Position numbers and translations under genes: made by a program. From NCBI GenBank assembly GCA_964384095.1, contig CAYLKC010000001.1, positions 1,106 to 65,105 of the forward strand: a DNA stretch of 64,000 bases. The letters run 5' to 3'. Under the pieces are notes generated by a model. It searched no databases and was not told where the DNA came from. It worked only from the letters and a program-made list of their open reading frames with translations. Shown here piece after piece: positions 1 through 64,000 of the stretch; position 1 is the first letter of the stretch; the number at the start of each line of letters is the position of its first letter. Source of the DNA: an uncultured Chromatiales bacterium (GTDB taxonomy: Bacteria > Pseudomonadota > Gammaproteobacteria > SZUA-140).

Positions 1-222
1 GAGGAGGCCGACGTCTGGGATATCGCCGACGGCATGCTCGCCGGCGCGATCCAGTACTGGCTGTATTCGCGGGAGCCCTGCGAGAATCCGCGCTGCGAGG
101 ATTGCGCGGAGTTCAGCACCGCTGAGCAGCGGTTGGCCGCGCTGCAACGCCTGGTCAGGGAATATGCCGAGGAGAGCGAGTACTACCACTCGCGCAACGA
201 CGCCAACGTCGGCCGGGCCTGA
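1..222 (+). CDS. 3' end of a gene starting upstream of the window; Cys-rich C-terminus (CENPRCEDC), function unknown
   Basis: Position 1 is in frame with the listed ORF 34..222; open from the window edge to the stop at 222. Confidence 0.4.
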   Translation, partial: EEADVWDIADGMLAGAIQYWLYSREPCENPRCEDCAEFSTAEQRLAALQRLVREYAEESEYYHSRNDANVGRA

Positions 223-230
223 GCGGCCGC

Positions 231-674
231 TCAGGCCTCGCTGTCGTCGCCCCAGTCGTCGTCGGTGACGGCCTCGAATTCGACACCGAGATCGGCGAGG
301 TCGCCGCTGTCATCCGTGGCGCTGCGCTCGTTGACCACCTTCTGCCGTCGCGCCGCCGTCGCAGTTACCACAACCGGTTCGTTGCGCAAGCGGAAGCCGC
401 GCCGCGCCTTGGTGTAGGCGTTCTTCAGCTCCGGGACGACGCCCTCTTCATCGCCGCGCAATTCACGCAGCTTCGCCTTCACGATATCCCGGTTGTAGGT
501 CAGGATCCCGTTACGCCGGAAATTGAACACATACATCGTGTCCGCATTGCCGGTGTCGAGACGTTCGTCGATGACGACCGGCGTGCTCTTGTCGCCGGCT
601 TCCAGATATCCGCACCACAGAAAATTCTTTGGCATCGATGCTCGCCCTTGATCGGAGAACGACCGACCGTTCAC
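231..674 (-). CDS. hypothetical protein with strongly acidic C-terminal tail
   Basis: 147-aa ORF; GTG start at 674 or ATG at 637 (MPKNFLWCGY...); D/E-rich C-terminus; no recognisable family. Confidence 0.45.
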   Translation of the reverse strand: MNGRSFSDQGRASMPKNFLWCGYLEAGDKSTPVVIDERLDTGNADTMYVFNFRRNGILTYNRDIVKAKLRELRGDEEGVVPELKNAYTKARRGFRLRNEPVVVTATAARRQKVVNERSATDDSGDLADLGVEFEAVTDDDWGDDSEA

Positions 675-787
675 CGTGGCGGGAAATATAGGGCGTGTCC
701 GCAGGGAAATGCAATACTCCCGGCGCCCTGTCAGGCCCGTGTAAGATACCCCTGTCGGCCGGGCCGGACAGGGGGCGGGGACGGGTG

Positions 788-1255
788 ATGACGGGACAGG
801 GATCGGGGACGGGGCAATCGACGCCGGTGACGCCGCGGGTCGCGGTCGATATCGTCATCGAGCATGGCGACGAGCGCCGGGTCGTCCTGATCGAGCGGCG
901 TTTCCCGCCGCCGGGCTGGGCCCTGCCGGGGGGATTCGTCGATGTCGGCGAGACCGTCGAGGCCGCGGCGATGCGCGAGGCCCGCGAGGAGACCGCCCTC
1001 GAGGTTACGCTGGTCTGTCTGCTGGGCTGCTATTCCGATCCCGGCCGCGACCCGCGCGGACACACGGTCAGCCTCGTCTATGCCGCCGTCGGCATGGGGA
1101 CGCCCGAGGCCCGCGACGATGCCCGCCGCTTGCGCCTCGTCGACCCCGGCGATCCGGGCGTGGCGCTGGCCTTCGACCACGCGCGCATCCTCGGGGACTA
1201 TTGCCGCTGGCGCGCGACCGGACAGGCGCCGGGCTGGCGGCCCCGGGGCCGCTGA
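788..1255 (+). CDS. NUDIX hydrolase
   Basis: Nudix box GGFVDVGETVEAAAMREAREETAL (GX5EX7REUXEEXGU); in-frame ATG at 788 preferred over 695, which abuts the divergent gene. Confidence 0.8.
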   Translation: MTGQGSGTGQSTPVTPRVAVDIVIEHGDERRVVLIERRFPPPGWALPGGFVDVGETVEAAAMREAREETALEVTLVCLLGCYSDPGRDPRGHTVSLVYAAVGMGTPEARDDARRLRLVDPGDPGVALAFDHARILGDYCRWRATGQAPGWRPRGR

Positions 1256-1323
1256 CGGGGTCACGTTTCCGGTCGCCGCCGCTGTCCGCAGGGCCCGAAT
1301 TTTGCTAATAAATACACTCAGAG

Positions 1324-1920
1324 ATGGAGACGAAGACTCGTAATCGTCGCAGGCCCCGCGGCAGCTGCCTGATGCTGTCGGCGGTCGCGCTGTGGCTGGC
1401 CTCGGCGGCGGCCCTCGCGGCCACCGGCGAGAACTGGATCCTGATCGACAGCCAGACGCGGACGCTATCGGTAATGGGGTCGGGGGTGGGCCGGCCGCAG
1501 GCCGTGCAGGTGTTCGAGAATGTCGCCTTCGGCCGTGGCGGCGTCGCCCCCTTCCGTCGTTCCGGGGACGGCAAGACGCCGACCGGGGAGTTCTACGTCG
1601 CGTGGATCAATCCGGACAGCCGCTATCATCTGTTCTTCGGCCTCGACTATCCGCGCCCGGCGCATGCCGAGGAGGGCTATCGCGCACAGGCAATCGACGT
1701 CGATACCTATGTGCGCATTCGCGAGGCCCATCACCGCGGCCGCCTGCCGCCGCAGGATACCGCGCTCGGCGGCGAGATCGGCATTCACGGGGTCGGCCGC
1801 CATGACCCCGATATCCACCGCCTGTTCAACTGGACGATGGGCTGTGTCGCGCTGACCGACCGTCAGATCGAACAGCTCGCCTCGTGGGTCACGCTGGGGA
1901 TGCGGGTCGTCATCCGCTGA
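1324..1920 (+). CDS. L,D-transpeptidase (YkuD domain), secreted
   Basis: N-terminal signal peptide; catalytic motif IGIHGVG...NWTMGCVAL (His...Ser/Thr-x-Gly-Cys). Confidence 0.8.
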   Translation: METKTRNRRRPRGSCLMLSAVALWLASAAALAATGENWILIDSQTRTLSVMGSGVGRPQAVQVFENVAFGRGGVAPFRRSGDGKTPTGEFYVAWINPDSRYHLFFGLDYPRPAHAEEGYRAQAIDVDTYVRIREAHHRGRLPPQDTALGGEIGIHGVGRHDPDIHRLFNWTMGCVALTDRQIEQLASWVTLGMRVVIR

Positions 1921-1922
1921 CC

Positions 1923-1941
1923 GCGCCCGCCGCGCGGGCGC
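1923..1941. terminator. GC-rich hairpin between convergent genes (possible bidirectional terminator, no U-tract)
   Basis: gcgcccgc / gcgggcgc 8-bp stem with 3-nt loop, directly between stops at 1920 (+) and 1942 (-). Confidence 0.3.
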
Positions 1942-2772
1942 TCAGGCCGAGCGGCGATGATGCCCGGACGGCCAGCCCCCGTTGGCCATCGACATCTCGA
2001 TGACCTCGACCTCGGCCCGCGTCGGCAGGGCCGGTTTCAGCACCTTCTGTGTCGGACGCGTATGCGCCTGTTTGTGCTTGCGCAGGATCTTTTCTCGCGC
2101 GAAGTCATAGGCATCCTGCCCCAGTATCTCCTTCTCGAGCAGGCGGCGATGTTCGACCAGTTCGGCGCCAAGGCGCTGGTAGGGCTTGCGTGGATCCTGC
2201 CGGTGCGCCGCCTGGATATGCTGGATCAGCGTGCGCAGGAAGGTCGAGAACTCGGTGCGTGACGGTGTGTTGTTGCCCAGCTCGAGGAAGATCGCATCGC
2301 CGCTGACGCTGTGGAAGCGCACCAGGTGGCGGGAGCGCAGGAAGAACAGGCCGAGCGTCAGCAGTGATGCGACACCCAGTGAGATCGTGACCGGCAGCCA
2401 CGGCTGCGCCTGCCAGGGGGTCGATGCGAAGACGCTCAGCGCGACCATGAACAGGGTTGCGACCGCGAGGCCGCCGGCGACATACAGCGAACGCCAGTCG
2501 ATGATCGACAGCAGGTGCGGGGTCGGGTCGAGGAAGCCGAGGTCGAGCCAGTAGCGCCGGGCCTTTTTCAGCGGGCGTTTCTGCTGCACCGAGAGGAAAC
2601 GGCCATCGAAGATCGTGTAATGGGCTGCGTGCAGGCGCAGATGGCTGACCTGGAACAGTTCGATCAGCTCGGAGGGCTTCGGCGCCCTTCCCGCGCTCTC
2701 GGTGCCGAGCTGGATCTCGTCGTCGGCGGGCGGCAGGACAGAGTCCTCCGGTGGAATGCGGGTCGTGGTCAT
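1942..2772 (-). CDS. hypothetical integral membrane protein (>=2 TM helices), last gene of the ATP-grasp operon
   Basis: Start trimmed to the ATG (MTTTRIPPED) preceded by GGAGG; hydrophobic segments LAVATLFMVALSVF and ISLGVASLLTLGLFFL; 48 nt downstream of the FGase-like gene. Confidence 0.55.
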   Translation of the reverse strand: MTTTRIPPEDSVLPPADDEIQLGTESAGRAPKPSELIELFQVSHLRLHAAHYTIFDGRFLSVQQKRPLKKARRYWLDLGFLDPTPHLLSIIDWRSLYVAGGLAVATLFMVALSVFASTPWQAQPWLPVTISLGVASLLTLGLFFLRSRHLVRFHSVSGDAIFLELGNNTPSRTEFSTFLRTLIQHIQAAHRQDPRKPYQRLGAELVEHRRLLEKEILGQDAYDFAREKILRKHKQAHTRPTQKVLKPALPTRAEVEVIEMSMANGGWPSGHHRRSA

Positions 2773-2870
2773 CGGGTTACGGCCTCCGGCACGTTCAAGG
2801 GGATGGCTGGATAGTATCGGCACGTGACGCGCCGATTCCGTGACCGGATTGACAATTCGGAGAGGCGGTC

Positions 2871-3584
2871 TCAGCCGCCGGCCAGCGCGCGTACCGTGTC
2901 GCGCAGGCTGGCGGCGAGCAGCGGGTACAGCCGCCGCGCCGCCCCGCGGGCGGACAACAGGCGCTGGTTGAGTTCGAGTTCGACCCCGGCGTAGCGGAGT
3001 GCGGCAAAGCGGGTTCGCAGGTGACGCGTCAGGCCGTCGCTGACGCCGCGATACGGATAATTGCTGCGCACGATGAACTCGCCGCCGTCGCGCAGCGCCT
3101 GCCGCCAGACCCGGCAGGCCAGCTGCTCGAAACGGCGGGAGGGGTCGTAGAGCAGGGCGATATCGGCGCGGCGTTCGACGCCGTCGAGCACCGGCGTGAA
3201 GCTGTGCACGGCGACATGCAGCACGCGATGGCCGCGCGCGAGCCGGTCTGCGATGGCGGCTTCGACGCGTTGGCGGTGCGGGTGGTACCAGCGCGCGAGG
3301 ATGCGCCGGCGATCGGCATCGGGCAGCGCGCGGGTGATGTCCGAGAACAGCGCGGGGTGATGCGGCGAGCGATTCAGGTCGACGAACAGCCGCGAGGTGT
3401 CTGCATACAGCAGTGGCGCGCGCAGCCGTCGCGCCAGCGCGCGCGCGGCGTCCAGCGCGCCGATGTCATGGCCGCGATGGCTGTCGAGGCGGGCGCGCTG
3501 GCCGCGAAACAGCGGTTGCCAGGGCGACGGGATGCGATTGCCGGCGTGTTCGCAGCTCAGTACCAGCGTGACCGGGGCGGCCAT
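2871..3584 (-). CDS. N-formylglutamate amidohydrolase (FGase/HutG-like) family protein
   Basis: LVLSCEHAGNRIP ... LFVDLNRS motifs typical of PF05013; start set to MAAPVTLV (alternative start at 3644). Confidence 0.75.
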   Translation of the reverse strand: MAAPVTLVLSCEHAGNRIPSPWQPLFRGQRARLDSHRGHDIGALDAARALARRLRAPLLYADTSRLFVDLNRSPHHPALFSDITRALPDADRRRILARWYHPHRQRVEAAIADRLARGHRVLHVAVHSFTPVLDGVERRADIALLYDPSRRFEQLACRVWRQALRDGGEFIVRSNYPYRGVSDGLTRHLRTRFAALRYAGVELELNQRLLSARGAARRLYPLLAASLRDTVRALAGG

Positions 3585-3594
3585 CCGTTGGGGC

Positions 3595-4851
3595 TCAGGC
3601 CTCGAACAGCGTGCCGCCGGCAAGGCAGTCGCAGAGGCGGGCATAGACGGCGGCGATGTCCTCGCGCGCAGGCGCCGGGCCGACGGCTTCGGCGATGCGG
3701 CGGGCGAGTACGCCGCGCCGCAGGTAGAGGTTGTAGACCCGTTGCCGTGACGCGTCGGCGCCGGCCGCAGGCAGGGCCTCGATCAGGTGTTGCCAGAGTT
3801 CGCGCGCGCGACAGCGGCCGCGCTCGGGCCAGCCGAACGCGGCGAGGAAATCGCGATCGCCGATCAGGGCCTGGTCGGCATCGCGCACGGCCGCATCGAA
3901 CAGGGCCTCGAGCGACCGCGTGTCCCAGGCCTGCTGGGCGTCGAGTCCGCACCAGGCCTCTTCGGTCAGCGCGCGCACCAGTTCGATGATCAGCGTCGCG
4001 AGGGCGAGATCGGCGGCCGGGCACTCCTGGGTATCGAGTACGCGGATCTCGATCGCATGGCGATCGAAACGGGCGATCGCGCCGCGCGCATTGACCCATT
4101 CGTGGCGCAAAACGCCTTCCGGGTCGTGGGGCGCGAGATCGTCGTAGATGCGCTGCAGCAGGTGCTGCTCGTAGTCGCGACGCGAGTAGACCGGTTCGGG
4201 GATCACCCGGCCGCTGACCGACGGGACCCGGCGCGCGTTGCTGCGGTAGACCGCGAGGCGGTTGTCGAGGATGCCGGTCGGGGCACCATCCATCAGCGGC
4301 GAACTGGCCGCCAGCGCCGGCAGCAAGGGCAGGACGAGGCGGATCGCCGCGTGCAGGCGCGCGAACTCGGCGTCATTCGCGAACGGCAGATTGATGTGCA
4401 TGCTCTGCAGGTTCGACCAGCCATGTCCGCGGCAATCGAAGATACGATTGAAGGCCTCGTAGATCGGGTTCTGCTCGTGCGGCCACAGCCGCGTCTCGGC
4501 GTGCGGGTCCATCCACGGGTGCATCGCGGTCGGCATCAGGCGTCCGTTCTCCGCCGCGAGCAGGGCGTTGATACGGCCGACATCGTGCTGGAATGCGGAC
4601 TCGAGTCCGGCGAGCGCGGGGGCCGGGCCGTTGGTCTTCAGTTCGATGACATGGAGCGCGAGTTCATTCGACCAGGCCAGCGCGCCGGTCTCGATCTCGT
4701 TGACGTAGTCGCCGGCGACAGCCCTGAGCACGCGATCGGTGACCGGCAGTACCGCCAGCCGATCGCGGTCGACGATCATGTATTCGATCTCGATCCCGGT
4801 GACCTCGAACAGGCGCCAGACCGGCGTTTCCTCAGCGTGGCTTGCGCTCAC
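3595..4851 (-). CDS. GCS2-family carboxylate-amine ligase (YbdK / glutamate-cysteine-ligase-like, COG2170)
   Basis: 418 aa; EIEYMIVD start of the GCS2 fold; HINLPF, EIRVLD motifs; 20-nt overlap with the upstream ATP-grasp gene. Confidence 0.8.
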   Translation of the reverse strand: MSASHAEETPVWRLFEVTGIEIEYMIVDRDRLAVLPVTDRVLRAVAGDYVNEIETGALAWSNELALHVIELKTNGPAPALAGLESAFQHDVGRINALLAAENGRLMPTAMHPWMDPHAETRLWPHEQNPIYEAFNRIFDCRGHGWSNLQSMHINLPFANDAEFARLHAAIRLVLPLLPALAASSPLMDGAPTGILDNRLAVYRSNARRVPSVSGRVIPEPVYSRRDYEQHLLQRIYDDLAPHDPEGVLRHEWVNARGAIARFDRHAIEIRVLDTQECPAADLALATLIIELVRALTEEAWCGLDAQQAWDTRSLEALFDAAVRDADQALIGDRDFLAAFGWPERGRCRARELWQHLIEALPAAGADASRQRVYNLYLRRGVLARRIAEAVGPAPAREDIAAVYARLCDCLAGGTLFEA

Positions 4852-6301
4852 CCTTGCGCTCCTCTATGCGGTCAAGGAATCCCTGCATGATCGTCTCGTA
4901 GAGGGCATTGCGGAGCACGCCGTCCTCGGTGCCAGAGTCGATGTTCGGGTTGTCATTGATCTCGATGACATAGGCCTTGTTGTCGATCTCCTTGACGTCG
5001 ACGCCGTAGAGGCCGTCGCCGATCAGGTTGGCGGCCTTCAGAGCGGTCGCGACCACTTGGGGCGGCGCGGCGGCGAGGTCGACTGCCTCGGCGCGCCCCT
5101 CGCGCGGCTTGCCGTCGCCATGATGCTGCACGATCTGCCAGTGCCTGCCGACCATGAAGTACTTGCAGGCGTAGAGCGGCTTTCGGTTGAACACGCCGAT
5201 GCGCCAGTCGAACGCGGTCGGCATGAAGGCCTGGGCGATGATCAGGTCCGATTTTTCCAGCAGGCGCGTGGCCTCGGCGATGAATTGCGCACGGTCGGCG
5301 ACCTTGACGACACCCTGCGAGAAGGCGCTGTCGGGTTGCTTGAGGATGCAGGGCAGGGTGATCGATGAAGACATTGCCTGCAGGTTGCCGCGATTGACGA
5401 TGGTCGTCTGCGGCGCCGGAATACGATGGCGCGCCAGCAGTTCGGCGAGATAGACCTTGTTGGTGCACTTGAGAATCGAATCGGGGTCGTCGATGACGAC
5501 GAGACCCTCCATCTTGGCGCGGCGCGCGAAGCGGTAGGTGTGGTGATTGACGCCGGTGGTCTCGCGAATGAACAGCGCGTCAAACTCGGCGATGCGGCCG
5601 AAATCATTCTTGGTGATCATCTCGACGTAGAAATCGAGCTGCTGTGCCGCGCGTACGAACTTGCGCAGCGCCTTGCCGTCGGACGGCGGCTGGACTTCGG
5701 ACGGATTGTGCAGGATCGCAAGGTCGTAGCGCTCGGTCTGCTGCGTACGTCGCGGCGAGCGCTTGCCGGCAAAATGCTCGGCCGCGGTCTCGATGACGAA
5801 GGGCTTGTGATCCTCGGGGATGTCGTTGGTCGCGATCGGGCCGATGCTCTGCAACTGCCAGTTGCGATTATGGATGAAGCGTGCGCGCAACAGCGGCGCC
5901 GGAAACAGGTTGTAGAGGCTCAGGCTCAGGCGATCGTGCCGGCGGGCGAGGTTGCGTCCGAAGTAGATGCTGAGCACGAACTCCTCGGACTTGATCGGAG
6001 CGAGGCTCTTCTGGATCAGCTCGAAGAGGTCGTCGGAGACGAAGCGGGTGATCGTCTGCGACTTCATGTCCTGGATCGTGTTGACGCTCGGCAGTGGCTT
6101 GTGGCCGCGGGCCTCGGCCAGCAGCGAGACATAGTAGCCGATGCTCTGGTAACGGTATGAGCGCGTCAGGTTGAAGACCTTGGCGCCGCGCATCTCGCTG
6201 AAGCGCGGATCGGACAGGTAGGCCTTGGCGGCGACGACCTCGGCGCCGTGGGTCTGCAGCGGCCAGTCTTCCGGATTATTGACGACGATCAGTATGGGCA
6301 T
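4832..6301 (-). CDS. RimK-like ATP-grasp ligase with N-terminal RimK-like-ATPgrasp-N (RLAN) domain
   Basis: N-terminal ~160 aa alpha/beta domain followed by an ATP-grasp fold (LVVIDDP, ILKQPDSAFSQGV, YGVDVKEIDNKAYVIEIN). Confidence 0.8.
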   Translation of the reverse strand: MPILIVVNNPEDWPLQTHGAEVVAAKAYLSDPRFSEMRGAKVFNLTRSYRYQSIGYYVSLLAEARGHKPLPSVNTIQDMKSQTITRFVSDDLFELIQKSLAPIKSEEFVLSIYFGRNLARRHDRLSLSLYNLFPAPLLRARFIHNRNWQLQSIGPIATNDIPEDHKPFVIETAAEHFAGKRSPRRTQQTERYDLAILHNPSEVQPPSDGKALRKFVRAAQQLDFYVEMITKNDFGRIAEFDALFIRETTGVNHHTYRFARRAKMEGLVVIDDPDSILKCTNKVYLAELLARHRIPAPQTTIVNRGNLQAMSSSITLPCILKQPDSAFSQGVVKVADRAQFIAEATRLLEKSDLIIAQAFMPTAFDWRIGVFNRKPLYACKYFMVGRHWQIVQHHGDGKPREGRAEAVDLAAAPPQVVATALKAANLIGDGLYGVDVKEIDNKAYVIEINDNPNIDSGTEDGVLRNALYETIMQGFLDRIEERKGERKPR

Positions 6302-7055
6302 GACGCCGGGCAGCCGGTTTCCTCGCCGGCTCTATGATCAGCAGGTTTGCATCGTGGGTCAGGATGCCGAGCAGGATCGCACCGATGACGCGATCGATGT
6401 TGATCTCGTAATACTGGCTCGGCGCCATCGGGTTCGGGTGCAGCGGGTCGATCACCAGCACGGTGCGGTCCTGCGGTTCGTAATCGCCAAGGATCACGAA
6501 GTGACCACTCGGCTTGCCGCGGATGTCGTCGTAGACGGAATCCGGCCCGTACTCGCGCTGGCTCTGATACAGATACGTGGCGCTGAGGCCGGTCAGGATC
6601 GGGATGCCGCGCTTCAGATAGCGGCGGACCAGACCGCTGGTCAGTTCCTCGAACTCGATGCTGCCGCCGAGCTCGAGGAATTCGAGGTAGCCGGCGGTGG
6701 CGAGATCGACCGAGGGCTTCTTGCGGAATTTCATCTGCCGGCGCAGGCGGTCGCGCAGATCAATGCCGGAGTCGATCAGGAACCATGACGGATCGAACAT
6801 CTGCAGGTTGTAGGTGTAGATCCTGGCCCGGTAACCGCGCCGCAGCGCGTGGCAGGCAAGGAATACTGCGAGTGTGCCACCGTGATCGAGGCGCTGGATC
6901 TCGTCGATGACCTGCTCGAGCGGCAGTTCATCGTTGAAATAGCGGTACATCGCGTGCAGACAGGTCGGTCCGCAGGTGGTCTCGTCCGGCTGCGGCAAGA
7001 TGTCGATGGCCATCCCGTGTTCCATGCGCGTCCGGGGTCTCTGTTCTGCGTGCAC
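6276..7055 (-). CDS. papain-like / C39-BtrH-like cysteine peptidase-fold protein
   Basis: Putative catalytic Cys in DETTCGPTCLHAMY; downstream His (GHFVILGDY) and Asp (VIDPLHP); GTG start 1 nt after the upstream stop. Confidence 0.5.
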   Translation of the reverse strand: MHAEQRPRTRMEHGMAIDILPQPDETTCGPTCLHAMYRYFNDELPLEQVIDEIQRLDHGGTLAVFLACHALRRGYRARIYTYNLQMFDPSWFLIDSGIDLRDRLRRQMKFRKKPSVDLATAGYLEFLELGGSIEFEELTSGLVRRYLKRGIPILTGLSATYLYQSQREYGPDSVYDDIRGKPSGHFVILGDYEPQDRTVLVIDPLHPNPMAPSQYYEINIDRVIGAILLGILTHDANLLIIEPARKPAARRHAHTDRRQ

Positions 7056-7056
7056 T

Positions 7057-8289
7057 TTATATCAGATTGGCGTACTTGCCGAGATTTTTCCGCAGCAGCA
7101 GTCTCTGCCGCCGCCACGGATCCTCCCAGGCCAGTCCGGGCCGCATCAAGCCGCGGCAAAGCCGCAGCAGGCCGGCGACGTCGTCGAGGCTGACGAATTC
7201 CGGCGCCGGGCCGTCCGGACCGCGGCAGTCGGGTCCGCCCTCGAAGCCCTGGTTGTGATAATTGCCGAGCGGCACCGAGATTCCGATTGCCGGCACGTTC
7301 CAGGCGGTCATCGCCGTGGCCTCGCAGGCGCCGCCGTCCATGATGCGGCGCTGGTGGGCATCCGGCAGCACGCGGGCGGCGACGGCGGTCAGCAGCGCGA
7401 GCGCGCCGGCATCGAATACCGTGCGGCGATCGCCCAGGCGTACCACCGGTCCCTTGCCGATATCGGCGCCGGGCAAGGTGCGCGAGGCCTCGAGACTGAT
7501 CGCGACCACGGGGCGCCTGCGTTGCTGCAGCCAGCCGGTTTCGAGATGGGCAACCGCGCCGACGAAGCCGACCTCTTCGGCGCGGGTCAGCAGGCCGATA
7601 AAGGCGCGATCGCCCCGGGTCGCGCGGCGCCACAGTGCGCACGCGGTCTCGAGGATCGCGAAGACGCCGACCAGGTCATCGGCGGCGGGGCAGTAGAGCC
7701 GGCCGTTGTCCTGCCAGACCGGCGCGTGAAAGTCGAAGCCGCCGAACAGCGTGCGCGCCGGCGGTCGCCGGCGGCCGTCGAACATCCGGGCCGACAGGCG
7801 CAGATCGGCCTCGTCGATGGCGCGGCCGCTGGCATGGAGGCGCACCTTCGAGAGCGTCCCGCTGCCGAGGCAACCGCTGTCATCGGCGATACGCAGGCTG
7901 GCCCCGGCCAGGCGCCGTAGCGGAGAACCGCCGTGCCAACGGATGCGCAGACGGTCGGGCGCCAGCCAGCGCAGGCCGTGAAAACCGGGGTGATCCATGT
8001 GCGCGATGAACAGCCGCAGCGGTTCCCGGGCGCGCCGGCGCAACAGGGCGAGATATTCACGCTTCGATGCCGCGCCGATGACGAGATTGCCCGCGGGGTC
8101 CTCGAAGTACGGTACGCCGGCGTCATCGAGACGTGCGCCGGCCATGCGTGCGATATGTCGTTCACGAAACGGCGCCGTTGGCAGCGACAGCAATGCGGTC
8201 AGGCGCGTGAGCGCGGTAGCGTTCAGGGGGTCACCTGCTGCCAAGTCCCATGCTGGAGCTGAACATGAAATAGTAGAAGTAGAGCGCAA
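7057..8289 (-). CDS. M42-like (M20/M28/M42 clan) metallopeptidase
   Basis: FIAHMDHPGF, DDLVGVFAILE, RAEEVGFVGAV and MDGGACEATAM resemble M42 metal-binding motifs. Confidence 0.55.
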   Translation of the reverse strand: MRSTSTISCSAPAWDLAAGDPLNATALTRLTALLSLPTAPFRERHIARMAGARLDDAGVPYFEDPAGNLVIGAASKREYLALLRRRAREPLRLFIAHMDHPGFHGLRWLAPDRLRIRWHGGSPLRRLAGASLRIADDSGCLGSGTLSKVRLHASGRAIDEADLRLSARMFDGRRRPPARTLFGGFDFHAPVWQDNGRLYCPAADDLVGVFAILETACALWRRATRGDRAFIGLLTRAEEVGFVGAVAHLETGWLQQRRRPVVAISLEASRTLPGADIGKGPVVRLGDRRTVFDAGALALLTAVAARVLPDAHQRRIMDGGACEATAMTAWNVPAIGISVPLGNYHNQGFEGGPDCRGPDGPAPEFVSLDDVAGLLRLCRGLMRPGLAWEDPWRRQRLLLRKNLGKYANLI

Positions 8290-8470
8290 CTGCGATGACG
8301 ATCACTGCGATCAGCGTGATGGTGCCGGCGCGACCACGGCTGCGTCGCGGCGATGCTACGCGTGAATGCCCGGTTGTTTTGTCATTGCGCATGTCCTGTT
8401 CGTCCAGATATATAGCTTGTCAGCAGGCGTTTTGGCCGTAACGCCGGAATTATAGTATAATGAATCGCCT

Positions 8471-10234
8471 ATGTGCGGATTATGCGGAGAAATCCGCTTC
8501 GATCACAAGGCCCCGTCGCTGGAAGCGCTCGAACGGATGAGCGAGTCGCTTCGACCCCGCGGCCCGGACGGTTCAGGGATGTTCCGGGCCGGCCCGCTTG
8601 CCGTCGGCCATCGTCGCCTGAAGATCATCGACCTGAGCGAACACGCGCAGCAGCCGATGATCGACAGCGAGCTCGGCCTCGGCATCGTCTACAACGGCGC
8701 CATCTACAATTACCGTGAACTCCGCCAGGAGCTCAGCGGTCGCGGTTACCGGTTTTTTTCCAGCGGCGACACCGAAGTCATCCTCAAGGCCTGGGCCGAG
8801 TGGGGCGAGCGTTGTGTCGAGCGCCTGCATGGCATGTTCGCGTTCGCGCTGTGGGAGCGCGACAGCGGCCGCCTGGTGCTGGCGCGCGACCGTCTCGGCA
8901 TCAAACCGCTGTATCTCGCCGAGATCGAGGGCGGACTGCGCTTCGCATCCACGCTGCCGGCGTTGCTGGCGGCCGGCGATGTCGATACCGGCATCGATCC
9001 GGTCGCGCTGCACCATTACATGAGTTTCCATTCCGTCGTGCCGGCGCCGCATACGGTGCTGAACGGCGTGCGCAAGCTGCCGCCGGCGACGATGCTGACG
9101 ATCGAGCCCGATGGACGCCGTGCCGAACGCGTCTACTGGAAGCCGGAATATGGCGGCGGCGAGGGACGCAGTTTCGAGGACTGGCGCGAGGAGCTGGGCG
9201 AGATGCTGAAGCGCGCAGTCAGGCGCCGGCTGGTCGCCGATGTGCCGGTCGGCGTGCTGCTGTCGGGCGGTCTCGATTCCAGCCTGATCGTCGGTCTGCT
9301 GGCCGAAGAGGGGCAGCGGGACATCCATACCTTCTCGGTCGGCTTCGAGAACCTGGCGGAAGAGGACGGCGACGAATTCCGCTATTCCGATATCATCGCC
9401 GAAACCTACGCGACCCGTCACCACCGCATCTTCGTCGATTCGGAGGAATTGCTCGAACAGCTCGAGCCCTGCATCGGCGCGATGTCGGAGCCGATGGTCA
9501 GCCACGATACGATCGGCTTCTACCTGCTGTCGCGCAAGGTCGCCGAGCACGTCAAGGTGGTGCAGAGCGGCCAGGGCGCGGACGAGGTCTTCGGCGGCTA
9601 TCACTGGTATCCGCCGATGCTGGAGAGCCGGCACCCCGTTCCCGACTATGCTCGGGTCTTCTTCGATCGCGACCATCGCGAATATCTCGATGCGGTCGAT
9701 TCGCGCTTTCACGGTGAGGATCACAGCCTGCGCTTCGTCGAGCGTCACTTTGCCGCCCCCGGCGCGCAGCGGGCGATCGATCGCACGCTGCGGCTGGATA
9801 CCACGGTCATGCTGGTCGACGACCCGGTGAAGCGGGTCGACAACATGACGATGGCCTGGGGGCTCGAGGCGCGGGTGCCGTTCCTCGATCATGAACTGGT
9901 CGAGTTTGCGGCGCGCATCCCGGCAGAATACAAGGTTGCGCAGGGCGGCAAGCATGTGCTCAAGGAGCTCGCGCGTCGTCATATCCCCTCCGCGGTCATC
10001 GACCGGCCGAAGGGCTATTTCCCGGTGCCGCAGCTGAAATACATGCAGGGGCCATATCTGGACCTTGCCCGCGAGGTGCTCTCTGATCCGCGCGCCCGCG
10101 CCCGCGGACTGTTCCGCCAGGCCTATGTCGACCGGCTGTTCGCGAATCCGTCCGCAGAGATCACGCCGTTGCGCGGTTCGAAGTTATGGCAGATCGTGTT
10201 GCTCGAGTACTGGCTGCAGGCACAGGGCATCTGA
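8471..10234 (+). CDS. asnO: N-acetylglutaminylglutamine amidotransferase (asparagine-synthetase-like, class II GATase)
   Basis: N-terminal MCGLCGE (catalytic Cys2); PP-loop SGGLDSS; first gene of the asnO-ngg-M42 order. Confidence 0.85.
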   Translation: MCGLCGEIRFDHKAPSLEALERMSESLRPRGPDGSGMFRAGPLAVGHRRLKIIDLSEHAQQPMIDSELGLGIVYNGAIYNYRELRQELSGRGYRFFSSGDTEVILKAWAEWGERCVERLHGMFAFALWERDSGRLVLARDRLGIKPLYLAEIEGGLRFASTLPALLAAGDVDTGIDPVALHHYMSFHSVVPAPHTVLNGVRKLPPATMLTIEPDGRRAERVYWKPEYGGGEGRSFEDWREELGEMLKRAVRRRLVADVPVGVLLSGGLDSSLIVGLLAEEGQRDIHTFSVGFENLAEEDGDEFRYSDIIAETYATRHHRIFVDSEELLEQLEPCIGAMSEPMVSHDTIGFYLLSRKVAEHVKVVQSGQGADEVFGGYHWYPPMLESRHPVPDYARVFFDRDHREYLDAVDSRFHGEDHSLRFVERHFAAPGAQRAIDRTLRLDTTVMLVDDPVKRVDNMTMAWGLEARVPFLDHELVEFAARIPAEYKVAQGGKHVLKELARRHIPSAVIDRPKGYFPVPQLKYMQGPYLDLAREVLSDPRARARGLFRQAYVDRLFANPSAEITPLRGSKLWQIVLLEYWLQAQGI

Positions 10235-10237
10235 GTC

Positions 10238-11977
10238 ATGGCGGAAGGACACCGGATACGCAACCGCCTCGAGCGCGCGCGGTCGCCCTCGCTGAGGCCG
10301 TGGGACAATCAGCCGGGCCGGCATCCGCGGCTCAAGGGCCGCAATGCGATCGTCGATTGCGGCTGGGGACGATTGATCTTCGGCCAGACCTTCGACGAAA
10401 GACGGCTTGCGGAGACCCTGCGCGAGGAACGGGAAGGCAAGCGCGATATCGCGATGTATCTGCGCAATCCTCATGTCGTGATCTCGCAGGCGCCGCAGAG
10501 CGTATTCCTCGATCCCTCGCATACCTACCGCCTGTGGCTGGACCGCTATCGCTCGCCGCGCGCGCGGCCGCGCGGTTTCGTCATCCGCCTGCTGAACAGT
10601 CGAGAGGACGCCGCGGCGGTCGATGCGCTGTACCGGCGCCAGCACATGGTCCCGCCCGGCGCTGATTTCATCTGGGGGCAGCGCGCATCGCGAACGCTGA
10701 CCTGGCTGGTCGCAGAGGAGGCCGCCGCCGGCGGCGGCATCGTCGGCGTGGTCTCCGGCGTCGATCATCACGAGGCCTTCGATGATCCCGAGAACGGCGC
10801 CAGCCTGTGGGCGCTCGCGGTCGACCTGCAATCCGGCTATCCCGGCATCGGCGAGGCGCTGGTGCGCCAGCTCGCCGAGCACTATCTGACCCGCGGCCGC
10901 AGCTTCATGGACCTCTCGGTGATGCATGACAACGAAGCGGCAATCTCGCTGTACGAGAAGCTCGGCTTCGTGCGCGTCCCTGTCTTCTCGCTCAAGCGCA
11001 AGAACATCTACAACGAGCCACTGTATACCGAGAGTGCGCCGGAAGAACGTCTGAATCCCTACGCCGGCATCATCATCGCCGAGGCGCGCCGCCGCGGTAT
11101 CGCTGTCGAGGTGCTCAATGAGCAGGAACAATACTTCACGCTGACCTGCGGCGGCCGCACCGTGGTCTGCCGGGAATCACTGAGCGAGATGACGACGGCG
11201 ATCGCAATGAGCCGCTGCCAGGACAAGTCGGTGACGCACCATGTGCTCGCCGGCGCGGGCCTGCGTGTGCCGGCGCAGATGCGCAGCGATGATGTCGAGG
11301 ATGGGCTGGAATTCCTCGAGCGTCACCGTCGCATCGTCGTCAAGCCCGCCTGCGGCGAGCAGGGCGCCGGTATCAGCGTCGATGTGCGTACGGAGGCGCA
11401 GTTGCGCCGGGCCTGGCGCGATGCCGACCATGCCGGCGGCCGTGTGCTGCTCGAGGCCTTCGTCGAGGGCATGGACCTGCGCATCGTCGTCATCAATTTC
11501 GAGGTCGTCGCCGCGGCGCTGCGCCATCCCGCCAGGATCACCGGGACCGGCAGGCATGACATCCGTGCGCTGATCGACAAGCAGAGTCGCCGCCGCCAGG
11601 TCGCGACCCGCGGCGAGAGCCGCATTCCGCTCGACGACGAGACCCTGCGCTGCCTTGACGACGCCGGATACTCGCTCGACGACATCCTGCCCCGGGACGA
11701 GGACCTGGTCGTGCGCAAGACGGCCAACCTGCACACCGGCGGCACGCTCGAGGATGTGACCGAACGGTTGTCGCCCGCGTTGCGCGAGGTCGCGACCCAG
11801 GCGGCGCGCGCGCTCGACATCCCGGTCGTCGGCCTCGACCTGCTGGTACCGGCAGTCGATGGCGACGACTATGTGCTGATCGAGGCCAACGAGCGTCCCG
11901 GCCTGGCCAACCATGAACCGCAGCCGACTGCGGAGCGCTTCATCGACCTGCTGTTTCCGCATACCGCAACCGTCTGA
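10238..11977 (+). CDS. ngg: N-acetylglutaminylglutamine synthetase (GNAT acetyltransferase + ATP-grasp, cyanophycin-synthetase-like)
   Basis: N-terminal GNAT region (LWALAVDLQSGYPGIGEALV) plus C-terminal ATP-grasp (VVKPACGEQGAGISV ... LIEANERPGL); 3 nt after asnO. Confidence 0.85.
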   Translation: MAEGHRIRNRLERARSPSLRPWDNQPGRHPRLKGRNAIVDCGWGRLIFGQTFDERRLAETLREEREGKRDIAMYLRNPHVVISQAPQSVFLDPSHTYRLWLDRYRSPRARPRGFVIRLLNSREDAAAVDALYRRQHMVPPGADFIWGQRASRTLTWLVAEEAAAGGGIVGVVSGVDHHEAFDDPENGASLWALAVDLQSGYPGIGEALVRQLAEHYLTRGRSFMDLSVMHDNEAAISLYEKLGFVRVPVFSLKRKNIYNEPLYTESAPEERLNPYAGIIIAEARRRGIAVEVLNEQEQYFTLTCGGRTVVCRESLSEMTTAIAMSRCQDKSVTHHVLAGAGLRVPAQMRSDDVEDGLEFLERHRRIVVKPACGEQGAGISVDVRTEAQLRRAWRDADHAGGRVLLEAFVEGMDLRIVVINFEVVAAALRHPARITGTGRHDIRALIDKQSRRRQVATRGESRIPLDDETLRCLDDAGYSLDDILPRDEDLVVRKTANLHTGGTLEDVTERLSPALREVATQAARALDIPVVGLDLLVPAVDGDDYVLIEANERPGLANHEPQPTAERFIDLLFPHTATV

Positions 11978-11991
11978 TAAGCTGGACAGCT

Positions 11992-13101
11992 ATGAAGCTC
12001 TTGTCAGTCGATCACGCCTACGTCCTCGATCTGCTCAAATCGCTGCTGATGACGCCGAGTCCGACCGGCTATACCGACCGCGTCGTACACCTGGCCTGCG
12101 AACAGCTCGAGCAGCTCGGCATCGACTACGAGATCACCCGCCGCGGCGCGATTCGCGCGACGCTGAAGGGCACGGTCTCCAGCCCCGACCGCGCGATCGT
12201 CGCCCACCTGGATACCCTCGGCGCTATGGTCAAGGAGCTGAAACCCGACGGCCGGCTGCGCATCGTGCCGATCGGCCACTGGAATGCCCGCTTCGCCGAG
12301 GGCGCGCGAGTGACGATCTTCAGCGATCTGCGTTCGTATCGCGGCACGATCCTGCCGCTGAAGGCCTCCGGCCATACCTTCGGCCCCGAGATCGACAAGC
12401 AACCGTCGAACTGGGACAACCTCGAGGTCCGCATCGATGAGGTCGCTTATAACCTCAAGGACCTGATGCGGCTCGGCATCCATGTCGGTGACATCATCGC
12501 GATCGACGCCAGCCCGGAGTTCGCCGGCAACGGCTATATCAATTCCCGTCACCTCGACGACAAGGCCGGCGTCGCGATCCTGTTCGGCGTCGCCAAGGCG
12601 ATCGTCGATGCCGGCATCGTGCTGCCGGTCGATTGTCACCTGCTGTTCACGATCTCCGAGGAGGTCGGCTCGGGCGCCTCGCATATCCTGCATCAGGACG
12701 TTGCCGAGATGGTCACTGTCGACAACGGCACGACCGCGCCTGGACAGAATTCGAGTGAATTCGGCGCGACCATTGCAATGGCCGACATGACTGGACCGTT
12801 CGACTATCACCTGACGCACCGGCTGCTGCAGCTGTGCCAGGAGTTCGGCATCGCCCACCAGCGCGATATCTTCCGCTATTACCGTTCCGACAGCGCCGCA
12901 GCGGTGGAGGCCGGCAATGATCTGCGCGTCGCCCTGGTCACCTTCGGCGTCGATGCCTCGCATGGCTATGAGCGCATCCACTGGAATGCCCTGCAGTCGC
13001 TGATCGAACTGCTCACCATCTATGTGCAGAACTATCCGCTGTACGGCCGTGACCGCAACGCGCTCGGTCCGCGGGCCGGTTTTCCGATTCAGCCGAGTTG
13101 A
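11992..13101 (+). CDS. M42-family peptidase of the NAGGN osmoprotectant operon
   Basis: AHLDTLG, DDKAGVAILF, SEEVGSGAS and VDNGTTAPG are M42 motifs; directly follows ngg. Confidence 0.8.
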   Translation: MKLLSVDHAYVLDLLKSLLMTPSPTGYTDRVVHLACEQLEQLGIDYEITRRGAIRATLKGTVSSPDRAIVAHLDTLGAMVKELKPDGRLRIVPIGHWNARFAEGARVTIFSDLRSYRGTILPLKASGHTFGPEIDKQPSNWDNLEVRIDEVAYNLKDLMRLGIHVGDIIAIDASPEFAGNGYINSRHLDDKAGVAILFGVAKAIVDAGIVLPVDCHLLFTISEEVGSGASHILHQDVAEMVTVDNGTTAPGQNSSEFGATIAMADMTGPFDYHLTHRLLQLCQEFGIAHQRDIFRYYRSDSAAAVEAGNDLRVALVTFGVDASHGYERIHWNALQSLIELLTIYVQNYPLYGRDRNALGPRAGFPIQPS

Positions 13102-13131
13102 GCGCCGGACGATAACGTATAATGCCGGCGC
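13102..13131. other. GC hairpin (gcgccgg/ccggcgc) enclosing a perfect TATAAT; possible operon terminator and/or sthA -10 element
   Basis: 7-bp stem; loop contains acgTATAATg; lies between the M42 stop and sthA. Confidence 0.25.
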
Positions 13132-13163
13132 ATCGCCCGGCCGGGCGGGGGGAGGGGCCGTCG

Positions 13164-14534
13164 ATGTCTGAGCATCACTATGACGTAGTCGTGATCGGCA
13201 GCGGGCCGGGCGGCGAGGGCGCCGCGATGAAGGCGTCGAAAGAAGGCCGCCGCGTCGCCGTCGTCGAGGAGTTCGCCGAGGTCGGCGGCAACTGCACCCA
13301 TCGCGGCACGATCCCGAGCAAGACCCTGCGCCAGAATGTCCAGTTCGCGCTCGAGAGCGGCGCCGGCAATGGCCGTCGCTATCCCGATCTGCTGAAGACC
13401 GCGCGCGGCGTCATCCGCAAGCAGGTCGACATGCGCCGGGCCTTCTACGAGCGCAACCAGGTCGATGTCATCCACGGTCGCGCCGCGTTTACCGGAGACC
13501 ACGCCGTCGAGGTTGCGAAGGCGGGTGGTGCGACCGACGTCGTCAGCGCCGATGCCTTCGTCATCGCGACCGGTTCTCGGCCCTATCAGCCGCCGGACGT
13601 CGATTTCAGCCATCCGCGCGTGCTCGACAGCGATTCCGTGCTGGAGCTGGACGACACCCCGCGTTCGATCACGATCTACGGCGCCGGCGTCGTCGGCTGC
13701 GAGTATGCCTCGATCTTCCGCAGCCTCGGGATCAAGGTCAACCTGATCAATACGCGCGGCCAGCTGCTGTCCTTCCTCGATGACGAGATCGTCGACGCCC
13801 TGAGCTATCACCTGCGCGAGCAGGGCGTGCTGATCCGTCACAACGAGGAATACGAGCGCGTCGAGGCCGATGACGGTGGCGTCACGGTATTCCTGAAGTC
13901 GAACAAGGAAATTCGCACGGATTATCTGCTGTGGGCGCAGGGACGTACCGGCAACTCGGACCGGATGGGGCTGGAACAGCTCGGTGTGGTCACCAACGAG
14001 CGTGGCTCGATCGTCGTCAACGATCGTTACCAGTCGAGCCGCGAGCATATCTATGCCGTCGGTGACATCACCGGCTATCCGAATCTCGCCAGCGCTGCCT
14101 ACGACCAGGGTCGTTTCGCCGCCACGCACCTGGTGCGCGGCGTCTGCGAGACCGGCCTGGTCCGCCAGATCCCGACCGGGATCTACACGATTCCGGAGAT
14201 CAGCTCGATCGGCGAGACCGAGCGCGAGCTGACCGCGGCGAAGGTCCCCTATGAGGTCGGCCACTCGCTGTTTCGTCACCTCGCGCGCGCGCAGATCTCG
14301 GGCAAGACCACTGGCATGCTGAAGATCCTGTTCCACCGCGAGACGCTGAAGATCCTCGGCATCCACTGCTTCGGCGCCCAGGCCTCCGAGATCATCCACA
14401 TCGGCCAGGCAGTGATGGCCCGCGAGGACGGCGGCAATTCGCTGATGTATTTCATCAATACCACGTTCAATTATCCGACCATGGCCGAGGCCTACCGCGT
14501 GGCGGCGCTGAACGGCCTCAATCGCGTCAGTTGA
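13164..14534 (+). CDS. sthA: soluble pyridine nucleotide transhydrogenase
   Basis: Full-length match to E. coli SthA/UdhA ([18 protein letters not shown] ... [23 protein letters not shown]); start at the ATG after a GGGGGAGGGG RBS. Confidence 0.9.
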
Positions 14535-14636
14535 GACGACCGCCCGGGCGGACGTGAACCCGGCCGCCGGCTGGGTTACAATGGCCGTTCTGTGGCCGTT
14601 TCGGTCCCGGCAACCTAGGCTGAAGAAAGCACCGCT

Positions 14637-14843
14637 ATGAAAGAACTTGCACGCATGATGGTCTATACCATCGGCGCCGTATCCGTGATTTTCATCATGA
14701 TCTGGCTGACCCGGCAGGAAGGGCTTTCAGGCAACTTCATGGTGAGCGTCGCCGTCCTGCTGATCATCATCATTCCGATCACCCTCGGGGTGATCATGGC
14801 CCGCCGCGAACGCCAGCAGCGGGAGCGCGATACCCGCTCCTGA
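14637..14843 (+). CDS. small hydrophobic protein (two predicted TM helices)
   Basis: 68 aa; stop 2 nt before the TraB/GumN start (translational coupling). Confidence 0.5.
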   Translation: MKELARMMVYTIGAVSVIFIMIWLTRQEGLSGNFMVSVAVLLIIIIPITLGVIMARRERQQRERDTRS

Positions 14844-14845
14844 TC

Positions 14846-15772
14846 ATGCGGGCCCGGGTCACGGCGCCCGTCCTCCTGCGCGGATTCCTGCTGTGCGTGC
14901 TGCTGGCGGTCCTGCCGGCCACCGCCGCCGAGCCGCGCCTCTTCTGGCAGGCAGAATCGCCCGCCGGTACGGTCTGGCTGCTCGGTTCCCTGCACTTCGG
15001 CGATCCCTCGATGTACCCGCTGCCATCCACGATCACTGCGGCGCTGGCCGATGCCGAAGTCCTCGTCGTCGAGGTGGATATCACCGCCCATGCGCCGGAG
15101 GCGGTCGCCGAGGCGATCAGTCGCCGCGGCCTGTATCACGACGGGCGCAGGCTCGGCGATGTCGTCGATGCCGGGACCTGGCAATCGCTGGCCACGATCG
15201 CGGGAGATCTCGGGGTGCCCCTGCCGCTGCTGGAGCGGCAGAAGCCGTGGTTCGCCACGATGACGCTGACGACGCTGGCGCTCTCGCGTGCGGGTTTCCC
15301 CGGTGATCTCGGCATCGACATGCATATGATGGCGCTGGCCGCGGAACAGGGGATCCCGATCGTCGAACTGGAGTCGATCGCCTTCCAGCTCGAACTGCTC
15401 GACGGCCTGTCCGCCGATGCGCAGGCGCTGATGCTCGAGCAGACCCTCGAACAGCTCACGGATACCGAACACCACTTCCGCAGGCTGCTCGAGGCCTGGC
15501 AGGGCGGCGACGCCGATGCGCTCGCCGGGATTCTCGTCGAGGAACTGCGCGGCCCCGGCGCGGATGACGAGCTCTACCGCGCGCTGCTCATCGAGCGCAA
15601 CGCGACGATGACGCGCGATATCGTCGCGCTGCTCGAGCGCCATGACGCGGTCTTCGTCGTCGTCGGCGCCGGGCATATGGTCGGGGAGGATGGCATCGTC
15701 GCCGGGCTCGCAGAGCGCGGATTCCGCATCGATCAGCCCGGCCTGCGGTCGGATCCGCCGCCGCGACCCTGA
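14846..15772 (+). CDS. TraB/GumN family protein, secreted
   Basis: Signal peptide; GSLHFGD and VVVGAGHMVG motifs of PF01963. Confidence 0.7.
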   Translation: MRARVTAPVLLRGFLLCVLLAVLPATAAEPRLFWQAESPAGTVWLLGSLHFGDPSMYPLPSTITAALADAEVLVVEVDITAHAPEAVAEAISRRGLYHDGRRLGDVVDAGTWQSLATIAGDLGVPLPLLERQKPWFATMTLTTLALSRAGFPGDLGIDMHMMALAAEQGIPIVELESIAFQLELLDGLSADAQALMLEQTLEQLTDTEHHFRRLLEAWQGGDADALAGILVEELRGPGADDELYRALLIERNATMTRDIVALLERHDAVFVVVGAGHMVGEDGIVAGLAERGFRIDQPGLRSDPPPRP

Positions 15773-15780
15773 GCTGCCGC

Positions 15781-15803
15781 CGGCGCGGTGGTCTTGTATA
15801 ATT
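15781..15803 (+). promoter_or_regulatory. putative sigma-70 -10 element (TATAAT) for the beta-propeller/sulfotransferase pair
   Basis: cttgTATAATtgg ~30 nt upstream of the 15834 start; -35 is weak. Confidence 0.3.
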
Positions 15804-15833
15804 GGCGGAAACACAAATCTCAAGGGCAGGGTA

Positions 15834-17093
15834 ATGGCACAATCGTCAGGGGATATCGGACAGTTCACGGCCGGCTTCTATGTCGGTAACCGCAAGACCG
15901 GCGCTGTCGCGGTCGTCGACAGGCGTGACGGCAAGGTCAGCATCGACCCGCTCGACACCGGCGCCGAGACCGGGCTCGAGCAGGCGCTGAAGCCGATCTT
16001 CGTCGGGCTCAGTGAGAAGCGCGACATCATCCTGCTCGATCCGGCGACCAGAACGATCCGCCTCGAATCCGCGTTCCCGGCCGATGCCTTCCCCGCGCAT
16101 ATCTACGAGGACCCGACCTCCGAACGAAGCTGGTTCATGAATGACGGCGACAAGGAGACCGGCAACGACAGGCTGAACTGCGGTGACGCCGGTTCCTCGG
16201 TCACCGTCGTCGAGCACATCGACAGTACGCGCGCGAAATTCCTCGCGACGATCTGCGTCGGCCGCGGCCATCACCAGGCCGCCTTCAGTCATCCGTCGGA
16301 CAGCGCCCCGGATGTCCCGCGCCTGGCCTGGATCAGCAATCTCAAGGATGGCACCCTGTCGGTCATCGGTAATGATCCCGCAAAGCCGGATGACTATCTC
16401 AGACTCATCGCGACGATCAACCTCTGCGAACCCGACCGCGAGGAGGGCATGAGCGGCGCGGCGATCCCGAACAACGCCTTCCCGCACGGGCTCGTCTACT
16501 CGCCGCTGACCGGGAAGGTCTACAACCTCAACAACGGCTACGGTGACATCGCGATCATCGACCCGCGCACGCTGACCATCGAACGGCATCTCCCGTTCAA
16601 GGGCCACAGCAACCTGTTCATCTCGCCTTGTGGCCGCTACATCATCGGCCGCGGCGCCGACCGCAAGTCTGATCCGAACCACGTCATCGCAAAGCTCAGC
16701 GTCCTCGACGTCAGCGACCTGACCGTCACCGACCGTCTCGAACTGCGCGACATCTACATCAGCAAGTACTACTTCAACCGCGCCGGCACCCGGCTCTACC
16801 TGACGACCTCGAGTTCCGGCAGCCCCGAGCAGCAGCAGACCCTGCGCCAGGATGCGCTGGTCATCATCGACCTGGGTGCGTTGCCGAAGCTGAAGGTGCT
16901 GCGTGAACTCCGCCTCGGCTCGCCTTCCGGCTCACTCGCGTTCGTCACCGGCAGCGGCGGTCGTGAACTCGTGCTGTCCTCGAATTCCGAGGCCGGCAGT
17001 CTCGTCGTCATCGACGGCGCGAGCGACGAGATCGTCGACACGATTCCGGTCATGCCCGGCCAGGGCCACTCCCGTGTCTGGAGTCTTGGTTAG
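15834..17093 (+). CDS. cytoplasmic beta-propeller repeat protein (YVTN/lactonase-like blades), function unknown
   Basis: Start trimmed to the ATG after aagggcagggta; repeated ...VYNLNNGYGDIAIIDP.., ..LSVLDVSDL.., ..LVVIDGASDEIVDTIPV.. blade-like segments; no signal peptide. Confidence 0.55.
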   Translation: MAQSSGDIGQFTAGFYVGNRKTGAVAVVDRRDGKVSIDPLDTGAETGLEQALKPIFVGLSEKRDIILLDPATRTIRLESAFPADAFPAHIYEDPTSERSWFMNDGDKETGNDRLNCGDAGSSVTVVEHIDSTRAKFLATICVGRGHHQAAFSHPSDSAPDVPRLAWISNLKDGTLSVIGNDPAKPDDYLRLIATINLCEPDREEGMSGAAIPNNAFPHGLVYSPLTGKVYNLNNGYGDIAIIDPRTLTIERHLPFKGHSNLFISPCGRYIIGRGADRKSDPNHVIAKLSVLDVSDLTVTDRLELRDIYISKYYFNRAGTRLYLTTSSSGSPEQQQTLRQDALVIIDLGALPKLKVLRELRLGSPSGSLAFVTGSGGRELVLSSNSEAGSLVVIDGASDEIVDTIPVMPGQGHSRVWSLG

Positions 17094-17126
17094 AGAGTCA
17101 TCGGGCGGCGTGAACCGGTACGCGCA

Positions 17127-17984
17127 ATGGACAAGGAACAGTTGCTCGATCCCAAATGGGGCGCCCCTGGCCGCACGCACGACCCGGTCATGCTCGCGAA
17201 TTTCCACCCGCGTCCGACCGATGTCCTGATCACCACCGCGCCGAAGGCCGGCACGACCTGGATGCAGCAGATCCTGCACCAGCTTCGCAGCGGCGGTGAC
17301 GAGGGCTTTGAATCGATCTTCGATGTCGTCCCGTGGATCGAATTTCCGAATCCGCGGCGCAGCTGGCAGGATCGCCTCGAGGAATTTGAAAGACTCCCCG
17401 ATCCACGCATCTTCAAGACCCACTGTACCTACGAGCAGACCCCGGGCGTCGACACCGTCCGCATCGTCCTGACCTCGCGCGACCCGCGCGACTGCTGCGT
17501 CAGCATGTATCACCATCAGATGAACCTGACCGACGAGGCGCGCGCCGAGATGAACTTTCCGCCGCCGGCGTCATTCGACGAATTCTTCGAGCGATGGATG
17601 GAGTTCGGTGCCTGGTATCGCAATGTCGCCAGCTGGTGGCCGCATCGCAATGCGTCAAACCTGCTCTGGCTGCGATATGAGGACCTCATCGCCGATCCCG
17701 GGGCCGGGATCGACCGGCTGCTCGTCTTTCTAGGCTGGCGGCTCGCCCCGGAGGCGAGGGCGCGGGTGCTCGAGTACTGCTCGTTTGCGTGGATGAAGCG
17801 CCATTCCGACCGCTTCACGACGCGGCTGCCGTCAGGCCGGTTGTCGTTCCGTCCCAGGAGCTTCATTCGCAAGGGCAGGGCTGGCGATCATGCCGGCCAG
17901 CTCAGCGAGTCCCAGGCGCGCGCGATCATCGAGCGGGCGCGGCGGGAGCTTGATCCTGCGTGCGTTGCCTTTCTCGGACTTTGA
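17127..17984 (+). CDS. PAPS-dependent sulfotransferase (PF00685-like)
   Basis: 5'-PSB motif PKAGTTW, 3'-PB motif TSRDPRD, C-terminal RKGRAGDHAGQLS (RKGxxGDWKxxF-like). Confidence 0.8.
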   Translation: MDKEQLLDPKWGAPGRTHDPVMLANFHPRPTDVLITTAPKAGTTWMQQILHQLRSGGDEGFESIFDVVPWIEFPNPRRSWQDRLEEFERLPDPRIFKTHCTYEQTPGVDTVRIVLTSRDPRDCCVSMYHHQMNLTDEARAEMNFPPPASFDEFFERWMEFGAWYRNVASWWPHRNASNLLWLRYEDLIADPGAGIDRLLVFLGWRLAPEARARVLEYCSFAWMKRHSDRFTTRLPSGRLSFRPRSFIRKGRAGDHAGQLSESQARAIIERARRELDPACVAFLGL

Positions 17985-18456
17985 TGGCCTCGTGTTCGGC
18001 GCGCACCAGTGCGCGGCCCAGCGCCGTGACTCTGCGCTGGTAGTCCGCGGCCTCGGCGGACAGCTCGCCTGAGGCGATCGCGGCGTCCAGCGCCTCCTGC
18101 TCCTCCGGCGTCAATGCCTCCAGCCCGTCGATATACTGCTTCAGCGCCTTGCGCGGATTCTCGATGATCTTGTGGCGCAGGTGATTGGCGATGAAAAACA
18201 GGATGAACGCCATATAGGGAATGAACAGCGCGACGATCGCGAGAAAGGTCGGGCTGGTTTCGGGATTGCGCACCGCGGGGACGATCACGGTGATCTGGAA
18301 GGTCACGAGCGAGATGATCGCGACGAACGCGGCGATGAGGAAGGGCAGGAGCTTCTTCTGGATAGCGGCCCGTTCTGCCTCGGCCCGGTCGCGCTCGGCC
18401 GCAATCTCTGTCGATGTCGGTGGCGGGGCGCCGAGGTCGAATTTGAGGGCCATCAT
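17926..18456 (-). CDS. hypothetical membrane protein
   Basis: Hydrophobic helices LLPFLIAAFVAIISLVTF and FLAIVALFIPYMAFILFFI; start trimmed to MMALK to avoid the tRNA; convergent 59-nt overlap with the sulfotransferase makes the exact ends uncertain. Confidence 0.4.
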   Translation of the reverse strand: MMALKFDLGAPPPTSTEIAAERDRAEAERAAIQKKLLPFLIAAFVAIISLVTFQITVIVPAVRNPETSPTFLAIVALFIPYMAFILFFIANHLRHKIIENPRKALKQYIDGLEALTPEEQEALDAAIASGELSAEAADYQRRVTALGRALVRAEHEAIKVRERQRTQDQAPAAPAR

Positions 18457-18468
18457 CCAGAAACAGTT

Positions 18469-18544
<76 letters not shown>

Positions 18545-18554
18545 ACGGATTGTT

Positions 18555-18583
18555 CGTCCGCGCGCCACGATGGCGCGCGGACG
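18555..18583. other. perfect 13-bp-stem hairpin between flgN and tRNA-Ala
   Basis: cgtccgcgcgcca-cga-tggcgcgcggacg; no adjacent U-tract on either strand. Confidence 0.5.
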
Positions 18584-18646
18584 AGGCCAGATTCTAGCAT
18601 TGATGGACCCGGAATGACCAGACGCCGCGCGCCGGCGGCCAGCGGC

Positions 18647-19144
18647 TCAGATCTTGCCCAGGCTGTGCCGGTCCCAGGTGATCGGCGCCATGCCGCGGGG
18701 GCTGTATTGCTGCGGTGATTCGGCCTGGGTCTGTCCCTTCAGCAGGGACAGCACCTGGCGGGTATGACGCAGCCCGGACTGGATCAGCGCACCGTTGATA
18801 TTGTTCTGGCGCTGGCATTCCCCGGCCAGTTCGAGCAGGCGCATCCAGTTATCGACCAGGCGGCTGTGACCGCGCGTGCCCGCAGCCGCTGTTTCAGCGT
18901 CGATGGCCAGCGGATCGGCGGCCATGCCGGATTCGCGAATCAGCCGTTCACGTTCGCGATCGAGCGTTTCGAGACTGGCCAGCGCCTCACGCTTGGCATC
19001 GACGGCGCGTTCGATCCGCGCGGCATCGCGCGTCGTCAGGGCCTCGCTTTCCTCGCGCAGGGTATCGAGCAGGCGCTGGCTGGCGCCGAGTTCGCGCGCG
19101 ACACAGTCATCGAGTTGCCGCCACAGGTCGTTGGATGTCGTCAT
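18647..19144 (-). CDS. flgN: flagellar export chaperone FlgN
   Basis: 165-aa helical protein immediately downstream of flgM on the same strand; conserved flgA-flgM-flgN order; FlgN-like C-terminal region. Confidence 0.7.
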   Translation of the reverse strand: MTTSNDLWRQLDDCVARELGASQRLLDTLREESEALTTRDAARIERAVDAKREALASLETLDRERERLIRESGMAADPLAIDAETAAAGTRGHSRLVDNWMRLLELAGECQRQNNINGALIQSGLRHTRQVLSLLKGQTQAESPQQYSPRGMAPITWDRHSLGKI

Positions 19145-19192
19145 GTTGTTTCCTGTCTCCGTTATTTGTCTTCAGGTATGATGCGGGCGCGG

Positions 19193-19519
19193 TCAGCCGG
19201 CCGTGCCGCCGAACAGCGCGATTTCGCGATCGATCAGGCGGTCGGCGACCCGCGGATAGTCCGGCACAAAGCTGCCTTCCGCGATCGAGTGGCGTATCGA
19301 ATTGACACGGGCCGTGTCGACGACGGGCGCGGCGGCGATCTGGTTGTCGAGCTGCTGCATCAGCCCGGCGACCGAGGTCAGGCTGACCGAGTCGGTGGCC
19401 GTGCCGGCGGTTTCACCCTGCCGCACCCCCTGCCCGTCATTGCGTATGATGCGCAAGGGGGTGGCGTCACCCGCGCGCCCTGACTGGGGCGTCGACGATC
19501 CGTTGATTTCTATGGGCAT
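19193..19519 (-). CDS. flgM: anti-sigma-28 factor FlgM
   Basis: C-terminal VDTARVNSIRHSIAEGSFVPDYPRVADRLI is the conserved FlgM sigma-28-binding region. Confidence 0.8.
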   Translation of the reverse strand: MPIEINGSSTPQSGRAGDATPLRIIRNDGQGVRQGETAGTATDSVSLTSVAGLMQQLDNQIAAAPVVDTARVNSIRHSIAEGSFVPDYPRVADRLIDREIALFGGTAG

Positions 19520-19609
19520 AATCCTCGCTCCTGTGCTCTCATTCGCTGTATCGACCGTTTCCCCTATATATAAATAGGGTCGATCCCGCGAATGCTCGCC
19601 GGCCGCCGT

Positions 19610-20314
19610 CTACATCTGTACCAGAACGGCGCCGTGCTCGGTGACCCTCCCTTCGATGATACGTTTTGACTTGTTGTTCCTGACGCGAATGCGATCGCCC
19701 TCGGCGCCGTCGGCCAGCGCGCTGCCGGCCATCCGCACCTCGAAATTGCCGCTGCGCGACACGATCACGACCTCATCGCCGCGCCGCACCAGCCGCGGGC
19801 GCTCGACCATCGCCGGCGTCAGCACCAGCCCGTTCTGCAACGGCTGTTTCAGCACCATGCCGACGGCATCGGCGGGATCGCTGATATAGCCATGCCCCGA
19901 GGCGCTGATATCGCGCTCTGCGATCTCGATATGTTCCGGGCCGATCGTGGTGCCTCGCGGCAGAAAGCTGCGCGTGACGACGACCTGTTCCAGCAGCGAG
20001 ATGCGCGCCGGGACATAGAGGCTCCAGGCCTGCGGGCCGCCGCACCGCACGCCGACGCTGGTATTGCCGGCGAGGCGGCCGCCCGGCGGCAGCCAGGCCT
20101 CAAGGCCGGCATCGCAGCGTGCAAGGCGCAGGCGCCGGTCCAGGCTGCCGAGGCGGATCTCGTTGTTGCCGCTGCGGCCGGCAAGTTGCTGCTCGAGAAA
20201 GTCCCGCGCGGTCTCGAGGATCCGCGCATGGGGTTCGGTCTCGATGCCCTGCGGCGCGCCGGTCGCCATTGCCGGCAGCAGCATGGTCGTCAGGAAGGCA
20301 ATGATCGTGCGTGT
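19610..20314 (-). CDS. flgA: flagellar basal-body P-ring formation chaperone FlgA
   Basis: Signal peptide from MTRTIIAFLTTMLLPAMATGA; FlgA/SAF C-terminal domain; divergent from flgB. Confidence 0.8.
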   Translation of the reverse strand, partial: TRTIIAFLTTMLLPAMATGAPQGIETEPHARILETARDFLEQQLAGRSGNNEIRLGSLDRRLRLARCDAGLEAWLPPGGRLAGNTSVGVRCGGPQAWSLYVPARISLLEQVVVTRSFLPRGTTIGPEHIEIAERDISASGHGYISDPADAVGMVLKQPLQNGLVLTPAMVERPRLVRRGDEVVIVSRSGNFEVRMAGSALADGAEGDRIRVRNNKSKRIIEGRVTEHGAVLVQM

Positions 20315-20531
20315 CATGTCGCGTGCGTCATCCGGGTGTCTGCAAGAAATATTCAATATTCATGCCATATATGGATTCGTGCCCTGGCCGGGGAGGCGGG
20401 CGCGCGCTGCTGCCGCAGCCGTTGCCGCCGGCGGCGCCGGATTGCCGCCCGGCGGCGGCCGCTTGCCGAGCCGACTTGCCGGAGTCCCCGGGTGGCAGGC
20501 TCAAGGGGCTGAATTTGCGGAATGTTTTCGC

Positions 20532-20549
20532 TTGGCATGGCAATTGCTC
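20532..20549 (+). promoter_or_regulatory. sigma-54 promoter (-24/-12) for the flgB operon
   Basis: TGGCAT-N5-TTGCT with GG-N10-GC spacing, ~50 nt upstream of flgB. Confidence 0.6.
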
Positions 20550-20597
20550 TTATTCAGGCAACAGTGACGTGCAACAGCAAACGACGGAGCCGCTGTC

Positions 20598-21002
20598 ATG
20601 CCATCGAAGATCGACGCCGCGTTCGGAAGCTATGCCCAGGCCCTGCAAGTCTATGGCCGGCGAGCCGAGGTACTGGCTGCGAACATGGCCAACGCAGACA
20701 CGCCGGGTTACCAGGCCCGCGACATTGATTTTCGCGCGGCGCTGAACGGCGCGATGAGCGGCGGCGAACTCGCGATGACGCGGACGAGCGCCCGCCACCT
20801 CGATACCGCCTCGGCGGCCGGTGATGCCCTGCACATGCAACTGAAGTACCGGATTCCGCAACAGACGTCGGCCGACGGCAATACCGTCGATGTTCAGGTC
20901 GAGCAGGCACAGTTCACCGAGAACGCGGTCCGCCATCAGGCGAGCTTCACGTTCCTCGACGGCACGATCAAGAGCCTGCTCGGCGCCATCAAAGGAGAAT
21001 GA
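20598..21002 (+). CDS. flgB: flagellar basal-body rod protein FlgB
   Basis: ANMANADTPGYQARD rod N-terminal motif. Confidence 0.9.
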   Translation: MPSKIDAAFGSYAQALQVYGRRAEVLAANMANADTPGYQARDIDFRAALNGAMSGGELAMTRTSARHLDTASAAGDALHMQLKYRIPQQTSADGNTVDVQVEQAQFTENAVRHQASFTFLDGTIKSLLGAIKGE

Positions 21003-21004
21003 TC

Positions 21005-21412
21005 ATGGGCCTGTTTTCGATCTTTGACATCGCCGGTTCGGCCATGAGCGCGCAGACGGTGCGCCTCAATACGACGGCAAGCAATCTCGCGAACGCCGAC
21101 AGCGTCAGCGGCACCGAGGAAGGTGTCTACAAGGCGCGCCGTCCGGTGTTCGAGAGTTTTCAGAAGACGCTGGACAACAGCGTCGCCGGCGTCCGCGTCA
21201 CCGGCATCGTCGAGGATACGAAGCCGGCGCAGCAGCAGTACCAGCCGGATCACCCGCTGGCGAACGAAGAGGGCTATGTCTACCGCCCGAGTGTCAACGT
21301 GGTGGAAGAGATGGCGGATATGATCTCCGCCTCCCGCACATACCAGAACAACGTCGAGGTCGTGAATACCTCGAAACAGATGCTGATGAACCTGCTGCGT
21401 CTCGGCCAGTGA
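21005..21412 (+). CDS. flgC: flagellar basal-body rod protein FlgC
   Basis: MGLFSIFDIAGSAMSAQTVRLNTTASNLANADSV aligns with the E. coli FlgC N-terminus; start at the second ATG (RBS AAGGAGA). Confidence 0.9.
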   Translation: MGLFSIFDIAGSAMSAQTVRLNTTASNLANADSVSGTEEGVYKARRPVFESFQKTLDNSVAGVRVTGIVEDTKPAQQQYQPDHPLANEEGYVYRPSVNVVEEMADMISASRTYQNNVEVVNTSKQMLMNLLRLGQ

Positions 21413-21453
21413 AGCGCCGGCAGCCGCCACGACAATCCGACGGGAAAAGTTAA

Positions 21454-22122
21454 ATGACAACTATAGACACGCAGTTGCTGAACAACCTGGGTCTGACGCA
21501 GACGCAGGAAGCCGGCCGTTCGGAACAGCTCGGACAGACCGAGTTCCTGAAGCTGATGGTGACCCAGCTCAACAACCAGGACCCGCTCAAGCCGATGGAG
21601 AGCGGCGAGTTCTATACCCAGATCGCGCAGTTCAGCACCGTCGCGGGTATCCAGGATCTGCAGGGATCCTTCCAGCAGGTCGCGACCGCAATGCATTCTG
21701 GACAGGCATTGCAGGCCTCCGCGATGGTCGGCCGCTCGGTGCTCGTGCCGTCGGAGTCGGTGCGGCTTGAAGCCGGCAGCGAGATCAGCGGCGAGATCGA
21801 GGTGCCGGTCGGCACCAGCCAGCTCACGGTCAGCCTGTATGACCAGGCCGGGCAGTTCGTCCGCCGCATCGATCTCGGCGCACAGGACTCCGGCACTGCC
21901 CGCTTCACCTGGGATGGCCGCAATGACGATGGCGAGGCCGTCGCCCCCGGCAACTATTTCATTGAAACCGACATGATGCTGAACGGGCAGTCCTTTGCGC
22001 TCGATACCCTGGTGGCGTCCAGGGTCGACAGCGTGACGATGGGACGCAACGGGCAGGGCATCACGCTGAATGTCGCCGGCATCGGCCCGGTCGCGCTCGG
22101 CGACGTCAAGCAGGTCATGTAA
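21454..22122 (+). CDS. flgD: flagellar hook capping/assembly protein FlgD
   Basis: FLKLMVTQLNNQDPLKPM FlgD motif. Confidence 0.9.
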   Translation: MTTIDTQLLNNLGLTQTQEAGRSEQLGQTEFLKLMVTQLNNQDPLKPMESGEFYTQIAQFSTVAGIQDLQGSFQQVATAMHSGQALQASAMVGRSVLVPSESVRLEAGSEISGEIEVPVGTSQLTVSLYDQAGQFVRRIDLGAQDSGTARFTWDGRNDDGEAVAPGNYFIETDMMLNGQSFALDTLVASRVDSVTMGRNGQGITLNVAGIGPVALGDVKQVM

Positions 22123-22163
22123 GCAGTCATCGAACCACATACGATCACCAGGGAGATACCCCC

Positions 22164-23780
22164 ATGCCATTTCGCACAGCACTGAGCGGTCTGAACGCAG
22201 CCTCGGCGGACCTGCGGGTCATCGGCAACAATGTCGCCAATGCCAGCACCACAGGCTTCAAGCAGTCCACGGTGCATTTCTCGGATGTGTTCGCGAGTTC
22301 CGGTCTCGGTTCATCGTCGAATGCGATCGGCAGCGGCGTGCGCATTGCGAATATTGCCCAGGAGTTTTCCGGCGGCAATATCGAGTTCACCAACAACAAT
22401 CTCGATCTGGCGATCAGCGGCCAGGGGTTCTTCCGCCTGAACGATGGCGGCAGCATCGTCTATTCTCGCGCCGGCGCTTTTGGCGTCGACAATACGGGCT
22501 TCATCGTCAACGCGCAGAACCAGCGGCTGACCGGCTATCTGGCCGACGGCGCCGGCAACATCACCGGCGCGATCGGCGATGTCCAGCTCGACACCTCCGA
22601 TATCGCGCCGCAGGCGACCGGTTCGATCAGGTTCGGCCTCAATCTCAACGGCTCGGCTGATGTCCCGGCCGGCCATCAGGTCTCTGGCATCATCGCCCTC
22701 GGCAGCAGCGGAGCGAATCCGGTGCTCGACACCGACGATTCGCCGCTGACCACCGCGCCGCTGGACCTGGTCGATGCCTTCGGACAGGCGGTGACCGGCG
22801 CGCAGTTGCAGTTCACGCACCTCGGCGGCGATGACTGGGAAGTTGCGCTGACCGGTGCCGGCGGCACCACCAGCACCGCGCAGATGACGGTCGGCACCAC
22901 CGGCAGCGTCACCCTCAACTGGGACGCTGACGGCGCCGGCGGCGCGCAGCCTCCGACCCCGCTGACCATCGATGTCTCCACCGTGACCCAGGTTGCGGGT
23001 GGCGGCGGCACCGATCTGACCGCGAGCGCGGATGGTTCCGTCCAGGCGCCGTTCGATGTCACTGACGCGACCACTTTCAACAACTCGACCTCGCTGACGA
23101 TCTACGACTCGCTCGGCACGCCGCACCTGGCGACGGCCTATTACCGCAAGACGGGTATCCCGAACCAGTGGGAGAGCTATATTTTCGTCAATGGCCAGCA
23201 GGTCCAGGGCGCGCAGCCGAACGGTTCCGACCTGATGCAGTTTTCCCCGGCCGGCGCGCTGCAGTCGATCAATGGCAACCCGGTGCCGCCCTCGACGATC
23301 TCGATGAGCGCGGTCAATCCGGGCGGCGGCGCCGCAGACCTGACGCTGACCATGGACTATTCCGGGGTCACCCAGTTCGGCGGCGGCTTCAACGTCACCT
23401 CGCTGCAGCAGGACGGTTTCACGACCGGCCGGTTGAGCGGTATCGACATCGACAGTTCGGGCGTGCTGCTGGCGCGCTTCACCAACGGCCAGTCCCGTGT
23501 GCTTGCCCAGGTCGCGCTCGCGAACTTCAGCAATCCGCAGGGTCTGGTGCAGCTCGGTGACACCAGCTGGGCAGAGAGCTTCGAATCGGGCAGTCCGCTG
23601 GTGTCGAGCGCGGGCTCGTCGAGTCTCGGACTGATCGAGTCCGGCGCACTCGAGGGCTCGAACGTCGACCTGACCGAGCAGCTGGTGAGGATGATTACCG
23701 CGCAGCGCAACTTCCAGGCCAACGCCCAGATCATCTCGACCGCGGATACCGTGACGCAGACGATCATCAACCTGCGCTGA
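22164..23780 (+). CDS. flgE: flagellar hook protein FlgE
   Basis: N-terminus [26 protein letters not shown] and conserved C-terminal rod/hook heptads. Confidence 0.95.
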   Translation: MPFRTALSGLNAASADLRVIGNNVANASTTGFKQSTVHFSDVFASSGLGSSSNAIGSGVRIANIAQEFSGGNIEFTNNNLDLAISGQGFFRLNDGGSIVYSRAGAFGVDNTGFIVNAQNQRLTGYLADGAGNITGAIGDVQLDTSDIAPQATGSIRFGLNLNGSADVPAGHQVSGIIALGSSGANPVLDTDDSPLTTAPLDLVDAFGQAVTGAQLQFTHLGGDDWEVALTGAGGTTSTAQMTVGTTGSVTLNWDADGAGGAQPPTPLTIDVSTVTQVAGGGGTDLTASADGSVQAPFDVTDATTFNNSTSLTIYDSLGTPHLATAYYRKTGIPNQWESYIFVNGQQVQGAQPNGSDLMQFSPAGALQSINGNPVPPSTISMSAVNPGGGAADLTLTMDYSGVTQFGGGFNVTSLQQDGFTTGRLSGIDIDSSGVLLARFTNGQSRVLAQVALANFSNPQGLVQLGDTSWAESFESGSPLVSSAGSSSLGLIESGALEGSNVDLTEQLVRMITAQRNFQANAQIISTADTVTQTIINLR

Positions 23781-23819
23781 TCCTGAGCGCGGACAGAGAC
23801 CCGAGCGGAGAGACTGACG

Positions 23820-24560
23820 ATGGACCGGATGCTGTATGTCGCGATGACCGGCGCCAGCCAGACCATGCAGGCGCAGGCGGCCAACGCCCATAATCTTGCC
23901 AATGCCTCTACCACAGGCTTCCGCGAGGACCTGCTCGGTTTCACCAATGTCGAGATCGAAGGGCCCGGGCATCCGACGCGCGTCTACAGCGTGCTCGGTC
24001 CAGAGGCCTTCAACCAGGCGCCGGGCCCGCAGATGGTGACTGGCAATGAGCTCGATGTCGCGATCGACGGCGAGGGCTGGATTGCGGTGCAGTCGGCGAC
24101 CGGTCTCGAGGCCTTCACCCGCGCCGGCAATCTGCGGGTGACGCCGAATGGCACGCTGGTGACCGGCGCAGGCCTGCCGGTGCTCGGCGATTCGGGCGCG
24201 CCGATCGCGATTCCGCCGGCGGAAAAGATCGAGATCGGTGTCGATGGCACGATCTCGATCCGGCCGCTCGGGCAGACGCCGGAGGCGCTTGCGGTCGTCG
24301 ATCGCATCAAGCTGGTCCGCCCCGACGCGGAGTCCCTGGTCAAGGGGCCTGACGGCCTGGTGTACCAGCAGGACGGTCAGCCCGGTCTGGCGGACGCCTC
24401 GGTGCGGCTGACCACCGGCGCCCTCGAGGGCAGCAATGTCAACACGGTCGATGCGATGGTCAGCATGATCACGCTGTCGCGCCAGTTCGAAATGCAGATC
24501 AAATTGATGCAGACCGCGGAACAGAACGACGAGTCGTCTGCCCGACTGATGCAGCTGTAA
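23820..24560 (+). CDS. flgF: flagellar basal-body rod protein FlgF
   Basis: [35 protein letters not shown]. Confidence 0.9.
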
Positions 24561-24586
24561 CGAATACTCCACCGGAGAACGGACCG

Positions 24587-25372
24587 ATGAGCAATGCACT
24601 GTGGATAGCCAAGACCGGACTCGACGCCCAGCAGAACCGGATGTCGGTGATTTCGAACAATCTTGCCAACGTCAATACCACCGGTTTCAAGAAGGACCGC
24701 GCGGTCTTCGAGGACCTGCTGTACCAGAACGTGCGCCAGGTCGGCGCGCAATCGGCGCAGGATTCGCTGCTGCCGACCGGCCTCAGCTTCGGCACCGGCG
24801 TGCGTACCGTGGCGACCGAGAAGCTGTTCACGCAGGGCACCACGGTCGACACCGGAAATCCGTTGCACATGGCAATCGAGGGCCGTGGCTTCTTCCAGGT
24901 ATTGAAGCCGGACGGCACGATCGCCTATACCCGGGACGGCTCGTTCAATGTCGATGCCCAGGGCCAGGTCGTGACCTCGAGCGGCTATGCCCTGCAACCC
25001 GCGATCACGATCCCGAACAACGCGCTGACGGTCACCATCGGCCAGGATGGCGTGGTCACCGTGCTGACGCCGGGCAACCCGACGCCGACCCAGGTCGGCA
25101 CCGTGCAGCTCGCCGATTTCGTCAATCCGGCCGGCCTGCAGCCGGTCGGACAGAACCTGTTCCTGGAGTCCGCCTCGAGTGGCGCTGCGGTGACCGGAAC
25201 GCCGGCGATCAACGGGCTCGGCAGCGTGATCCAGTCGGCGCTGGAAAGCTCGAACATCAATGTGGTCGAGGAACTGGTCAACATGATCGAGGCCCAGCGC
25301 GCCTACGAGATGAACTCGAAGGCGATCTCGTCCGTCGACCGAATGCTGCAATACGTCAATAATAATCTCTGA
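24587..25372 (+). CDS. flgG: flagellar distal rod protein FlgG
   Basis: Near-colinear with E. coli FlgG ([12 protein letters not shown] ... [26 protein letters not shown]). Confidence 0.95.
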
Positions 25373-25377
25373 TCGCC

Positions 25378-26088
25378 ATGGACCGGAAGATGACTGAGAG
25401 CTGGACCTGTATCGCCGCGCTGATCGTACTGCTGGCCGTCAGCGGTTGCGCGTCGGCGCCGAAGCAGGATAACCGTATCTCCGAAGAGATCTATTCCTGG
25501 CCGGAATACTCGACCACCACGACCGAGGGGGCGATTTTCCAGGCCAGTCGTAATGGTTCCCTGTTCGAGGACGTGCGTGCGCGCCGGGTAGGCGACGTCG
25601 TCACCGTCATGCTGTCCGAGCGCACCAATGCGACGCAGAGCGCAAGCGCCAACACCAGCAAGGACAACTCCATCAACGTCGAGAATCCGACCCTGTTCGG
25701 CCGTCTGTTCGGTTTTCGCGCCGGCGGCGTCAGCAGCACGCCGTTGAACCTGGAGAACAGCCTCAGTTCGAGCAAGAGCTTCAATGGCGAGGGCGGCAGC
25801 GAGCAGAGCAATCAGCTCACCGGAGATATCACCGCGCTGGTCATCGAGGAGCTGCCGAACGGCTATCTGCGCATTCGCGGCGAGAAGCTGATCTCGATCA
25901 ACAAGGGGGATGAGTATATCCGCCTGACCGGCGTCATCCGTCCGGTCGACATCCAGGCCAATAACACGATTCTATCGACGATGGTCGCCAATGCCGAGAT
26001 CTCCTATGGCGGCAAGGGCATGATCGCGGACGCGTCCGAGATGGGCTGGGCCAGTCGCTTCTTCAACAGCCGCTGGTGGCCGTTCTGA
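25378..26088 (+). CDS. flgH: flagellar L-ring lipoprotein FlgH
   Basis: Lipobox LLAVSGC; conserved FlgH core. Confidence 0.9.
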
Positions 26089-26107
26089 TCCTCGCGGGAG
26101 CAATGAC

Positions 26108-27232
26108 ATGAAATCGAACCTGATCCGGTATTCCCTGGCGCTGCTTCTGGCCGGGCTTGGCCTTGTCTGCGCCGGGCAGGCCGCCGCCGAGCGTATCAAG
26201 GACCTCGCCGCGGTCGCCGGCGTACGCAGCAACCAGCTGGTCGGCTACGGCCTCGTCGTCGGTCTCGACGGCACCGGCGACCAGACCAGCCAGACGCCGT
26301 TCACGATCCAGAGCCTGCGCAACATGCTGGCGCAGTATGGCATCACGCTGCCGCCGAACGTGAACCCGCAGCTGAACAATGTCGCCGCGGTGACTGTCCA
26401 TGCGACGCTGCCGGCATTCGCGAAGCCCGGCCAGACCATCGACGTTACCGTCTCCTCGCTCGGCAACGCCAAGAGCCTGCGCGGCGGCAGTCTGCTGATG
26501 ACGCCGCTGAAGGGCGCCGACGGGTCGATCTACGCATTGGCGCAGGGCAACCTCGTGGTCGGCGGCTTCGGCGCCGAGGGCAGCGACGGTTCGCGCATCA
26601 CCGTCAATGTGCCGAGCGTCGGCCGCGTGCCCAATGGCGCGACCGTCGAGCGCGAGGCGCCGACCAGTTTCGGCGGCGAGGATGGCCTGGTGCTGAATCT
26701 CCATCGTTCCGATTTCACGACCGCCAAGCGCGTTGCCGATGCGATCAACGAGATGATCGGTGCCGGCACCGCGTGGCCGGTGGATGCAACCTCGGTGCAG
26801 GTGCGGGCGCCGGCCTCGCTGGCCCAACGCGTCGCCTTCATGTCCGAACTCGAGAACCTGACGCTGGAGCCGGGCATGGCCTCGGCCCGCGTCATCGTCA
26901 ATTCGCGCACCGGCACGGTCGTCATCGGCAGCCATGTGCGGGTCTCGCCGGCGGCAGTCTCGCATGGCAGCCTCACGGTGACGATCTCCGAACAGTTGCA
27001 GGTCAGCCAGCCGGAACCGTTCTCACGCGGCGGCCAGACCACGGTCGTGCCGAGCTCGGAGGTCAGCATCGAGCAGGATGCCAGTCATATGTTCGTGTTC
27101 AACCCCGGTATTTCTCTGGACGAACTGGTGCGCGCGGTCAACCAGGTCGGCGCCGCGCCGGGCGATCTGGTCGCGATCCTCGAGGCCTTGAAGGAGGCAG
27201 GGGCGCTGCGCGCCGAGCTGATCGTGATCTGA
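26108..27232 (+). CDS. flgI: flagellar P-ring protein FlgI
   Basis: Signal peptide plus [29 protein letters not shown]. Confidence 0.95.
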
Positions 27233-27233
27233 T

Positions 27234-28091
27234 ATGGCGATCGACGCAGGCAGCGCCGGTATCTATACCGATCTCCACGGGCTGGGCCGCCTGCGCGAGG
27301 CCGCACGCGCGGACAGCACATCGCCGGAGACGCTGCGCGAGGTCGCCCGCCAGTTCGAGTCGTTGTTCATCCAGATGATGCTGAAGAACATGCGCGCGGC
27401 AAGCTTCGGTGACGAGCTGTTCGACAGCGACCAGACCACCCATTATCGCGAGATGTTCGACAGCCAGATCTCGCTGCATCTTGGCCAGAAAGGTGGCTTC
27501 GGTCTGGCCGATCTGCTGGTGCGGCAGCTCGGTGGTGAAGGCGCGCAGCCGGCGCCGGCCGCGCGCGTGACGGCCGCAGAGGCTGCCCCCGGGCCAGCAT
27601 CCGTGGCCGCCGAGCCGCCGATCGCCACGCCGGAAGAGTTCGTCCGTGTGCTCGGCCCGCATGCCGGCGAGGCGGCGGCCAGGCTCGGCATCGAACCCGA
27701 GGTATTGCTGGCCCAGGCGGCGCTCGAGACCGGCTGGGGCCGTCGGATGATCACCAGGCCCGACGGCAGCCCGAGCTACAACCTGTTCGGCATCAAGGCC
27801 GACGGGCGCTGGGACGGGGACCGCGTCAGCGCGATGACCCTGGAATACGAGGATGGTATTGCATCGCGCCGCAGCGAGAGCTTTCGCGCCTATGCCTCCT
27901 ACGCCGAGAGCTTCACAGACTATGTGAATTTCCTGCAGGCGGGGCCGCGTTATCAGGACGCCCTCACCCATGGCGGGGACCGCCAGCGCTTCATTGACGG
28001 CCTGCACCGCGCCGGTTATGCGACCGACCCGGAGTACGCAAACAAGATCAACAGGATACTGAACAATGAGCTGCTCTCGGGCGCAGTGTGA
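27234..28091 (+). CDS. flgJ: flagellar rod-assembly protein / peptidoglycan hydrolase FlgJ
   Basis: N-terminal rod-binding domain (QFESLFIQMMLKNMR) plus C-terminal glucosaminidase domain (LAQAALETGWG ... YATDPEYANKI). Confidence 0.9.
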   Translation: MAIDAGSAGIYTDLHGLGRLREAARADSTSPETLREVARQFESLFIQMMLKNMRAASFGDELFDSDQTTHYREMFDSQISLHLGQKGGFGLADLLVRQLGGEGAQPAPAARVTAAEAAPGPASVAAEPPIATPEEFVRVLGPHAGEAAARLGIEPEVLLAQAALETGWGRRMITRPDGSPSYNLFGIKADGRWDGDRVSAMTLEYEDGIASRRSESFRAYASYAESFTDYVNFLQAGPRYQDALTHGGDRQRFIDGLHRAGYATDPEYANKINRILNNELLSGAV

Positions 28092-28116
28092 CCGGATTCA
28101 TGAAATCGCGATGACG

Positions 28117-28124
28117 GCCGATAA
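28117..28124 (+). promoter_or_regulatory. sigma-28 -10-like element (GCCGATAA) upstream of flgK; -35 not convincing
   Basis: Exact GCCGATAA ~110 nt upstream of the flgK start. Confidence 0.25.
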
Positions 28125-28235
28125 CTCCGCAATCGGGCCAGCCCCGCCGGACCGTGACGCAGGTCACACGGGCCGTCATATCGTCAGACAGCACTCGCGG
28201 AAGACCACGCAAACCACATCGCACAGGGGCTGACC

Positions 28236-30179
28236 ATGGCCAGCGGCATTCTCGGCACAGGAATCTCGGGTCTGCAGGCGGCGCAGCGCGCGCTGAACGT
28301 CGCCTCTCACAATATCGCCAACGTCAATACCGAAGGCTACAGCCGGCAGCGCATCGAGCTCGACGCGCGCCCGCCGCAGTCCCTTGGCGGCATGTTCATC
28401 GGTACCGGCGTGACCGTCAGCGATATCCGCCGCGTCTATGACGACTTCAACACGCTCCAGTTGCGCTCCACGACCTCGGGTCAGGCCCAGGCGCGGGAGT
28501 TCCATGCGCTGAGCACGCAGATCAGCAATCTGCTCGCGAATCCCGATGTCGGTGTGATGCCGGCGATGCAGAACTTCTTCGACGCAGTCCAGGGCGTTGC
28601 CAATGAGCCTGCGTCCCAGGTCGCGCGTCAGGTGATGCTGAGCGAGGCCAACAACCTGGCCGACCAGATTCGCAATTTCGACCAGCAGCTCGATTCGATC
28701 GGTCGCAATGTCAATAATGCCCTCGCCACCGCGGTCAGCGACGTGAATGCGCTGACGTCCGCGATCGCAGGCCTGAACAAGCGCATTCTCGAGGTCGGTT
28801 CCGATGGCACCGTACCCAATGACCTGCTCGATCAGCGCGATCAGCTGATTCTCGAGCTTTCGGACCTGGTGTCGGTATCGACCGTCGCGCAGGGTGACGG
28901 CACCGTCAATGTCTTCATCGGCAATGGCCAGGCGGTGGTGGCAGGGGTCGCCGCACGGCCGATCGCGCTGGTGCCAAGCGCCTATGACCCGGACCGTCAC
29001 GAGATCGCCTATGACGTCCCGCCGACCCCGATCGTCATCACCGGACAACTGAGCGGGGGCAAGATCGGCGGCATTGTCGAATTCCGCAATCACGTCCTCG
29101 AGCCGGCCGGCAATGCCCTTGGTCAGCTGGCTGTCGGCATCGCGGCGACCTTCAACGAACTGCACGCCGCGGGCATGGACATGAACGGTCAGCTCGGCGG
29201 CGATTTCTTTGCGCCGATCAACACCGCCGGCTCGCCGCCGACGACGCAGGTGCTGGCGCATGCGGGCAATAACGGCATCCCCGCGGCCGTCGTCGGGGCC
29301 GTCATCACTGACGCCAGCGCGCTGACCGCGAGCGATTATCGCCTCGAACGCAATGGCTCGGTCTATACGCTGACCCGTCTGGACGATAACCGCAGCTTTG
29401 TGATGAACGGCTTTCCCGGCAGTCCGCAGACCGTCGACGGGTTAACGCTCTCGCTGGAGTCCGGCGTGATGGCCGATGGCGACAGCTTCCTGATTCAGCC
29501 GACGCACAATGCGGCGAAAAACTTCGGCGTCTCGGTCACCAATCCCTCACGGATCGCCGCAGCCGGACCGCTGCGCAGCGATGCCGCGCTTGCCAATATC
29601 GGTACCGGCGCGATTGACGGACTGACGCTGGCCGACCGCGACGTCTTTACGGGCATCGCCTACACCGTGAACACGGTCGCCGCCGGTGGCAGCGGCCCGG
29701 CCGACAGCTACGAGGTGATCGATGGCGACGGCAATGTCGTCGTGGCCGGTGTCCTGACCGCGGGCGAGTCGATCGAATTCGACGGCATCCGCTTCTCGCT
29801 CGGCGGTATCCCTCATCATGGCGACAGTTTCACGATCACGCCGAATTTCAACGGCGTCAGCGACAATCGCAATGCGCTGGCACTGGCCGGGCTGCAGACC
29901 GCGAGGACGCTCAATAACGGTGCTGCGTCCTTCGAGTCCCTTTACGGGCAAATGGTCGCCGATGTCGGCAACAAGACCCACCAGGCCGAACTGAATCTGA
30001 ACGTCCAGAGCGGCATGCTCCGACGCGCGATCGATATGCGCGAATCGATTTCCGGGGTCAATCTCGACGAGGAGGCGGCCTCGATCCTGCGCTGGCAACA
30101 GGCCTATCAGGCCTCCGCCCAGGTGATCGCGACCGCCAACAGCATGTTCGAGACGCTGATCTCGATGGTGAGGAGATAA
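28236..30179 (+). CDS. flgK: flagellar hook-associated protein 1 FlgK
   Basis: N-terminus GLQAAQRALNVASHNIANVNTEGYSRQ and C-terminus EEAASILRWQQAYQASAQVI. Confidence 0.9.
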   Translation: MASGILGTGISGLQAAQRALNVASHNIANVNTEGYSRQRIELDARPPQSLGGMFIGTGVTVSDIRRVYDDFNTLQLRSTTSGQAQAREFHALSTQISNLLANPDVGVMPAMQNFFDAVQGVANEPASQVARQVMLSEANNLADQIRNFDQQLDSIGRNVNNALATAVSDVNALTSAIAGLNKRILEVGSDGTVPNDLLDQRDQLILELSDLVSVSTVAQGDGTVNVFIGNGQAVVAGVAARPIALVPSAYDPDRHEIAYDVPPTPIVITGQLSGGKIGGIVEFRNHVLEPAGNALGQLAVGIAATFNELHAAGMDMNGQLGGDFFAPINTAGSPPTTQVLAHAGNNGIPAAVVGAVITDASALTASDYRLERNGSVYTLTRLDDNRSFVMNGFPGSPQTVDGLTLSLESGVMADGDSFLIQPTHNAAKNFGVSVTNPSRIAAAGPLRSDAALANIGTGAIDGLTLADRDVFTGIAYTVNTVAAGGSGPADSYEVIDGDGNVVVAGVLTAGESIEFDGIRFSLGGIPHHGDSFTITPNFNGVSDNRNALALAGLQTARTLNNGAASFESLYGQMVADVGNKTHQAELNLNVQSGMLRRAIDMRESISGVNLDEEAASILRWQQAYQASAQVIATANSMFETLISMVRR

Positions 30180-30182
30180 GCC

Positions 30183-31376
30183 ATGCGCATCTCGACGGGC
30201 CTGGTGTTCCAGAATTCGCTGAATGCGCTGCTGGACCAGCAGTCACGACTGATGCATACCCAGCAGCAGATCGCGACCGGCAAGAGGATCATGACCCCGG
30301 CCGATGACCCGGCGGGCTCCGCGTCCCTGCTCGGGGTCAACCAGTCACTGCAGGTGACGCACCAGTACCAGGACAACATCACCACGGCGCGTAACCAGCT
30401 CGAGCGAACCGAGTCTACGCTGGCCTCGGTGAACGACATCCTTGATCGCGTCCGCGAGTTGACCCTGCAGGCGAATAACGCCACCATCAGCGCCGCCGAC
30501 CGGCGCATGATTGCAGTCGAGATGCGCCAGAACCACGATGCTCTGATCGATCTCGCCAACACGCAGAACGGCAGCGGCGAATACCTGTTCGCCGGTTATC
30601 AGGGCCTGACGCGGCCGTATGCATCGGATCCCCAGCTCGGCGTCGTCTATCATGGCGACAGCGGCCAGCGCTTCGTCCAGGTCGGCGCGAGCCGCCAGGT
30701 CGCGGTCGGCTATCCCGGCTCAGAGGTCTTTCAGGCGATCCCGCGCGGCAACGGCGTCTTCGTCACGCGCCCCGGGGACGCCAATACCGGGACCGGCATC
30801 ATCGACAGCGGCAGCGTCCTCAACCCGAATGCCTGGGATCGTGGCCAGTACACGATCACCTTTAGCGATGCCGGCAACTATACCGTCGAGGACGGTAATG
30901 GCGATCCCGTCGCCGATGGCGTCTATGCCCCGGGCACGCAGATCGTGTTCAGCGGGGTCACGGTGCGCATCGAGGGCACGCCCGCAGCAGGTGATACCTT
31001 TACCGTCGCTCCGAGTACGCGGCAGGACCTGTTCACGACGATCAACGACATGATCGTCCAGCTCGAATCTGAGCCCGGCGCGACCACGTCGGCGACGATG
31101 GCCAATGCGACCAATGGTTTTCTGAGCGACCTCGACCAGGCGATGGAGAACATGCGCTCGTTACGCGCCCAGACCGGCGCCCGGCTGGCCGCGCTCGATG
31201 CCCAGGAGGACATCAACGCGGAGAGCATCCTGCGCCTCGATGAGATCAAGTCCGGGATCGAGGACCTCGATTACGCCACGGCGATTACGTCGCTCAGCCG
31301 GCAGCTGGTCGGACTCGATGCCGCGCAGAAATCCTTCCTGCAGATCCAGGGTCTGTCGCTGTTCAATTACCTCTGA
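30183..31376 (+). CDS. flgL: flagellar hook-associated protein 3 FlgL
   Basis: Flagellin-like N-terminus MRISTGLVFQNSLNALLDQQSRL. Confidence 0.9.
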   Translation: MRISTGLVFQNSLNALLDQQSRLMHTQQQIATGKRIMTPADDPAGSASLLGVNQSLQVTHQYQDNITTARNQLERTESTLASVNDILDRVRELTLQANNATISAADRRMIAVEMRQNHDALIDLANTQNGSGEYLFAGYQGLTRPYASDPQLGVVYHGDSGQRFVQVGASRQVAVGYPGSEVFQAIPRGNGVFVTRPGDANTGTGIIDSGSVLNPNAWDRGQYTITFSDAGNYTVEDGNGDPVADGVYAPGTQIVFSGVTVRIEGTPAAGDTFTVAPSTRQDLFTTINDMIVQLESEPGATTSATMANATNGFLSDLDQAMENMRSLRAQTGARLAALDAQEDINAESILRLDEIKSGIEDLDYATAITSLSRQLVGLDAAQKSFLQIQGLSLFNYL

Positions 31377-31394
31377 GGCGCGTCCGCGCCTTTT
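31377..31394 (+). terminator. rho-independent terminator after flgL
   Basis: ggcgcg-tc-cgcgcc stem followed by TTTT, starting at the flgL stop. Confidence 0.6.
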
Positions 31395-31422
31395 CCCGCC
31401 ATATTTCAACCGCTTGGTCCGC

Positions 31423-31450
31423 TAAAGGACAGCGGGGTCGAGGCCGATAT
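31423..31450 (+). promoter_or_regulatory. sigma-28 (FliA) promoter of fliC
   Basis: TAAAG-N15-GCCGATAT, near-perfect match to TAAAG-N15-GCCGATAA, ~100 nt upstream of fliC. Confidence 0.75.
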
Positions 31451-31552
31451 CCTCCGTGGGAGCGGTGAATATTTCCGTCCGGAAGTATATCCGCTGAGCA
31501 CAAAACTGACCGCGCGGCCAAGTTCCGCCGGGTTCCAGGAGACTTGACAGCC

Positions 31553-33013
31553 ATGGCTATGATTATCAACACCAATATTGCGTCGCTGAACGCGCAGCGC
31601 AATCTGACCAACACCCAGAACGACCTCTCGGTCTCACTCCAGCGCCTGTCGACCGGCCTGCGCATCAACAGCGCCAAGGACGATGCCGCCGGTCTGGCGA
31701 TCTCCGAGCGCTTCACGACCCAGATCCGCGGCCTGAACCAGGCGGCACGTAACGCCAACGACGGCATCTCGCTGGCGCAGACCGCCGAAGGCGCCCTCGG
31801 CGAGGTCACCAACAACCTGCAGCGCATCCGCGAGCTCGCGGTACAGGCCCGCAACGCGACCAACAGCGCCTCGGACCGTGAGGCCCTCGACGCCGAGGTG
31901 CAGCAGCGCATCAATGAAATCAACCGCGTCGCCAACCAGACCGAGTTCAACGGCTTGAAGGTCCTCGACGGCACCTTCACCGAGCAGGTCTTCCAGGTCG
32001 GCGCCAACCAGGGCCAGACCATCAGCGTCGACTCGATCGCCAGCGTGACGTCCCAGGCCCTCGGTCTCGCGGCGGGCACCACGACCGTGATCCAGGCCGC
32101 GACCGGCGGCGACACGGCCGTGACCGGGGCGCTGACGGACGGCGACCTGACGATCAATGGCACCGCGATCAATGCGTCGGTCGACGGCGCGAACGGTGCA
32201 GCGGCCGGCGAGGCCGATTCTTCGGCATTCGCGATCGCCGCAGCGATCAATGGTTCCAGTGTTACCGGCGTCACCGCGACCGCGACCACGGTGGTCGATG
32301 ACGCGTTCGTCACCGTCACAGGCGCCGCACTCGCTGATGGCAATGACTACACCCTGACCATCAACGATGTCGAGCTGTTCAACAACGCGCTGGGCGCCGG
32401 TCAAGAGGTGACCGCCGACGATGTCATGGGCCTGATCAATGACAGCGCGGAGCTGGCGGCGCTCGGCATCACGGCCACGGTCGATGGGGACAGCGGCAAC
32501 CTGGTGATCACCGCCGAGGGTGGTCGTGACATCATCATCGCACAGACCTTCGGTGACGACCTGACCGATACGCAGGGTCTGGAGGGCACGACCTCCGGTA
32601 CCGTTGCGCTGACCTCGGATGCCGAGATCGAGATCGCCGGTAATGACCCGACCGTCGCCGGCCTGACCGCCGGTACCGTTGAAGTCACCGAGACCGAAGT
32701 CGAGGTCACCGGCACCAACGTGCTGACGACCGATGCGGCCGATGCGGCGCTGACGACCATCGACGCGGCGCTGACCATCGTGAACGGTTCGCGCGCCGAC
32801 CTCGGCGCGGTGCAGAACCGCTTCGAATCGGTCATCGCGAGTCTGACCTCGGCGTCGGAGAGCCTCGCCGCCGCGCGTTCGCGGATCCTGGATGCCGACT
32901 TCGCCGCCGAGACCGCGGCGCTGACCCGGGCCCAGATCCTGCAGCAGGCCGGTGTTGCGATCCTGGCGCAGGCCAACGCGCTGCCGCAGCTCGCACTGTC
33001 GCTGTTGCAGTAA
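31553..33013 (+). CDS. fliC: flagellin
   Basis: [18 protein letters not shown]... N-terminus and ...[11 protein letters not shown]-terminus; variable central domain; start set to the ATG rather than the upstream TTG. Confidence 0.95.
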
Positions 33014-33027
33014 GGCGCATGATGAGC

Positions 33028-33061
33028 GGCCCGGGGCCCACGGGTCCCGGGCCGGCTTTTA
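33028..33061 (+). terminator. strong rho-independent terminator after fliC
   Basis: 12-bp GC stem ggcccggggccc/gggtcccgggcc followed by a TTTT run, overlapping a second palindrome gccggcttttaagccggc. Confidence 0.7.
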
Positions 33062-33095
33062 AGCCGGCCGCATGACCGGCAAGAGAGGTGACACC

Positions 33096-33485
33096 ATGCC
33101 CATTCAACAGACACCCCCGATGAGTTCGGACTTCGCGCGCGTGCCGTCCCGGCCCATCGTCTCGCCGTCTGTGCCGGTGCCCGAAGGCGGCCGGCAGGAA
33201 TTGCAGGCAAACGGCAAGGTACTGCCGACCGGCGACACGCAACCGGAACCGAAGGTCATCAATCGCGACGAGCTGGCCGCGAGCGTCAGCCGGCTCAACG
33301 ACCATGCCCGCGCCATCAACCGCGATCTCAAGTTCACCGTCGACGAAGACATCAACAAGGTCATCGTCAGGGTCTATAACGCGGAGACCGACGAGCTGAT
33401 TCGCCAGATCCCCTCGGAAGAGGCGCTGGCGATGGCGCGTCATCTGGCCAGAGACGAGGGGATCATCGTGGATACCGAGGTTTGA
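33096..33485 (+). CDS. flaG: flagellar protein FlaG
   Basis: FlaG-family C-terminus (KFTVDEDINKVIVRVYNAETDELIRQIP); ATG at 33096 has a GAGAGG RBS (alternative start 33072). Confidence 0.8.
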   Translation: MPIQQTPPMSSDFARVPSRPIVSPSVPVPEGGRQELQANGKVLPTGDTQPEPKVINRDELAASVSRLNDHARAINRDLKFTVDEDINKVIVRVYNAETDELIRQIPSEEALAMARHLARDEGIIVDTEV

Positions 33486-33491
33486 TCCAGG

Positions 33492-33509
33492 TTGGTCTCC
33501 ATTTTGCAT
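33492..33509 (+). promoter_or_regulatory. sigma-54 promoter for fliD
   Basis: TTGGTC-N5-TTTGCA with GG-N10-GC spacing, ~50 nt upstream of fliD. Confidence 0.55.
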
Positions 33510-33557
33510 TTTTATCCGGATAACGGAGTGAAATGAAGCGTTGAAGGCGGATCATTC

Positions 33558-35588
33558 ATGGCGAATATAGTTTCGCTCGGCATCGGTAGCGGACTCGATA
33601 TCAATTCGATCGTCTCCGAGCTGGTCGAGTTACAGAGGCGCCCGCAGCTGCAGCGCCTCGATGTCAGAGAGGCAAATCTACAGGCGCGCCTTTCAGGGAT
33701 CGGTTCCCTGCAGGGCGCGCTTTCCTCGTTGCAGGACTCGCTCGGCAATCTCTCCCGCCTGCAAACCTTCAACGGCCGCACTGCGAGCGTCGCGGACACA
33801 GCAATCCTTGCCGCCAGCGCCGGCACGGCCGCCGCACCCGGCAGCTACGAGATCAGCGTCGATGAGCTGGCCCGCGCACAGCGGCTCGCCAGCGACCCGG
33901 AGGCGCACGAGGCAGCACGATTCACCTCGCTGAATGATATCGTCGGCACCGGTACGCTGACCTTTCGTTTTGGCGAGACGGCGTATGATGCCGAATCCGG
34001 CGTCTACCAGTCCTTCACTCGCGATCCCGATTCGGCGATTCATACCGTTGAGATCAGCGATGGCAGTCTGCGCGGCGTGCGCGATGCGATCAACAACGCC
34101 GAAATCGGCGTCACCGCCGCGATCGTCTTCGATGGCGCGCATTACCGCCTGACCCTGTCCGGCAATGAGACCGGCGCCGGTAACAGTATCGAGATTACGG
34201 TCGATGACGCCGATGGTAATGCCGGAGATGCCGCCGGCCTGTCCCTGTTTGCGTTCAACGACGGCGCGGCGCATCTGCGCCAGACCCAGTCGGCCAGCGA
34301 CACCGCAGGCCTGCTCGTCAACGGCATCGCGATCCAGAGCGCGAGCAACTCGCTGGTCAATGTCGTTGAGGGTTTGGCCATCGACCTGAAATCGCCCGGG
34401 ACGACGACGGTTACGGTGGCCCAGGATCGCGAAGGTGTGAGTGGTGCGATCAGCGAGTTCGTCGACAAGTTCAACGCCCTCGTCGTCACCATCAACCAGC
34501 TCTCGCGTTTCGACCCCGAGACCAATGAAGCCGGGCTGCTCAATGGCGACAGCGTGCTGCAGGCCGTGGATTCCCAAATCCGCCGCATTCTCAACCAGTC
34601 GATCGGCGGGCCTGACAGCCCGTTCCGCCATCTCGCCGATGTCGGAATCACGCGCAGCGCCGGAGACGGTACGCTGGTCCTCGACGAGGCCAGGTTGCAG
34701 CAGGCGATGAATCGCGACTATGACGCGATTGCGCGACTGTTTGCGAACGCAGGCATCATCGATGACCCGCTGACCAACTTCCAGACCGCCGGCGCCAATA
34801 CCCAACCTGGCGACTATGCCGTTCATGTCACGCGCATCGCGACCCGTGGCACGCTGACGGGTTCCGCTGCGGCGGCCCAGGAGATCATCGCCGGCATTAA
34901 TGACACGCTGTCGGTCAACATCAATGGCGCGGCAGCGACGATCACGCTGACGCCCGGGGTCTATGCATCGGCGAATGCGCTGGCCACGGAATTACAGGCA
35001 AGGATCAATGGCGCCGATGCGATACGCCGCGCCGGCGCCACGGTGCTGGTCGAGGCCGACGCTGGAGGCCGCCTGATCGTCACCTCAGACAGCTACGGAT
35101 CGGCGTCTCGCGTGTCGATAAGTACGGGTGCCGGCCGCAACGCCCTGTTCGGCGCGACGCCGCAATCTGTGCAAGGTGTCGATGTCGCCGGCACCATCGG
35201 CGGTGTGGCCGCGACCGGCGCCGGGCAGACCCTGATCGGTCAGGGCGATGCGGACGGCCTCAGGTTGCGCATCGCCGGCGGCGAACTCGGCGACCGCGGC
35301 GTGCTGTCGTTCACGCGTGGCATTGCTGACAGCCTCGATCGCATGGTGAGCGGCATGCTGAACGGAGACGGCCTCTTCAGGTCTGTCACCGAAAGCATCA
35401 ACCAGCAGATTCGCGACCTCGGTGGCCGGCGTGAACAGGTCGAGCAGAGGGCGCTGACGTATGAGGAACGTCTGCGCGTACAGTTTACGGCGATGGATGC
35501 GCTGGTGGCGCAGCTGCGATCGAGCGGAGACTTCCTGTTACAGCAACTCGACAATCTGCCGCAGATCGGACAGAACCGTAACCGATGA
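33558..35588 (+). CDS. fliD: flagellar filament cap protein FliD (676 aa)
   Basis: FliD N- and C-terminal conserved regions. Confidence 0.9.
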   Translation: MANIVSLGIGSGLDINSIVSELVELQRRPQLQRLDVREANLQARLSGIGSLQGALSSLQDSLGNLSRLQTFNGRTASVADTAILAASAGTAAAPGSYEISVDELARAQRLASDPEAHEAARFTSLNDIVGTGTLTFRFGETAYDAESGVYQSFTRDPDSAIHTVEISDGSLRGVRDAINNAEIGVTAAIVFDGAHYRLTLSGNETGAGNSIEITVDDADGNAGDAAGLSLFAFNDGAAHLRQTQSASDTAGLLVNGIAIQSASNSLVNVVEGLAIDLKSPGTTTVTVAQDREGVSGAISEFVDKFNALVVTINQLSRFDPETNEAGLLNGDSVLQAVDSQIRRILNQSIGGPDSPFRHLADVGITRSAGDGTLVLDEARLQQAMNRDYDAIARLFANAGIIDDPLTNFQTAGANTQPGDYAVHVTRIATRGTLTGSAAAAQEIIAGINDTLSVNINGAAATITLTPGVYASANALATELQARINGADAIRRAGATVLVEADAGGRLIVTSDSYGSASRVSISTGAGRNALFGATPQSVQGVDVAGTIGGVAATGAGQTLIGQGDADGLRLRIAGGELGDRGVLSFTRGIADSLDRMVSGMLNGDGLFRSVTESINQQIRDLGGRREQVEQRALTYEERLRVQFTAMDALVAQLRSSGDFLLQQLDNLPQIGQNRNR

Positions 35589-35636
35589 TCGTCCCGCGCG
35601 GATAATAACTATTTTACTGAAACGGAGGAGCAGGCA

Positions 35637-36101
35637 ATGGGTCAGGCAGGCGCCAGTGGCGTATTGAAGGACTATCAGAAGACAGGGCTGAGCGGCGCGA
35701 CCGAGGGCGCGACGCCTCATCGCCTGATCCAGATGCTGATGGAGGGTGTGCTCGACCGCATCGCCTCGGCGCGCGGCTCCATGGAGCGCGGCGAGATCGC
35801 GCGCAAGGGCGCGCAGATCAGCTGGGCGATCTCGATCATCGAAGGGCTGCGCGTCAGCCTCGACAAGTCGATGGGCGGCGAGATTGCACAAAACCTCGAC
35901 AACCTCTATGGCTACATGATCCTGCGCCTGACCGAGGCGAACATGAAGAACGAGCCCGCGTATCTCGATGAGGTCTCTGATCTGCTGCGCCAGATCAAGG
36001 GCGCCTGGGATGCGATCCCGGCCGAGACCGTCCGTGCCCATGCGGCGGGCGACCGCGAGGCGGTATTGCAGGGGGAGGGGCGCACGAGCGACGCGCGATG
36101 A
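35637..36101 (+). CDS. fliS: flagellin-specific chaperone FliS
   Basis: FliS four-helix core (LIQMLMEGVLDRIASAR ... NLDNLYGYMILRLTEAN). Confidence 0.9.
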   Translation: MGQAGASGVLKDYQKTGLSGATEGATPHRLIQMLMEGVLDRIASARGSMERGEIARKGAQISWAISIIEGLRVSLDKSMGGEIAQNLDNLYGYMILRLTEANMKNEPAYLDEVSDLLRQIKGAWDAIPAETVRAHAAGDREAVLQGEGRTSDAR

Positions 36102-36439
36102 TGACCGAACGCCTGCAACAGCTCGGAGAGATTCTCGAGCGCAGTCACGACATGCTGGCAAGCGCGCGCGGCCAGCAGTGGGACAGCCTGCCGGAACTGT
36201 CGGCCGGACGCTCGCGCGCGATCGAGGCCTATGGCCGGCTGTGCGCAGCGCGGCCGGCAGATGAGGATGCCGGCGACGAGGCGGCATTGCTCGAGCGTAT
36301 CCTCGCGATCAACGAGGAGCTCGTCGCCATCGGTTCAACGCACAAGCAGTCACTAGCCGATTCGCTGTCCGGCAATCGCCGGCAGCGCAGGGCGGCGGTG
36401 GCCTACTCGGAGGCGTCCGCGCGCCATCGTGTTGTTTAA
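36098..36439 (+). CDS. FliT/FleP-like small helical flagellar chaperone (tentative)
   Basis: 113-aa all-helical protein; ATGA overlap with the fliS stop; position matches fliT/fleP in Pseudomonas-type clusters. Confidence 0.45.
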   Translation: MMTERLQQLGEILERSHDMLASARGQQWDSLPELSAGRSRAIEAYGRLCAARPADEDAGDEAALLERILAINEELVAIGSTHKQSLADSLSGNRRQRRAAVAYSEASARHRVV

Positions 36440-36466
36440 GCCACGCTGATACGGTATCTTGCCCGC

Positions 36467-37048
36467 ATGGATGATGCGGGTGTCTCCAATCAGGAATCCG
36501 GTCTCGTCTATGAGGACCGGATGCCGCTGGCCTGGGAACAGTTGCCGGCCGATCCCGATCCCGCCGAAATACCCCCGATCCTTCAGTCCAATGAACAGCT
36601 GCTCCGTTGCCTGGGCGCGCTCGATGAAGTGCGCGGCGACACCGTCGACGATGATCACGGCGCGCTGGCCCATGACATCGCACGCCTCGATTTCAAGCTC
36701 AATCTCCTGCTCGACATGGTCGGACAGCTGCTGCGCCTGCAGCGGCCCGCGCCGGCCGCGGTGCCGGTCCGCCTCGGCGCGGACGGCATACGCTGGTTTG
36801 CGTCGTCCGCCCCCGCGCAAGGCAGCCCGGTACGCGTCGAGTTGTATCTCAGCCGTTCGCTGCCGACCCCGATCCTGCTGTTCGGCCGGGTCGCCTCGGT
36901 CGATCGTGAGGACGGAGGTCAACGAATTGACGTCCGCTTCGGTGAGGTCAGCGAGCCGATGCGCAACTGGCTGGAAAAGCTGATATTCCGCCAGCATCGT
37001 CGGCAGGTCGCGCAGTCCCGGCGCCGGCAGAGGGTCGCCAGTCAGTGA
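36467..37048 (+). CDS. hypothetical protein inside the flagellar locus; possible atypical PilZ-like beta-barrel
   Basis: 193 aa; central amphipathic helix LAHDIARLDFKLNLLLDMVGQLL followed by beta-rich VPVRLGADGIRWF...VRVELYL...LLFGRVASV...RIDVRFGEV and an Arg-rich tail; no canonical RxxxR/DxSxxG motifs. Confidence 0.5.
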   Translation: MDDAGVSNQESGLVYEDRMPLAWEQLPADPDPAEIPPILQSNEQLLRCLGALDEVRGDTVDDDHGALAHDIARLDFKLNLLLDMVGQLLRLQRPAPAAVPVRLGADGIRWFASSAPAQGSPVRVELYLSRSLPTPILLFGRVASVDREDGGQRIDVRFGEVSEPMRNWLEKLIFRQHRRQVAQSRRRQRVASQ

Positions 37049-37055
37049 CGATATT

Positions 37056-37084
37056 TTGACAGGCCTCATAAAAAAGTTTAGTCT
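37056..37084 (+). promoter_or_regulatory. putative sigma-70 promoter of fleQ
   Basis: TTGACA-N17-TAGTCT ~100 nt upstream of fleQ. Confidence 0.45.
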
Positions 37085-37183
37085 GCAAGACTGCAGGCGG
37101 TCCCGTTACCGTGATATCAGCTGGAAGACCACAATATATAAAAGAATCATCCACGACGAGATGACAGGAGAAGGGAAGACCCG

Positions 37184-38599
<1,416 letters not shown>

Positions 38600-38658
38600 G
38601 CTTGACGCCCCGCCAGATTATAATAAATAACCTGTTGTAATTACTTAACAAAATAAAT

Positions 38659-38676
38659 ACGGCACATATATTGCTG
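38659..38676 (+). promoter_or_regulatory. sigma-54 promoter of fleSR
   Basis: CGGCAC-N5-TTGCT with GG-N10-GC spacing, preceded by a ~60-nt AT-rich tract; ~67 nt upstream of fleS. Confidence 0.7.
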
Positions 38677-38742
38677 TTTGTCGGCCAGGGGATGCGTCCG
38701 TGATGGGCGCCTCCGGAAACCTGGTGACAGAGGCACGACCGT

Positions 38743-39903
38743 ATGAATCAGACCGCGATGCCCCGGGCGGAACGCCTGTCGGAGGCATTCGAGCGCTTCA
38801 ACCGGACGTCCGCACGGCTGAGCGACTCGTACCGCTCTCTCGCGGAACAGCTCCGCGATTTCACTGATGCGACGGGGCGCGCGCCCCGCCTCGAACTCGA
38901 TGCCGATCTCCTGCGCGGGATCCTCGACGCGTTGCCGGCCGCGATCATCCTCATCGACGGGGAGGGCGTCGTGCGCCAGTCCAACGTCGCCGCCCGCGAT
39001 CTGCTTGGCGTCGATCTCACGGGCCGCTCGTGGCGCGCCATCATCGGCGAGGTCTTCGTGCCCGGCGACGGCGTCGACGGGCTGCGCCTGTCGAATGGCC
39101 GCGTGGTGACAGTTGCAACCGCGCCGCTGGGCAACCTGCCCGGTCAGGTGGTGATGTTGCACGATGTCACCGACATGCGGCTCGTGCGCGCACTCGCCGA
39201 GCGTCGCCAGCGCCTGTCCGCGCTCGGCGAGATGACGGCCTCGCTGTCGCACCAGATCCGTACCCCGCTGGCCTCCAGTCTGCTTTATCTTTCCCGGCTC
39301 GAGACCGACGAGGTCGATACGGAGACGCGCCGCCGCTGTGCTGCGAAGATCCGCGCCTGTCTCGCGCACCTCGACGGCCTCAGTCGTGACATGCTCGCGT
39401 TTGCCGGCGGTGGCGCGCTGAACGCGGAGAACTTCGGCATCGCCGAGCTGCTCGACGAGTTTCGCCAGGTGTCCGCAGCGCTGATCGGACAGGGCGGCGT
39501 ATGCTTCGAGATCATCGACGAGAGCGGCAGTGCAACGCTACGCGGCAATCGCTCCGCGATCCTGACCGTATTGCAGAATCTCGTCGAGAACGCGATCCAG
39601 GCCTGCGCGTCCGCGCAGCCCGATCGCCCCGGGAATCTTCGTCTGCTGATCCGCCGTCGTAGCGGCGCAGGCGCGCTCGATGCCATCGACTTCCTGCTCA
39701 GCGATGATGGCCCGGGGATCCCCGAGGCACTGCGCGCGCAGGTCTTTGAACCATTTTTCACGACCCGTTCACAGGGGACCGGACTCGGTCTCGCCGTCGC
39801 GCGTGCGGTGGTGCAGGCCCACGGCGGCGAGATCTGGATCGAATCGGAGGCCGGCGCCGGAACGACGGTTGGCATGCGCTTTCCGGTGATCGCGTCCACA
39901 TGA
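38743..39903 (+). CDS. fleS: flagellar sensor histidine kinase FleS/FlrB (cytoplasmic, PAS-HisKA-HATPase)
   Basis: H-box LSHQIRTPLAS and G-boxes of the HATPase domain; no TM segments. Confidence 0.85.
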   Translation: MNQTAMPRAERLSEAFERFNRTSARLSDSYRSLAEQLRDFTDATGRAPRLELDADLLRGILDALPAAIILIDGEGVVRQSNVAARDLLGVDLTGRSWRAIIGEVFVPGDGVDGLRLSNGRVVTVATAPLGNLPGQVVMLHDVTDMRLVRALAERRQRLSALGEMTASLSHQIRTPLASSLLYLSRLETDEVDTETRRRCAAKIRACLAHLDGLSRDMLAFAGGGALNAENFGIAELLDEFRQVSAALIGQGGVCFEIIDESGSATLRGNRSAILTVLQNLVENAIQACASAQPDRPGNLRLLIRRRSGAGALDAIDFLLSDDGPGIPEALRAQVFEPFFTTRSQGTGLGLAVARAVVQAHGGEIWIESEAGAGTTVGMRFPVIAST

Positions 39904-41288
39904 AGTCAAATGCGGAGAGAGTGATGAATCCGACCAGGATCCTGATAGTCGAAGATGATCCCGCCCTGCGAGATGCCCTGTGCGAAACGCTGAGTCACGC
40001 CGGTTATAGCGTCGAGAGCGCCGGCGACGGCGTCGCCGCGATGACGATGCTGGCGGATCCCGAGCGTCTGCGCGAGACCGGGCTGGTGATCAGCGACGTG
40101 CAGATGAGGCCGATGGATGGCCATGCGCTGCTCGGCGAGTTGCGCGCGCGCCATCCCGAGCTGCCGGTGCTGATGATGACCGCGTATGGCAGTATCCCGA
40201 AGGCGGTCGAGGCGATGCAGGCCGGCGCCGTCGATTATCTGGTCAAGCCGTTCGAGGCCGCAACCCTCGTCGATATGGTCGGGCGTTATCTCGGCCAGGA
40301 CAGCGGTGATGATGAAGGCATGATCGTCGCCGATCCTCGCAGCAGCTATATCGCGACGCTCGCCCGTCGCGTCGCCGGCACCGACGCGACGGTGATGATC
40401 ACCGGCGAGAGCGGCGCCGGCAAGGAAGTGCTGGCACGCTTCATCCACCGCCATTCGCCGCGCGCCTCGCAGCCATTCGTCGCGATCAACTGCGCGGCGA
40501 TCCCGGAGAATATGCTCGAGGCGACGCTGTTCGGTTACGAGAAGGGCGCCTTCACCGGCGCCTACGCCGCATCGCCGGGCAAGTTCGAGCAGGCGCAGCA
40601 GGGCACCTTGCTGCTCGACGAGATCTCGGAGATGGACCTCGGTTTACAGGCCAAGCTGCTGCGCGTGCTGCAGGAACGCGAGGTCGAACGTCTCGGCGGC
40701 CGCAAGGTGATCCCGCTCGATGTCCGCGTGCTCGCGACCTCGAACCGTGACCTCGCCGCGGAGGTCGCGGCCGGACGCTTTCGCGAGGACCTGTATTATC
40801 GCCTGAATGTCTTTCCGCTCCACCTGCCGCCATTGCGCGAGCGTCGAGCGGACATCCTCCCGCTCACGCGCCGGCTGCTGGCCCATCACGCCCGCGTGCA
40901 GGGTCGGCCGGCGCCGAGTCTGTCCGCGACGGCGGAGACCCGGCTGCTCGCGCACGCGTGGCCGGGGAACGTGCGTGAACTCGACAATGTCCTGCAGCGC
41001 GCGATGATCCTCCAGTCCGGCATGACGATCGACGAGGGCGACCTGCAGTTCGAGCCCTGCGGACGGGCGGAACCCGCCGTCAGCGCGGCGTCCGCACATG
41101 ACGGCGGACACGATGACGGCCCGGTGGCGGGTGATCTGCGCAGTCATGAACACCAGGTCATCGTCGAGACATTGAAATCGGTCCGCGGCAGCCGCAAGGC
41201 CGCCGCGGTCAGGCTGGGCATCAGCGAGCGCACGTTGCGCTACAAGCTGGCGAAGATCCGCGAGACCGGCGTGGAGTTGCCGGTCTGA
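39900..41288 (+). CDS. fleR: sigma-54-dependent response regulator FleR/FlrC
   Basis: REC (ILIVEDD ... D54-like ISDVQMRPMDG) + AAA+ (GESGAGKE ... GAFTGA) + HTH; ATGA overlap with fleS (alternative start 39924). Confidence 0.85.
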   Translation: MKSNAERVMNPTRILIVEDDPALRDALCETLSHAGYSVESAGDGVAAMTMLADPERLRETGLVISDVQMRPMDGHALLGELRARHPELPVLMMTAYGSIPKAVEAMQAGAVDYLVKPFEAATLVDMVGRYLGQDSGDDEGMIVADPRSSYIATLARRVAGTDATVMITGESGAGKEVLARFIHRHSPRASQPFVAINCAAIPENMLEATLFGYEKGAFTGAYAASPGKFEQAQQGTLLLDEISEMDLGLQAKLLRVLQEREVERLGGRKVIPLDVRVLATSNRDLAAEVAAGRFREDLYYRLNVFPLHLPPLRERRADILPLTRRLLAHHARVQGRPAPSLSATAETRLLAHAWPGNVRELDNVLQRAMILQSGMTIDEGDLQFEPCGRAEPAVSAASAHDGGHDDGPVAGDLRSHEHQVIVETLKSVRGSRKAAAVRLGISERTLRYKLAKIRETGVELPV

Positions 41289-41303
41289 TCCGCGCCAGGA
41301 GAA

Positions 41304-41321
41304 ATGGCTCGGAAGATGCAT
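41304..41321 (+). promoter_or_regulatory. sigma-54 promoter of fliE
   Basis: TGGCTC-N5-ATGCA with GG-N10-GC spacing, 34 nt upstream of fliE. Confidence 0.55.
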
Positions 41322-41354
41322 GAAACCATTTGACGGAACAGGAGGACACCGCCG

Positions 41355-41675
41355 ATGAGCGAAATCAACGCAGCACAGATGCTGTCGCAACTCAGGTCGA
41401 TGGCAGGCGCAGCCGGCAACGGCGCCGCGGAGATGAATGGCGCCGGCGACCCGGTGCGATTTTCTGAGCTGCTGGTCAAGGCCGTTGATCACGTCAACAC
41501 CTCGCAGCAGGAGGTGCGCCAGTTGCGCGAGGCCTTCCAGGCCGGCGGCGAGGACGTGGACCTGAGCCGCGTGATGATCGCCTCGCAAAAGGCCAGCGTC
41601 GAATTCCAGCTCATGATGCAGGCGCGCAATCGTTTGATCAGCGCTTACCAGGACATCATGAGCATGCAGATCTAG
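41355..41675 (+). CDS. fliE: flagellar hook-basal body protein FliE
   Basis: FliE C-terminus (VMIASQKASVEFQLMMQARNRLISAYQDIMSMQI). Confidence 0.9.
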   Translation: MSEINAAQMLSQLRSMAGAAGNGAAEMNGAGDPVRFSELLVKAVDHVNTSQQEVRQLREAFQAGGEDVDLSRVMIASQKASVEFQLMMQARNRLISAYQDIMSMQI

Positions 41676-41700
41676 TGACTGAACCGGGAGCAGCTTCCTC

Positions 41701-43317
41701 ATGGCGCTGGTAAAGACGGACGATATGGTGCTCCCCGCGCGGGGATTCTACGGCCTGCCGCTGGTGCGCCAGCTGGGCCTGATGGTGGGTCTCGCCGCCA
41801 GTGTCGCGATCGGCGTGGCCGTCGTGCTGTGGTCGCAACAGCCCGGCCACAAGCTGTTGTACAGCAATCTGGCCGATCAGGATTCGGGCGCGATCGCCGA
41901 CTCGCTGCAGCGCGCCGGCATCCCCTATTCCTTTGCCAACGGGACCGCCACGATCATGGTACCGGAGAGTCACGTCCATGAGGCGAGACTCAAGCTGGCG
42001 GGCGAGGGCCTGCCGCGCGGCACCGGCGGCGGCTATGAGCTGCTCGAGAATCAGAAGGGCTTCGGCGTCAGCCAGTTCATGGAGAACGCGCGCTATCAGC
42101 GTGCCCTCGAGGGGGAGCTGGCGATGACGATCATGGCGATCAACAGCGTGCGCAGCGCGCGCGTCCACCTTGCGATCCCGCGCCAGACCGCCTTTGCCCG
42201 CAACCAGAAGCAGCCGACCGCGTCGGTCACCGTCGATCTGTACCCGGGACGTTCCCTGAACGAGGGCCAGGCTGCCGCGATCAGTCACATGGTGGCCGCC
42301 AGTATCCCGAATCTCGATGTCGATCATGTCACCATCATCGACCAGAGCGGCCGCTTGCTGACCGACGGCAGCGTCGACGGCAATGTACGGCTGTCGGCCA
42401 CCCAGTTCGACTACCGCAAGCGGATAGAGGACCATTACATCCGCCGTATCGAGGATATCCTGACGCCGATCACCGGCCCCGGCGCAGTCCGCGCCCAGGT
42501 CAATGCCGATATCGATTTCACCGTCACCGAGCAGACCCGCGAGTCGTACAATCCCGACCAGCGCGCGATCAGGAGCGAACAGGTCGTGGAAGAGACCACC
42601 ACGGGCGGACGGCAGTTGCCGTTCGGCGTGCCGGGCAGTCTGTCGAACCAGCCGCCGGCGCCGGCCACGGTCGCGGGTGAGGAGGACGCCGCAACCCTGG
42701 CCGAACCGCCGGGGAGCAGCAGCCGGCGCAATGTCCGTAATTTCGAGCTCGACAAGACCATCAGTCACACGCGCATGAACGGTGGCGTCGTACGCAGGCT
42801 GTCGGCCGCGGTCGTCGTCGATGATCGCACGACCGTCGGCGCCGAGGGCGCGGCCGTGCGCACGCCGCTCAGTGAGGAGGAACTGACCCGCATCACCCAG
42901 CTGGTCCGCGAGGCGATCGGCTTCGATGTCGAGCGCGGCGACAGCGTCAATGTCATCAATGCCTCATTCACCCAGGCGCCGGAGCTCGAGCCGCTGCCGG
43001 AGCCGTCGGTGTTCGAGGGCGTCGATTTCTGGGGCATCATCAAGCAGCTGCTCGCCATCGCGCTGGTCGCGGTGCTGGTATTCGGCGTCCTCCGTCCGGT
43101 GTTGCGCGAACTCGCGACCAAGGGCCGTTCGCAACCGCCGGTGCTGGCCCAGGGGGTCGACGTCGCTGATGACCAGCTCAGTCTCGGCGCCGGTGGCCGT
43201 GCCGCGCTGCCGCGGACCCAGAGTCTCGACGCCAACCTCGAGACCGCGCGTTCGCTTGCCTCGCAGGACCCGAAGCGGGTCGCGCAGGTGGTCAGGAACT
43301 GGGTCGCAACGGAGTAG
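41701..43317 (+). CDS. fliF: flagellar MS-ring protein FliF
   Basis: Two TM segments flanking the periplasmic YscJ/FliF domain. Confidence 0.95.
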   Translation: MALVKTDDMVLPARGFYGLPLVRQLGLMVGLAASVAIGVAVVLWSQQPGHKLLYSNLADQDSGAIADSLQRAGIPYSFANGTATIMVPESHVHEARLKLAGEGLPRGTGGGYELLENQKGFGVSQFMENARYQRALEGELAMTIMAINSVRSARVHLAIPRQTAFARNQKQPTASVTVDLYPGRSLNEGQAAAISHMVAASIPNLDVDHVTIIDQSGRLLTDGSVDGNVRLSATQFDYRKRIEDHYIRRIEDILTPITGPGAVRAQVNADIDFTVTEQTRESYNPDQRAIRSEQVVEETTTGGRQLPFGVPGSLSNQPPAPATVAGEEDAATLAEPPGSSSRRNVRNFELDKTISHTRMNGGVVRRLSAAVVVDDRTTVGAEGAAVRTPLSEEELTRITQLVREAIGFDVERGDSVNVINASFTQAPELEPLPEPSVFEGVDFWGIIKQLLAIALVAVLVFGVLRPVLRELATKGRSQPPVLAQGVDVADDQLSLGAGGRAALPRTQSLDANLETARSLASQDPKRVAQVVRNWVATE

Positions 43318-43320
43318 ACG

Positions 43321-44346
43321 ATGGCAGCACAGGATAAAAAATCCCAGCAGGGGTCGATCAGCGGCATCGAGCGGGCGGCGATCCTGCTGCTGAGTATCGG
43401 CGAGCAGAGCGCCGCCGAGGTGCTGAAGCTGATCGGCCCGCGCGAGGTGCACAAGGTCAGTACGGCGATGGCCGGGTTGCGTAATGTCTCGACTGAGCAG
43501 GCCAATACGGTGCTGAACGAGTTTGTCGACGCGGTCGGCCGGGAGACCTCCTATGGCGTCGGATCGCATGACTATCTGCGCAATATCCTCGTCAAGGCGC
43601 TTGGCGAGGACAAGGCCGGCAATATCATCGATCAGGTGCTCAAGGTCGAGGATTCCTCGGGGCTAGAACAGCTCAAATGGATGGATTCACGGTCGATCGT
43701 CGAGGTCGTCAAGCACGAGCATCCACAGATCATCGCAGTGGTGCTGTCCTATCTCGATCCCGAACAGGCCGCCGAGGTGCTGGGACAATTGCCGGAGAAG
43801 CTGCGTGCCGACGTTCTGTTGCGCGTCGCGGTCCTCGATCGCCTGCAGCCATCGGCCTTGCAGGAACTCAATCGCGTCATCGAGGAACAGTTCCTGGGCA
43901 ACTCGCTGGCGAAGTCATCCGGGCTCGGTGGCGTCAAGACCGCAGCCAATATCCTCAACCTGATGGATGCCTCACTCGAGAACAACATCATGGAGCAGGT
44001 CAACGAATACAGCGCCGAACTCGCGGAAAAGATCCAGGACCTGATGTTCGTATTCGACAACCTGGTCGATATCAGCGATCGCGGCATCCAGTCACTGCTG
44101 CGCGAGGTCTCTTCCGAGACCCTGGTGCTGGCGATGAAGGGCGCCGACCAGGCGCTGAAGGAAAAGATCTTCAAGAACATGTCGAAGCGCGCCGGCGAGA
44201 TGCTGCGCGACGATCTCGAGGCCAAGGGTCCGGTGCGCCTGAGCGAGGTCGAAGCGGCGCAGAAGGAGATCCTCGCGATCGCGCGCCGCCTCGCCGAATC
44301 CGGAGACATAGCGTTGGGTGGCAAGGGTGGAGAAGAGTACATTTAA
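43321..44346 (+). CDS. fliG: flagellar motor switch protein FliG
   Basis: FliG N/M/C domains (ILLLSIGEQSAAEVLK ... MFVFDNLVDISDRGIQSLLREV). Confidence 0.95.
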   Translation: MAAQDKKSQQGSISGIERAAILLLSIGEQSAAEVLKLIGPREVHKVSTAMAGLRNVSTEQANTVLNEFVDAVGRETSYGVGSHDYLRNILVKALGEDKAGNIIDQVLKVEDSSGLEQLKWMDSRSIVEVVKHEHPQIIAVVLSYLDPEQAAEVLGQLPEKLRADVLLRVAVLDRLQPSALQELNRVIEEQFLGNSLAKSSGLGGVKTAANILNLMDASLENNIMEQVNEYSAELAEKIQDLMFVFDNLVDISDRGIQSLLREVSSETLVLAMKGADQALKEKIFKNMSKRAGEMLRDDLEAKGPVRLSEVEAAQKEILAIARRLAESGDIALGGKGGEEYI

Positions 44347-44998
44347 GGTCATCAGCGGCGATGAGGCCACGGCGGACTTCCGGCCCTGGGAACTCCCCGA
44401 GGTCGAGGCCTCCGCCGCGCGCGCCGCTTCACCGGATGAAGGCGCCGGTTTGCTGCTGACGGCCGGCCGTATCGAGGAGATCCAGCGCCAGGCGCATGGT
44501 GAGGCCTTCGAGCTTGGCCGGCGGGAAGGTCTCGAACACGGGCGCGCGGAGGCTCAGGCCGAGGTCGAGCGCCTGCGCGGCATCCTCCGCCTGCTCGCGG
44601 CGCCGCTTGCCGAGCTCGACGACGCGGTCGTCGAGGAACTCGGCCGCCTCTCGGTCACGATCGCCCGCCATGTCATCCGGCGCGAAGTCAGGACCGATCC
44701 CCGCCAGATCCTCGGCGTCGTGCGCCAGGCCGCCGAGGCGCTGCCGGTGGCGACGAGACGTGTGCGATTGTTCCTGCATCCGGACGACGCCGCGATCGTG
44801 CGCGAATCAATGTCATCCGCGACCGAGCAGGGCGGTGGCTGGGAGCTCGTCGAGGATCCCGCGATCGGCCGTGGCGGCTGCCGGGTCGAGACCGAGAGCT
44901 CACGCATCGATGCGACCATCGAGAAGCGGATAGCGGCGATCGCCGCGGAGCTGCTCGGCGGCGAGCGGGAGGGCGATGATGACCGCGGCGGTGACTGA
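44318..44998 (+). CDS. fliH: flagellar assembly protein FliH (start uncertain)
   Basis: FliH-like C-terminal region; position between fliG and fliI. Confidence 0.75.
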
Positions 44999-46385
44999 GC
45001 ACGCCGAACGTTGGCGCCGGCGCATCGCTGCGGCCGCTGAGCAGCTCGGTGAGCGCTCCACGCTGATCGTCGAGGGCAAGATCACGCGCATGGTCGGCCT
45101 GACGCTGGAGGCCGCCGGCTGCCAGGCGGCGATCGGCGATCGCTGCCTGGTCGAGAACAGCACCGGCAGCCCGGTCGAGGCCGAGGTCGTCGGCTTCGCG
45201 GGCGACCGCACATTCCTGATGCCGAGCGGCGACATCCGCGGCCTGGTGCCGAGCGCGCGTGTGATCCCGACCGGCAAGGTCTATTCGGCCGCGGTCGGCG
45301 ACGCGCTGCTCGGCCGCATCATCGACGGCACAGGCAACCCGCTCGACGGTCGCGGTCCGGTCCGTACGACCGCGACCTGGCCGTTGCTCGGTCGCCAGGT
45401 CAACCCGCTGACGCGCTCCTTGATCGAGGAACCGCTCGATGTCGGTGTCCGCGCGATCAACACGCTGTTGACGATCGGCCGCGGCCAGCGCCTTGGGTTG
45501 TTTGCCGGCAGTGGCGTCGGCAAGAGTGTGCTGCTCGGCATGATGACGCGATTCACCGATGCCGATGTCGTCGTCGTCGGCCTGATCGGAGAGCGCGGGC
45601 GAGAAGTCAAGGAGTTCACCGACCGTATCCTCGGCGCCAGGAGCATGTCCCGTTCCGTCGTCGTTGCGACGCCGGCCGACACGCCGCCGATGCTGCGGCT
45701 GCATGGCGCGATGCTGGCGACCAGCATCGCCGAATACTACCGGGACAAGGGCCTCAAGGTCCTGCTGCTGATGGATTCACTGACCCGCTTCGCCCAGGCG
45801 CAGCGCGAGGTGGCGCTGGCGATCGGCGAGCCGCCGGCGACCCGCGGCTACCCGCCCTCGGTGTTCGCGAAACTGCCGCAGCTGGTCGAGCGCGCCGGCA
45901 ATGGCGACAATGGCGGGTCCATCACCGCAATCTACACCGTATTGACCGAGGGCGACGACCACCAGGACCCGGTCGCCGATTCGGCGCGCGCGATCCTCGA
46001 CGGCCATATCGTACTGTCACGGGACATCGCCGACGCCGGCCATTATCCCGCCATCGATATCGAGTCCTCGGTCAGCCGCGTCATGAATGAGATCATCAGC
46101 AACGATCATCGCCGCCAGGTGATGCGGTTCCGCCAGCTCTATTCGAATTATCGCAAGAATCGCGACCTGATCAGCGTCGGCGCCTATGCCCGGGGCAGCG
46201 ATCCCCGCATCGACGAGGCGATCCAGTTCTGGCCGCAGCTGACGCGGTTCCTGCAGCAGGACATGAATGAGCGCGTGACCTTCCAGCAGGGGATCAAGGG
46301 GCTCGCCGACGTACTCGGTGATACGCAGAAACCGGCGTCGTCCGCCGCAAGGATTGACGTCAAACAGGGAGGCAAGAGGTCATGA
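44976..46385 (+). CDS. fliI: flagellum-specific ATP synthase FliI
   Basis: Walker [14 protein letters not shown] and Walker B of the F1/T3SS ATPase family. Confidence 0.95.
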
Positions 46386-46834
46386 CCCGATCGGATCGCC
46401 TGCGGCCCATCGCCGGGCTGGCGAAGAACACCGAAGATTCCGCGGCCACCGTGCTCGGTCAGGCGCGCCGGCACTGCGAGGAGCAGGAGCACCGGCTCGC
46501 GGAACTGCAGCAGTTCCAGCGTGAGTACAGCGAGCGCTTCCAGGCGCTAGGCCAGACGGGTATCGATATCCGTCGCGTCCACGAATATCGCCGCTTCAAC
46601 GATCGCCTGAATGAGGTCATCGAACAGCAGCGCAAACTGCTCGACGAGAGCCGGCGCCAGCTCGAGCAGCACAACCGCAACTGGTCCGAGGCCAGCGCCA
46701 AACGCCGCGCCCTCGACCGGACCATCGATCGCTTCCGCAGCGAAGAGGCCATACATGCCGGCCGCCGCGAGCAGCGCGACAGCGACGAGCATGCGCAGCG
46801 GATGCGGGCCTTGTTCGACGGCTACGGCAGCTGA
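46382..46834 (+). CDS. fliJ: flagellar export protein FliJ
   Basis: 150-aa coiled-coil protein; ATGA overlap with the fliI stop. Confidence 0.8.
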
Positions 46835-46859
46835 GGCGCGGCGCCAGCGCCAACGGGCG

Positions 46860-46877
46860 TTGGCATGTAACTTGCTC
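46860..46877 (+). promoter_or_regulatory. sigma-54 promoter of fliK
   Basis: TGGCAT-N5-TTGCT, ~45 nt upstream of fliK. Confidence 0.7.
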
Positions 46878-46921
46878 TTTTCCCTGTCGACGAGTTTCCA
46901 GAACAGGCGGCGAGACCGACC

Positions 46922-48094
46922 GTGACTGCCCAGATTCCACAAATGATGTCCGCGGAAGCCGGAACGGCGGCCCTCCGCGCCGATCCTGCGGGCCCGTACG
47001 CGCACAGCGCGCCGGACGCTGACCACTTTGCCGGCATGATGTCGCGTTTCGGCGGTCCACCGGCCACGCGGGACGGTTCGGCCTTTCCGCCCGCTGGCGA
47101 CGGCTTGCCGGAAGGCGGCCAGATCTTGCCGGAGGACCAGCCGCTGACGGAGGGCGAAGATTCCGCGCTGTTCGGCCTGTCGCTGTCGCTCGCGGACCTC
47201 GAGGCAATGCCGCCACCGCTGCGCGCGGCGTTGACCATTGCCCTGCGCGAGGCCAGCGCGGGTCAGCCGCTGACGGAAGAGGCCGTGGCGCGGGCGATGC
47301 AATCACTGACATCGCCGCATGCAGGTCTGACGGCGCTGGCCGCGGAAGCGGATGCGCGCGCGGAGGCAGCCAGACAGGCGATGCTCTCTGCGGCGCAGTC
47401 GCCCGAGTGGCTGGCGGCGCGCAATGAATCGGCCGGCCAGCTCCAGGGCATGAGTCCCGTCATTCCGCCGCAGGCGGCCGCCGCGCAGGCAGCAATGACG
47501 AAGGCGGAGGCCACCGCGCTGTTGTCACAGCCCGGCGCCCTCGCCACACTCTCGGGCCTGGTCGATGCGGCGGAGTCCGGCGCCTCACCCCACGCGCCGA
47601 CCCTGTCACCGGCCTCATCGTTGATGTCGCCGGGCCTCGACCGCGCGCTGCCGGGCTGGACGCTGGCGACGCCGCTGCACCAGTCGCAACAGTGGAGCGA
47701 AGAGGTCGGACAGCGCATCCGCTGGATGGTTGGTAACCAGGTCCAGGCCGCAGAACTGCGCATCAACCCGCCGCAGCTCGGACCGATCGAGGTCCGCATC
47801 AGCATGCAGAACGACCAGATGAACGTCAGCTTCCTGGCCCAGCAGGGGCAGGTCAGGGATGCGCTCGAAGACGCGATACCGCGACTGCGCGAGATGCTGG
47901 GCCAGCAGGGCTTTGCCAGTGTCAACGTCGATGTCTCCGGGCATTCCGCACGGCATGACGGCGACGCGGAAGCGGATGGCCACGGACCTGTCGATGGCGC
48001 GGTGAGTGGCGCCGGCACGGAGCCCGGCGGCCAGGGCGGCGACGACGGCTGGCGCATGTCCTCGACCCGCGGCCTGATCGATACCTACGCCTGA
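46922..48094 (+). CDS. fliK: flagellar hook-length control protein FliK
   Basis: Pro/Ala-rich ruler region plus C-terminal Flg_hook domain (AELRINPPQLGPIEVRISMQNDQMNVSF). Confidence 0.85.
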   Translation: MTAQIPQMMSAEAGTAALRADPAGPYAHSAPDADHFAGMMSRFGGPPATRDGSAFPPAGDGLPEGGQILPEDQPLTEGEDSALFGLSLSLADLEAMPPPLRAALTIALREASAGQPLTEEAVARAMQSLTSPHAGLTALAAEADARAEAARQAMLSAAQSPEWLAARNESAGQLQGMSPVIPPQAAAAQAAMTKAEATALLSQPGALATLSGLVDAAESGASPHAPTLSPASSLMSPGLDRALPGWTLATPLHQSQQWSEEVGQRIRWMVGNQVQAAELRINPPQLGPIEVRISMQNDQMNVSFLAQQGQVRDALEDAIPRLREMLGQQGFASVNVDVSGHSARHDGDAEADGHGPVDGAVSGAGTEPGGQGGDDGWRMSSTRGLIDTYA

Positions 48095-48245
48095 ACCGCG
48101 ACCGCGGTTCTCCTCACCGATCTGATCACCCCGCCGCGTGGCGGCTTCCCGGCATTGTCTCCGGACCCCAGTCAAATTACCGGCAAGCCCCACAACACCA
48201 TCTCCAAGTATCTGTTTTATATGATCTAAAAAATCTCGTCATGGG

Positions 48246-48263
48246 CTGGCATACGTATTGCTA
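48246..48263 (+). promoter_or_regulatory. sigma-54 promoter of fliLMNOPQR-flhB
   Basis: TGGCAT-N5-TTGCT perfect core with GG-N10-GC spacing; AT-rich tract upstream. Confidence 0.7.
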
Positions 48264-48299
48264 AAGGACAGTCAGACGAAACCAGCGGAGGGAGCCGTA

Positions 48300-48851
48300 A
48301 TGGCGATCGACCAGACCATGAACGAAGACGAAGACCGCGAGGCCGCGCCGCCGCCTGCCAGGAAGGGCGGCGTCATGAAGGTCCTGCTGATCGTGTTCTC
48401 GGTGCTGCTGCTGATCGTCGCGAGCGTCGGTACGACGCTGGTGATGACCGGCGGCATCGATGAACTGATCACGGCGCGCGGCGGCGAGGATAGCGCCGGC
48501 AGTGACGGCAAGCGCGCGGCCAGCCGGCCTTCGCCGCCGATCTATGTCGAGCTCGGCGAACCATTCGTCGTCAACTTCATCGAGGGCAACCAGGTCCGCT
48601 ACCTGCAGGTCAAGATCGAGGTCATGACCCGCGACAGTACGATCCCGCAGGCGATCTCGACCCATCTGCCGAAGATCCGCAACAACCTCGTGTTCATGTT
48701 CAGCGGTTTCGACTATGCCTCGCTGGCGACCGTGACCGGCAAGCAGAAGATCCGCGATGAGGCGCTGGCCGAGATCCAGGGCATCCTCAACGACGAGATC
48801 GGCAATCCCGGCGTCGAGTCGGTCTATTTCACCAGCTTCGTGATGCAGTAG
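48300..48851 (+). CDS. fliL: flagellar basal-body-associated protein FliL
   Basis: Single TM helix plus FliL periplasmic domain; start moved to the ATG (MAIDQTM) with a GGAGGGA RBS because the listed TTG at 48258 lies inside the sigma-54 promoter. Confidence 0.85.
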   Translation: MAIDQTMNEDEDREAAPPPARKGGVMKVLLIVFSVLLLIVASVGTTLVMTGGIDELITARGGEDSAGSDGKRAASRPSPPIYVELGEPFVVNFIEGNQVRYLQVKIEVMTRDSTIPQAISTHLPKIRNNLVFMFSGFDYASLATVTGKQKIRDEALAEIQGILNDEIGNPGVESVYFTSFVMQ

Positions 48852-48855
48852 GCCC

Positions 48856-49872
48856 ATGGCGACCAGTGATCTTCTGACCCAGGACGAGATCGACGCGCTG
48901 CTGCATGGCGTATCCAGCGGCGAGGTCGAGGCGGAGTCCGACCAGCCCCTGATCGAAGGCGAGGTCAGCGAATACGATTTTGCCAGCCAGGACCGCATCG
49001 TCCGCGGCCGGCTGCCGACACTCGAGATCATCAACGAGCGCTTCGCGCGCTATCTCCGCGTAAGCTTGTTCAACATGCTGCGCCGCACCGCCGAGATCCA
49101 GGTCGGCGCGGTGCAGATGGTCAAGTTCTCCGAATACGTCCACAGCCTGTTCGTGCCGGCGAGCCTGAACCTGGTCCGGGTCCATCCGCTCAAGGGCACC
49201 GCGCTGATGGTCATCGATCCACGGCTGGTGTTCACGATCGTCGACAACTTCTTCGGTGGCGACGGACGCTTCAACACGCGCATCGAGGGCCGCGAATTCA
49301 CGCCGGCCGAGCAACGCATCATCCGCATCATCGTAGACCTCGCCTTCCGTGACATCCAGGAGGCCTGGAGTCCGGCGATCGGGGTCAACCTCGAATTCCT
49401 CAATATGGAAATCAACCCGCATTTCGCCAACATCGTCAGTCCCAGCGAGGTGGTGGTGGTATGCCCTTTCCATGCCGACTTCGAGGGTGGCGGCGGCGAC
49501 CTGCACATCACGATGCCCTATTCGATGGTCGAGCCGATCCGCGAGATCCTCGAGACCCGCATTCAGACCGATCGCGTCGATATGGACGAGCGCTGGATGA
49601 ATTCACTGCGCAGCGAGCTGATGCACGCCGAGGTCGAGCTGTCGAGCACGCTGCTGGAAACGCAGCTGTCAGTGCGTGATATCAGCAATCTCAAACCCGG
49701 TGACATCATCCCGGTCGAGCTGCCGGAAACGGTCACCGCGGTCGTCAATGACATCCCGGTCGTGCGCGGGGTGTTCGGCAGGTCAGATGGCCGCAATGCG
49801 ATAAAGGTCACCAGCATTGTCAAGGCGCCTGCGAACAGGCAACTGATGTCCATCACAGGAGTGGAACAATGA
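48856..49872 (+). CDS. fliM: flagellar motor switch protein FliM
   Basis: LSQDEIDALL CheY-binding N-terminus and conserved middle domain. Confidence 0.95.
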   Translation: MATSDLLTQDEIDALLHGVSSGEVEAESDQPLIEGEVSEYDFASQDRIVRGRLPTLEIINERFARYLRVSLFNMLRRTAEIQVGAVQMVKFSEYVHSLFVPASLNLVRVHPLKGTALMVIDPRLVFTIVDNFFGGDGRFNTRIEGREFTPAEQRIIRIIVDLAFRDIQEAWSPAIGVNLEFLNMEINPHFANIVSPSEVVVVCPFHADFEGGGGDLHITMPYSMVEPIREILETRIQTDRVDMDERWMNSLRSELMHAEVELSSTLLETQLSVRDISNLKPGDIIPVELPETVTAVVNDIPVVRGVFGRSDGRNAIKVTSIVKAPANRQLMSITGVEQ

Positions 49873-50279
49873 ACACCAGCGAAAGAACAGGCACGCAGCA
49901 GGAGCCGGCCGCCGCGCGCGCCGCGGCGCCCGCCAACGGCGACGGTCAGGACTACGCCCGCGCGGATTTCGAGAATCTGGAGGCAGAGGCCGGCGACGGT
50001 GACGGTGACAACCTCGGCAACAAGAGCCTGGACATGGTCCTCGATATCCCGGTCGCGGTCGCGGTCGAGATCGGCCGCACCAAGATGTCGATCAGCAACC
50101 TCCTCAAGCTGAACCAGGGGTCGGTCGTCGAGCTGGACCGCTTCGCGGGTGAGCCTATGGATATCACCGTCAACGGCACCCTGATCGCCCATGGCGAGGT
50201 GGTCGTCGTCAACGAAAAGTTCGGAATCCGGCTGACCGACATCGTCAGCGCCGCGGAACGGGTCAAGAAGCTCAAATAA
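49869..50279 (+). CDS. fliN: flagellar motor switch protein FliN
   Basis: SpoA C-terminal domain (VELDRFAGEPMDITVNGTLIAHGEVVVVNEKFGIRLT). Confidence 0.9.
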   Translation: MNTSERTGTQQEPAAARAAAPANGDGQDYARADFENLEAEAGDGDGDNLGNKSLDMVLDIPVAVAVEIGRTKMSISNLLKLNQGSVVELDRFAGEPMDITVNGTLIAHGEVVVVNEKFGIRLTDIVSAAERVKKLK

Positions 50280-50280
50280 C

Positions 50281-50733
50281 ATGCGCGCCTCCCGCATTCC
50301 GATTCTGATCGCAGTGATGGCGGCCTTGCCGGGCGCCGTTGTCGCCAGCGAGACCGCCGCGGATGCCTATCGCGGCAGCGAGGTCATCTCACTCGGCGGT
50401 CTGCTGCAGATGGCGACCGGACTGGTGATGGTCCTGCTGCTGATCTTCGGCGTCGCCTGGTTCGCCAAGCGTTTCGGCCGCCTGCAGGGCGTCGCCACTG
50501 ATCGCCTGCGCCTGATGGGTGGCGTCCATCTCGGCAACCGTGAACGCATCATCCTGCTGCAGGCCGAGGACGTGCGCCTCGTGGTCGGCGTGAGTCCGGG
50601 CTGTATCCGCACACTGCACGTGCTGCCTGCAGAGGAGGGCCACACCGAAACCGCGGGCCCCCGTCCATCCGGCGCCGACGACAGTTTCCTCAGCCGATTC
50701 AACCAGGAAATCAGAAAGAGACTACAGTCATGA
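50281..50733 (+). CDS. fliO: flagellar biosynthesis protein FliO
   Basis: Single TM helix followed by FliO domain; position before fliP. Confidence 0.8.
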
Positions 50734-51470
50734 TGAGGTTTGCAATCACCTGCGCGCTGCTGATCCTGCCGTCGGCGGCGCTGGCGGCGGATAACGGCAT
50801 CACCGCGCTGTCGGTGACGACGAATCCGGACGGCGGCCAGACCTGGTCGCTGAGCCTGCAGATCCTCGCGCTGATGACGGTGATGTCGCTGCTGCCGGCG
50901 GCGATGATGATGATGACCTCGTTCACGCGCATCATCATCGTACTCGCGATCCTGCGCCAGGCACTGGGCACGGTGCAAACGCCGACCACGCAGACGTTGA
51001 TCGGCCTCGCGCTGTTCCTGACCGTGTTTATCATGATGCCGGTGTTCACCGACGTCTACAACAACGCGGTCAAGCCCTATATGGCCCAGGAAGTCGGCAT
51101 GGAGGAGGCGCTTTCCCGCGGCAGCAACCCGTTCAGGACCTTCATGCTGCACCAGACCCGTGACAGCGATATCAACCTGTTCGCCGAGATCTCCGGTCAC
51201 GGCGAGATCGAGAGCCGGGAGGAGGTGCCGTTTTCGCTGCTGATGCCGGCCTTCGTCACCAGCGAGCTGAAGACCGCGTTCCAGATCGGATTTCTGATCT
51301 TCATTCCGTTTCTGATCATCGACCTGGTTGTCGCCAGCGTACTGATGTCGATGGGCATGATGATGCTGTCGCCGCTGATCATCTCTCTGCCGTTCAAGAT
51401 CATGCTGTTCGTGCTCGTCGATGGCTGGTCGCTGATCCTCGGCACGCTGGCATCGAGTTTCGCGGTCTGA
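50730..51470 (+). CDS. fliP: flagellar export apparatus protein FliP
   Basis: Signal peptide and conserved [18 protein letters not shown] core. Confidence 0.95.
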
Positions 51471-51506
51471 GACCGCGGGAAAACCACGCCGCAGGAGGCC
51501 GCAGAC

Positions 51507-51776
51507 ATGACACCCGAAACCGCCATCACGATCGGTCAGAGCGCGCTGACCCTGACCTCGATCATCGTCGCACTGCTGCTGCTCCCGGCGCTCGCCGTCG
51601 GCCTGCTGATCAGCATGTTCCAGGCCGCGACCCAGATCAACGAGCAGACGCTGAGCTTCATTCCCAAGCTGTTCGTCGTGCTCGGTGTCCTGTTCGTCGC
51701 CGGGCACTGGATACTCCAGAGCCTGATTCACTACACCATCCGCCTGTTCAATGACATCCCCGTCCTGATCGGCTGA
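51507..51776 (+). CDS. fliQ: flagellar export apparatus protein FliQ
   Basis: 89-aa two-TM protein with FliQ pattern. Confidence 0.9.
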   Translation: MTPETAITIGQSALTLTSIIVALLLLPALAVGLLISMFQAATQINEQTLSFIPKLFVVLGVLFVAGHWILQSLIHYTIRLFNDIPVLIG

Positions 51777-51799
51777 CGGGCGCGAGCGGACGGCAAGGC

Positions 51800-52573
51800 G
51801 TGAGCATAGCCCTCGAACAACTGACGGCATGGATGACCGGCTTTCTGTGGCCGTTCTTCCGCGTAGCCGCTCTGATCACGATGGTGCCGCTGCTCGGCAT
51901 GCGTACGATCCCGATCACCTTCCGCGTCGGCATGGCGGTCGCGCTGACGCTGGTGATCATGCCGTTGCTGCCGCCGACGCCCGCAATCGACCCGGTCAGC
52001 GCCGAGGGCCTGCTGATCACCGTCTGCCAGGTCCTGATCGGGCTGGCGATGGGTTTTTTCATTCGCCTGGTATTCAGCGCGATCGAGACCGCCGGCGGGG
52101 TCATCGGCATGACCATGGGACTCGGCTACGCGCAGATGATGGACCCGGTCAACGGCATCGCCGTGCCGGTCGTCAGCCAGCTCTATACGATCATGGCGAC
52201 GCTGATCTTCCTGGCGTTGAACGGCCATCTGATCCTGATCGAAATCCTAGCCGACAGCTTCCATGTCATACCGGTTGCGCCGGAGTCGATCAGCGAGGGT
52301 GGTCTGTGGATGTTGCTGGGCTGGGCAGGCTGGATCTTCAAGGGCGCGGTAATCATCTCGCTGCCGGCGGTCGCTGCGCTGCTGCTGGTCAACATCTCCT
52401 TTGGTGTCATGATGCGTGCCGCGCCCCAGCTCAATATCTTCGCGATCGGCTTTCCGGTCACGCTGATGCTCGGCTTCGTCTTCATGCTGGTATCGCTGCC
52501 GATGTTCCTGCCGCAGTTCTCCGGCCTGCTGGATAACGCCTATTTTTCAATACGCGGCATGCTGGTCGAGTAG
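51800..52573 (+). CDS. fliR: flagellar export apparatus protein FliR
   Basis: Six-TM FliR topology; non-ATG start. Confidence 0.9.
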   Translation: MSIALEQLTAWMTGFLWPFFRVAALITMVPLLGMRTIPITFRVGMAVALTLVIMPLLPPTPAIDPVSAEGLLITVCQVLIGLAMGFFIRLVFSAIETAGGVIGMTMGLGYAQMMDPVNGIAVPVVSQLYTIMATLIFLALNGHLILIEILADSFHVIPVAPESISEGGLWMLLGWAGWIFKGAVIISLPAVAALLLVNISFGVMMRAAPQLNIFAIGFPVTLMLGFVFMLVSLPMFLPQFSGLLDNAYFSIRGMLVE

Positions 52574-52576
52574 ACA

Positions 52577-53716
52577 ATGGCAGAGAAACCGGCACAGGAG
52601 CGGACCGAACAACCTACACCCAAACGCCTGCAACAGGCGAAGGAGAAGGGTCAGGTCGCACGCTCGCGCGAGCTGACCACGATGTTCGTGCTGCTGGTTT
52701 CCGCCGCCTGCCTGATCATGATCGGTGACGGGATCATCGCCGGCATCATCGGTGTCATGCACGACACCCTGGAGATCTCCCGCCGCGACCTGATGGACCC
52801 GAACATGGCGCCGGTCATGCTCGAACAGGCCCTGGCCGGGGCGATGTTTGCCCTGCTGCCGTTCCTCACGATCGTGCTTGCAGTCGCGATCATCGCGCCG
52901 ATGGCGCTGAGCGGCTGGTCCTTCAGCAGTCAGGCGATGGCCTTCAAGTGGGAGAAGATGGACCCGGTCAAGGGCCTCGGCCGCATCTTCTCTGCCCGCG
53001 CACTGGTCGAACTGCTGAAGGCGCTGGCCAAGTTCTCGGTCGTGCTGGCGATTGCGCTGATCTTTCTCTGGTTCAACGTCGACACCATGCTCGGTCTCGG
53101 CGCCCAGTCGGCGGAGGCAGCGCTCGGCAGTGCCGGCGACATCCTGGTGTGGGCCTTTCTGATCCTGAGCTCGGCGATGATCCTGATCGCCGCCGTCGAC
53201 GTCCCGTTCCAGCTCTGGGACCACCAGCGCCAGCTGCGCATGACCCGCCAGGAGATCAAGGACGAGATGAAGGAGACCGACGGCAGCCCCGAGGTCAAGC
53301 GCCGCGTTCGCGAGGTCCGCAACGAGATCATGCGCCGCCGCATGATGGACGCGGTCCCGACCGCCGATGTCGTCATCACCAACCCGACCCACTTTGCCGT
53401 TGCCCTCAAGTACGACCAGGCGAAGATGTCGGCGCCGATCGTCGTCGCCAAGGGCAAGGACCTGGTCGCGATGCAGATCCGCAACCTCGCGGTCCGCCAC
53501 AAGGTCCCGATCGTCTCGGCCCCGCCGCTCGCGCGCGCGCTGTTCCACAGCACCGAACTCCAGCAGCGCATCCCGACCGGCCTGTTCCTCGCGGTCGCCC
53601 AGGTCCTCGCCTACGCCTACCAGCTGCGCCGCCACCCGCACAAGCGCCGCCGCGAGGCCTTCGATGACCTCCCGATCCCCGAAGACCTCCGCGTCGACGA
53701 TGCGCCGGGAAACTGA
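52577..53716 (+). CDS. flhB: flagellar export switch protein FlhB
   Basis: NPTH autocleavage site (VVITNPTHFAVALKYD) and four TM segments. Confidence 0.95.
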   Translation: MAEKPAQERTEQPTPKRLQQAKEKGQVARSRELTTMFVLLVSAACLIMIGDGIIAGIIGVMHDTLEISRRDLMDPNMAPVMLEQALAGAMFALLPFLTIVLAVAIIAPMALSGWSFSSQAMAFKWEKMDPVKGLGRIFSARALVELLKALAKFSVVLAIALIFLWFNVDTMLGLGAQSAEAALGSAGDILVWAFLILSSAMILIAAVDVPFQLWDHQRQLRMTRQEIKDEMKETDGSPEVKRRVREVRNEIMRRRMMDAVPTADVVITNPTHFAVALKYDQAKMSAPIVVAKGKDLVAMQIRNLAVRHKVPIVSAPPLARALFHSTELQQRIPTGLFLAVAQVLAYAYQLRRHPHKRRREAFDDLPIPEDLRVDDAPGN

Positions 53717-53793
53717 CATGGAACGATTCTTGAAAGAAATGCTGTGCACAGGCACGACGTGGATCAATGAAGGATGTGGCAGAAGATTCCCGG

Positions 53794-53900
53794 AGCCTGC
53801 CGGGTGTCGCCCGACGGGACCGTACGGCCGCATGGATGCGGCCGTAGAGCGTACAGGGACGTATTCAAAGCGTGTCCCGTCGGGCGACACCCGGCAGGCT
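53794..53900. repeat. 107-nt nested inverted-repeat element in the flhB-flhA intergenic region
   Basis: Perfect 27-nt arms (agcctgccgggtgtcgcccgacgggac / gtcccgtcgggcgacacccggcaggct) enclosing a second perfect 10-bp hairpin (tacggccgca-tgga-tgcggccgta). Confidence 0.6.
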
Positions 53901-53929
53901 CAACCACTGATTGAAAGATCTATCGAGGC

Positions 53930-56035
53930 ATGGCGATGAACAACGCAACGGTAATGAACGGCATCCAGTTCCTCGGCCGCAACGCCATGCTCGGCGCGCC
54001 GATCCTGATGATGGTGCTGCTGATGTTGCTGGTCGTGCCGATGCCGCCGTTGATGCTCGACATCTTCTTCACCTTCAACATCGCGCTGTCACTCGTCGTC
54101 ATCATGGCCTGCGTCTACAGCGGCAGGCCGCTGGCCTTCGCCGCCTTTCCGACCGTGCTGCTGCTCGCGCCCCTGCTGCGGCTCGCGCTCAACATCGCCT
54201 CGACCCGCGTCGTGTTGCTCGAGGGACACACCGGCACCGACGCCGCCGGCAAGGTCATCGAGTCGTTCGGCGCCTTCGTGATTGGCGGAAATTACGCCGT
54301 CGGTCTGGTCGTCTTTGCGATCCTCGTCATCATCAACTTCGTCGTCGTCACCAAGGGTGCAGGGCGCATCTCGGAAGTCAGCGCCCGATTCACTCTCGAT
54401 GCGATGCCGGGCAAGCAGATGGCCATCGATGCTGATCTGAACGCCGGCATCATCGACCAGAAGGAGGCGCGCCGCCGCCGCGAGGACGTCGTCGCCGAGG
54501 CCGATTTCTACGGTTCGATGGACGGTGCCAGCAAGTTCGTCCGCGGCGACGCGATCGCCGGCATCCTGATTCTGCTGATCACCATCATTGGCGGCCTGTC
54601 GATCGGCATGCTGCAGCATGGCATGGCCTTCAGCGACGCCGTCCACAACTACACCCTGCTGACGATCGGCGATGGTCTCGTCGCCCAGATCCCGTCGCTG
54701 GTGCTGTCGACCGCCGCCGCGATCATGGTTACCCGCGTGTCCCAGGAACAGGACATGGGCGGGCAGATGATCAGCCAGTTGTTCGAGAACCCGCGCACGC
54801 TCGCCGTCACCGGTGGCGTGCTCGGCACGCTCGGCCTGATCCCGGGCATGCCGAACATGGTCTTCCTGTCGCTCGGCGCCGCTGCCGGGGCCGGCAGCTG
54901 GCTGATCTGGCGACGGCGAACGCAGGCGGCCGGCGCCGGCAAGACGCAGGCAGGCGCGCCGGCGCCCGCCGAAGCGGTGGCGCCGGAAAACCGTGATCTC
55001 AGCTGGGACGACGTCGTCCCCGTCGATGCCATCGGGCTCGAGGTCGGATACCGCCTGATCCCGCTGGTCGACAAGAACCAGGGCGGGCAACTTATGCCGC
55101 GCATCAAGGGTGTGCGCCGCAAGCTGACCCAGGAAGTCGGCTTCCTGATCCCGCCGGTGCATATCCGCGACAACCTCGAACTGTCGCCGAACGCCTATCG
55201 CATCACGCTGTTCGGTGTCACCGTCGGCGAGGCCGAGGTGTGGCCCGATCGCGAACTCGCGATCAATCCCGGCCAGGTCTTCGGCAAGCTGTCGGGCGTC
55301 GCGACGCGCGATCCGGCCTTCGGCATGGATGCGATCTGGATCGAGCCGAACCAGCGCGATCAGGCGCAGAGCCTCGGCTATACCGTCGTCGACACCAGCA
55401 CGGTGATCGCCACGCATCTGAACCATATCCTGCAGACCCATGCCCACGAACTGCTCGGCCGCGAAGAGGTCCAGCAGCTGCTCGACACGCTCGGCCGCAA
55501 CTCGCCGAAGCTGGTCGAGGGCCTGGTGCCGGAGACGCTGCCGCTCGGGACCCTGCAGAAGGTCCTGCGCAACCTGCTCGAGGAGCGTATCCCGCTGCGC
55601 GACATGCGCAGTATCGCCGAGTGTCTGGCCGCGAACGCGCCGAACAGTCAAAACCCCGGCGAACTGACGGCGCTGACGCGCGTCGCATTGGGCAGGATGA
55701 TTGTCCAGAATATCAATGGCTTGGAGCCTCAGCTCCCGGTCATCACGCTGGATCCGAGTCTGGAACAGTTATTGCTAGATAGCCTCAAGACGCAGAGCGC
55801 GGGCGGCATGGCCCTCGAACCGGGACTCGCGGAGAAACTGCACCAGTCCCTGATCGACGCGGCGCAGCGCCAGGAGCTGGCAGGACAAGCGGTGGTGTTG
55901 CTGGTGTCCGCGGCCCTGAGACCGATGCTGGCGCGCTTCATCCGGCACTCGATCGCGACGATGCATGTGCTCTCGTACGACGAGATACCGGACAACAGGC
56001 AGATCAGGATCGTCGCCAGCATCGGGCGGCCCTGA
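53930..56035 (+). CDS. flhA: flagellar export apparatus protein FlhA
   Basis: FHIPEP N-terminal TM domain and C-terminal cytoplasmic domain. Confidence 0.95.
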   Translation: MAMNNATVMNGIQFLGRNAMLGAPILMMVLLMLLVVPMPPLMLDIFFTFNIALSLVVIMACVYSGRPLAFAAFPTVLLLAPLLRLALNIASTRVVLLEGHTGTDAAGKVIESFGAFVIGGNYAVGLVVFAILVIINFVVVTKGAGRISEVSARFTLDAMPGKQMAIDADLNAGIIDQKEARRRREDVVAEADFYGSMDGASKFVRGDAIAGILILLITIIGGLSIGMLQHGMAFSDAVHNYTLLTIGDGLVAQIPSLVLSTAAAIMVTRVSQEQDMGGQMISQLFENPRTLAVTGGVLGTLGLIPGMPNMVFLSLGAAAGAGSWLIWRRRTQAAGAGKTQAGAPAPAEAVAPENRDLSWDDVVPVDAIGLEVGYRLIPLVDKNQGGQLMPRIKGVRRKLTQEVGFLIPPVHIRDNLELSPNAYRITLFGVTVGEAEVWPDRELAINPGQVFGKLSGVATRDPAFGMDAIWIEPNQRDQAQSLGYTVVDTSTVIATHLNHILQTHAHELLGREEVQQLLDTLGRNSPKLVEGLVPETLPLGTLQKVLRNLLEERIPLRDMRSIAECLAANAPNSQNPGELTALTRVALGRMIVQNINGLEPQLPVITLDPSLEQLLLDSLKTQSAGGMALEPGLAEKLHQSLIDAAQRQELAGQAVVLLVSAALRPMLARFIRHSIATMHVLSYDEIPDNRQIRIVASIGRP

Positions 56036-56093
56036 ACAGGACATGGCGGCGACCGGCACCACCGACAGCCACTGAGCAGACGAGAGACGGGAA

Positions 56094-57296
56094 ATGAAGA
56101 TCAAGCGATTCTTTGCCCCCGATATCCGCCAGGCGATGCGCCTGGTGCGGGAGGAACAGGGCCCTGACGCAGTGATCCTGTCCAACAACCGGGTCAATGG
56201 CGGTGTCGAGATCGTTGCCGCGATCGACTTCGACGCCGCGCTGTTCCCGGCGGCCGGATCATCGCCGGCGGCGCCGGTCGAATCGCCTGCGCCGGCCGCT
56301 GCGGAACCGCGCCCCGCGCAGGCGCCGGTGGCGGACGCCAGCGTCTGGAGTCAGGAACCGACCCTGGTCGAGATGCGCGCGGAGCTGAATGCCTTGCGGC
56401 GCATGCTCGAGGGGCAGTTGTCGAGCCTCGCCTGGGGACAGCTCGAGCGCAGCGAACCCGGGCGGGTCGCGCTGATTCGCGGGCTGATGGAATTCGGCAT
56501 GAGCGCGGCGCAGTCGCGCGCGATCGCCGACCGTGCATGGCGGCCCGGCATCGACGACGAGTCCGCCTGGAAGGACGCGCTGGCGATCATCGCTCGTGGC
56601 CTGCCGGTATGGGGCGGCGACCTGCTGCGCGATGGCGGCGTCATCGCGCTGGTCGGTCCGACCGGCGTCGGCAAGACCACGACGGTTGCCAAGCTGGCCG
56701 CGCGCCAGGCCCTGCTGCATGGCAAGCGCAGCGTCGCGCTGGTCACCACCGACAACTATCGCGTCGGCGCCCATGAACAGCTCCGCACCTATGGCCGCAT
56801 CCTCGATATCCCGGTGCGCGTCGCCGCCAGCCGCGACGAACTGCATCGCGTGCTCGACGACCTTGCCGACCGCCGCCTGGTGCTGATCGATACGATGGGC
56901 ATGAGCCAGCATGACAGCGGCCTGCCCGGACAGGCAGAACTGCTCGACAAGACGGATTATGCCAAGAAGGTCCTGCTGCTGCTGTCGGCGACGCATCGTT
57001 ATTCCTGTCTCGATGATGTCGTCGACTCGTTTGCGCCCTTCAGCCCCGACGGCTGCATCCTGACCAAGCTCGACGAATCGACCTGTCTCGGCGGCGCCCT
57101 CAGCATTGCCGTCCGGCACCAGTTGCCGATCGCCTGCATCAGCGACGGCCAGCGCGTGCCCGAGGATCTGCATGCCGCGCGTGCCGACGCGCTGGTCGCG
57201 CGCGCGGTCGCGATCATGAAGCGCACCGGACAGCTCATCAATGAAGACCTGATTACCCTCAGTTTCGGAAAGGAAGTGGCCAATGCTGGTTTCTGA
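56094..57296 (+). CDS. flhF: flagellar placement GTPase FlhF (SRP-type)
   Basis: G1 GPTGVGKTTT, G3 DTMG, SRP54-type GTPase fold. Confidence 0.9.
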   Translation: MKIKRFFAPDIRQAMRLVREEQGPDAVILSNNRVNGGVEIVAAIDFDAALFPAAGSSPAAPVESPAPAAAEPRPAQAPVADASVWSQEPTLVEMRAELNALRRMLEGQLSSLAWGQLERSEPGRVALIRGLMEFGMSAAQSRAIADRAWRPGIDDESAWKDALAIIARGLPVWGGDLLRDGGVIALVGPTGVGKTTTVAKLAARQALLHGKRSVALVTTDNYRVGAHEQLRTYGRILDIPVRVAASRDELHRVLDDLADRRLVLIDTMGMSQHDSGLPGQAELLDKTDYAKKVLLLLSATHRYSCLDDVVDSFAPFSPDGCILTKLDESTCLGGALSIAVRHQLPIACISDGQRVPEDLHAARADALVARAVAIMKRTGQLINEDLITLSFGKEVANAGF

Positions 57297-57333
57297 TGCA
57301 GGAATCTCCCAGATCGCGGGACTGACGCGCATG

Positions 57334-58182
57334 ACGCACGCACTGCCGGTCAAGGTCATCGCAGTGACCAGCGGCAAGGGCGGGGTCGGCAAGACCAATG
57401 TCTCGGCCAACCTCGGCGTCGCGTTGTCCACGGGCGGCAGCCGCGTCATGCTGCTGGACGCCGACCTCGGCCTCGCCAATGTCGATGTATTGCTGGGTCT
57501 GCATGCCTCGAGCAATCTTTCACATGTCATCAGCGGCGAGCGTGAACTCGACGAGATCGTGCTCGACGGTCCGGCCGGCCTGCGCATCGTGCCGGCCTCG
57601 TCCGGCGTGCAGCACATGGCTGAACTCAGCCATGCCGAGCACGCCGGCCTGATTCGCGCCTTCAGCGGCATGAGTTTCAGCCCCGATGTCCTCCTGATCG
57701 ACACTGCGGCGGGCATCTCCGACAGCATCGTCACCTTCAGTCGCGCCGCCCACGAGGTGCTGGTCGTGGTCTGTGACGAGCCGGCTTCGATCACCGACGC
57801 CTATGCGCTGGTCAAGCTGCTCAATCGCGATCATGGCATCCACCGTTTCCGTGTGCTCGCCAACATGGCGCGCAGCACCCAGGAGGGGCAGGAGCTGTTC
57901 AGGAAACTGAGCAAGGTCACCGATCGCTTCCTCGATGTGACCCTCGACTATTGTGGCGCGATCCCCCATGACGAGTATCTGCGCAAGGCGGTCCAGCGAC
58001 AGCGTGCGGTCGTCGATGCCTATCCGCGCAGCAAGGCGGCGCAGGCCTTCGGCAAGCTCGCCCAGAAGGTCATGCAGTGGCCGGCGCCGGCGGCGGCGAC
58101 CGGATCGATCGAATTTTTCGTGGAGAGGCTGTTCAATGGCACTGACATCAGCAAGAAGGCGACAGGCAACGGATATGAATAA
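57334..58182 (+). CDS. fleN: flagellar number regulator FleN/FlhG (MinD-like ATPase)
   Basis: Deviant Walker A VTSGKGGVGKT and LLDADLGLANVDVLLG; start set to MTHALPVKVIAV by analogy with Pseudomonas FleN (ORF track starts at 57283). Confidence 0.85.
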   Translation, partial: THALPVKVIAVTSGKGGVGKTNVSANLGVALSTGGSRVMLLDADLGLANVDVLLGLHASSNLSHVISGERELDEIVLDGPAGLRIVPASSGVQHMAELSHAEHAGLIRAFSGMSFSPDVLLIDTAAGISDSIVTFSRAAHEVLVVVCDEPASITDAYALVKLLNRDHGIHRFRVLANMARSTQEGQELFRKLSKVTDRFLDVTLDYCGAIPHDEYLRKAVQRQRAVVDAYPRSKAAQAFGKLAQKVMQWPAPAAATGSIEFFVERLFNGTDISKKATGNGYE

Positions 58183-58915
58183 CACGGCTATGTACGCATC
58201 TACCGAAAACAATGATTACAAGGGGCGCGAGGATCTGGTAACGCAGTACGCCTCCCTCGTCAAGCGCATCGCCTACCACATCATGAGCCGCCTGCCGCCC
58301 AGCGTGCAGGTCGACGACCTGATCCAGGCAGGGATGATCGGCCTGCTGGAGGCGGCGCGTAACTATGACGCGGACCAGGGCGCGAGCTTCGAGACTTACG
58401 CCGGCATACGCATTCGCGGCGCGATGCTCGACGAGATCCGCAAGGGCGACTGGGCGCCGCGGTCGGTGCACCGCAAGGCGCGCCAGGTCGCGGATGCCGT
58501 CAGGGAGATCGAGAACAACACCGGCCGCGACGCCCGTGATCACGAGGTCGCCAAGCTGCTCGGCATGTCGCTCGACGAATATCACAAGACCCTGCAGGAC
58601 GCGAGCGGCTGCCGTCTGCTCAGCTTCGAGGAGATGGGCATGAACGAGGATTCGGTCCCGTCGCGCCTCGGCAGATCGGACGGCGGCCCGTTCGAGGGCG
58701 TGCAGCGCGAGGACTTCAAACGCAATCTGGCCGAGGCGATCTCTGGTCTGCCGGACCGTGAACGTCTGGTGCTTACCCTCTATTACGATGAGGACCTGAA
58801 TCTGCGCGAGATCGGCGCCGTGATCGGCGTCAGTGAATCGCGCGTCAGTCAGATTCACAGCCAGGCATTGATCCGCCTGCAGGCCCGGCTCGGCCACTGG
58901 CGCAGCAACGACTGA
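58175..58915 (+). CDS. fliA: flagellar sigma factor sigma-28 FliA
   Basis: Sigma-70 regions 2-4 (DLIQAGMIGLLEAARNYD ... LNLREIGAVIGVSESRVSQIHSQAL). Confidence 0.9.
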   Translation: MNNTAMYASTENNDYKGREDLVTQYASLVKRIAYHIMSRLPPSVQVDDLIQAGMIGLLEAARNYDADQGASFETYAGIRIRGAMLDEIRKGDWAPRSVHRKARQVADAVREIENNTGRDARDHEVAKLLGMSLDEYHKTLQDASGCRLLSFEEMGMNEDSVPSRLGRSDGGPFEGVQREDFKRNLAEAISGLPDRERLVLTLYYDEDLNLREIGAVIGVSESRVSQIHSQALIRLQARLGHWRSND

Positions 58916-58968
58916 TCTCGATGCAGGTGCACGATCATGCATGACGCCATCGCTATGGAGGCCGGCGC

Positions 58969-59709
58969 TTGGACCTGCTGAGCATCATCGGTATTGCCCT
59001 CGGACTGGTCGCCGTCCTCGGCGGATCGATCGCCAAGGGCAGCGGACTCGGCGCGCTGTGGAATATGGCGGCGCTGGTGATCGTTTTCGTCGGCACGCTG
59101 GCGGCAGTGCTGGTGCAGACGCCGCTCAAGGTCTTCCTGCACTCACTGAGGATCCTGCCGTGGCTGATGAAGCCGCCGCAGATCGATCCGGGCGGCGTCA
59201 TCGAGAAGATCGTCAGCTGGAGCAATATCGCCCGCAAGGAGGGCCTGCTCGGTCTCGAGTCTCTGGTCGAGCAGGAGAGCGATCCGTTCTCGCAGAAGGG
59301 TCTGCAGCTGCTGGTCGATGGCAGCGAGCCGGAAGTCATCCGCGGCATCCTCGAGGTCGAGTTGACCACCCGCGAGGATTTCGACAAGAAGGCGGCCGGC
59401 GTATTTGAGGGCATGGGTATCTACGCGCCGACGCTCGGCATCATCGGTGCGGTTATGGGGCTGATGGCGGTGATGCAGAACCTGTCGGACCCGAGCAAGC
59501 TCGGACCCGGCATCGCCGCGGCCTTCGTCGCGACGGTCTACGGCATCGCCTCCGCAAACCTGCTGTTCCTGCCGATGGCCAGCAAGCTCAAGTCTCATGT
59601 GCAGAGCCAGACCCAGTATCGCGAGATGATCATCGACGGCATCATCTCGATTGCCGAGGGCGAGAATCCGCGCAACATCGAGACCAAGCTCAGAAGCTAT
59701 CTGCAATAG
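58969..59709 (+). CDS. motA: flagellar stator protein MotA/PomA family (MotC-like position)
   Basis: Four TM segments; MotA/TolQ/ExbB signature; TTG start. Confidence 0.85.
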   Translation: MDLLSIIGIALGLVAVLGGSIAKGSGLGALWNMAALVIVFVGTLAAVLVQTPLKVFLHSLRILPWLMKPPQIDPGGVIEKIVSWSNIARKEGLLGLESLVEQESDPFSQKGLQLLVDGSEPEVIRGILEVELTTREDFDKKAAGVFEGMGIYAPTLGIIGAVMGLMAVMQNLSDPSKLGPGIAAAFVATVYGIASANLLFLPMASKLKSHVQSQTQYREMIIDGIISIAEGENPRNIETKLRSYLQ

Positions 59710-59724
59710 GCGCAGGGGACCGCA

Positions 59725-60822
59725 ATGGCCAGGCGCCACAAGCACGAGGAGCATGTCAATCACGAGCGCTGGGCGATTCCCTACGGGGATCTGGTCACGC
59801 TGCTGCTCGCGTTCTTCGTCGTCATGTACTCGATCTCGTCGGTCAACGAGGGCAAGTACCGCGTGTTGTCAGACTCGCTGATGTCGGCATTCCGCCAGCC
59901 GGCGAAGTCGATGGAGCCGATCCAGATCGGCCGGCCGGCAAAGTCGCCGATGACCGCGAACATCAATTTCATCGAGCGTCCGTCCTTCGTCGATAACCAG
60001 ACGCAGATCGTCCGCAGTCCGCACCAGACCGAGGAGGGGCATCGCAGCCACTTCCCCACCCTGGGCTCGCTGGTCGGCTCCGACAAGGTCGCCGAGATCG
60101 GTCGCATTGCCGATGAGATCAGCCAGGCGCTCAAAGGGCTGATGGATGAGGGGCTCGTGACCGTCCACTTCAATGAACTCTGGCTCGAGGTCGAGATCAA
60201 GGACAGCGTGCTGTTTCCGAGCGGCAGCGCCCAGCTGCAACCACGCGCAATCCCGGCACTGCAACAGGTCGCCGGGATCCTGCGCGAGGCCGCCAATCCG
60301 GTGCGCGTCGAGGGTTTCACCGACAACGTCCCGATCAACACGCTGCTGTACCCGTCGAACTGGGAGTTGTCTACGGTCCGCGCGGCGAGCGTCGTGCGCC
60401 TGTTCACGCGTGAGGGGATCGCGCCCGAGCGCCTGTCCGCGCTCGGCTACGGCGAGTTTCGCCCGGTGGCGACCAATGACACGGCCGCCGGGCGCGCGCA
60501 GAACCGCCGTGTCGTCCTCGTGGTCCTTGCCGACGAGGAACTGTCCTATCTGCTCGATGGTGGCCTCCGTGAGCGGCGGATGCCGCCGCCCGCCAGTGAC
60601 GCCGGACCGCGCCTGCCGGAGGAAGAGGCAGCCGTCGGCGGGGCCCCGCCGGCGACTGATGAGATTCCCGGCCCGCCGCCGGTGCCCGTGTCCGCCGCGC
60701 CCGGGACGCGCGACGGGGCGCTGCTCGTCGACGGGCCCGCGGCCCGCGTCTTCGCGCCGCCGATCACGCCGATCGCGCTCGACAGGCCGGCGATCATCCC
60801 GCCAGTCCGACCCGCGCCCTGA
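59725..60822 (+). CDS. motB: flagellar stator protein MotB family (OmpA-like) with ~90-aa Pro-rich C-terminal extension
   Basis: N-terminal TM plus plug, OmpA-like peptidoglycan-binding domain (NRRVVLV), then a PPPASDAGPRLPEEE...PPVRPAP tail. Confidence 0.85.
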   Translation: MARRHKHEEHVNHERWAIPYGDLVTLLLAFFVVMYSISSVNEGKYRVLSDSLMSAFRQPAKSMEPIQIGRPAKSPMTANINFIERPSFVDNQTQIVRSPHQTEEGHRSHFPTLGSLVGSDKVAEIGRIADEISQALKGLMDEGLVTVHFNELWLEVEIKDSVLFPSGSAQLQPRAIPALQQVAGILREAANPVRVEGFTDNVPINTLLYPSNWELSTVRAASVVRLFTREGIAPERLSALGYGEFRPVATNDTAAGRAQNRRVVLVVLADEELSYLLDGGLRERRMPPPASDAGPRLPEEEAAVGGAPPATDEIPGPPPVPVSAAPGTRDGALLVDGPAARVFAPPITPIALDRPAIIPPVRPAP

Positions 60823-60919
60823 GCATGGAACCGGTTGATGGCATGGAATCTGCAAATATCCAGTCATCGAAACGGACGCGCGTCACGCCCCGTGCCGGCG
60901 CGCGCGACGGAGGTCCCGG

Positions 60920-61096
60920 ATGTCGGAGATCAGGGATATCAAGCCCGCCGAGCCGATGTGGCCGCGGCGGCCGGTGGAAAAGACCGGACAGGATGACGGC
61001 CGCCCGCCGTCGCGCCGGGAGCGCAGGCGCAGGGAGCGGCGCGATGATGCGCGTGAGGATGACCATCGCGGGCGCAACATCGATGAATATGCGTAA
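60920..61096 (+). CDS. possible small highly charged ORF (58 aa, Arg/Glu/Asp-rich); may be non-coding
   Basis: MSEIRDIKPAEPMWPRRPVEKTGQDDGRPPSRRERRRRERRDDAREDDHRGRNIDEYA; below the ORF-track size cutoff. Confidence 0.2.
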   Translation: MSEIRDIKPAEPMWPRRPVEKTGQDDGRPPSRRERRRRERRDDAREDDHRGRNIDEYA

Positions 61097-61117
61097 GCTG
61101 AGTCACAGGGGAGACAC

Positions 61118-61561
61118 GTGATGACGATCGGAATACCGGTGATCCTGTCCGCGGCGGCATTCCTGCTGCTGCTCGCCGCGGTCCTGCACCAGGGGCGGTG
61201 GATCAGGCAGGCGCGCACGAGAGAGCAGGCCCTGCAGGCCGCCGTCGAGGCGCTCGGGCGCGACCTGTCGGCATTGCAGCACGATTTCGGCGCGCTGTGC
61301 TCCGGCGCCAATGGCATCGGCAGTCACCTGAGCCGGGTCGATCGTCAGTTGATGCGCATCCATGAGCGCCAGGAACAGTACGAGCGCCGGGACGGCGTCC
61401 ATCGCGAGTACGAACAGGCCGCGCGGCTGATTCGCGGCGGCGCGGGCATCGACGACGTCATGCAGCAATGCAATCTGACGCGCGCGGAGGCCGATCTGCT
61501 CGCGCGGCTGCACCTGCCGTCCCGCGGCGGCCGCGACGGAACCATGCGCTCGGTCGCGTGA
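61118..61561 (+). CDS. DUF2802-like membrane-anchored protein (flagellar-locus associated)
   Basis: N-terminal TM helix, coiled-coil, C-terminal ...DDVMQQCNLTRAEADLLARLH; the same family ends the motCD cluster in Pseudomonas. Confidence 0.5.
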   Translation: MMTIGIPVILSAAAFLLLLAAVLHQGRWIRQARTREQALQAAVEALGRDLSALQHDFGALCSGANGIGSHLSRVDRQLMRIHERQEQYERRDGVHREYEQAARLIRGGAGIDDVMQQCNLTRAEADLLARLHLPSRGGRDGTMRSVA

Positions 61562-61571
61562 TCGCGACGGA

Positions 61572-63410
61572 TCAGGCTTGCGGGATCGCGGCGAGCGGTT
61601 TGCCGATGAAGTTGCCCTGCGCGTAATCGACGCCGTATTCCCTGAGCAGCGCCAGCGTCTCCGCGTTTTCGACGAATTCCGCGACGATCATCTTGCCGAG
61701 CGCGCGGCCGACCTCGATCATCGACCTGACCAGGCGCTGGTCGATCGGGTCGTTCAGCAGGTTGTTGATGAAGCTGCCGTCGATCTTCAGATAATCGACC
61801 GGAAACTGCTTGAGATAGTTGAACGAGCTGAAGCCGGTGCCGAAGTCGTCGAGCGCGAAGCGGCATCCGAACGCGCGCAGGCGGAGGATCATCTCCCGGG
61901 TCTGTTCGTAGTTCTCGACCGCGGCAGTCTCGGTGATCTCGAAGGTGATGCGTGCGGGATTGACTCCGGAGCCGGCCAGCCGGTCGCTCACCAGCGTCAG
62001 CAATGCCGGATTGCGGAAGGCGTAGATCGAGAGGTTGACGTTGATATCGACATCGCTGGTGGGGCCGAGGTCACGCAGCCGGTCGAAGGCGTGGCCGACG
62101 GACCACAGGTCGATGTCGTGGATCAAACCCATGCGCTCGGCCACCGGGATGAATTGATCCGGGCCGATCAGATTGCCGGCGCCATCGACCATGCGAATCA
62201 GGGCCTCGTAGCCGACCACCTGGCCCCCGGCCAGTTCGATGACCGGCTGAAACAGCATGCGGAAGCCGTTGCCGGCCAGTGCCTCGCGAATCCGCGGCAC
62301 CCAGTCCGCGGCGTCGTGGAGCAGGCTGTGCTGCAGATCCTGTTCGCTGAAGCCGTGCACCAGGTTCCGGCCGCGGGACTTGGCCTCGAAGCAGGCCTGC
62401 GCCGAGCGCGCCAGCGCCTCGCTGGCAGAGAGGCCGGATTCCGGCGGTATCCACAGCACACCGAGGCTGGCGCTTACCTGGTACTCGCGATCCTCGGTGC
62501 GGAAGCGGAAGGCGTCGATCTGCCTGCGCATCGCCTCGGCGATGTCCATCGCCGCAGACTCATCGGCATCGCTGACCAGCACCGCATATTCATCGGAGCT
62601 GATGCGCGCGAGCAGGTGTCCCGGTTGCAGCTGTGCGCGCAGGATGTTGGCGACATTCATCAGCAGCCGGTCGCCGGCGGCATGACCTTCCAGGTCGTTG
62701 ATGATCTTGAACTGGTCGAGGTCGATGTAGATCAGCGCCGCCATCCTCCCGGCCGTGCGCAGGACCGGCAGCGTGGATTCGAGCATTTGTTCGAGCCGCC
62801 TGCGGTTCGGCAGCCCGGTCAGGTCGTCGTGAGAGACCAGGTAATGCAGGCGCGCCTCCATGACCTTGCGTTCTGCCAGTTCGGCCTCGAGTTCATCTTC
62901 ATGACGCCGGCGCGCATCGCGCTCGCGCTTGAGCAGCAGCGCGGAGATTACGCGCGGGACCAGCTCATAGCCGTGTACCGGCCGGAACAGCAGGTCCGTC
63001 GCGCCCGCTTCGAGGGCCTCGGCGAGGATCCCGTCCTGCCAGCCTGCGCGAGTGCAGATCGCGATAATCGGGATCTCGCGCCAGGCCCGGCGCGCGTGGA
63101 TCTCGCGACACAGGCGGTAGCCGCCGAGGTCGGCCGCGTTGACGTCGAGCAGGATCAGGTCGATGCCATCGCCCTCGCGGCCGCCATGACGCTCAAGCAG
63201 GTCGAGTGCGGTGCGTTTGTCCTGGCCGATATGGATGCGCGTGAAACCGCCGGTCTCGAGCATCGATGCCAGCGAGGTGCTGCCGGCAGGCGCCTCGTCG
63301 AGTACGAGTATGCCCATGCGGCGCAGGTCGTCGATCCGCACGCCCACCGGGGCGGATTGCGGGGCATCGGGGTGACGCCGTTCGGGGTCAGGTGTGCGGG
63401 TGGCGGCCAT
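61572..63410 (-). CDS. response regulator REC - degenerate GGDEF (SSDEY) - EAL c-di-GMP phosphodiesterase
   Basis: REC (ILVLDEAP ... LLDVNA), GGDEF domain with RISSDEYAV instead of GG[DE]EF, EAL domain with EALIR, N, EITE, DDFGTG, KID, QG catalytic motifs; alternative start at MGILVL (63317). Confidence 0.85.
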   Translation of the reverse strand: MAATRTPDPERRHPDAPQSAPVGVRIDDLRRMGILVLDEAPAGSTSLASMLETGGFTRIHIGQDKRTALDLLERHGGREGDGIDLILLDVNAADLGGYRLCREIHARRAWREIPIIAICTRAGWQDGILAEALEAGATDLLFRPVHGYELVPRVISALLLKRERDARRRHEDELEAELAERKVMEARLHYLVSHDDLTGLPNRRRLEQMLESTLPVLRTAGRMAALIYIDLDQFKIINDLEGHAAGDRLLMNVANILRAQLQPGHLLARISSDEYAVLVSDADESAAMDIAEAMRRQIDAFRFRTEDREYQVSASLGVLWIPPESGLSASEALARSAQACFEAKSRGRNLVHGFSEQDLQHSLLHDAADWVPRIREALAGNGFRMLFQPVIELAGGQVVGYEALIRMVDGAGNLIGPDQFIPVAERMGLIHDIDLWSVGHAFDRLRDLGPTSDVDINVNLSIYAFRNPALLTLVSDRLAGSGVNPARITFEITETAAVENYEQTREMILRLRAFGCRFALDDFGTGFSSFNYLKQFPVDYLKIDGSFINNLLNDPIDQRLVRSMIEVGRALGKMIVAEFVENAETLALLREYGVDYAQGNFIGKPLAAIPQA

Positions 63411-63615
63411 CTGGCGTGAGGTCGTCTGCGGGAAAATCCGGTTTTCTGATTATTGTTGGCATCGGTCCTGCATATATATGGTATGTGACCGTCATGCGTG
63501 GATCCGCGGGGCGGATGGCAACACCCGATGAACCCTGAGACGCATTATATGCCATTTGCCAGGCACAAGTGCAGAGACCGCCGACGCTGGTTCGCGCGTC
63601 GTGGCGATGTCATGT

Positions 63616-64000
63616 CATGACCTCCGTCCCGGCCACTCCATCCACCCACTGGTACACCCGGCGTGGCAGCGTCGTGCAAGGGCCGTTTCCAGCCGGCTTG
63701 ATCCGTCGCTATGTCATCCTCGGGCGCATACGCGCCGACGATGAACTGAGCCGTGACCTCGAGACCTGGTCGCCGCTCGCTGAACTGCCCGAACTGATCC
63801 CGGATTTCGTCCAGGCAGCGGAGCAAGACCCGCGCATGCAACGACGGCTGATCGCAGCAAGGCGCTGGGAAGACGAGCGCCGTCACCAGGAGCGCCGCGG
63901 CGACAGCGAAGACCTCCAGGAAGACCGGCGGCGCCGGGAGAGCGACCGTCGCAGCGCGGCCGGGGGCGCAGCGCATCGACGGACGGCCACGGGCGGCGAT
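63616..64000 (+). CDS. 5' part of a gene continuing beyond the window; N-terminal DUF4339/GYF-like domain, then an Arg/Glu-rich region
   Basis: MTSVPATPSTHWYTRRGSVVQGPFPAGLIRRYVILGRIRADDELSRDLETWSPLAELPELIP; no stop before the window end. Confidence 0.4.

Follow-up and report, generated by a model that had tools for sequence, protein, structure and literature searches.

A widespread four-gene amidoligase/peptidase module with an RLAN-ATP-grasp and a GCS2 ligase in an uncultured Chromatiales bacterium

Neighborhoods encoding amidoligases of the RLAN type (PF14401) were reportedly predicted by comparative genomics in 2009 by Iyer, Abhiman, Burroughs and Aravind (Mol Biosyst 5:1636). In the system which they are said to have outlined, RLAN is fused to a RimK-like ATP-grasp domain and encoded beside a GCS2 protein and a papain-like peptidase, and it reportedly remained a prediction without product or experiment. 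The locus described here belongs to this predicted system. It was found in a window of 64,000 nucleotides from an uncultured Chromatiales bacterium (GCA_964384095.1, CAYLKC010000001.1:1106-65105), and all coordinates below are counted from the first letter of this window. Our search of the literature on RLAN/PF14401 and on combinations of RimK and GCS2 with C39 or FGase retrieved no experimental characterization of the system, in line with the preliminary description of the window, according to which no characterized product exists.

Six ORFs were confirmed on the minus strand at 1942-8289, all of them present as described earlier. Starts were assigned according to homology, with the gene calls in the loci L001 (a relative with 97% identity) and L086 also being used. 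The first gene encodes a divergent M42-like metallopeptidase (7057-8244, 395 aa, TTG start at 8244, maximal ORF up to 8289). It is followed by the genes of a C39-like papain-fold cysteine peptidase (6276-7025, 249 aa, ATG at 7025, maximal ORF up to 7055), a ligase combining an N-terminal RLAN domain (about 5738-6301) with a RimK-type ATP-grasp (4832-6301, 489 aa), a GCS2-family carboxylate-amine ligase (3595-4851, 418 aa), an FGase-family zinc amidohydrolase (2871-3584, 237 aa, ATG at 3584, maximal ORF 2871-3644) and a protein with a two-TM hairpin (1942-2772, 276 aa, ATG at 2772, maximal ORF 1942-2823). With maximal ORFs, the first three junctions show the 1-nt gap, 26-nt overlap and 20-nt overlap reported before. 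With the supported starts, the M42-like and C39-like genes are separated by 31 nt, the overlaps of 26 nt (C39-like stop and RLAN start) and 20 nt (RLAN and GCS2) are found again, and GCS2 and FGase lie 10 nt apart. The FGase and membrane protein genes are separated by 98 nt (47 nt if the maximal ORF is taken), and the last two genes are thus not contiguous as had been supposed. In minus-strand orientation, no terminator-like sites were predicted at the junctions, and the core genes, the syntenic M42-like gene and the two-TM gene are probably co-transcribed in this gammaproteobacterial lineage. A sigma-70-like promoter match upstream of the string (8479-8508, minus strand, 9 of 12 hexamer positions matched) is weak, as two such sites were found where 1.0 was expected. 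A possible small ORF of uncertain status, read from the sequence (8231-8392, minus strand, 53 aa, single TM), shares 14 nt with the beginning of the M42-like gene; gene calls for it exist in L086 and L001, its C-terminal half is kept in L001, and the other loci had no counterpart.

Comparison across genomes showed that the unit comprises four tightly coupled genes and not six, i.e., a widespread and self-contained amidoligase/peptidase module. The comparison set consisted of about 90 related loci, and core genes were counted over 84 of them, which represent more than a dozen phyla. The core module occurs in over 600 bacterial species, among them members of the Planctomycetota, Bacteroidota, Verrucomicrobiota, Myxococcota, Desulfobacterota, Nitrospirota, Pseudomonadota and other phyla. 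Cultured carriers include Blastopirellula marina DSM 3645, Thiobacillus thioparus DSM 505, Pontibacter ruber, P. oryzae, Desulfosediminicola flagellatus, Lentisalinibacter salinarum and Planctomicrobium sp. SH527. The C39-like gene was present in 77 and the GCS2 gene in 76 of the 84 loci. FGase, the facultative fourth gene, was found in about two thirds of the loci (directly downstream in 46 of 84, plus 2 divergent ones), and its absence from about a third indicates that it is dispensable for the chemistry. Median identity to the window's proteins amounted to 55% (C39-like), 57% (RLAN-ATP-grasp), 52% (GCS2) and 48% (FGase). Junctions were counted as coupled if they showed an overlap or a gap of at most 30 nt, which across phyla applied to 62/66 C39-like/RLAN, 59/65 RLAN/GCS2 and 31/38 GCS2/FGase junctions. 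Moreover, the pairwise distance matrices of the core proteins were correlated (r 0.50-0.63, reached in 0 of 500 permutations). Hence, co-transcription and translational coupling of the ligases and hydrolases were upheld, whereas the proposed single six-gene operon was not: the four core genes are conserved together and the M42-like and two-TM genes join them only in the nearest clade.

The surroundings of the core are variable. The 141 flanking genes fell into 123 Pfam families, none of them in more than 4, and neither transporters nor regulators nor precursor genes recurred among them. A ribosomal precursor or a carrier protein was rejected as a companion of the core, since no conserved small ORF occurs at the loci. 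Replacement of FGase by an EgtC-like GATase_4 was likewise rejected, as this family was found in 5 loci and is not mutually exclusive with FGase. PADLOC anti-phage models matched 0 of the 6 proteins.

The presence of two amide ligases together with hydrolases, as assigned before, is supported by Pfam. The ORF 4832-6301 matched RLAN (5.2e-46, 156.5 bits vs a cut-off of 25) and RimK (PF08443; 6.4e-7, 29.6 bits vs a gathering cut-off of 21), and E447 and N449 of its EINDNP motif, the E-x-N for Mg/ATP, are invariant among 11 diverse homologues. At the level of NCBIfam models, it scored below the cut-offs of rimK_fam (60 bits vs 143.4), LysX (56.8 vs 275.6) and PRK10446 (20.4 vs 331); RimK chains in the PDB were matched with only about 24-26 bits, and an exact-sequence lookup of the protein returned no record. 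The nearest NCBIfam models (rimK_fam, LysX, MptN, CofF) all represent glutamate ligases, and GCS2, FGase and M42 are glutamate-centered families too. To our knowledge, the characterized RimK-family enzymes (RimK, LysX/ArgX, MptN, CofF and the mammalian RIMKLA/B) all add alpha-linked L-glutamates to a terminal carboxylate. The modeled RLAN domain has a fold like that of the LysX/ArgX/RimK ATP-grasp and carries many invariant basic residues. An origin of RLAN by internal duplication of the ATP-grasp sequence was rejected (hhalign probability 0.2%), and the resemblance of both parts thus stands at fold level only. The second ligase matched GCS2 (PF04107; 6.3e-28, 98.4 bits vs 21) and showed neither YbdK equivalog status (best 56.3 bits vs 176.4, TIGR02050) nor GshA status (16-46 bits vs cut-offs of 249-427); sequence and profile searches of the PDB revealed no relative.

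Concerning the hydrolases, the ORF 6276-7055 matched Peptidase_C39_2 (4.9e-8) and C39 (4.1e-5) above the Pfam cut-off, with the papain-type Gln, Cys, His and Asp residues being present. It had no Pfam match to BtrH_N (PF14399), the only family call of the preliminary description that failed in the HMM search, those of M42, RLAN, RimK, GCS2 and FGase being reproduced. Phytochelatin synthase (C83) was not matched in Pfam either, and the protein is no member of that sequence family. Its fold is closest to enzymes cleaving peptides or isopeptides and to a phytochelatin-synthase homologue, BtrH-like proteins match lower than C39, and matches to solved structures are marginal. A bacteriocin-processing Peptidase C39, which would be fused to or encoded beside an ABC exporter and act on a double-glycine leader peptide, was rejected, as the 249-aa protein stands alone, ABC-transporter families are absent among the 25 most frequent Pfam families of the flanking genes and no small ORF is conserved at the loci. 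FGase (PF05013) was assigned to the ORF 2871-3644 with 5.5e-25 (89.2 bits vs 28.9), and this protein is without equivalog status as HutG, the N-formylglutamate deformylase (18 bits vs 278.75); its best PDB relative is the uncharacterized Atu2144 (2odf, 1.7e-23). In all enzymes, the catalytic residues are intact and invariant among the homologues compared. The equivalog scores for RimK, LysX, YbdK, GshA and HutG lie so far below their cut-offs that specificity is not transferable from these enzymes.

Candidate substrates, a putative order of steps and a possible physiological role may be outlined from the enzyme families involved. The best reading, to which we assign a probability of about one half, is a self-contained system of the cytoplasm for the assembly and trimming of a peptide with glutamate, which would be free or form a tail on a protein. 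The GCS2 protein would activate the gamma-carboxylate of glutamate and join it to an amine, giving gamma-Glu-X, and the RimK-type ATP-grasp would add at least one alpha-linked L-glutamate to the terminal carboxylate, a two-ligase logic that is plausibly glutathione-like. The C39-like thiol enzyme could cleave or transfer the peptide by way of an acyl-enzyme intermediate, and the FGase-like enzyme may take off an N-acylated or C-terminal glutamate. The suggested product is a glutamate-containing oligopeptide that would be retained and turned over in the cytoplasm. Common metabolites would serve as its starting material, since the module is not accompanied by a precursor, a transporter or a regulator.

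Several observations speak against an oligopeptide: two to three hydrolases beside two ligases would fit a reversible protein modification equally well, and a macromolecular partner could lie behind the very high conservation that all three core proteins show across phyla. The loci without FGase and the low equivalog scores also count against this reading. A reversible glutamylation of a housekeeping protein, comparable to that of S6 by RimK or to the tubulin code, is possible, though we hold it only tentatively. GCS2 would then initiate a gamma-linked branch or, in the manner of PafA, attach a tail, with elongation by the RimK-type enzyme and removal by the C39-like and FGase-like proteins. 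The nearest relatives of the ATP-grasp, RimK and LysX, act on protein C-termini, RLAN with its fold and invariant basic residues could recruit a partner, C39 relatives cleave polypeptides, and a housekeeping target needs no precursor gene. Still, no candidate target is encoded nearby at any locus, characterized GCS2 members are generally known to use free amino acids, and FGase members are known only for small N-acyl-glutamates. A reversible branched glutamylation spanning phyla, with GCS2 starting the gamma-linked branch, RLAN-RimK extending it by alpha-linked residues and the C39-like and FGase-like enzymes as erasers, would be directed at a conserved protein or at a cyanophycin-like storage or osmo-buffering polyamide; this idea is rather doubtful, and if it held for a conserved protein, the system would correspond in bacteria to the glutamylation code of tubulin.

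A glutathione-like thiol pathway is unlikely. Here, GCS2 would form gamma-Glu-Cys, the ATP-grasp would add a third residue and the papain-fold enzyme would resemble phytochelatin synthase. Such a route would agree with the GshA/GshB pattern of a GCS2 and an ATP-grasp ligase, with a weak glutathione-synthetase match of the latter (NF009110, 3.4e-10) and with the general knowledge that many of the carrier phyla are without a known thiol cofactor. Set against this are the GshA scores given above, all facing cut-offs above 249, the missing Pfam match to phytochelatin synthase, the strict anaerobes among the carriers, which are many, and the 25 most frequent flanking Pfam families, which hold no reductase or thiol redox partner. 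A thiol-reductase neighbor had been considered for the window and was rejected, the flavoprotein near the cluster being SthA transhydrogenase.

Regarding the outer genes of the string, the ORF 7057-8289 matched Peptidase_M42 (1.7e-11, 44.2 bits vs 23.2) and keeps the metal ligands H82, D190, E223/E224, E252 (Asp to Glu) and H330. The M42-like family is large (3966 matches), and the protein shares only about 21% identity with the M42 member of the NAGGN trio. In L002 and L087, the gene of a secreted acidic protein of 99-103 aa, absent from the window, separates the M42-like gene from the core, as do an opposite-strand cold-shock gene in L093 and three genes in L094; in L089 and L090, the M42-like gene has no core genes in the approximately 9 kb examined downstream. 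The M42-like gene is therefore a syntenic, lineage-specific neighbor outside the functional unit. The membrane protein consists of one two-helix TM hairpin (about aa 94-146) with soluble N- and C-terminal regions, had no Pfam, NCBIfam or PADLOC match and belongs to a rare family (263 representatives at E<=0.001 among 1.84 billion proteins). It is confined to the closest gammaproteobacterial clade: the profile search recovered it in the window and, beyond that, in L001, L002 and L087 alone, and L093, outside that search, has an unannotated 279-aa gene at its position. Its suggested role as an exporter was rejected, as two TM helices without a transporter family or a multi-span architecture were found.

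The divergent neighbor was confirmed as the NAGGN trio at equivalog level (TIGR03104 with 999 bits, TIGR03103 with 838, TIGR03106 with 564), 181 nt from the maximal M42-like ORF or 78 nt if the small ORF is real, and none of the six genes gave a NAGGN equivalog match. Besides the window, this adjacency occurred in 1 of 84 related loci, namely L001, and consequently carries no functional weight, so that the proximity stands and the functional tie does not. Elsewhere, a few loci have genes related to osmotic stress next to the core (L005 with MscS channels and ablA/GNAT genes, 3 loci with Pmp3), and the osmotic link was rejected as anecdotal and without statistical support. A six-gene pathway to a secreted di- or tripeptide, with butirosin-like gamma-glutamyl protection, export by the membrane protein and a tie to NAGGN, would suit the head-to-tail arrangement and these stress-related flanks, but it is very improbable and largely refuted by the comparative data on the two outer genes and NAGGN, the transporter-unlike hairpin and the poor likeness to BtrH.

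Judged by the literature searched, the core is one of the enzyme modules without a known product that are more widely distributed and more strongly conserved. Identification of the product would provide a function for genes that number in the thousands and bear annotations such as "RimK family protein," "carboxylate-amine ligase" or "C39 family peptidase." A peptide metabolite, a cofactor, a storage compound or a modification of proteins could thereby come to light as new, with the target being narrowed from six genes to three or four.

Several known systems share parts of this logic. RimK, acting with RimA/RimB in the poly-alpha-glutamylation of S6, is likewise a RimK-family ATP-grasp encoded with a protease and probably has the addition of glutamate in common with the window's module, which however adds RLAN and GCS2 and has a C39-like peptidase instead of a retropepsin. 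With GshA/GshB and phytochelatin synthase, the module shares two ligases, one for a gamma-carboxylate and one of the ATP-grasp type, as well as a papain fold with a catalytic Cys-His-Asp triad. Cyanophycin synthetase, cyanophycinase and isoaspartyl dipeptidase also combine an ATP-grasp for the backbone with a second, side-chain ligase and cluster synthesis with degradation; in the window's module, by contrast, each ligase activity resides in a protein of its own, from families other than these, with no known polymer, and the likeness is one of logic only. In butirosin biosynthesis (BtrJ/BtrH/BtrG), a papain-fold enzyme for acyl transfer likewise shares a cluster with an ATP-grasp ligase, whereas the window is without BtrH_N, a carrier protein, a gamma-glutamyl cyclotransferase and aminoglycoside genes. 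To the prediction of 2009, the present comparison adds FGase as a partner at about two thirds of the loci, figures for conservation and coupling, the likeness of the RLAN fold to ATP-grasp, and the recognition of the M42-like and two-TM genes as lineage-specific neighbors.

All six consecutive minus-strand ORFs of the preliminary description were recovered at window positions 1942-8289, and five of the six Pfam families assigned there proved right, while BtrH_N was without a match. In 5'-to-3' order, the first ORF matched Peptidase_M42 (1.7e-11), the second Peptidase_C39_2/C39 (4.9e-8 / 4.1e-5), the third RLAN (5.2e-46) together with RimK-type ATP-grasp (6.4e-7), the fourth GCS2 (6.3e-28) and the fifth FGase (5.5e-25); for the sixth, a 2-TM protein, the Pfam search matched no family. 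The NCBIfam models of RimK, LysX, MptN, CofF, YbdK, GshA and HutG match the six-ORF proteins sub-threshold only, and the window proteins are, by sequence, superfamily members with no orthologue of a characterised enzyme among them. Gln12, Cys18, His175 and Asp193 are invariant across the C39-like family.

Gene starts were placed by homologue lengths, alignments and the gene calls of near-identical contigs. Accordingly, the M42-like gene (7057-8244, 395 aa) starts with TTG at 8244, and ATG starts were placed at 7025 for the C39-like gene (6276-7025, 249 aa), at 3584 for the FGase gene (2871-3584, 237 aa) and at 2772 for the 2-TM protein gene (1942-2772, 276 aa), with the ATP-grasp and GCS2 genes lying at 4832-6301 and 3595-4851, all on the minus strand. 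Going from the M42-like gene to the 2-TM protein gene, the first two genes are 31 nt apart, the next two junctions overlap by 26 and 20 nt, and the last two leave gaps of 10 and 98 nt; translational coupling is limited to the middle four of the six genes. A search for terminator-like sites between the six genes found none, a single weak promoter-like site lies upstream of the string, and it is plausible that all six genes share one transcript in this genome. A 53-aa minus-strand ORF (8231-8392), placed between the M42-like gene and the NAGGN promoter region, encodes a single-TM peptide (…TITLIAVIVIAVALYFYYFMFSSSMGLGSR) and shares 14 nt with the M42-like gene at the TTG start of the latter. The C-terminal half of the small ORF is kept in the 97%-identical relative L001 (7897-8070), and the ORF is absent from every other compared locus.

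Homologues of the ATP-grasp protein number more than 8000, and scanning a single genome for each species yielded at least 600 matches; those listed include Planctomycetota, Bacteroidota, Verrucomicrobiota, Myxococcota, Desulfobacterota, Nitrospirota, Pseudomonadota and other phyla, with cultured strains among them. In the 84 fetched loci, the C39-like gene accompanies it in 77 and GCS2 in 76, with most of the absences falling at contig ends, and FGase lies directly 3' of the core in 46 loci, with two further divergent copies. Median identities to the window proteins amount to 55% (C39-like), 57% (RLAN-ATP-grasp), 52% (GCS2) and 48% (FGase). Start/stop overlaps or gaps of at most 30 nt were found at 62 of 66 C39-like/RLAN junctions, at 59 of 65 between RLAN and GCS2, and at 31 of 38 between GCS2 and FGase. 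Moreover, the distance matrices of the three core proteins correlate (r 0.50-0.63), a value reached by none of 500 permutations. The 141 flanking genes match 123 Pfam families, none more than four times (GATase_4 four times; GNAT, Pmp3 and MFS three times each); judged by family content, the flanks are unrelated from locus to locus. Since the core is conserved and coupled and its flanks are unrelated, it represents a self-contained three-to-four-gene module; no dedicated transporter, regulator or precursor was found among the 141 flanking genes.

Some individual neighbourhoods deserve mention. A GATase_4 gene (class-II glutamine amidotransferase-like, EgtC-like) stands beside the core in five loci, sometimes together with FGase (L003 13031-13849; L008 3706-4542; L022 8208-9122; L023 1265-2134; L030 13436-14521). 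Ahead of the three-gene core in a Tectimicrobiota MAG (L005 3689-19028) stand genes for a radical SAM enzyme resembling lysine-2,3-aminomutase, a pair of Ddl-like ATP-grasps, a GNAT and a CitMHS transporter, and genes for MscS-type channels come after it; this setting, reminiscent of osmoadaptation, was met in that single locus.

According to the model, the RLAN domain resembles an ATP-grasp-like domain that is shortened and lacks the catalytic motif; a profile-profile comparison with the ATP-grasp half of the same protein was not significant, so that the likeness is one of fold only. In P. aeruginosa (L091 6905-8494) and Azospirillum brasilense (L092, about 6962-8467), paralogues of RLAN-RimK with 44-47% identity lack C39-like and GCS2 partners; the P. 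aeruginosa gene is flanked by SDR/pagP and an aminotransferase, with glutamate/aspartate ABC transporter genes and ggt nearby.

The M42-like gene, which had been counted into a six-gene unit, behaves like a syntenic neighbour and not like a component of the module, as its linkage to the core is broken in relatives. The gene belongs to a large family (3966 matches) and directly adjoins the core only in the window and in L001, the 97%-identical relative. In L002 (8877-9188) and L087 (10287-10586), a gene for a small acidic secreted protein of 99-103 aa with a signal-peptide-like N-terminus, missing from the window, intervenes; in L093 it is an opposite-strand cold-shock gene, and in L094 three genes. 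In Acidiferrobacteraceae, core genes are absent from the ~9 kb fetched downstream of the M42-like gene, where globin, thioredoxin and Hsp33 genes stand in their place; the homologue in L089 is 61% identical and adjoins a stress-protein neighbourhood of Hsp15 (S4 domain), bacterial globin, thioredoxin/peroxiredoxin and Hsp33 genes (whole region 7893-14208). Because its metal ligands are retained, the M42-like protein is probably an active peptidase. On the opposite strand, as the divergent neighbour of the string, a complete NAGGN osmolyte trio (amidotransferase, synthetase, M42 peptidase; 8471-13101), scoring above equivalog cut-offs, is followed by sthA (13122-14534), encoding a Si-specific transhydrogenase. 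NAGGN genes lie beside the core in one of 84 loci, and the trio appears to be an insertion between sthA and the M42-like gene, since in relatives both are 0-2 genes apart with no trio between them.

The 2-TM protein had been regarded as a candidate exporter. It consists of one hairpin, belongs to no family and bears no sign of export. Among 1.84 billion proteins, its representatives number 263; the loci with a profile-search match are the window, L001, L002 and L087, and L093 carries an unannotated 279-aa gene at its position. Further downstream, plus-strand genes for a NUDIX hydrolase (695-1255) and a YkuD L,D-transpeptidase (1324-1920) follow, the pair or YkuD alone being syntenic in L001, L002, L087 and L093, in some with an inserted methyltransferase/oxidase pair.

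The module holds two ATP-dependent amide ligases and two hydrolase or transferase enzymes, all with intact active sites, which are inherited and translated as one unit. Every component has characterised relatives handling glutamate. RimK, LysX, MptN and CofF either attach L-Glu or work on carboxylates of Glu; in the reaction of GCS2 enzymes, it is the gamma-carboxylate of Glu that becomes activated; the substrate that FGase hydrolyses is an N-acyl-Glu; and the M42 family includes glutamyl aminopeptidases. By this analogy, the proposed role of the module is the cytoplasmic synthesis and turnover of an oligopeptide that contains glutamate in gamma/alpha linkage (probability about 0.5). Of three rival readings, reversible glutamylation of a protein is rather unlikely, and a glutathione/phytochelatin-like thiol pathway is more doubtful still. 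The secreted, butirosin-style product first envisaged is highly improbable.

In the literature searched, no experimental work on the RLAN/RimK, GCS2 and C39-like system was found. The gene association itself was reportedly predicted by Iyer et al. in 2009 and noted in Pfam's entry for RLAN. The window module thus belongs to an already predicted, uncharacterised kind of system, and it matters mainly through its breadth and conservation.

Follow-up and report, generated by a model that had tools for sequence, protein, structure and literature searches.

A stand-alone tPilZ protein with degenerate c-di-GMP motifs, encoded between fliT and fleQ in a flagellar gene cluster of an uncultured gammaproteobacterium

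XCC6012 of Xanthomonas campestris (XC_2249; PDB 3PH1 and 3RQA), equivalent to XAC1971, XOO2585, and the Xanthomonas oryzae (Xoo) protein PXO_06169 or "FlgZ," is the founding member of the Pfam family PF16823 (tPilZ). The protein is a tetramer with no reliable c-di-GMP binding by isothermal titration calorimetry (ITC) (PMC3131395), and its knockout reduced motility and virulence (PMC3131395; PMC6637768). One group has reported that XC_2249 binds c-di-GMP, yet this binding was dispensable for function; as partners of XC_2249, two GGDEF proteins and the pilus ATPases PilT and PilU have been reported (reviewed in PMC3749722). In Xoo, a fliS-fliTX-flgZ operon has been shown by RT-PCR, with co-transcription under RpoN2/FleQ and FliA (PMC5550985). 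FlgX of Campylobacter jejuni, another tPilZ tetramer, binds MotA and stabilizes the stator ring, and it shares with XCC6012 the fold alone, at about 6% identity (PMC11725899). The tPilZ proteins that are competent for binding retain an N-terminal RxxxR and a second motif of the S-x-x-G type. The function of XAC1971 was still termed uncharacterized in 2024, and the authors of the FlgX study ask whether other tPilZ proteins associate with stators (PMC11725899).

Here, we examined a 193-aa protein encoded within a 64-kb stretch of DNA (hereafter, the window) from an uncultured gammaproteobacterium. The gene and the flagellar genes to which it is compared are as follows.

36467-37048, + strand: tPilZ gene, an ORF with an ATG start, encoding 193 aa plus stop
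35637-36439, + strand: fliS (35637-36101, PF02561) and fliT (36098-36439, PF05400), assigned by Pfam
37184-38599, + strand: fleQ, the downstream neighbor (PF06490, PF00158, and PF02954)
58969-59709, + strand: motA, stator gene (PF01618 with PF20560)
59725-60822, + strand: motB, stator gene (PF13677 with PF00691)
61572-63410, - strand: gene for a REC-GGDEF-EAL protein, ~24.5 kb from the tPilZ gene

A preliminary description of this DNA had placed the ORF upstream of fleQ at exactly these coordinates, had read LFRSLVG in FleQ, and had located a REC-GGDEF-EAL protein 25 kb away, and all three observations were confirmed; LFRSLVG is present in the translation of the window FleQ. The reading frames of fliS and fliT share 4 bp, the gap from the fliT stop (36439) to the tPilZ gene is 27 bp, and a 135-bp, AT-rich spacer separates the tPilZ gene from the fleQ start at 37184. 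The stator genes motA and motB (58969-60822) belong to the same flagellar supercluster as the tPilZ gene.

The tPilZ gene is a real gene. An alternative in which the region codes for protein through a longer antisense ORF (36353-37069, - strand), or not at all, has next to no probability, even though the antisense ORF is longer than the tPilZ frame (238 aa) and similar to it in GC3 (0.75 versus 0.77). The GC contents at the three codon positions are mirrored between the strands (0.763/0.443/0.768 versus 0.768/0.443/0.763), so composition alone cannot choose the coding strand. What settles it is homology together with the stop-codon counts across homologous loci: a curated family, a crystal structure, and more than 1,300 cluster representatives all match the + frame, whereas the antisense product has no Pfam match and its frame is free of stop codons in just 17 of 77 homologous loci. 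The antisense ORF was therefore rejected as a gene and is regarded as a mirror-frame shadow. A crude gene caller chose the antisense ORF at this locus.

The predicted secondary structure elements of the protein, taken from an AlphaFold2 (AF2) monomer model, are arranged along the gene as follows.

36509-36541, + strand: strand b1 (residues 15-25), the opening strand of the split PilZ barrel
36560-36742, + strand: two-helix insert, a2 (residues 32-58) and a3 (residues 65-92), the tetramerization module that defines tPilZ
36758-36940, + strand: strands b2-b6 of the PilZ barrel (residues 98-158; pLDDT 85-94)
36953-37042, + strand: C-terminal amphipathic basic helix a4 (residues 163-192)

In the Pfam search, the protein matched PF16823 with 74.3 bits (cutoff 25; E-value 1.4e-20), and the alignment covered all 136 profile positions (1-136) over residues 46-186. 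The match to PF07238 (PilZ) at residues 106-175 was weak and below the gathering threshold (19.3 versus 22.5 bits), PF07317 (YcgR/PilZN) gave no match in the 193-aa protein even at E ≤ 1, and the sole match in the NCBIfam search was the sub-threshold TIGR02266 (E 0.14). Thus, of the three family models named in the preliminary description, tPilZ alone was borne out. In a sequence search of solved structures, the sole match was XCC6012 (3PH1/3RQA; E 5e-14), with residue numbering in register. The AF2 model (pLDDT 80.5) has the topology b1-a2-a3-b2..b6-a4, in which an insert of about 60 aa is predicted between b1 and b2 of a six-stranded PilZ barrel; Foldseek with this model ranked 3RQA/3PH1 at the top (E 6e-12, TM 0.69-0.75), followed by the canonical PilZ domains of MotI, YcgR, and VCA0042. 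The earlier proposal of an atypical PilZ protein is therefore upheld by both the family match and the predicted fold. Its beta-rich barrel of PilZ type also stood, but the order that had been given, a helix followed by the barrel, did not, since b1 precedes the two helices. The protein carries PilZ-type Pfam matches only, with no fused domains, its relatives are all 155-210 aa long, and no second PilZ was seen among the ~40 ORFs scanned within the 64-kb window. Taken together, sequence, fold, and synteny identify the protein almost certainly as a tPilZ orthologue of XCC6012.

The residues that stabilize the XCC6012 tetramer are retained by the window protein at identical residue numbers. In a3, the heptad positions a are I71, L78, and V85 and the positions d are L74, L81, and L88, compared with V71, L78, and I85 (a) and M74, I81, and L88 (d) in XCC6012. 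L46 and R47 are conserved in the relatives. The motif for interlocking of the domains, [DENH]x[KR]h[DEN] (bioRxiv 10.1101/814665), was found by direct reading of the sequence.

36689-36703, + strand: domain-interlocking motif D75-F-K77-L-N79, which fits [DENH]x[KR]h[DEN]

K77 is invariant in 79 of 79 clade sequences in one set and is found in 149 of 151 in the other (79 sequences and 151 representatives, the two sets used for all clade counts of motifs and residues below). These retained determinants suggest that the window protein also forms a tetramer, in which four copies of the second helix, a3, would make a parallel coiled-coil core, a barrel would sit at each corner, and the basic a4 helices would be exposed on a "roof."

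The preliminary description had called the gene an extra one, inserted between fliS/fliT and fleQ. It is extra only in comparison with Pseudomonas. Relatives are encoded in 298 species genomes, and when the best 80 of these were compared (with denominators that differ by locus), FliS was encoded upstream at 71 of the 76 loci, an ORF of FliT size was present at 67 of 69, and FleQ was encoded downstream at 69 of 73. The order fliS-fliT-tPilZ-fleQ, found in most related genomes (Congregibacter and Haliea salexigens among them), persists down to 37% identity, and the position is kept across Chromatiales, Halieaceae, Steroidobacteraceae, and other Gammaproteobacteria, as well as in Xanthomonas. Where the cluster is broken, five loci keep fleQ without fliS and four keep fliS without fleQ; in seven loci of the Halioglobus type, 1.1-1.5 kb lies between the tPilZ gene and fleQ, with a gene for a REC-LuxR regulator in two of them. 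In the window, fliS, fliT, and the tPilZ gene are probably co-transcribed, and fleQ is probably a separate transcription unit. Consensus scans returned two candidate boundaries of the operon.

35579-35605, + strand: weak sigma-28-like promoter match just 5' of fliS, with 3 mismatches to TAAAG-N14-GCCGATAA
37034-37049, + strand: hairpin resembling a terminator, with a T-rich tail; it overlaps the stop codon of the tPilZ gene

The former is a possible promoter of the fliS-fliT-tPilZ operon, judged from a weak consensus match of a level that occurred 12 times in the window against 4.6 expected. The latter, likewise a weak consensus match, is a possible end of the operon, and three terminator-like sites in the region against 2.1 expected make this weak evidence. 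Matches to the sigma-54 promoter (TGGCAC-N5-TTGCT, ≤2 mismatches) were not enriched in the window (13 versus 13.8 expected), with none upstream of fliD, fliS, or the tPilZ gene, and a sigma-70 scan gave no match in 32900-37300. Sigma-54 sites with one mismatch were seen upstream of other flagellar operons in the window.

As the preliminary description had noted, the canonical pair of c-di-GMP motifs, RxxxR and DxSxxG, is missing. The sole Arg within residues 1-46 is R18, and RxxxR occurs only at residues 153, 175, and 185, so that none lies ahead of b1; by regular expression and alignment, RxxxR ahead of b1 was found in 0 of 79 and 1 of 151 clade members. [D/N]xSxxG occurs nowhere in the window protein, and among clade members none of the 79 and a single one of the 151 has it intact. 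This motif-less clade comprises about 1,300 cluster representatives at 50% identity. The C-terminus is Arg-rich, as had also been described, with RQHRRQVAQSRRRQR present and 9 K+R against 2 D+E at residues 163-193. From the alignments, we defined a signature, F-R-x-H-R-R-x-x-A, within a4.

36770-36787, + strand: degenerate second c-di-GMP motif R102-L-G-A-D-G107, aligned with H-W-S-V-R-G of XCC6012
36986-37012, + strand: F174-R-x-H177-R178-R179-x-x-A182 within a4, invariant in the clade alignments

F174 and R178 are found in 151 of 151 representatives, H177 in 149, and R179 in 148; F174, R175, H177, R178, R179, and A182 are common to the window protein and XCC6012.

The residues for c-di-GMP binding are lost, and the window protein is therefore a member of a known family and probably not a new receptor. 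The proposal that it is a flagellum-specific c-di-GMP receptor, which would bind through a non-canonical site such as the Arg-rich a4 with R175xxxR179 and signal to the motor or FleQ, appears quite improbable. A PilZ fold is present, the a4 helix has invariant Arg residues, R175-x-x-x-R179 may form a non-canonical nucleotide site, and the same cluster encodes both the REC-GGDEF-EAL protein and a FleQ that carries LFRS. However, both motifs are gone not only from the window protein but also from 150 of 151 clade representatives, and XCC6012, whose FRLHRRQIADARR helix is identical, did not bind reliably by ITC (PMC3131395). Some tPilZ proteins are known to bind c-di-GMP, such as PA2989 with a Kd of 188 nM, but FlgX also does not (PMC11725899), and the one group that claimed binding for XC_2249 called it unnecessary for function (PMC3749722). 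In a broader form of this idea, the invariant F-R-x-H-R-R-x-x-A helix, displayed four-fold on the roof of the tetramer, could be a new ligand site for c-di-GMP (non-canonically, via R175xxxR179), FleQ, or DNA. We give this only a slim chance; if it were true, late flagellar assembly would feed back directly on the neighboring master regulator FleQ.

On balance, we lean toward a tetrameric, c-di-GMP-independent motility adaptor that docks via a4 as the best explanation of the whole. Because the tPilZ gene is last in the fliS-fliT-tPilZ unit, its product would be made alongside late flagellar assembly factors. In this reading, the protein would support motility as a fixed adaptor between proteins, with its invariant helix bound to a conserved part of the motility machinery, for which the cytoplasmic face of the MotA stator pentamer is a candidate surface. 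That the protein is an adaptor acting independently of c-di-GMP is quite likely. MotA is the leading candidate for the partner, but only tentatively, by analogy with Campylobacter FlgX only. The likeness between FlgX and XCC6012 is one of fold, and the gene neighborhoods differ, so the transfer of the partner is a weak analogy, and the partners reported for XC_2249 count against MotA.

Two other partners have to be weighed against this adaptor reading. The preliminary description had suggested a partnership with FleQ, in which the protein, as an anti-activator or a co-activator, would bind this master regulator or its DNA and so adjust the expression of flagellar genes. The sole evidence is adjacency, that is, the position of the tPilZ gene directly 5' of fleQ in most loci and the persistence of the pair in the five loci without an upstream fliS, to which may be added that a basic surface presented four times could be a platform for DNA or for an acidic domain. 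This adjacency is explained by membership of the tPilZ gene in the fliS-fliT-tPilZ operon and by an ancestral fliD-fliS-fliT | fleQ order, and co-transcription occurs with fliS-fliT and not with fleQ (PMC5550985). Moreover, three genes separate the tPilZ gene from fleQ in Xanthomonas, the spacing is widened in the Halioglobus-type loci, in four loci the gene stays with fliS where no fleQ follows, and a literature search found no published FleQ interaction of tPilZ; the suggestion is therefore rather implausible. An alternative drawn from XC_2249 places the protein at the type IV pilus: GGDEF-domain proteins would recruit it as an adaptor, and it would bind the retraction ATPases PilT and PilU and so control pilus-dependent motility. 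Yeast two-hybrid, far-Western, and FRET data for the Xanthomonas orthologue (reviewed in PMC3749722) and the REC-GGDEF-EAL protein encoded in the same cluster speak for it. Nevertheless, the tPilZ gene is locked into the flagellar fliS-fliT operon over many lineages, the Xoo gene is controlled by flagellar sigma factors (PMC5550985), and no pilus genes were found among the ~40 ORFs scanned in the 64-kb window, and we consider this alternative unlikely.

The family to which the protein belongs is already known, with a Pfam model, a crystal structure, knockout phenotypes, and a documented Xanthomonas operon, and the instance in the window is an ordinary one. For the mechanism of the family outside Campylobacter, the motif-less clade, the position of its genes, fixed after fliS-fliT in the 80 genomes compared, and the invariant FRxHRR helix together point to a specific set of residues and a candidate partner. 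If the link to MotA is true, polar FleQ-type motors would commonly carry a stator-bound component on the cytoplasmic side, and such a component would not be a specialty of the Campylobacterota.

YcgR, FlgZ (PA3353), and MotI, flagellar effectors with the stator or the rotor as their target, share with the window protein the PilZ barrel, which is its next-best structural match. They are two-domain PilZN-PilZ motor brakes, whereas the window protein has no PilZN domain, and they are c-di-GMP-dependent, motility-inhibiting, and not tetrameric. The name "FlgZ" of the Xoo tPilZ gene clashes with that of Pseudomonas FlgZ. PA2989 of Pseudomonas aeruginosa and Lpg1926 of Legionella are closer in architecture, being stand-alone proteins of about 190-200 aa with a two-helix insert in the PilZ barrel; however, they retain RxxxR plus xxSEGG or [D/N]xSxxG, neither of which occurs in the window protein, and PA2989 binds c-di-GMP with a Kd of 188 nM to 2.9 µM. 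FlgX of C. jejuni (PMC11725899) resembles the window protein in its stand-alone tPilZ fold without c-di-GMP motifs, in its Arg-rich C-terminal helix, which is functionally essential in FlgX, and in being encoded beside flagellar genes, and it promotes motility, as we infer for the window protein. In contrast, there is no detectable sequence similarity between the two (the published figure is about 6% identity for FlgX versus XCC6012), FlgX has neither the [DENH]x[KR]h[DEN] motif nor the N-terminal helix, its gene neighborhood is ubiA-flgX-flgW, and binding to MotA has been demonstrated for FlgX only. The window protein, whose host is an uncultured Chromatiales-like gammaproteobacterium, shares about 28% identity with XCC6012 over the structural alignment and has N79 in place of D79; its second motif reads RLGADG instead of HWSVRG, and thus even the SxxG remnant is lost. 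In the window, fleQ comes directly next, whereas a LuxR-type regulator gene, rpoN2, and vemR intervene in Xanthomonas. The window protein and XCC6012 have nearly equal lengths (193 versus 188 aa) with numbering in register, the same b1-a2-a3-barrel-a4 topology, the same heptad a/d positions and K77 salt-bridge residue, the F174-R-x-H-R-R-x-x-A182 helix, two degenerate c-di-GMP motifs, and a gene that follows fliS and fliT in a FleQ-type flagellar cluster.

The gene is present at exactly 36467–37048 (+), where the preliminary description placed it; it starts with ATG and encodes 193 amino acids. It is separated from fliT by 27 bp and from fleQ by 135 bp, and fleQ is followed by genes for a FleS-like kinase and a FleR-like regulator and then by fliE/fliF. 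The immediate neighbors, assigned with Pfam, are:

35637–36101, fliS
36098–36439, fliT
37184–38599, fleQ

The LFRSLVG motif is present in the FleQ translation, and the REC-GGDEF-EAL protein mentioned previously is encoded at 61572–63410 (−); a DUF2802 protein gene (61118–61561, +) follows motB and converges on the latter. An antisense ORF (36353–37069, −; 238 aa) is longer than the gene and covers all of it. Codon-position GC in this ORF mirrors that of the true frame, base composition cannot tell the two apart, and a simple GC3-based gene caller preferred the antisense ORF. It was rejected as a gene and is a shadow ORF, because a Pfam scan of its product gave no match and the frame was stop-free in just 17 of 77 homologous loci, and thus is not conserved.

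The preliminary description proposed an atypical PilZ-like protein, to be checked by HMM search and structure prediction. The HMM search matched the whole profile of the tetrameric PilZ family (tPilZ, “atypical PilZ domain”; PF16823) with 74.3 bits against a cutoff of 25 (E = 1.4e−20), whereas canonical PilZ (PF07238) remained below threshold (19.3 vs 22.5 bits) and the YcgR N-terminal domain model did not match the protein. The sole match among all PDB sequences was XCC6012 of Xanthomonas campestris, a tetrameric PilZ protein (3PH1/3RQA, E = 5e−14); the alignment spans residues 35–187, with native numbering in register once the PDB chain is corrected for its three tag residues. An AlphaFold2 model built from 39 homologues (mean pLDDT 80.5, pTM 0.70) has the topology b1 15–25, a2 32–58, a3 65–92, b2–b6 98–158, and a4 163–192. 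XCC6012 chains were its top Foldseek matches (E = 6e−12 to 7e−10, TM 0.66–0.76), followed at E of about 1e−3 by the canonical PilZ domains of MotI, YcgR, VCA0042, BcsA, and Alg44. The PilZ fold was therefore correctly anticipated, and the HMMs suggested for the check were well chosen; however, the modeled topology and Foldseek matches indicate that, instead of forming a separate module C-terminal to a helix, the barrel is split after b1 by a two-helix insert, the hallmark of tPilZ (PMC3131395; bioRxiv 10.1101/814665).

The tetramer determinants of XCC6012 are also retained. In XCC6012, the coiled-coil core consists of V71/L78/I85 at position a and M74/I81/L88 at position d, with K77 forming salt bridges with D75 and D79 and extra contacts from L80, L82, L84, and V89 (Li et al.). 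The corresponding residues here are I71/L78/V85 and L74/L81/L88, with L80, L82, M84, and L89 at the further contact positions, and D75-F-K77-L-N79 matches the generalized interlocking motif of tPilZ, [DENH]x[KR]h[DEN] (bioRxiv 10.1101/814665). K77 occurs in 149 of 151 representative relatives, and the residues linking a2 to a4 in XCC6012, L46 and R47, are conserved. All the testable hallmarks of tPilZ and the XCC6012 orthologous group are present, and the protein lacks those that define a canonical c-di-GMP-binding PilZ or a YcgR/FlgZ; it is a further member of a known family.

c-di-GMP-binding tPilZ proteins (PA2989 and probably Lpg1926) carry RxxxR before b1 and an S-x-x-G-type motif on b2 (bioRxiv 10.1101/814665). 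The canonical pair is absent here, as the preliminary description stated: the first 46 residues contain one Arg only (R18), and the second site reads R-L-G-A-D-G. Neither RxxxR ahead of b1 nor [D/N]xSxxG occurred in any of 79 aligned clade members (0/79 each), and each motif was found in 1 of 151 representatives; nine of the 79 have RxxxR (W-R-D-I-x-R-E or similar) where b1 ends or immediately beyond it, outside the canonical location. XCC6012 gave no reliable ITC signal for c-di-GMP (PMC3131395), and the Campylobacter jejuni tPilZ protein FlgX does not bind it (PMC11725899). Because of the motif loss and these negative results, direct c-di-GMP sensing is unlikely and the proposed c-di-GMP receptor is unsupported, although R175xxxR179 within a4 keeps the door open to a non-canonical receptor, which we consider quite improbable.

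A search of 5.8 billion proteins returned 39 relatives, 38 with PF16823 (185–210 aa); the weakest (156 aa) had no precomputed domain. Searched with a profile, 1.84 billion cluster representatives yielded 1,339 at E ≤ 1e−3 and 375 at E ≤ 1e−30, the best 150 of the 1,339 being stand-alone proteins of 155–208 aa. When one genome was scanned per species, 298 species proved to encode a relative; the best 80 belong to Chromatiales MAGs (the closest with 75% identity), Halieaceae (Congregibacter, Haliea, Halioglobus), Steroidobacteraceae, Acidiferrobacterales, Thiotrichaceae, and unclassified Gammaproteobacteria. Among these 80 loci, FliS was encoded upstream on the same strand in 71/76 that had enough flank, a FliT-sized ORF lay between FliS and tPilZ in 67/69, and FleQ was encoded downstream in 69/73. 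Called genes on metagenomic contigs gave the order flaG-fliD-fliS-fliT-tPilZ-fleQ-fleS-fleR-fliE-fliF, which held down to 37% identity. The position is thus conserved, and the gene is “extra”, as it had been called, only relative to Pseudomonas. Two loci (L008/L009) encode a giant flagellin upstream of flaG (1–2310, +; at least 1,095 residues, running off the locus). In one gammaproteobacterial MAG of low GC (L016), where no fliS lies upstream, a YcgR-type PilZN-PilZ gene (3659–4396, −) lies just upstream of the tPilZ gene (5001–5555) on the opposite strand, and therefore two kinds of flagellar PilZ are encoded side by side.

In X. oryzae, RT-PCR placed fliS, fliTX, and the atypical PilZ gene PXO_06169 (flgZ) on one transcript, which depends on RpoN2/FleQ and FliA (PMC5550985). 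That gene name clashes with Pseudomonas FlgZ, an unrelated YcgR-type PilZN-PilZ protein, and could mislead annotation transfer. In the window, sigma-28-like matches numbered 12, against 4.6 expected (12 was reached in 0/100 shuffles). The one just upstream of fliS (35579–35605), which overlaps the end of fliD, has three mismatches and is weak evidence, as is a terminator-like hairpin overlapping the tPilZ stop (37034–37049). No sigma-54-like site (TGGCAC-N5-TTGCT) was found ahead of the fliS-fliT-tPilZ unit; four one-mismatch sites elsewhere look like class II/III flagellar promoters, with total sigma-54-like matches not above chance.

28098–28124 (+), sigma-28-like, upstream of a flgK-like gene (28236)
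31424–31450 (+), sigma-28-like, upstream of the flagellin gene (31544)
20533–20548 (+), sigma-54-like, before the ORF at 20598
38660–38675 (+), sigma-54-like, before the ORF at 38743 (fleS-like)
46861–46876 (+), sigma-54-like, before the ORF at 46922
48247–48262 (+), sigma-54-like, before the ORF at 48258

Beside flgN/flgM, a block at 8471–18507 encodes an asparagine synthase, a GNAT and ATP-grasp fusion, an M42 peptidase, a pyridine-nucleotide disulphide oxidoreductase, a sulfotransferase, and two products without a Pfam match (15642–17093, 483 aa; 17926–18507, −, 193 aa), and may be a flagellin-modification island. The genes at 2871–8289 (−), for an N-formylglutamate amidohydrolase-like protein, a GCS2-type ligase, a RimK-like ATP-grasp protein with an RLAN domain, and C39-like and M42-like peptidases, look like a small peptide or poly-glutamate modification cluster.

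In the alignments, the most conserved surface of the protein is a4 rather than the barrel: F174 and R178 are present in all 151 representatives, H177 in 149, R179 in 148, and A182 in 147. This C-terminal helix is shared with XCC6012 (FRLHRRQIADARR vs FRQHRRQVAQSRR). The Arg-rich tail noted earlier is present, with nine Lys/Arg against two acidic residues at 163–193, whereas the N-terminal third and the a2–a3 loop are acidic. In the XCC6012 crystal, a2 and a4 form a positively charged “roof”, a suggested interaction surface (PMC3131395). FlgX is the tPilZ protein whose mechanism is structurally defined: without it stators are lost, and the a4 double mutation R155A/R159A abolishes motility (PMC11725899). 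Knockout of XC_2249, which is XCC6012, reduces motility (PMC3131395; PMC6637768). On the grounds of the invariant, basic a4, the FlgX precedent, the XC_2249 phenotype, and a supercluster that also includes motA and motB, we propose a tetrameric adaptor acting independently of c-di-GMP and produced along with the late fliS-fliT genes; its FRxHRR helix would dock with a conserved component of the motility machinery, for which MotA is the leading candidate. As a single instance the gene is ordinary; the invariant a4 motif is a concrete handle for testing the mechanism of a widespread flagellar-operon clade.

A role in type IV pili has also been reported for XC_2249, as an adaptor that works with GGDEF proteins and PilT/PilU (PMC3749722); such a role is unlikely here, fitting poorly with the strict flagellar synteny. 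The preliminary description further suggested a FleQ partner, for which adjacency to fleQ is the sole evidence. Operon membership accounts for this adjacency, and genes intervene before fleQ in both Xanthomonas and Halioglobus, so a FleQ partner is unsupported and seems rather improbable. In broken clusters, the tPilZ gene keeps fleQ in five loci and fliS in four, and synteny therefore does not separate the readings. The Xanthomonas order is fliC-fliD-fliS-(unknown)-pilZ-LuxR regulator-rpoN2-regulator-fleQ (PMC3131395). In seven Halioglobus-type loci, 1.1–1.5 kb separates the tPilZ gene from fleQ, and in both loci examined (L042 and L063) a REC-LuxR (GerE) response regulator gene fills the interval:

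L042, 5762–6424 (+), REC-LuxR regulator gene between tPilZ and fleQ
L063, 5902–6534 (+), REC-LuxR regulator gene between tPilZ and fleQ

The Halioglobus-type loci thus have a LuxR regulator gene 3' of tPilZ, the same arrangement as downstream of pilZ in Xanthomonas.

Follow-up and report, generated by a model that had tools for sequence, protein, structure and literature searches.

Delihas printed a 168-nt repeat of Yersinia pestis, RU-2, which is equivalent to the YPAL element of De Gregorio et al. 2006 (J Bacteriol 188:7876) (Delihas 2007, PMC2759123). As summarised by Delihas (PMC2229807), YPAL elements measure about 168 bp (167–169 bp, or 130 bp in a variant), contain internal inverted repeats, have no TA ends, and are abundant in the intergenic regions of Yersinia and Erwinia. 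The same summary describes target duplications of 3–26 bp with targets at or near regions of dyad symmetry, sites that are filled or empty depending on the strain, and co-transcription with upstream genes with a possible effect on mRNA stability (PMC2229807). As described there, YPAL/RU-2 shares with the repeat family reported here the form of a long hairpin that is not AT-rich, an intergenic and multi-copy distribution often just after stop codons, the existence of filled and empty sites, and the lack of a transposase of its own. The present copy differs from this description in being 109 nt instead of about 168 nt long and in having an inverted repeat which is terminal and perfect over 28 bp, while that of YPAL is internal and imperfect. 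Moreover, no target-site duplication, and in particular none of the 3–26 bp reported for YPAL, was detected at this copy, whose ends are uncertain by a few bases. It also comes from a non-enteric host, an uncultured gammaproteobacterium; the publications consulted name only Yersinia and Erwinia as carriers and mention neither two GGA loops nor CsrA.

A second described sequence, Ysr224 (Yersinia sRNA 224; Rfam RF02770), was detected by RNA-seq in Y. pseudotuberculosis as a 53-nt feature located between secA and mutT (Nuss et al. 2015, PMC4376681). Its transcript is co-oriented with both of these genes (PMC4376681 supplement), and it is already known to be multi-copy (PMC9029176, PMC12112432). 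It has been described as an sRNA of unknown function and not as a mobile hairpin. RF02770 models the same repeat as the family described below, but it is built on the reverse strand and covers no more than the apex, one arm and its flank.

Several other repeats offer more general parallels. Correia/NEMIS of Neisseria and ERIC/IRU of the enterobacteria are hairpin-forming MITEs of 100–170 bp which are co-transcribed with their neighbours (PMC2229807); NEMIS hairpins are cut by RNase III and ERIC by RNase E, with altered mRNA stability as the result (PMC2229807). They differ from the present family in their unrelated sequence, conserved terminal inverted repeats and TA duplications, and in having neither a conserved apical junction nor a variable, covarying stem. 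The REP/BIME and REPIN repeats, mobilised by RAYT, are likewise high-copy intergenic palindromes found in both orientations and depleted between divergent genes, with strand-specific folding of single-stranded DNA and no target duplication. REPs, however, are 20–40-nt units of conserved sequence with a GTAG head, while the present family has no such head and its stems vary; REPINs combine conserved stems with variable loops, which is the reverse of what is seen here.

The hairpin between flhB and flhA

The window, i.e., the whole 64-kb stretch of DNA that was analysed, includes flhB (52577–53716, + strand; 379 aa; homologues are named FlhB, carry PF01312 and place the source among uncultured Gammaproteobacteria) followed by flhA (53936–56035, + strand; PF00771, FHIPEP, in the orthologous loci). 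An identical locus is present in two metagenome assemblies. The flhB stop codon ends at 53716, and the first ATG of flhA, which the open reading frame list takes as the start, is found at 53930. The spacer comprises 53717–53929, and the 213 nt given for it in an earlier note on this DNA stand. Comparison with relatives points instead to a conserved start, ATGAACAAC, at 53936. The likely Shine-Dalgarno sequence predicted for flhA is GAGG at 53924–53927 (+ strand); the surrounding CGAGGC is conserved in three relatives that carry the element (loci L003, L005 and L006), 8 nt ahead of a conserved ATGAAY.

Analysis of the arms and the fold delimits a hairpin element of 109 nt at 53793–53901 (+ strand), beginning 76 nt after the flhB stop codon. 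Its outer stem, P1, is formed by a G-rich 5' arm (53793–53820) and a C-rich 3' arm (53874–53901), each of 28 nt, which are 100% complementary and separated by 53 nt. The P2 hairpin (53821–53847) consists of the pair C53821:G53847 and an 11-bp stem (53823–53833 with 53836–53846, 2 nt apart) that covaries across the family described below; its loop is CAUGGAUG, with GGA at 53834–53836. The P3 hairpin (53849–53871) was identified from the minimum free energy fold and from RNAalifold, with covariation in P3a, and comprises a GCG/AGC base, a UUCAA bulge, a UAC/GUA stem and the hexaloop AGGGAC, with GGA at 53857–53859. The earlier note had recognised the element, its perfect arms and its inner palindrome, but had measured each slightly short, namely at 107 nt, 27 nt and 10 bp, respectively. 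The covariance model R1, described below, scores the apical part (53809–53885) at 87 bits (E value 6e-21).

The element is the longest, and the only perfect, inverted repeat within the 64-kb window, and no shuffle of the window yielded a comparable pair of arms, in agreement with the earlier view that the pair lies far beyond chance. Folding of the spacer RNA gives -112 kcal/mol compared with -74 +/- 4 kcal/mol in shuffled sequences (z = -9.1); the earlier note had anticipated a very stable stem-loop in the transcript. As had also been proposed, the window contains a single copy: a second was found neither by arm search, nor by a core search allowing 3 mismatches, nor by the covariance model. 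An intrinsic terminator was considered and rejected, as the 3' arm is followed by AACCACUGAUUG with no U tract and no terminator-like site was found within 53600–54000; neither a sigma-70-like promoter nor an intrinsic terminator flanks the window copy on either strand. Scanning of the window with Rfam returned, apart from a weak match to RF02770 discussed below, only chance matches to miRNA families and no riboswitch family. Neither Rfam nor the sequence features supported a terminator, an attC site, a retron, a c-di-GMP riboswitch or a ribozyme of the hammerhead, twister or any other type.

Directly 3' of the flhB stop codon lies a motif resembling the -24/-12 elements of sigma-54 promoters, TGGAACG-N4-TTGA (53719–53733, + strand; TGGAACGATTCTTGA in the window). 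It occupies this position in 7 of 7 lineages, including those free of the element, in the form TGG(A/T)ACG-N4-(T/G)TG(A/T), while the remainder of the spacer diverges; the pattern TGGNAC-N5-TTGM matches only two sites in the whole window, of which this is one. The spacing fits that of sigma-54 promoters (GG-N10-GC; TGGCAC-N5-TTGC), but the -12 dinucleotide is GA or GT and not GC. In other polar flagellates flhA has its own sigma-54 promoter. By analogy, we infer that the motif is the candidate promoter of flhA, which would place the element within the flhA leader.

The spacer is also overlapped by an open reading frame of 73 codons (53718–53939), as the earlier note had stated. No stop codon breaks this frame in the window, but its counterpart in L003 is interrupted by stop codons, so the frame is not conserved, which agrees with the suspicion that it is a by-product of the palindrome. 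That it encodes a small protein, the palindrome being incidental, is hardly credible, even though Delihas noted open frames in RU-2. Beyond the stop codons in L003, the residues encoded by the arms change freely through compensatory nucleotide changes, and copies of the family lie in either orientation, for the most part not within open reading frames.

The earlier note had suggested comparing this spacer among related species as a check. The element is found at the same site in the three relatives L003, L005 and L006, whose FlhB proteins are 85–87% identical. Among these the centre is nearly unchanged, while the arms differ yet remain complementary: in pairs of orthologues, 7–8 of the 28 P1 pairs have changed on both sides and only 0–2 on one side. 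These data show vertical inheritance at the flhB-flhA site with compensatory changes in the stem, and the structure is thus conserved. In L009, a fourth relative, the spacer measures 94 nt and lacks the element, so that among these genomes both filled (window, L003, L005 and L006) and element-free sites are represented. Over fliM-flhB, L009 and L003 share 87.5% nucleotide identity versus about 82–83% for the others, by which L009 is sister to L003; its spacer retains an apparent remnant of the element, namely the last bases of the 3' arm. Because of this sister relationship and this remnant, the element is taken to be ancestral to the clade and deleted in L009, and the state of L009 suggests a deletion rather than a site which was never filled. 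No element was present in the flhB-flhA spacer of three outgroups (FlhB 68–72% identical). The repeat was inserted once, in the ancestor of this small group of uncultured Gammaproteobacteria, and has since been retained at the site.

A repeat family with variable stems and a constant junction

A scan for the core GAGCNTACAGGGAYGTATTYA, in which each species was represented by one genome, found it in at least 120 genome stretches, all from Gammaproteobacteria among the matches listed. The carriers listed include Marinobacter, Microbulbifer, Cellvibrio, Rheinheimera, Stenotrophomonas, Pectobacterium, Legionellales, Alcanivorax, Woeseiaceae and many metagenome-assembled genomes, and a scan of viral contigs provided one additional copy. 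Every core-matched copy has the same architecture, i.e., P1, then CCGU, P2, and the core forming P3. P1 is mostly 28–29 bp long with 0–3 mismatches, and its sequence is specific to each copy but paired. P2 has a variable stem and the loop CA(G/U)GGAUG, while P3 combines the stem UAC/GUA, the loop AGGGAY (ACAGGGAYGU with the closing bases), a 5-nt bulge UUYAC and the base GCS/RGC. In a set of 63 copies, for which P1 served as a selection criterion and P2 did not, 90.5% of cells were paired compared with 64% after shuffling and 34–38% with the partners slid, and double changes were seen at 12 of 12 P1 pairs and at 7 of 8 P2 pairs. Taking the structural comparisons together, the corresponding figures are 90–91%, 63–64% and 36–42%, and every P1 and P2 pair (8 of 8 in P2) has changed on both sides. 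RNAalifold independently recovered P1, P2 and P3a, along with two covarying pairs which close a tight three-way junction. Covariation thus supports a three-way-junction fold made up of P1, P2 and P3.

The covariance model R1, run over 744 kb of fetched loci, identified 132 copies, as many as six of them within 8 kb; another 155 kb yielded 26 additional copies. By the same model, the relative L003 has 2 copies in 17 kb and the window 1 in 64 kb. Among the R1 matches, 23 do not contain the seed pattern; these have compensatory changes in P3a (CCC/GGG, CAC/GUG, UCC/GGA and UAU/AUA) and keep the A(G/U)GGAY loop despite them. The arms differ even within one genome, as seen for the second copy of L003 and for the Marinobacter DUT-3 loci L047 and L063, and each copy therefore evolves separately while staying paired. 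An exact search of the genome contigs with 26 nt of the arm gave no match, because the arms are copy-specific. Nor did the apex match any of the E. coli genomes or PLSDB plasmids searched by blastn. Overall, these results show a multi-copy intergenic family spread across the Gammaproteobacteria, in which the stem is free to vary provided that it remains paired and the junction and the two GGA loops are nearly constant.

The relationship to YPAL/RU-2 was established by alignment. The apical region of about 55 nt aligns with RU-2 of Y. pestis CO92, 37 columns being invariant across 8 sequences, and the centre of RU-2, gtaaagcgtccgcgccaaggatggcgcggctcgagcctacatggatgtatttacggcgtctttac, forms the same apical junction as that of the window element. 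The common core consists of CGT, the P2 hairpin with its GGA loop, and GAGC-TACA-GGA-GTATT-A-GCG. RF02770 gives only 17.3 bits with the window (E value 0.44, minus strand; the gathering score is 70 bits), while among eight other family loci a Pectobacterium copy (L090) scores 101 bits and four copies score 25–32 bits. The matches of RF02770 are always on the strand opposite the GGA loops, and R1 matches L090 on the other strand; the sub-threshold match of the window reflects this relationship too. Because this one Pectobacterium copy satisfies both R1 and RF02770, a similarity to RU-2 arising from chance motifs is unlikely. The alignment shows homology between the apical core of about 55 nt and RU-2. 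In these terms the window element is a short, perfect-stem and distant relative of YPAL/RU-2, in a superfamily of which Ysr224 is the enterobacterial branch.

Gene contexts were counted with a composition-scored gene caller, and by these crude calls about 90% of the copies are intergenic, many of them 10–80 nt from a stop codon; positions between divergent genes are under-represented (11 of 89 copies), and in tandem contexts 27 copies are in sense and 27 in antisense orientation, i.e., without bias. The neighbours include aroA, higBA-like genes and many unrelated genes, and no transposase gene was found beside any copy examined. Inverted pairs located 1.4–1.5 kb apart merely flank aroA and a higBA-like pair, and a composite element or REPtron was rejected. 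In the family as a whole, flanking repeats of 4–5 nt show a weak excess over controls (33 observed versus 17 expected), element ends being uncertain by a few bases. Two further origins for the arms were discarded. Insertion of the core into a pre-existing host palindrome does not fit the family-wide consensus of the proximal stem (gccuuccggGac) or the indel in L009, which removes the whole hairpin, and derivation of the arms from a duplicated palindromic target does not fit arms that are not internally palindromic.

The mismatches within P1 provide information on which strand is constrained. Read on the GGA-bearing strand, the non-Watson-Crick pairs of P1 include 101 G.T/T.G and 20 A.C/C.A (p = 3e-14). 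Since transitions yield G.T and A.C equally often, this excess shows that the structural constraint acts on the GGA-bearing strand, which is held paired as a single strand. The excess of G.T over A.C is alike in sense (24:5) and antisense (22:6) copies, so that there is no obvious tie between the constraint and co-transcription with a neighbour; its target could be an intermediate of transposition, either single-stranded DNA or RNA, or transcripts from either source.

GGA loops and similarity to CsrA sites

The SELEX consensus for CsrA, RUACARGGAUGU, describes a hexaloop closed by AC/GU pairs in which ACA and GGA are invariant (PMC7652899). The family P3, (G/C)UACAGGGA(U/C)GU, fits this consensus. 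In the window, P3 (GUACAGGGACGU) agrees at 11 of 12 positions, the loop having GGAC and not GGAU, which counts against a CsrA site, while 67 of 129 copies have AGGGAU in the P3 loop and reach 12 of 12 wherever the stem is UAC/GUA. GGA is present in the P3 loop of all 129 copies, and in 22 of the 23 in which it is not forced by the seed, and in the P2 loop of 122 of 129. The P2 loop, CA(G/U)GGAUG, matches the CANGGANG core, and the window P2 reads GCAUGGAUGC; the agreement of the P2 loop with CANGGAUG speaks for CsrA binding. Against it, the P2 stem of 8–11 bp is longer than that of most CsrA SELEX ligands, which have 4 base pairs or fewer (PMC7652899). One CsrA dimer bridges sites which are 10–63 nt apart (PMC7652899), and since the two GGA motifs of the window (53834–53836 and 53857–53859) are 23 nt apart, they could be bridged by a single dimer.

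Paired GGA motifs in the loops of short hairpins, clamping a dimer of CsrA or RsmE, are a feature which the element has in common with the CsrB/RsmZ RNAs and with TwoAYGGAY (RF01731) (PMC7652899, PMC4333381). Such paired hairpins are the published basis for predicting that TwoAYGGAY binds CsrA (PMC4333381), and the AUGGAU of the P2 loop is itself an AYGGAY. Variants with insertions in P2 have extra CA(N)GGAUG hairpins, e.g., CCCACAUGGAUGUGGG and GCACAGGGAUGCGC, and these enlarged forms recall the multi-hairpin organisation of the CsrB/RsmZ sponges. CsrB/RsmZ and TwoAYGGAY are, however, sRNA genes present at single loci with their own promoters and terminators, and not dispersed repeats. The TwoAYGGAY and Csr/Rsm models had no match at E <= 10 in 53400–54200 and none at E <= 0.5 in 8 family loci. 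Literature searches by core sequence and by CsrA in combination with MITE or REP returned nothing, and within the incomplete coverage of the literature no report linking YPAL or Ysr224 to CsrA was found.

Interpretation and significance

We consider it probable, if by no means assured, that the element is a MITE-like YPAL/RU-2 repeat located in the flhA leader, where it would form a stable RNA hairpin that probably docks CsrA. Lying downstream of the sigma-54-like motif, it would be transcribed in sense orientation within the flhA leader and in any read-through from flhB. The transcript is predicted to fold into an RNA helix of 28 bp with two GGA-bearing hairpin loops, 23 nt from each other, at its tip. 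The long duplex could serve as an element of stability or processing, a role described for YPAL, NEMIS and ERIC, as a block to exonucleases and possibly as a substrate of RNase III, and this would uncouple the fates of the flhB and flhA mRNAs; for such an effect NEMIS and ERIC are the best analogues. The apex would dock one CsrA/RsmA dimer across the two loops, thereby tying the flhA mRNA to the Csr system, and the many copies of a genome, summed, might titrate CsrA. Several observations count against this explanation: the only recorded transcript, the 53 nt of Ysr224, comes from the strand opposite the GGA loops, the orientation of the family is unbiased, with a G.T excess alike in sense and antisense copies, and the sigma-54-like motif has GA at -12 instead of GC. 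The long P2 stem, the GGAC of the window P3 loop and the failure to detect a target-site duplication are further points against it. Moreover, 23 nt separate the end of the element from the Shine-Dalgarno sequence, which it therefore cannot occlude directly.

A broader proposal, which we advance tentatively and hold to be rather doubtful, is that YPAL-type repeats may be portable, self-folding CsrA-docking modules which, having spread through the intergenic DNA of many Gammaproteobacteria, wire arbitrary mRNAs, here that of the flagellar export gate gene flhA, into the Csr/Rsm regulon and together form a genome-wide, transcription-dependent sponge for CsrA. Each repeat would then display two high-affinity GGA loops, and the enlarged variants three or four. 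If true, such repeats would be mobile DNA carrying as its payload a site bound by a global regulator that acts post-transcriptionally.

The main competing explanation, to which we assign a low but not negligible likelihood, is that of a selfish or neutral mobile hairpin without a role in the host, whose resemblance to CsrA sites is coincidental. The stem would be kept either because mobility requires a folded single strand, as a DNA or RNA intermediate, whose conserved apex is read by an enzyme, or because quasi-palindromes are corrected through template switching during replication, and the GGA loops would be recognition sites of the mobility enzyme; two near-identical loops would suit any dimeric binder. 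A multi-copy, intergenic family with an orientation of 27:27, presence and absence at the flhB-flhA site, and arms which differ between copies of the same genome (the second copy of L003; L047 and L063 of Marinobacter DUT-3) are all in keeping with this, as is a G.T over A.C excess equal in sense and antisense copies. Correction by template switching, however, would not lead one to expect a fivefold excess of G.T over A.C, and selection for mobility alone cannot keep one inherited copy perfectly paired through 7–8 double substitutions. Nor was a transposase gene found beside any copy examined, and the 12 of 12 agreement with the CsrA consensus in about half of the copies, along with the extra GGA hairpins, is unlikely to have arisen by chance. 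In sum, the orientation and the antisense G.T data favour selfish mobility, whereas the compensation in situ and the match to CsrA favour an RNA acting at the level of the host; the two are not mutually exclusive.

The remaining alternatives assign the element to a more specific function. An independent sRNA gene of the Ysr224 type with a trans-acting product, encoded on the minus strand and so antisense to the GGA loops, would account for the strand of RF02770, for the 53-nt transcript of Y. pseudotuberculosis and for the weak 17.3-bit match in the window. We judge it very unlikely: the Yersinia transcript, being co-oriented with secA and mutT, looks like a fragment of mRNA processing, the window copy is flanked on neither strand by a promoter or terminator, it is the opposite strand that the structural constraint favours, and a minus-strand RNA would be antisense to the whole flagellar operon of the window. 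Similarly, three lineages have the element at one and the same position, with compensatory changes, and it lies between the conserved promoter-like motif and the flhA start. These facts might point to an RNA which evolved for flagellar control and regulates flhA in cis, for example as a riboswitch, thermometer or attenuator. This too is highly improbable, having been largely refuted by the distribution of the family: the same element is found beside aroA, higBA-like and many unrelated genes, it is absent from the spacer in the outgroups and in L009, and it has neither a U tract, nor a terminator-like shape, nor a match to an Rfam riboswitch. Accordingly, while the earlier note had entertained an attenuator or processing site, a REP/MITE-like insertion and a cis-regulatory RNA, the REP/MITE-like identity is upheld, in the form of a dispersed multi-copy homologue of YPAL/RU-2, and a device dedicated to the flhB-flhA junction is not, given outgroup flagellar clusters that do without the element and a family that lies beside unrelated genes in both orientations.

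Bacterial MITE-like hairpin repeats are already known as a kind, and this family is known in enterobacteria. Within the literature searched, the wide distribution of the superfamily, its short variant with a perfect stem, the design of a variable stem with a constant junction, the strand-specific constraint and the dual loops of CsrA type appear to be new. For the window, the result identifies the palindrome as a mobile hairpin inserted in this particular lineage, and not as a flagellar riboswitch or terminator. For the family, the repeat known from the Yersinia and Erwinia literature belongs to a much wider gammaproteobacterial superfamily, and annotations of 'Ysr224' in genomes denote copies of a repeat and not a single sRNA gene. 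Should the loops bind CsrA, mobile DNA would have a simple route by which to rewire a global post-transcriptional network, and the retention of such repeats would be explained.

Start of flhA and sigma-54-like motifs around the gene

The ORF lister places the start of flhA at the ATG at 53930. A second ATG (ATGAAYAACGC, 53936) is the sole flhA start ATG kept among relatives, and in those which carry the element it is preceded, at 8 nt, by GAGG; for these reasons 53936 is likelier than 53930 to be the true start. Immediately 3' of the flhB stop codon lies a sigma-54-like motif, TGGAACGATTCTTGA (53719-53733), which is kept in seven lineages while the remaining spacer has diverged. Its -24/-12 spacing is of the sigma-54 type, whereas its -12 element reads GA in the window and GT in outgroups instead of the expected GC, and we regard it, from its sequence, as a candidate flhA promoter. 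A second such motif, TGGAACAGTTATTGC (55761-55775), is located within the 3' end of flhA and is nearer to the sigma-54 consensus (GG-N10-GC) than TGGAACGATTCTTGA. The start of flhF (56094) is about 320 nt downstream, and TGGAACAGTTATTGC may be an internal promoter for this gene.

Stems, flanks and enlarged variants

Across the family, the outer stem, P1, has 5' arms rich in G (39% G, 23% C) and 3' arms rich in C. The arms also follow a loose family consensus, which runs from a G-rich distal part through CUUUCC to GGGAC. Because of this composition and consensus, the P1 stems are diverged homologues and not random sequence. The base directly 5' of the hairpin (-1) is A in 55 of 90 family copies and G in the window copy, and T is seldom found at -2; this bias may reflect a target preference or mark where the element truly ends. 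Enlarged variants were found in L120 (5714-5841 and 6078-6205), L096 (6745-6875), L032 (7086-7210) and L021 (2933-3027), in which the inner hairpin P2 contains an insert of 40-55 nt. These inserts fold as additional hairpins whose loops read CA(N)GGAUG, so that an enlarged element has three or four GGA hairpins in all.

Copies at other sites

A second copy occurs upstream of fliK in the relative GCA_964437335 (L003, 8-80), with strongly divergent arms and a shortened base of the inner hairpin P3 (GAGCTACAGGGACGTATTCACGTGTG); at the equivalent position, the window has no copy of the repeat. A degenerate copy is present in an IMG/VR viral contig (L011, 197-268), where it adjoins tandem TGTGGGAGCG-type repeats that look Pseudomonas-like. 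An apparent tRNA 3' end lies about 100 nt beyond, and the site may be a prophage boundary. The metagenome contig from ERZ27258551 (L002), which is identical to the window, ends within the element's 5' arm (equivalent to 53810), an assembly break that the hairpin or the repeat may have caused.

Copy number and the Ysr224 annotation

Locus L108 (4736-5123 and 162-384) has three tandem copies, spaced by about 150 nt, and two more, and an 8-kb scaffold of Microbulbifer epialgicus (L052) has six (six matches across 8-6357). Such clustering means that copy number must be very high in some genomes. The tandem arrays look similar to sponge RNAs with multiple hairpins. The Rfam model RF02770 (Ysr224), as aligned to the Pectobacterium copy (L090, 2393-2499), represents the complement of the GGA-loop strand and covers the apex, one arm and the flank. 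Given this strand and partial coverage, the 'Ysr224' annotations in genomes are copies of the palindromic repeat and not a single sRNA gene.
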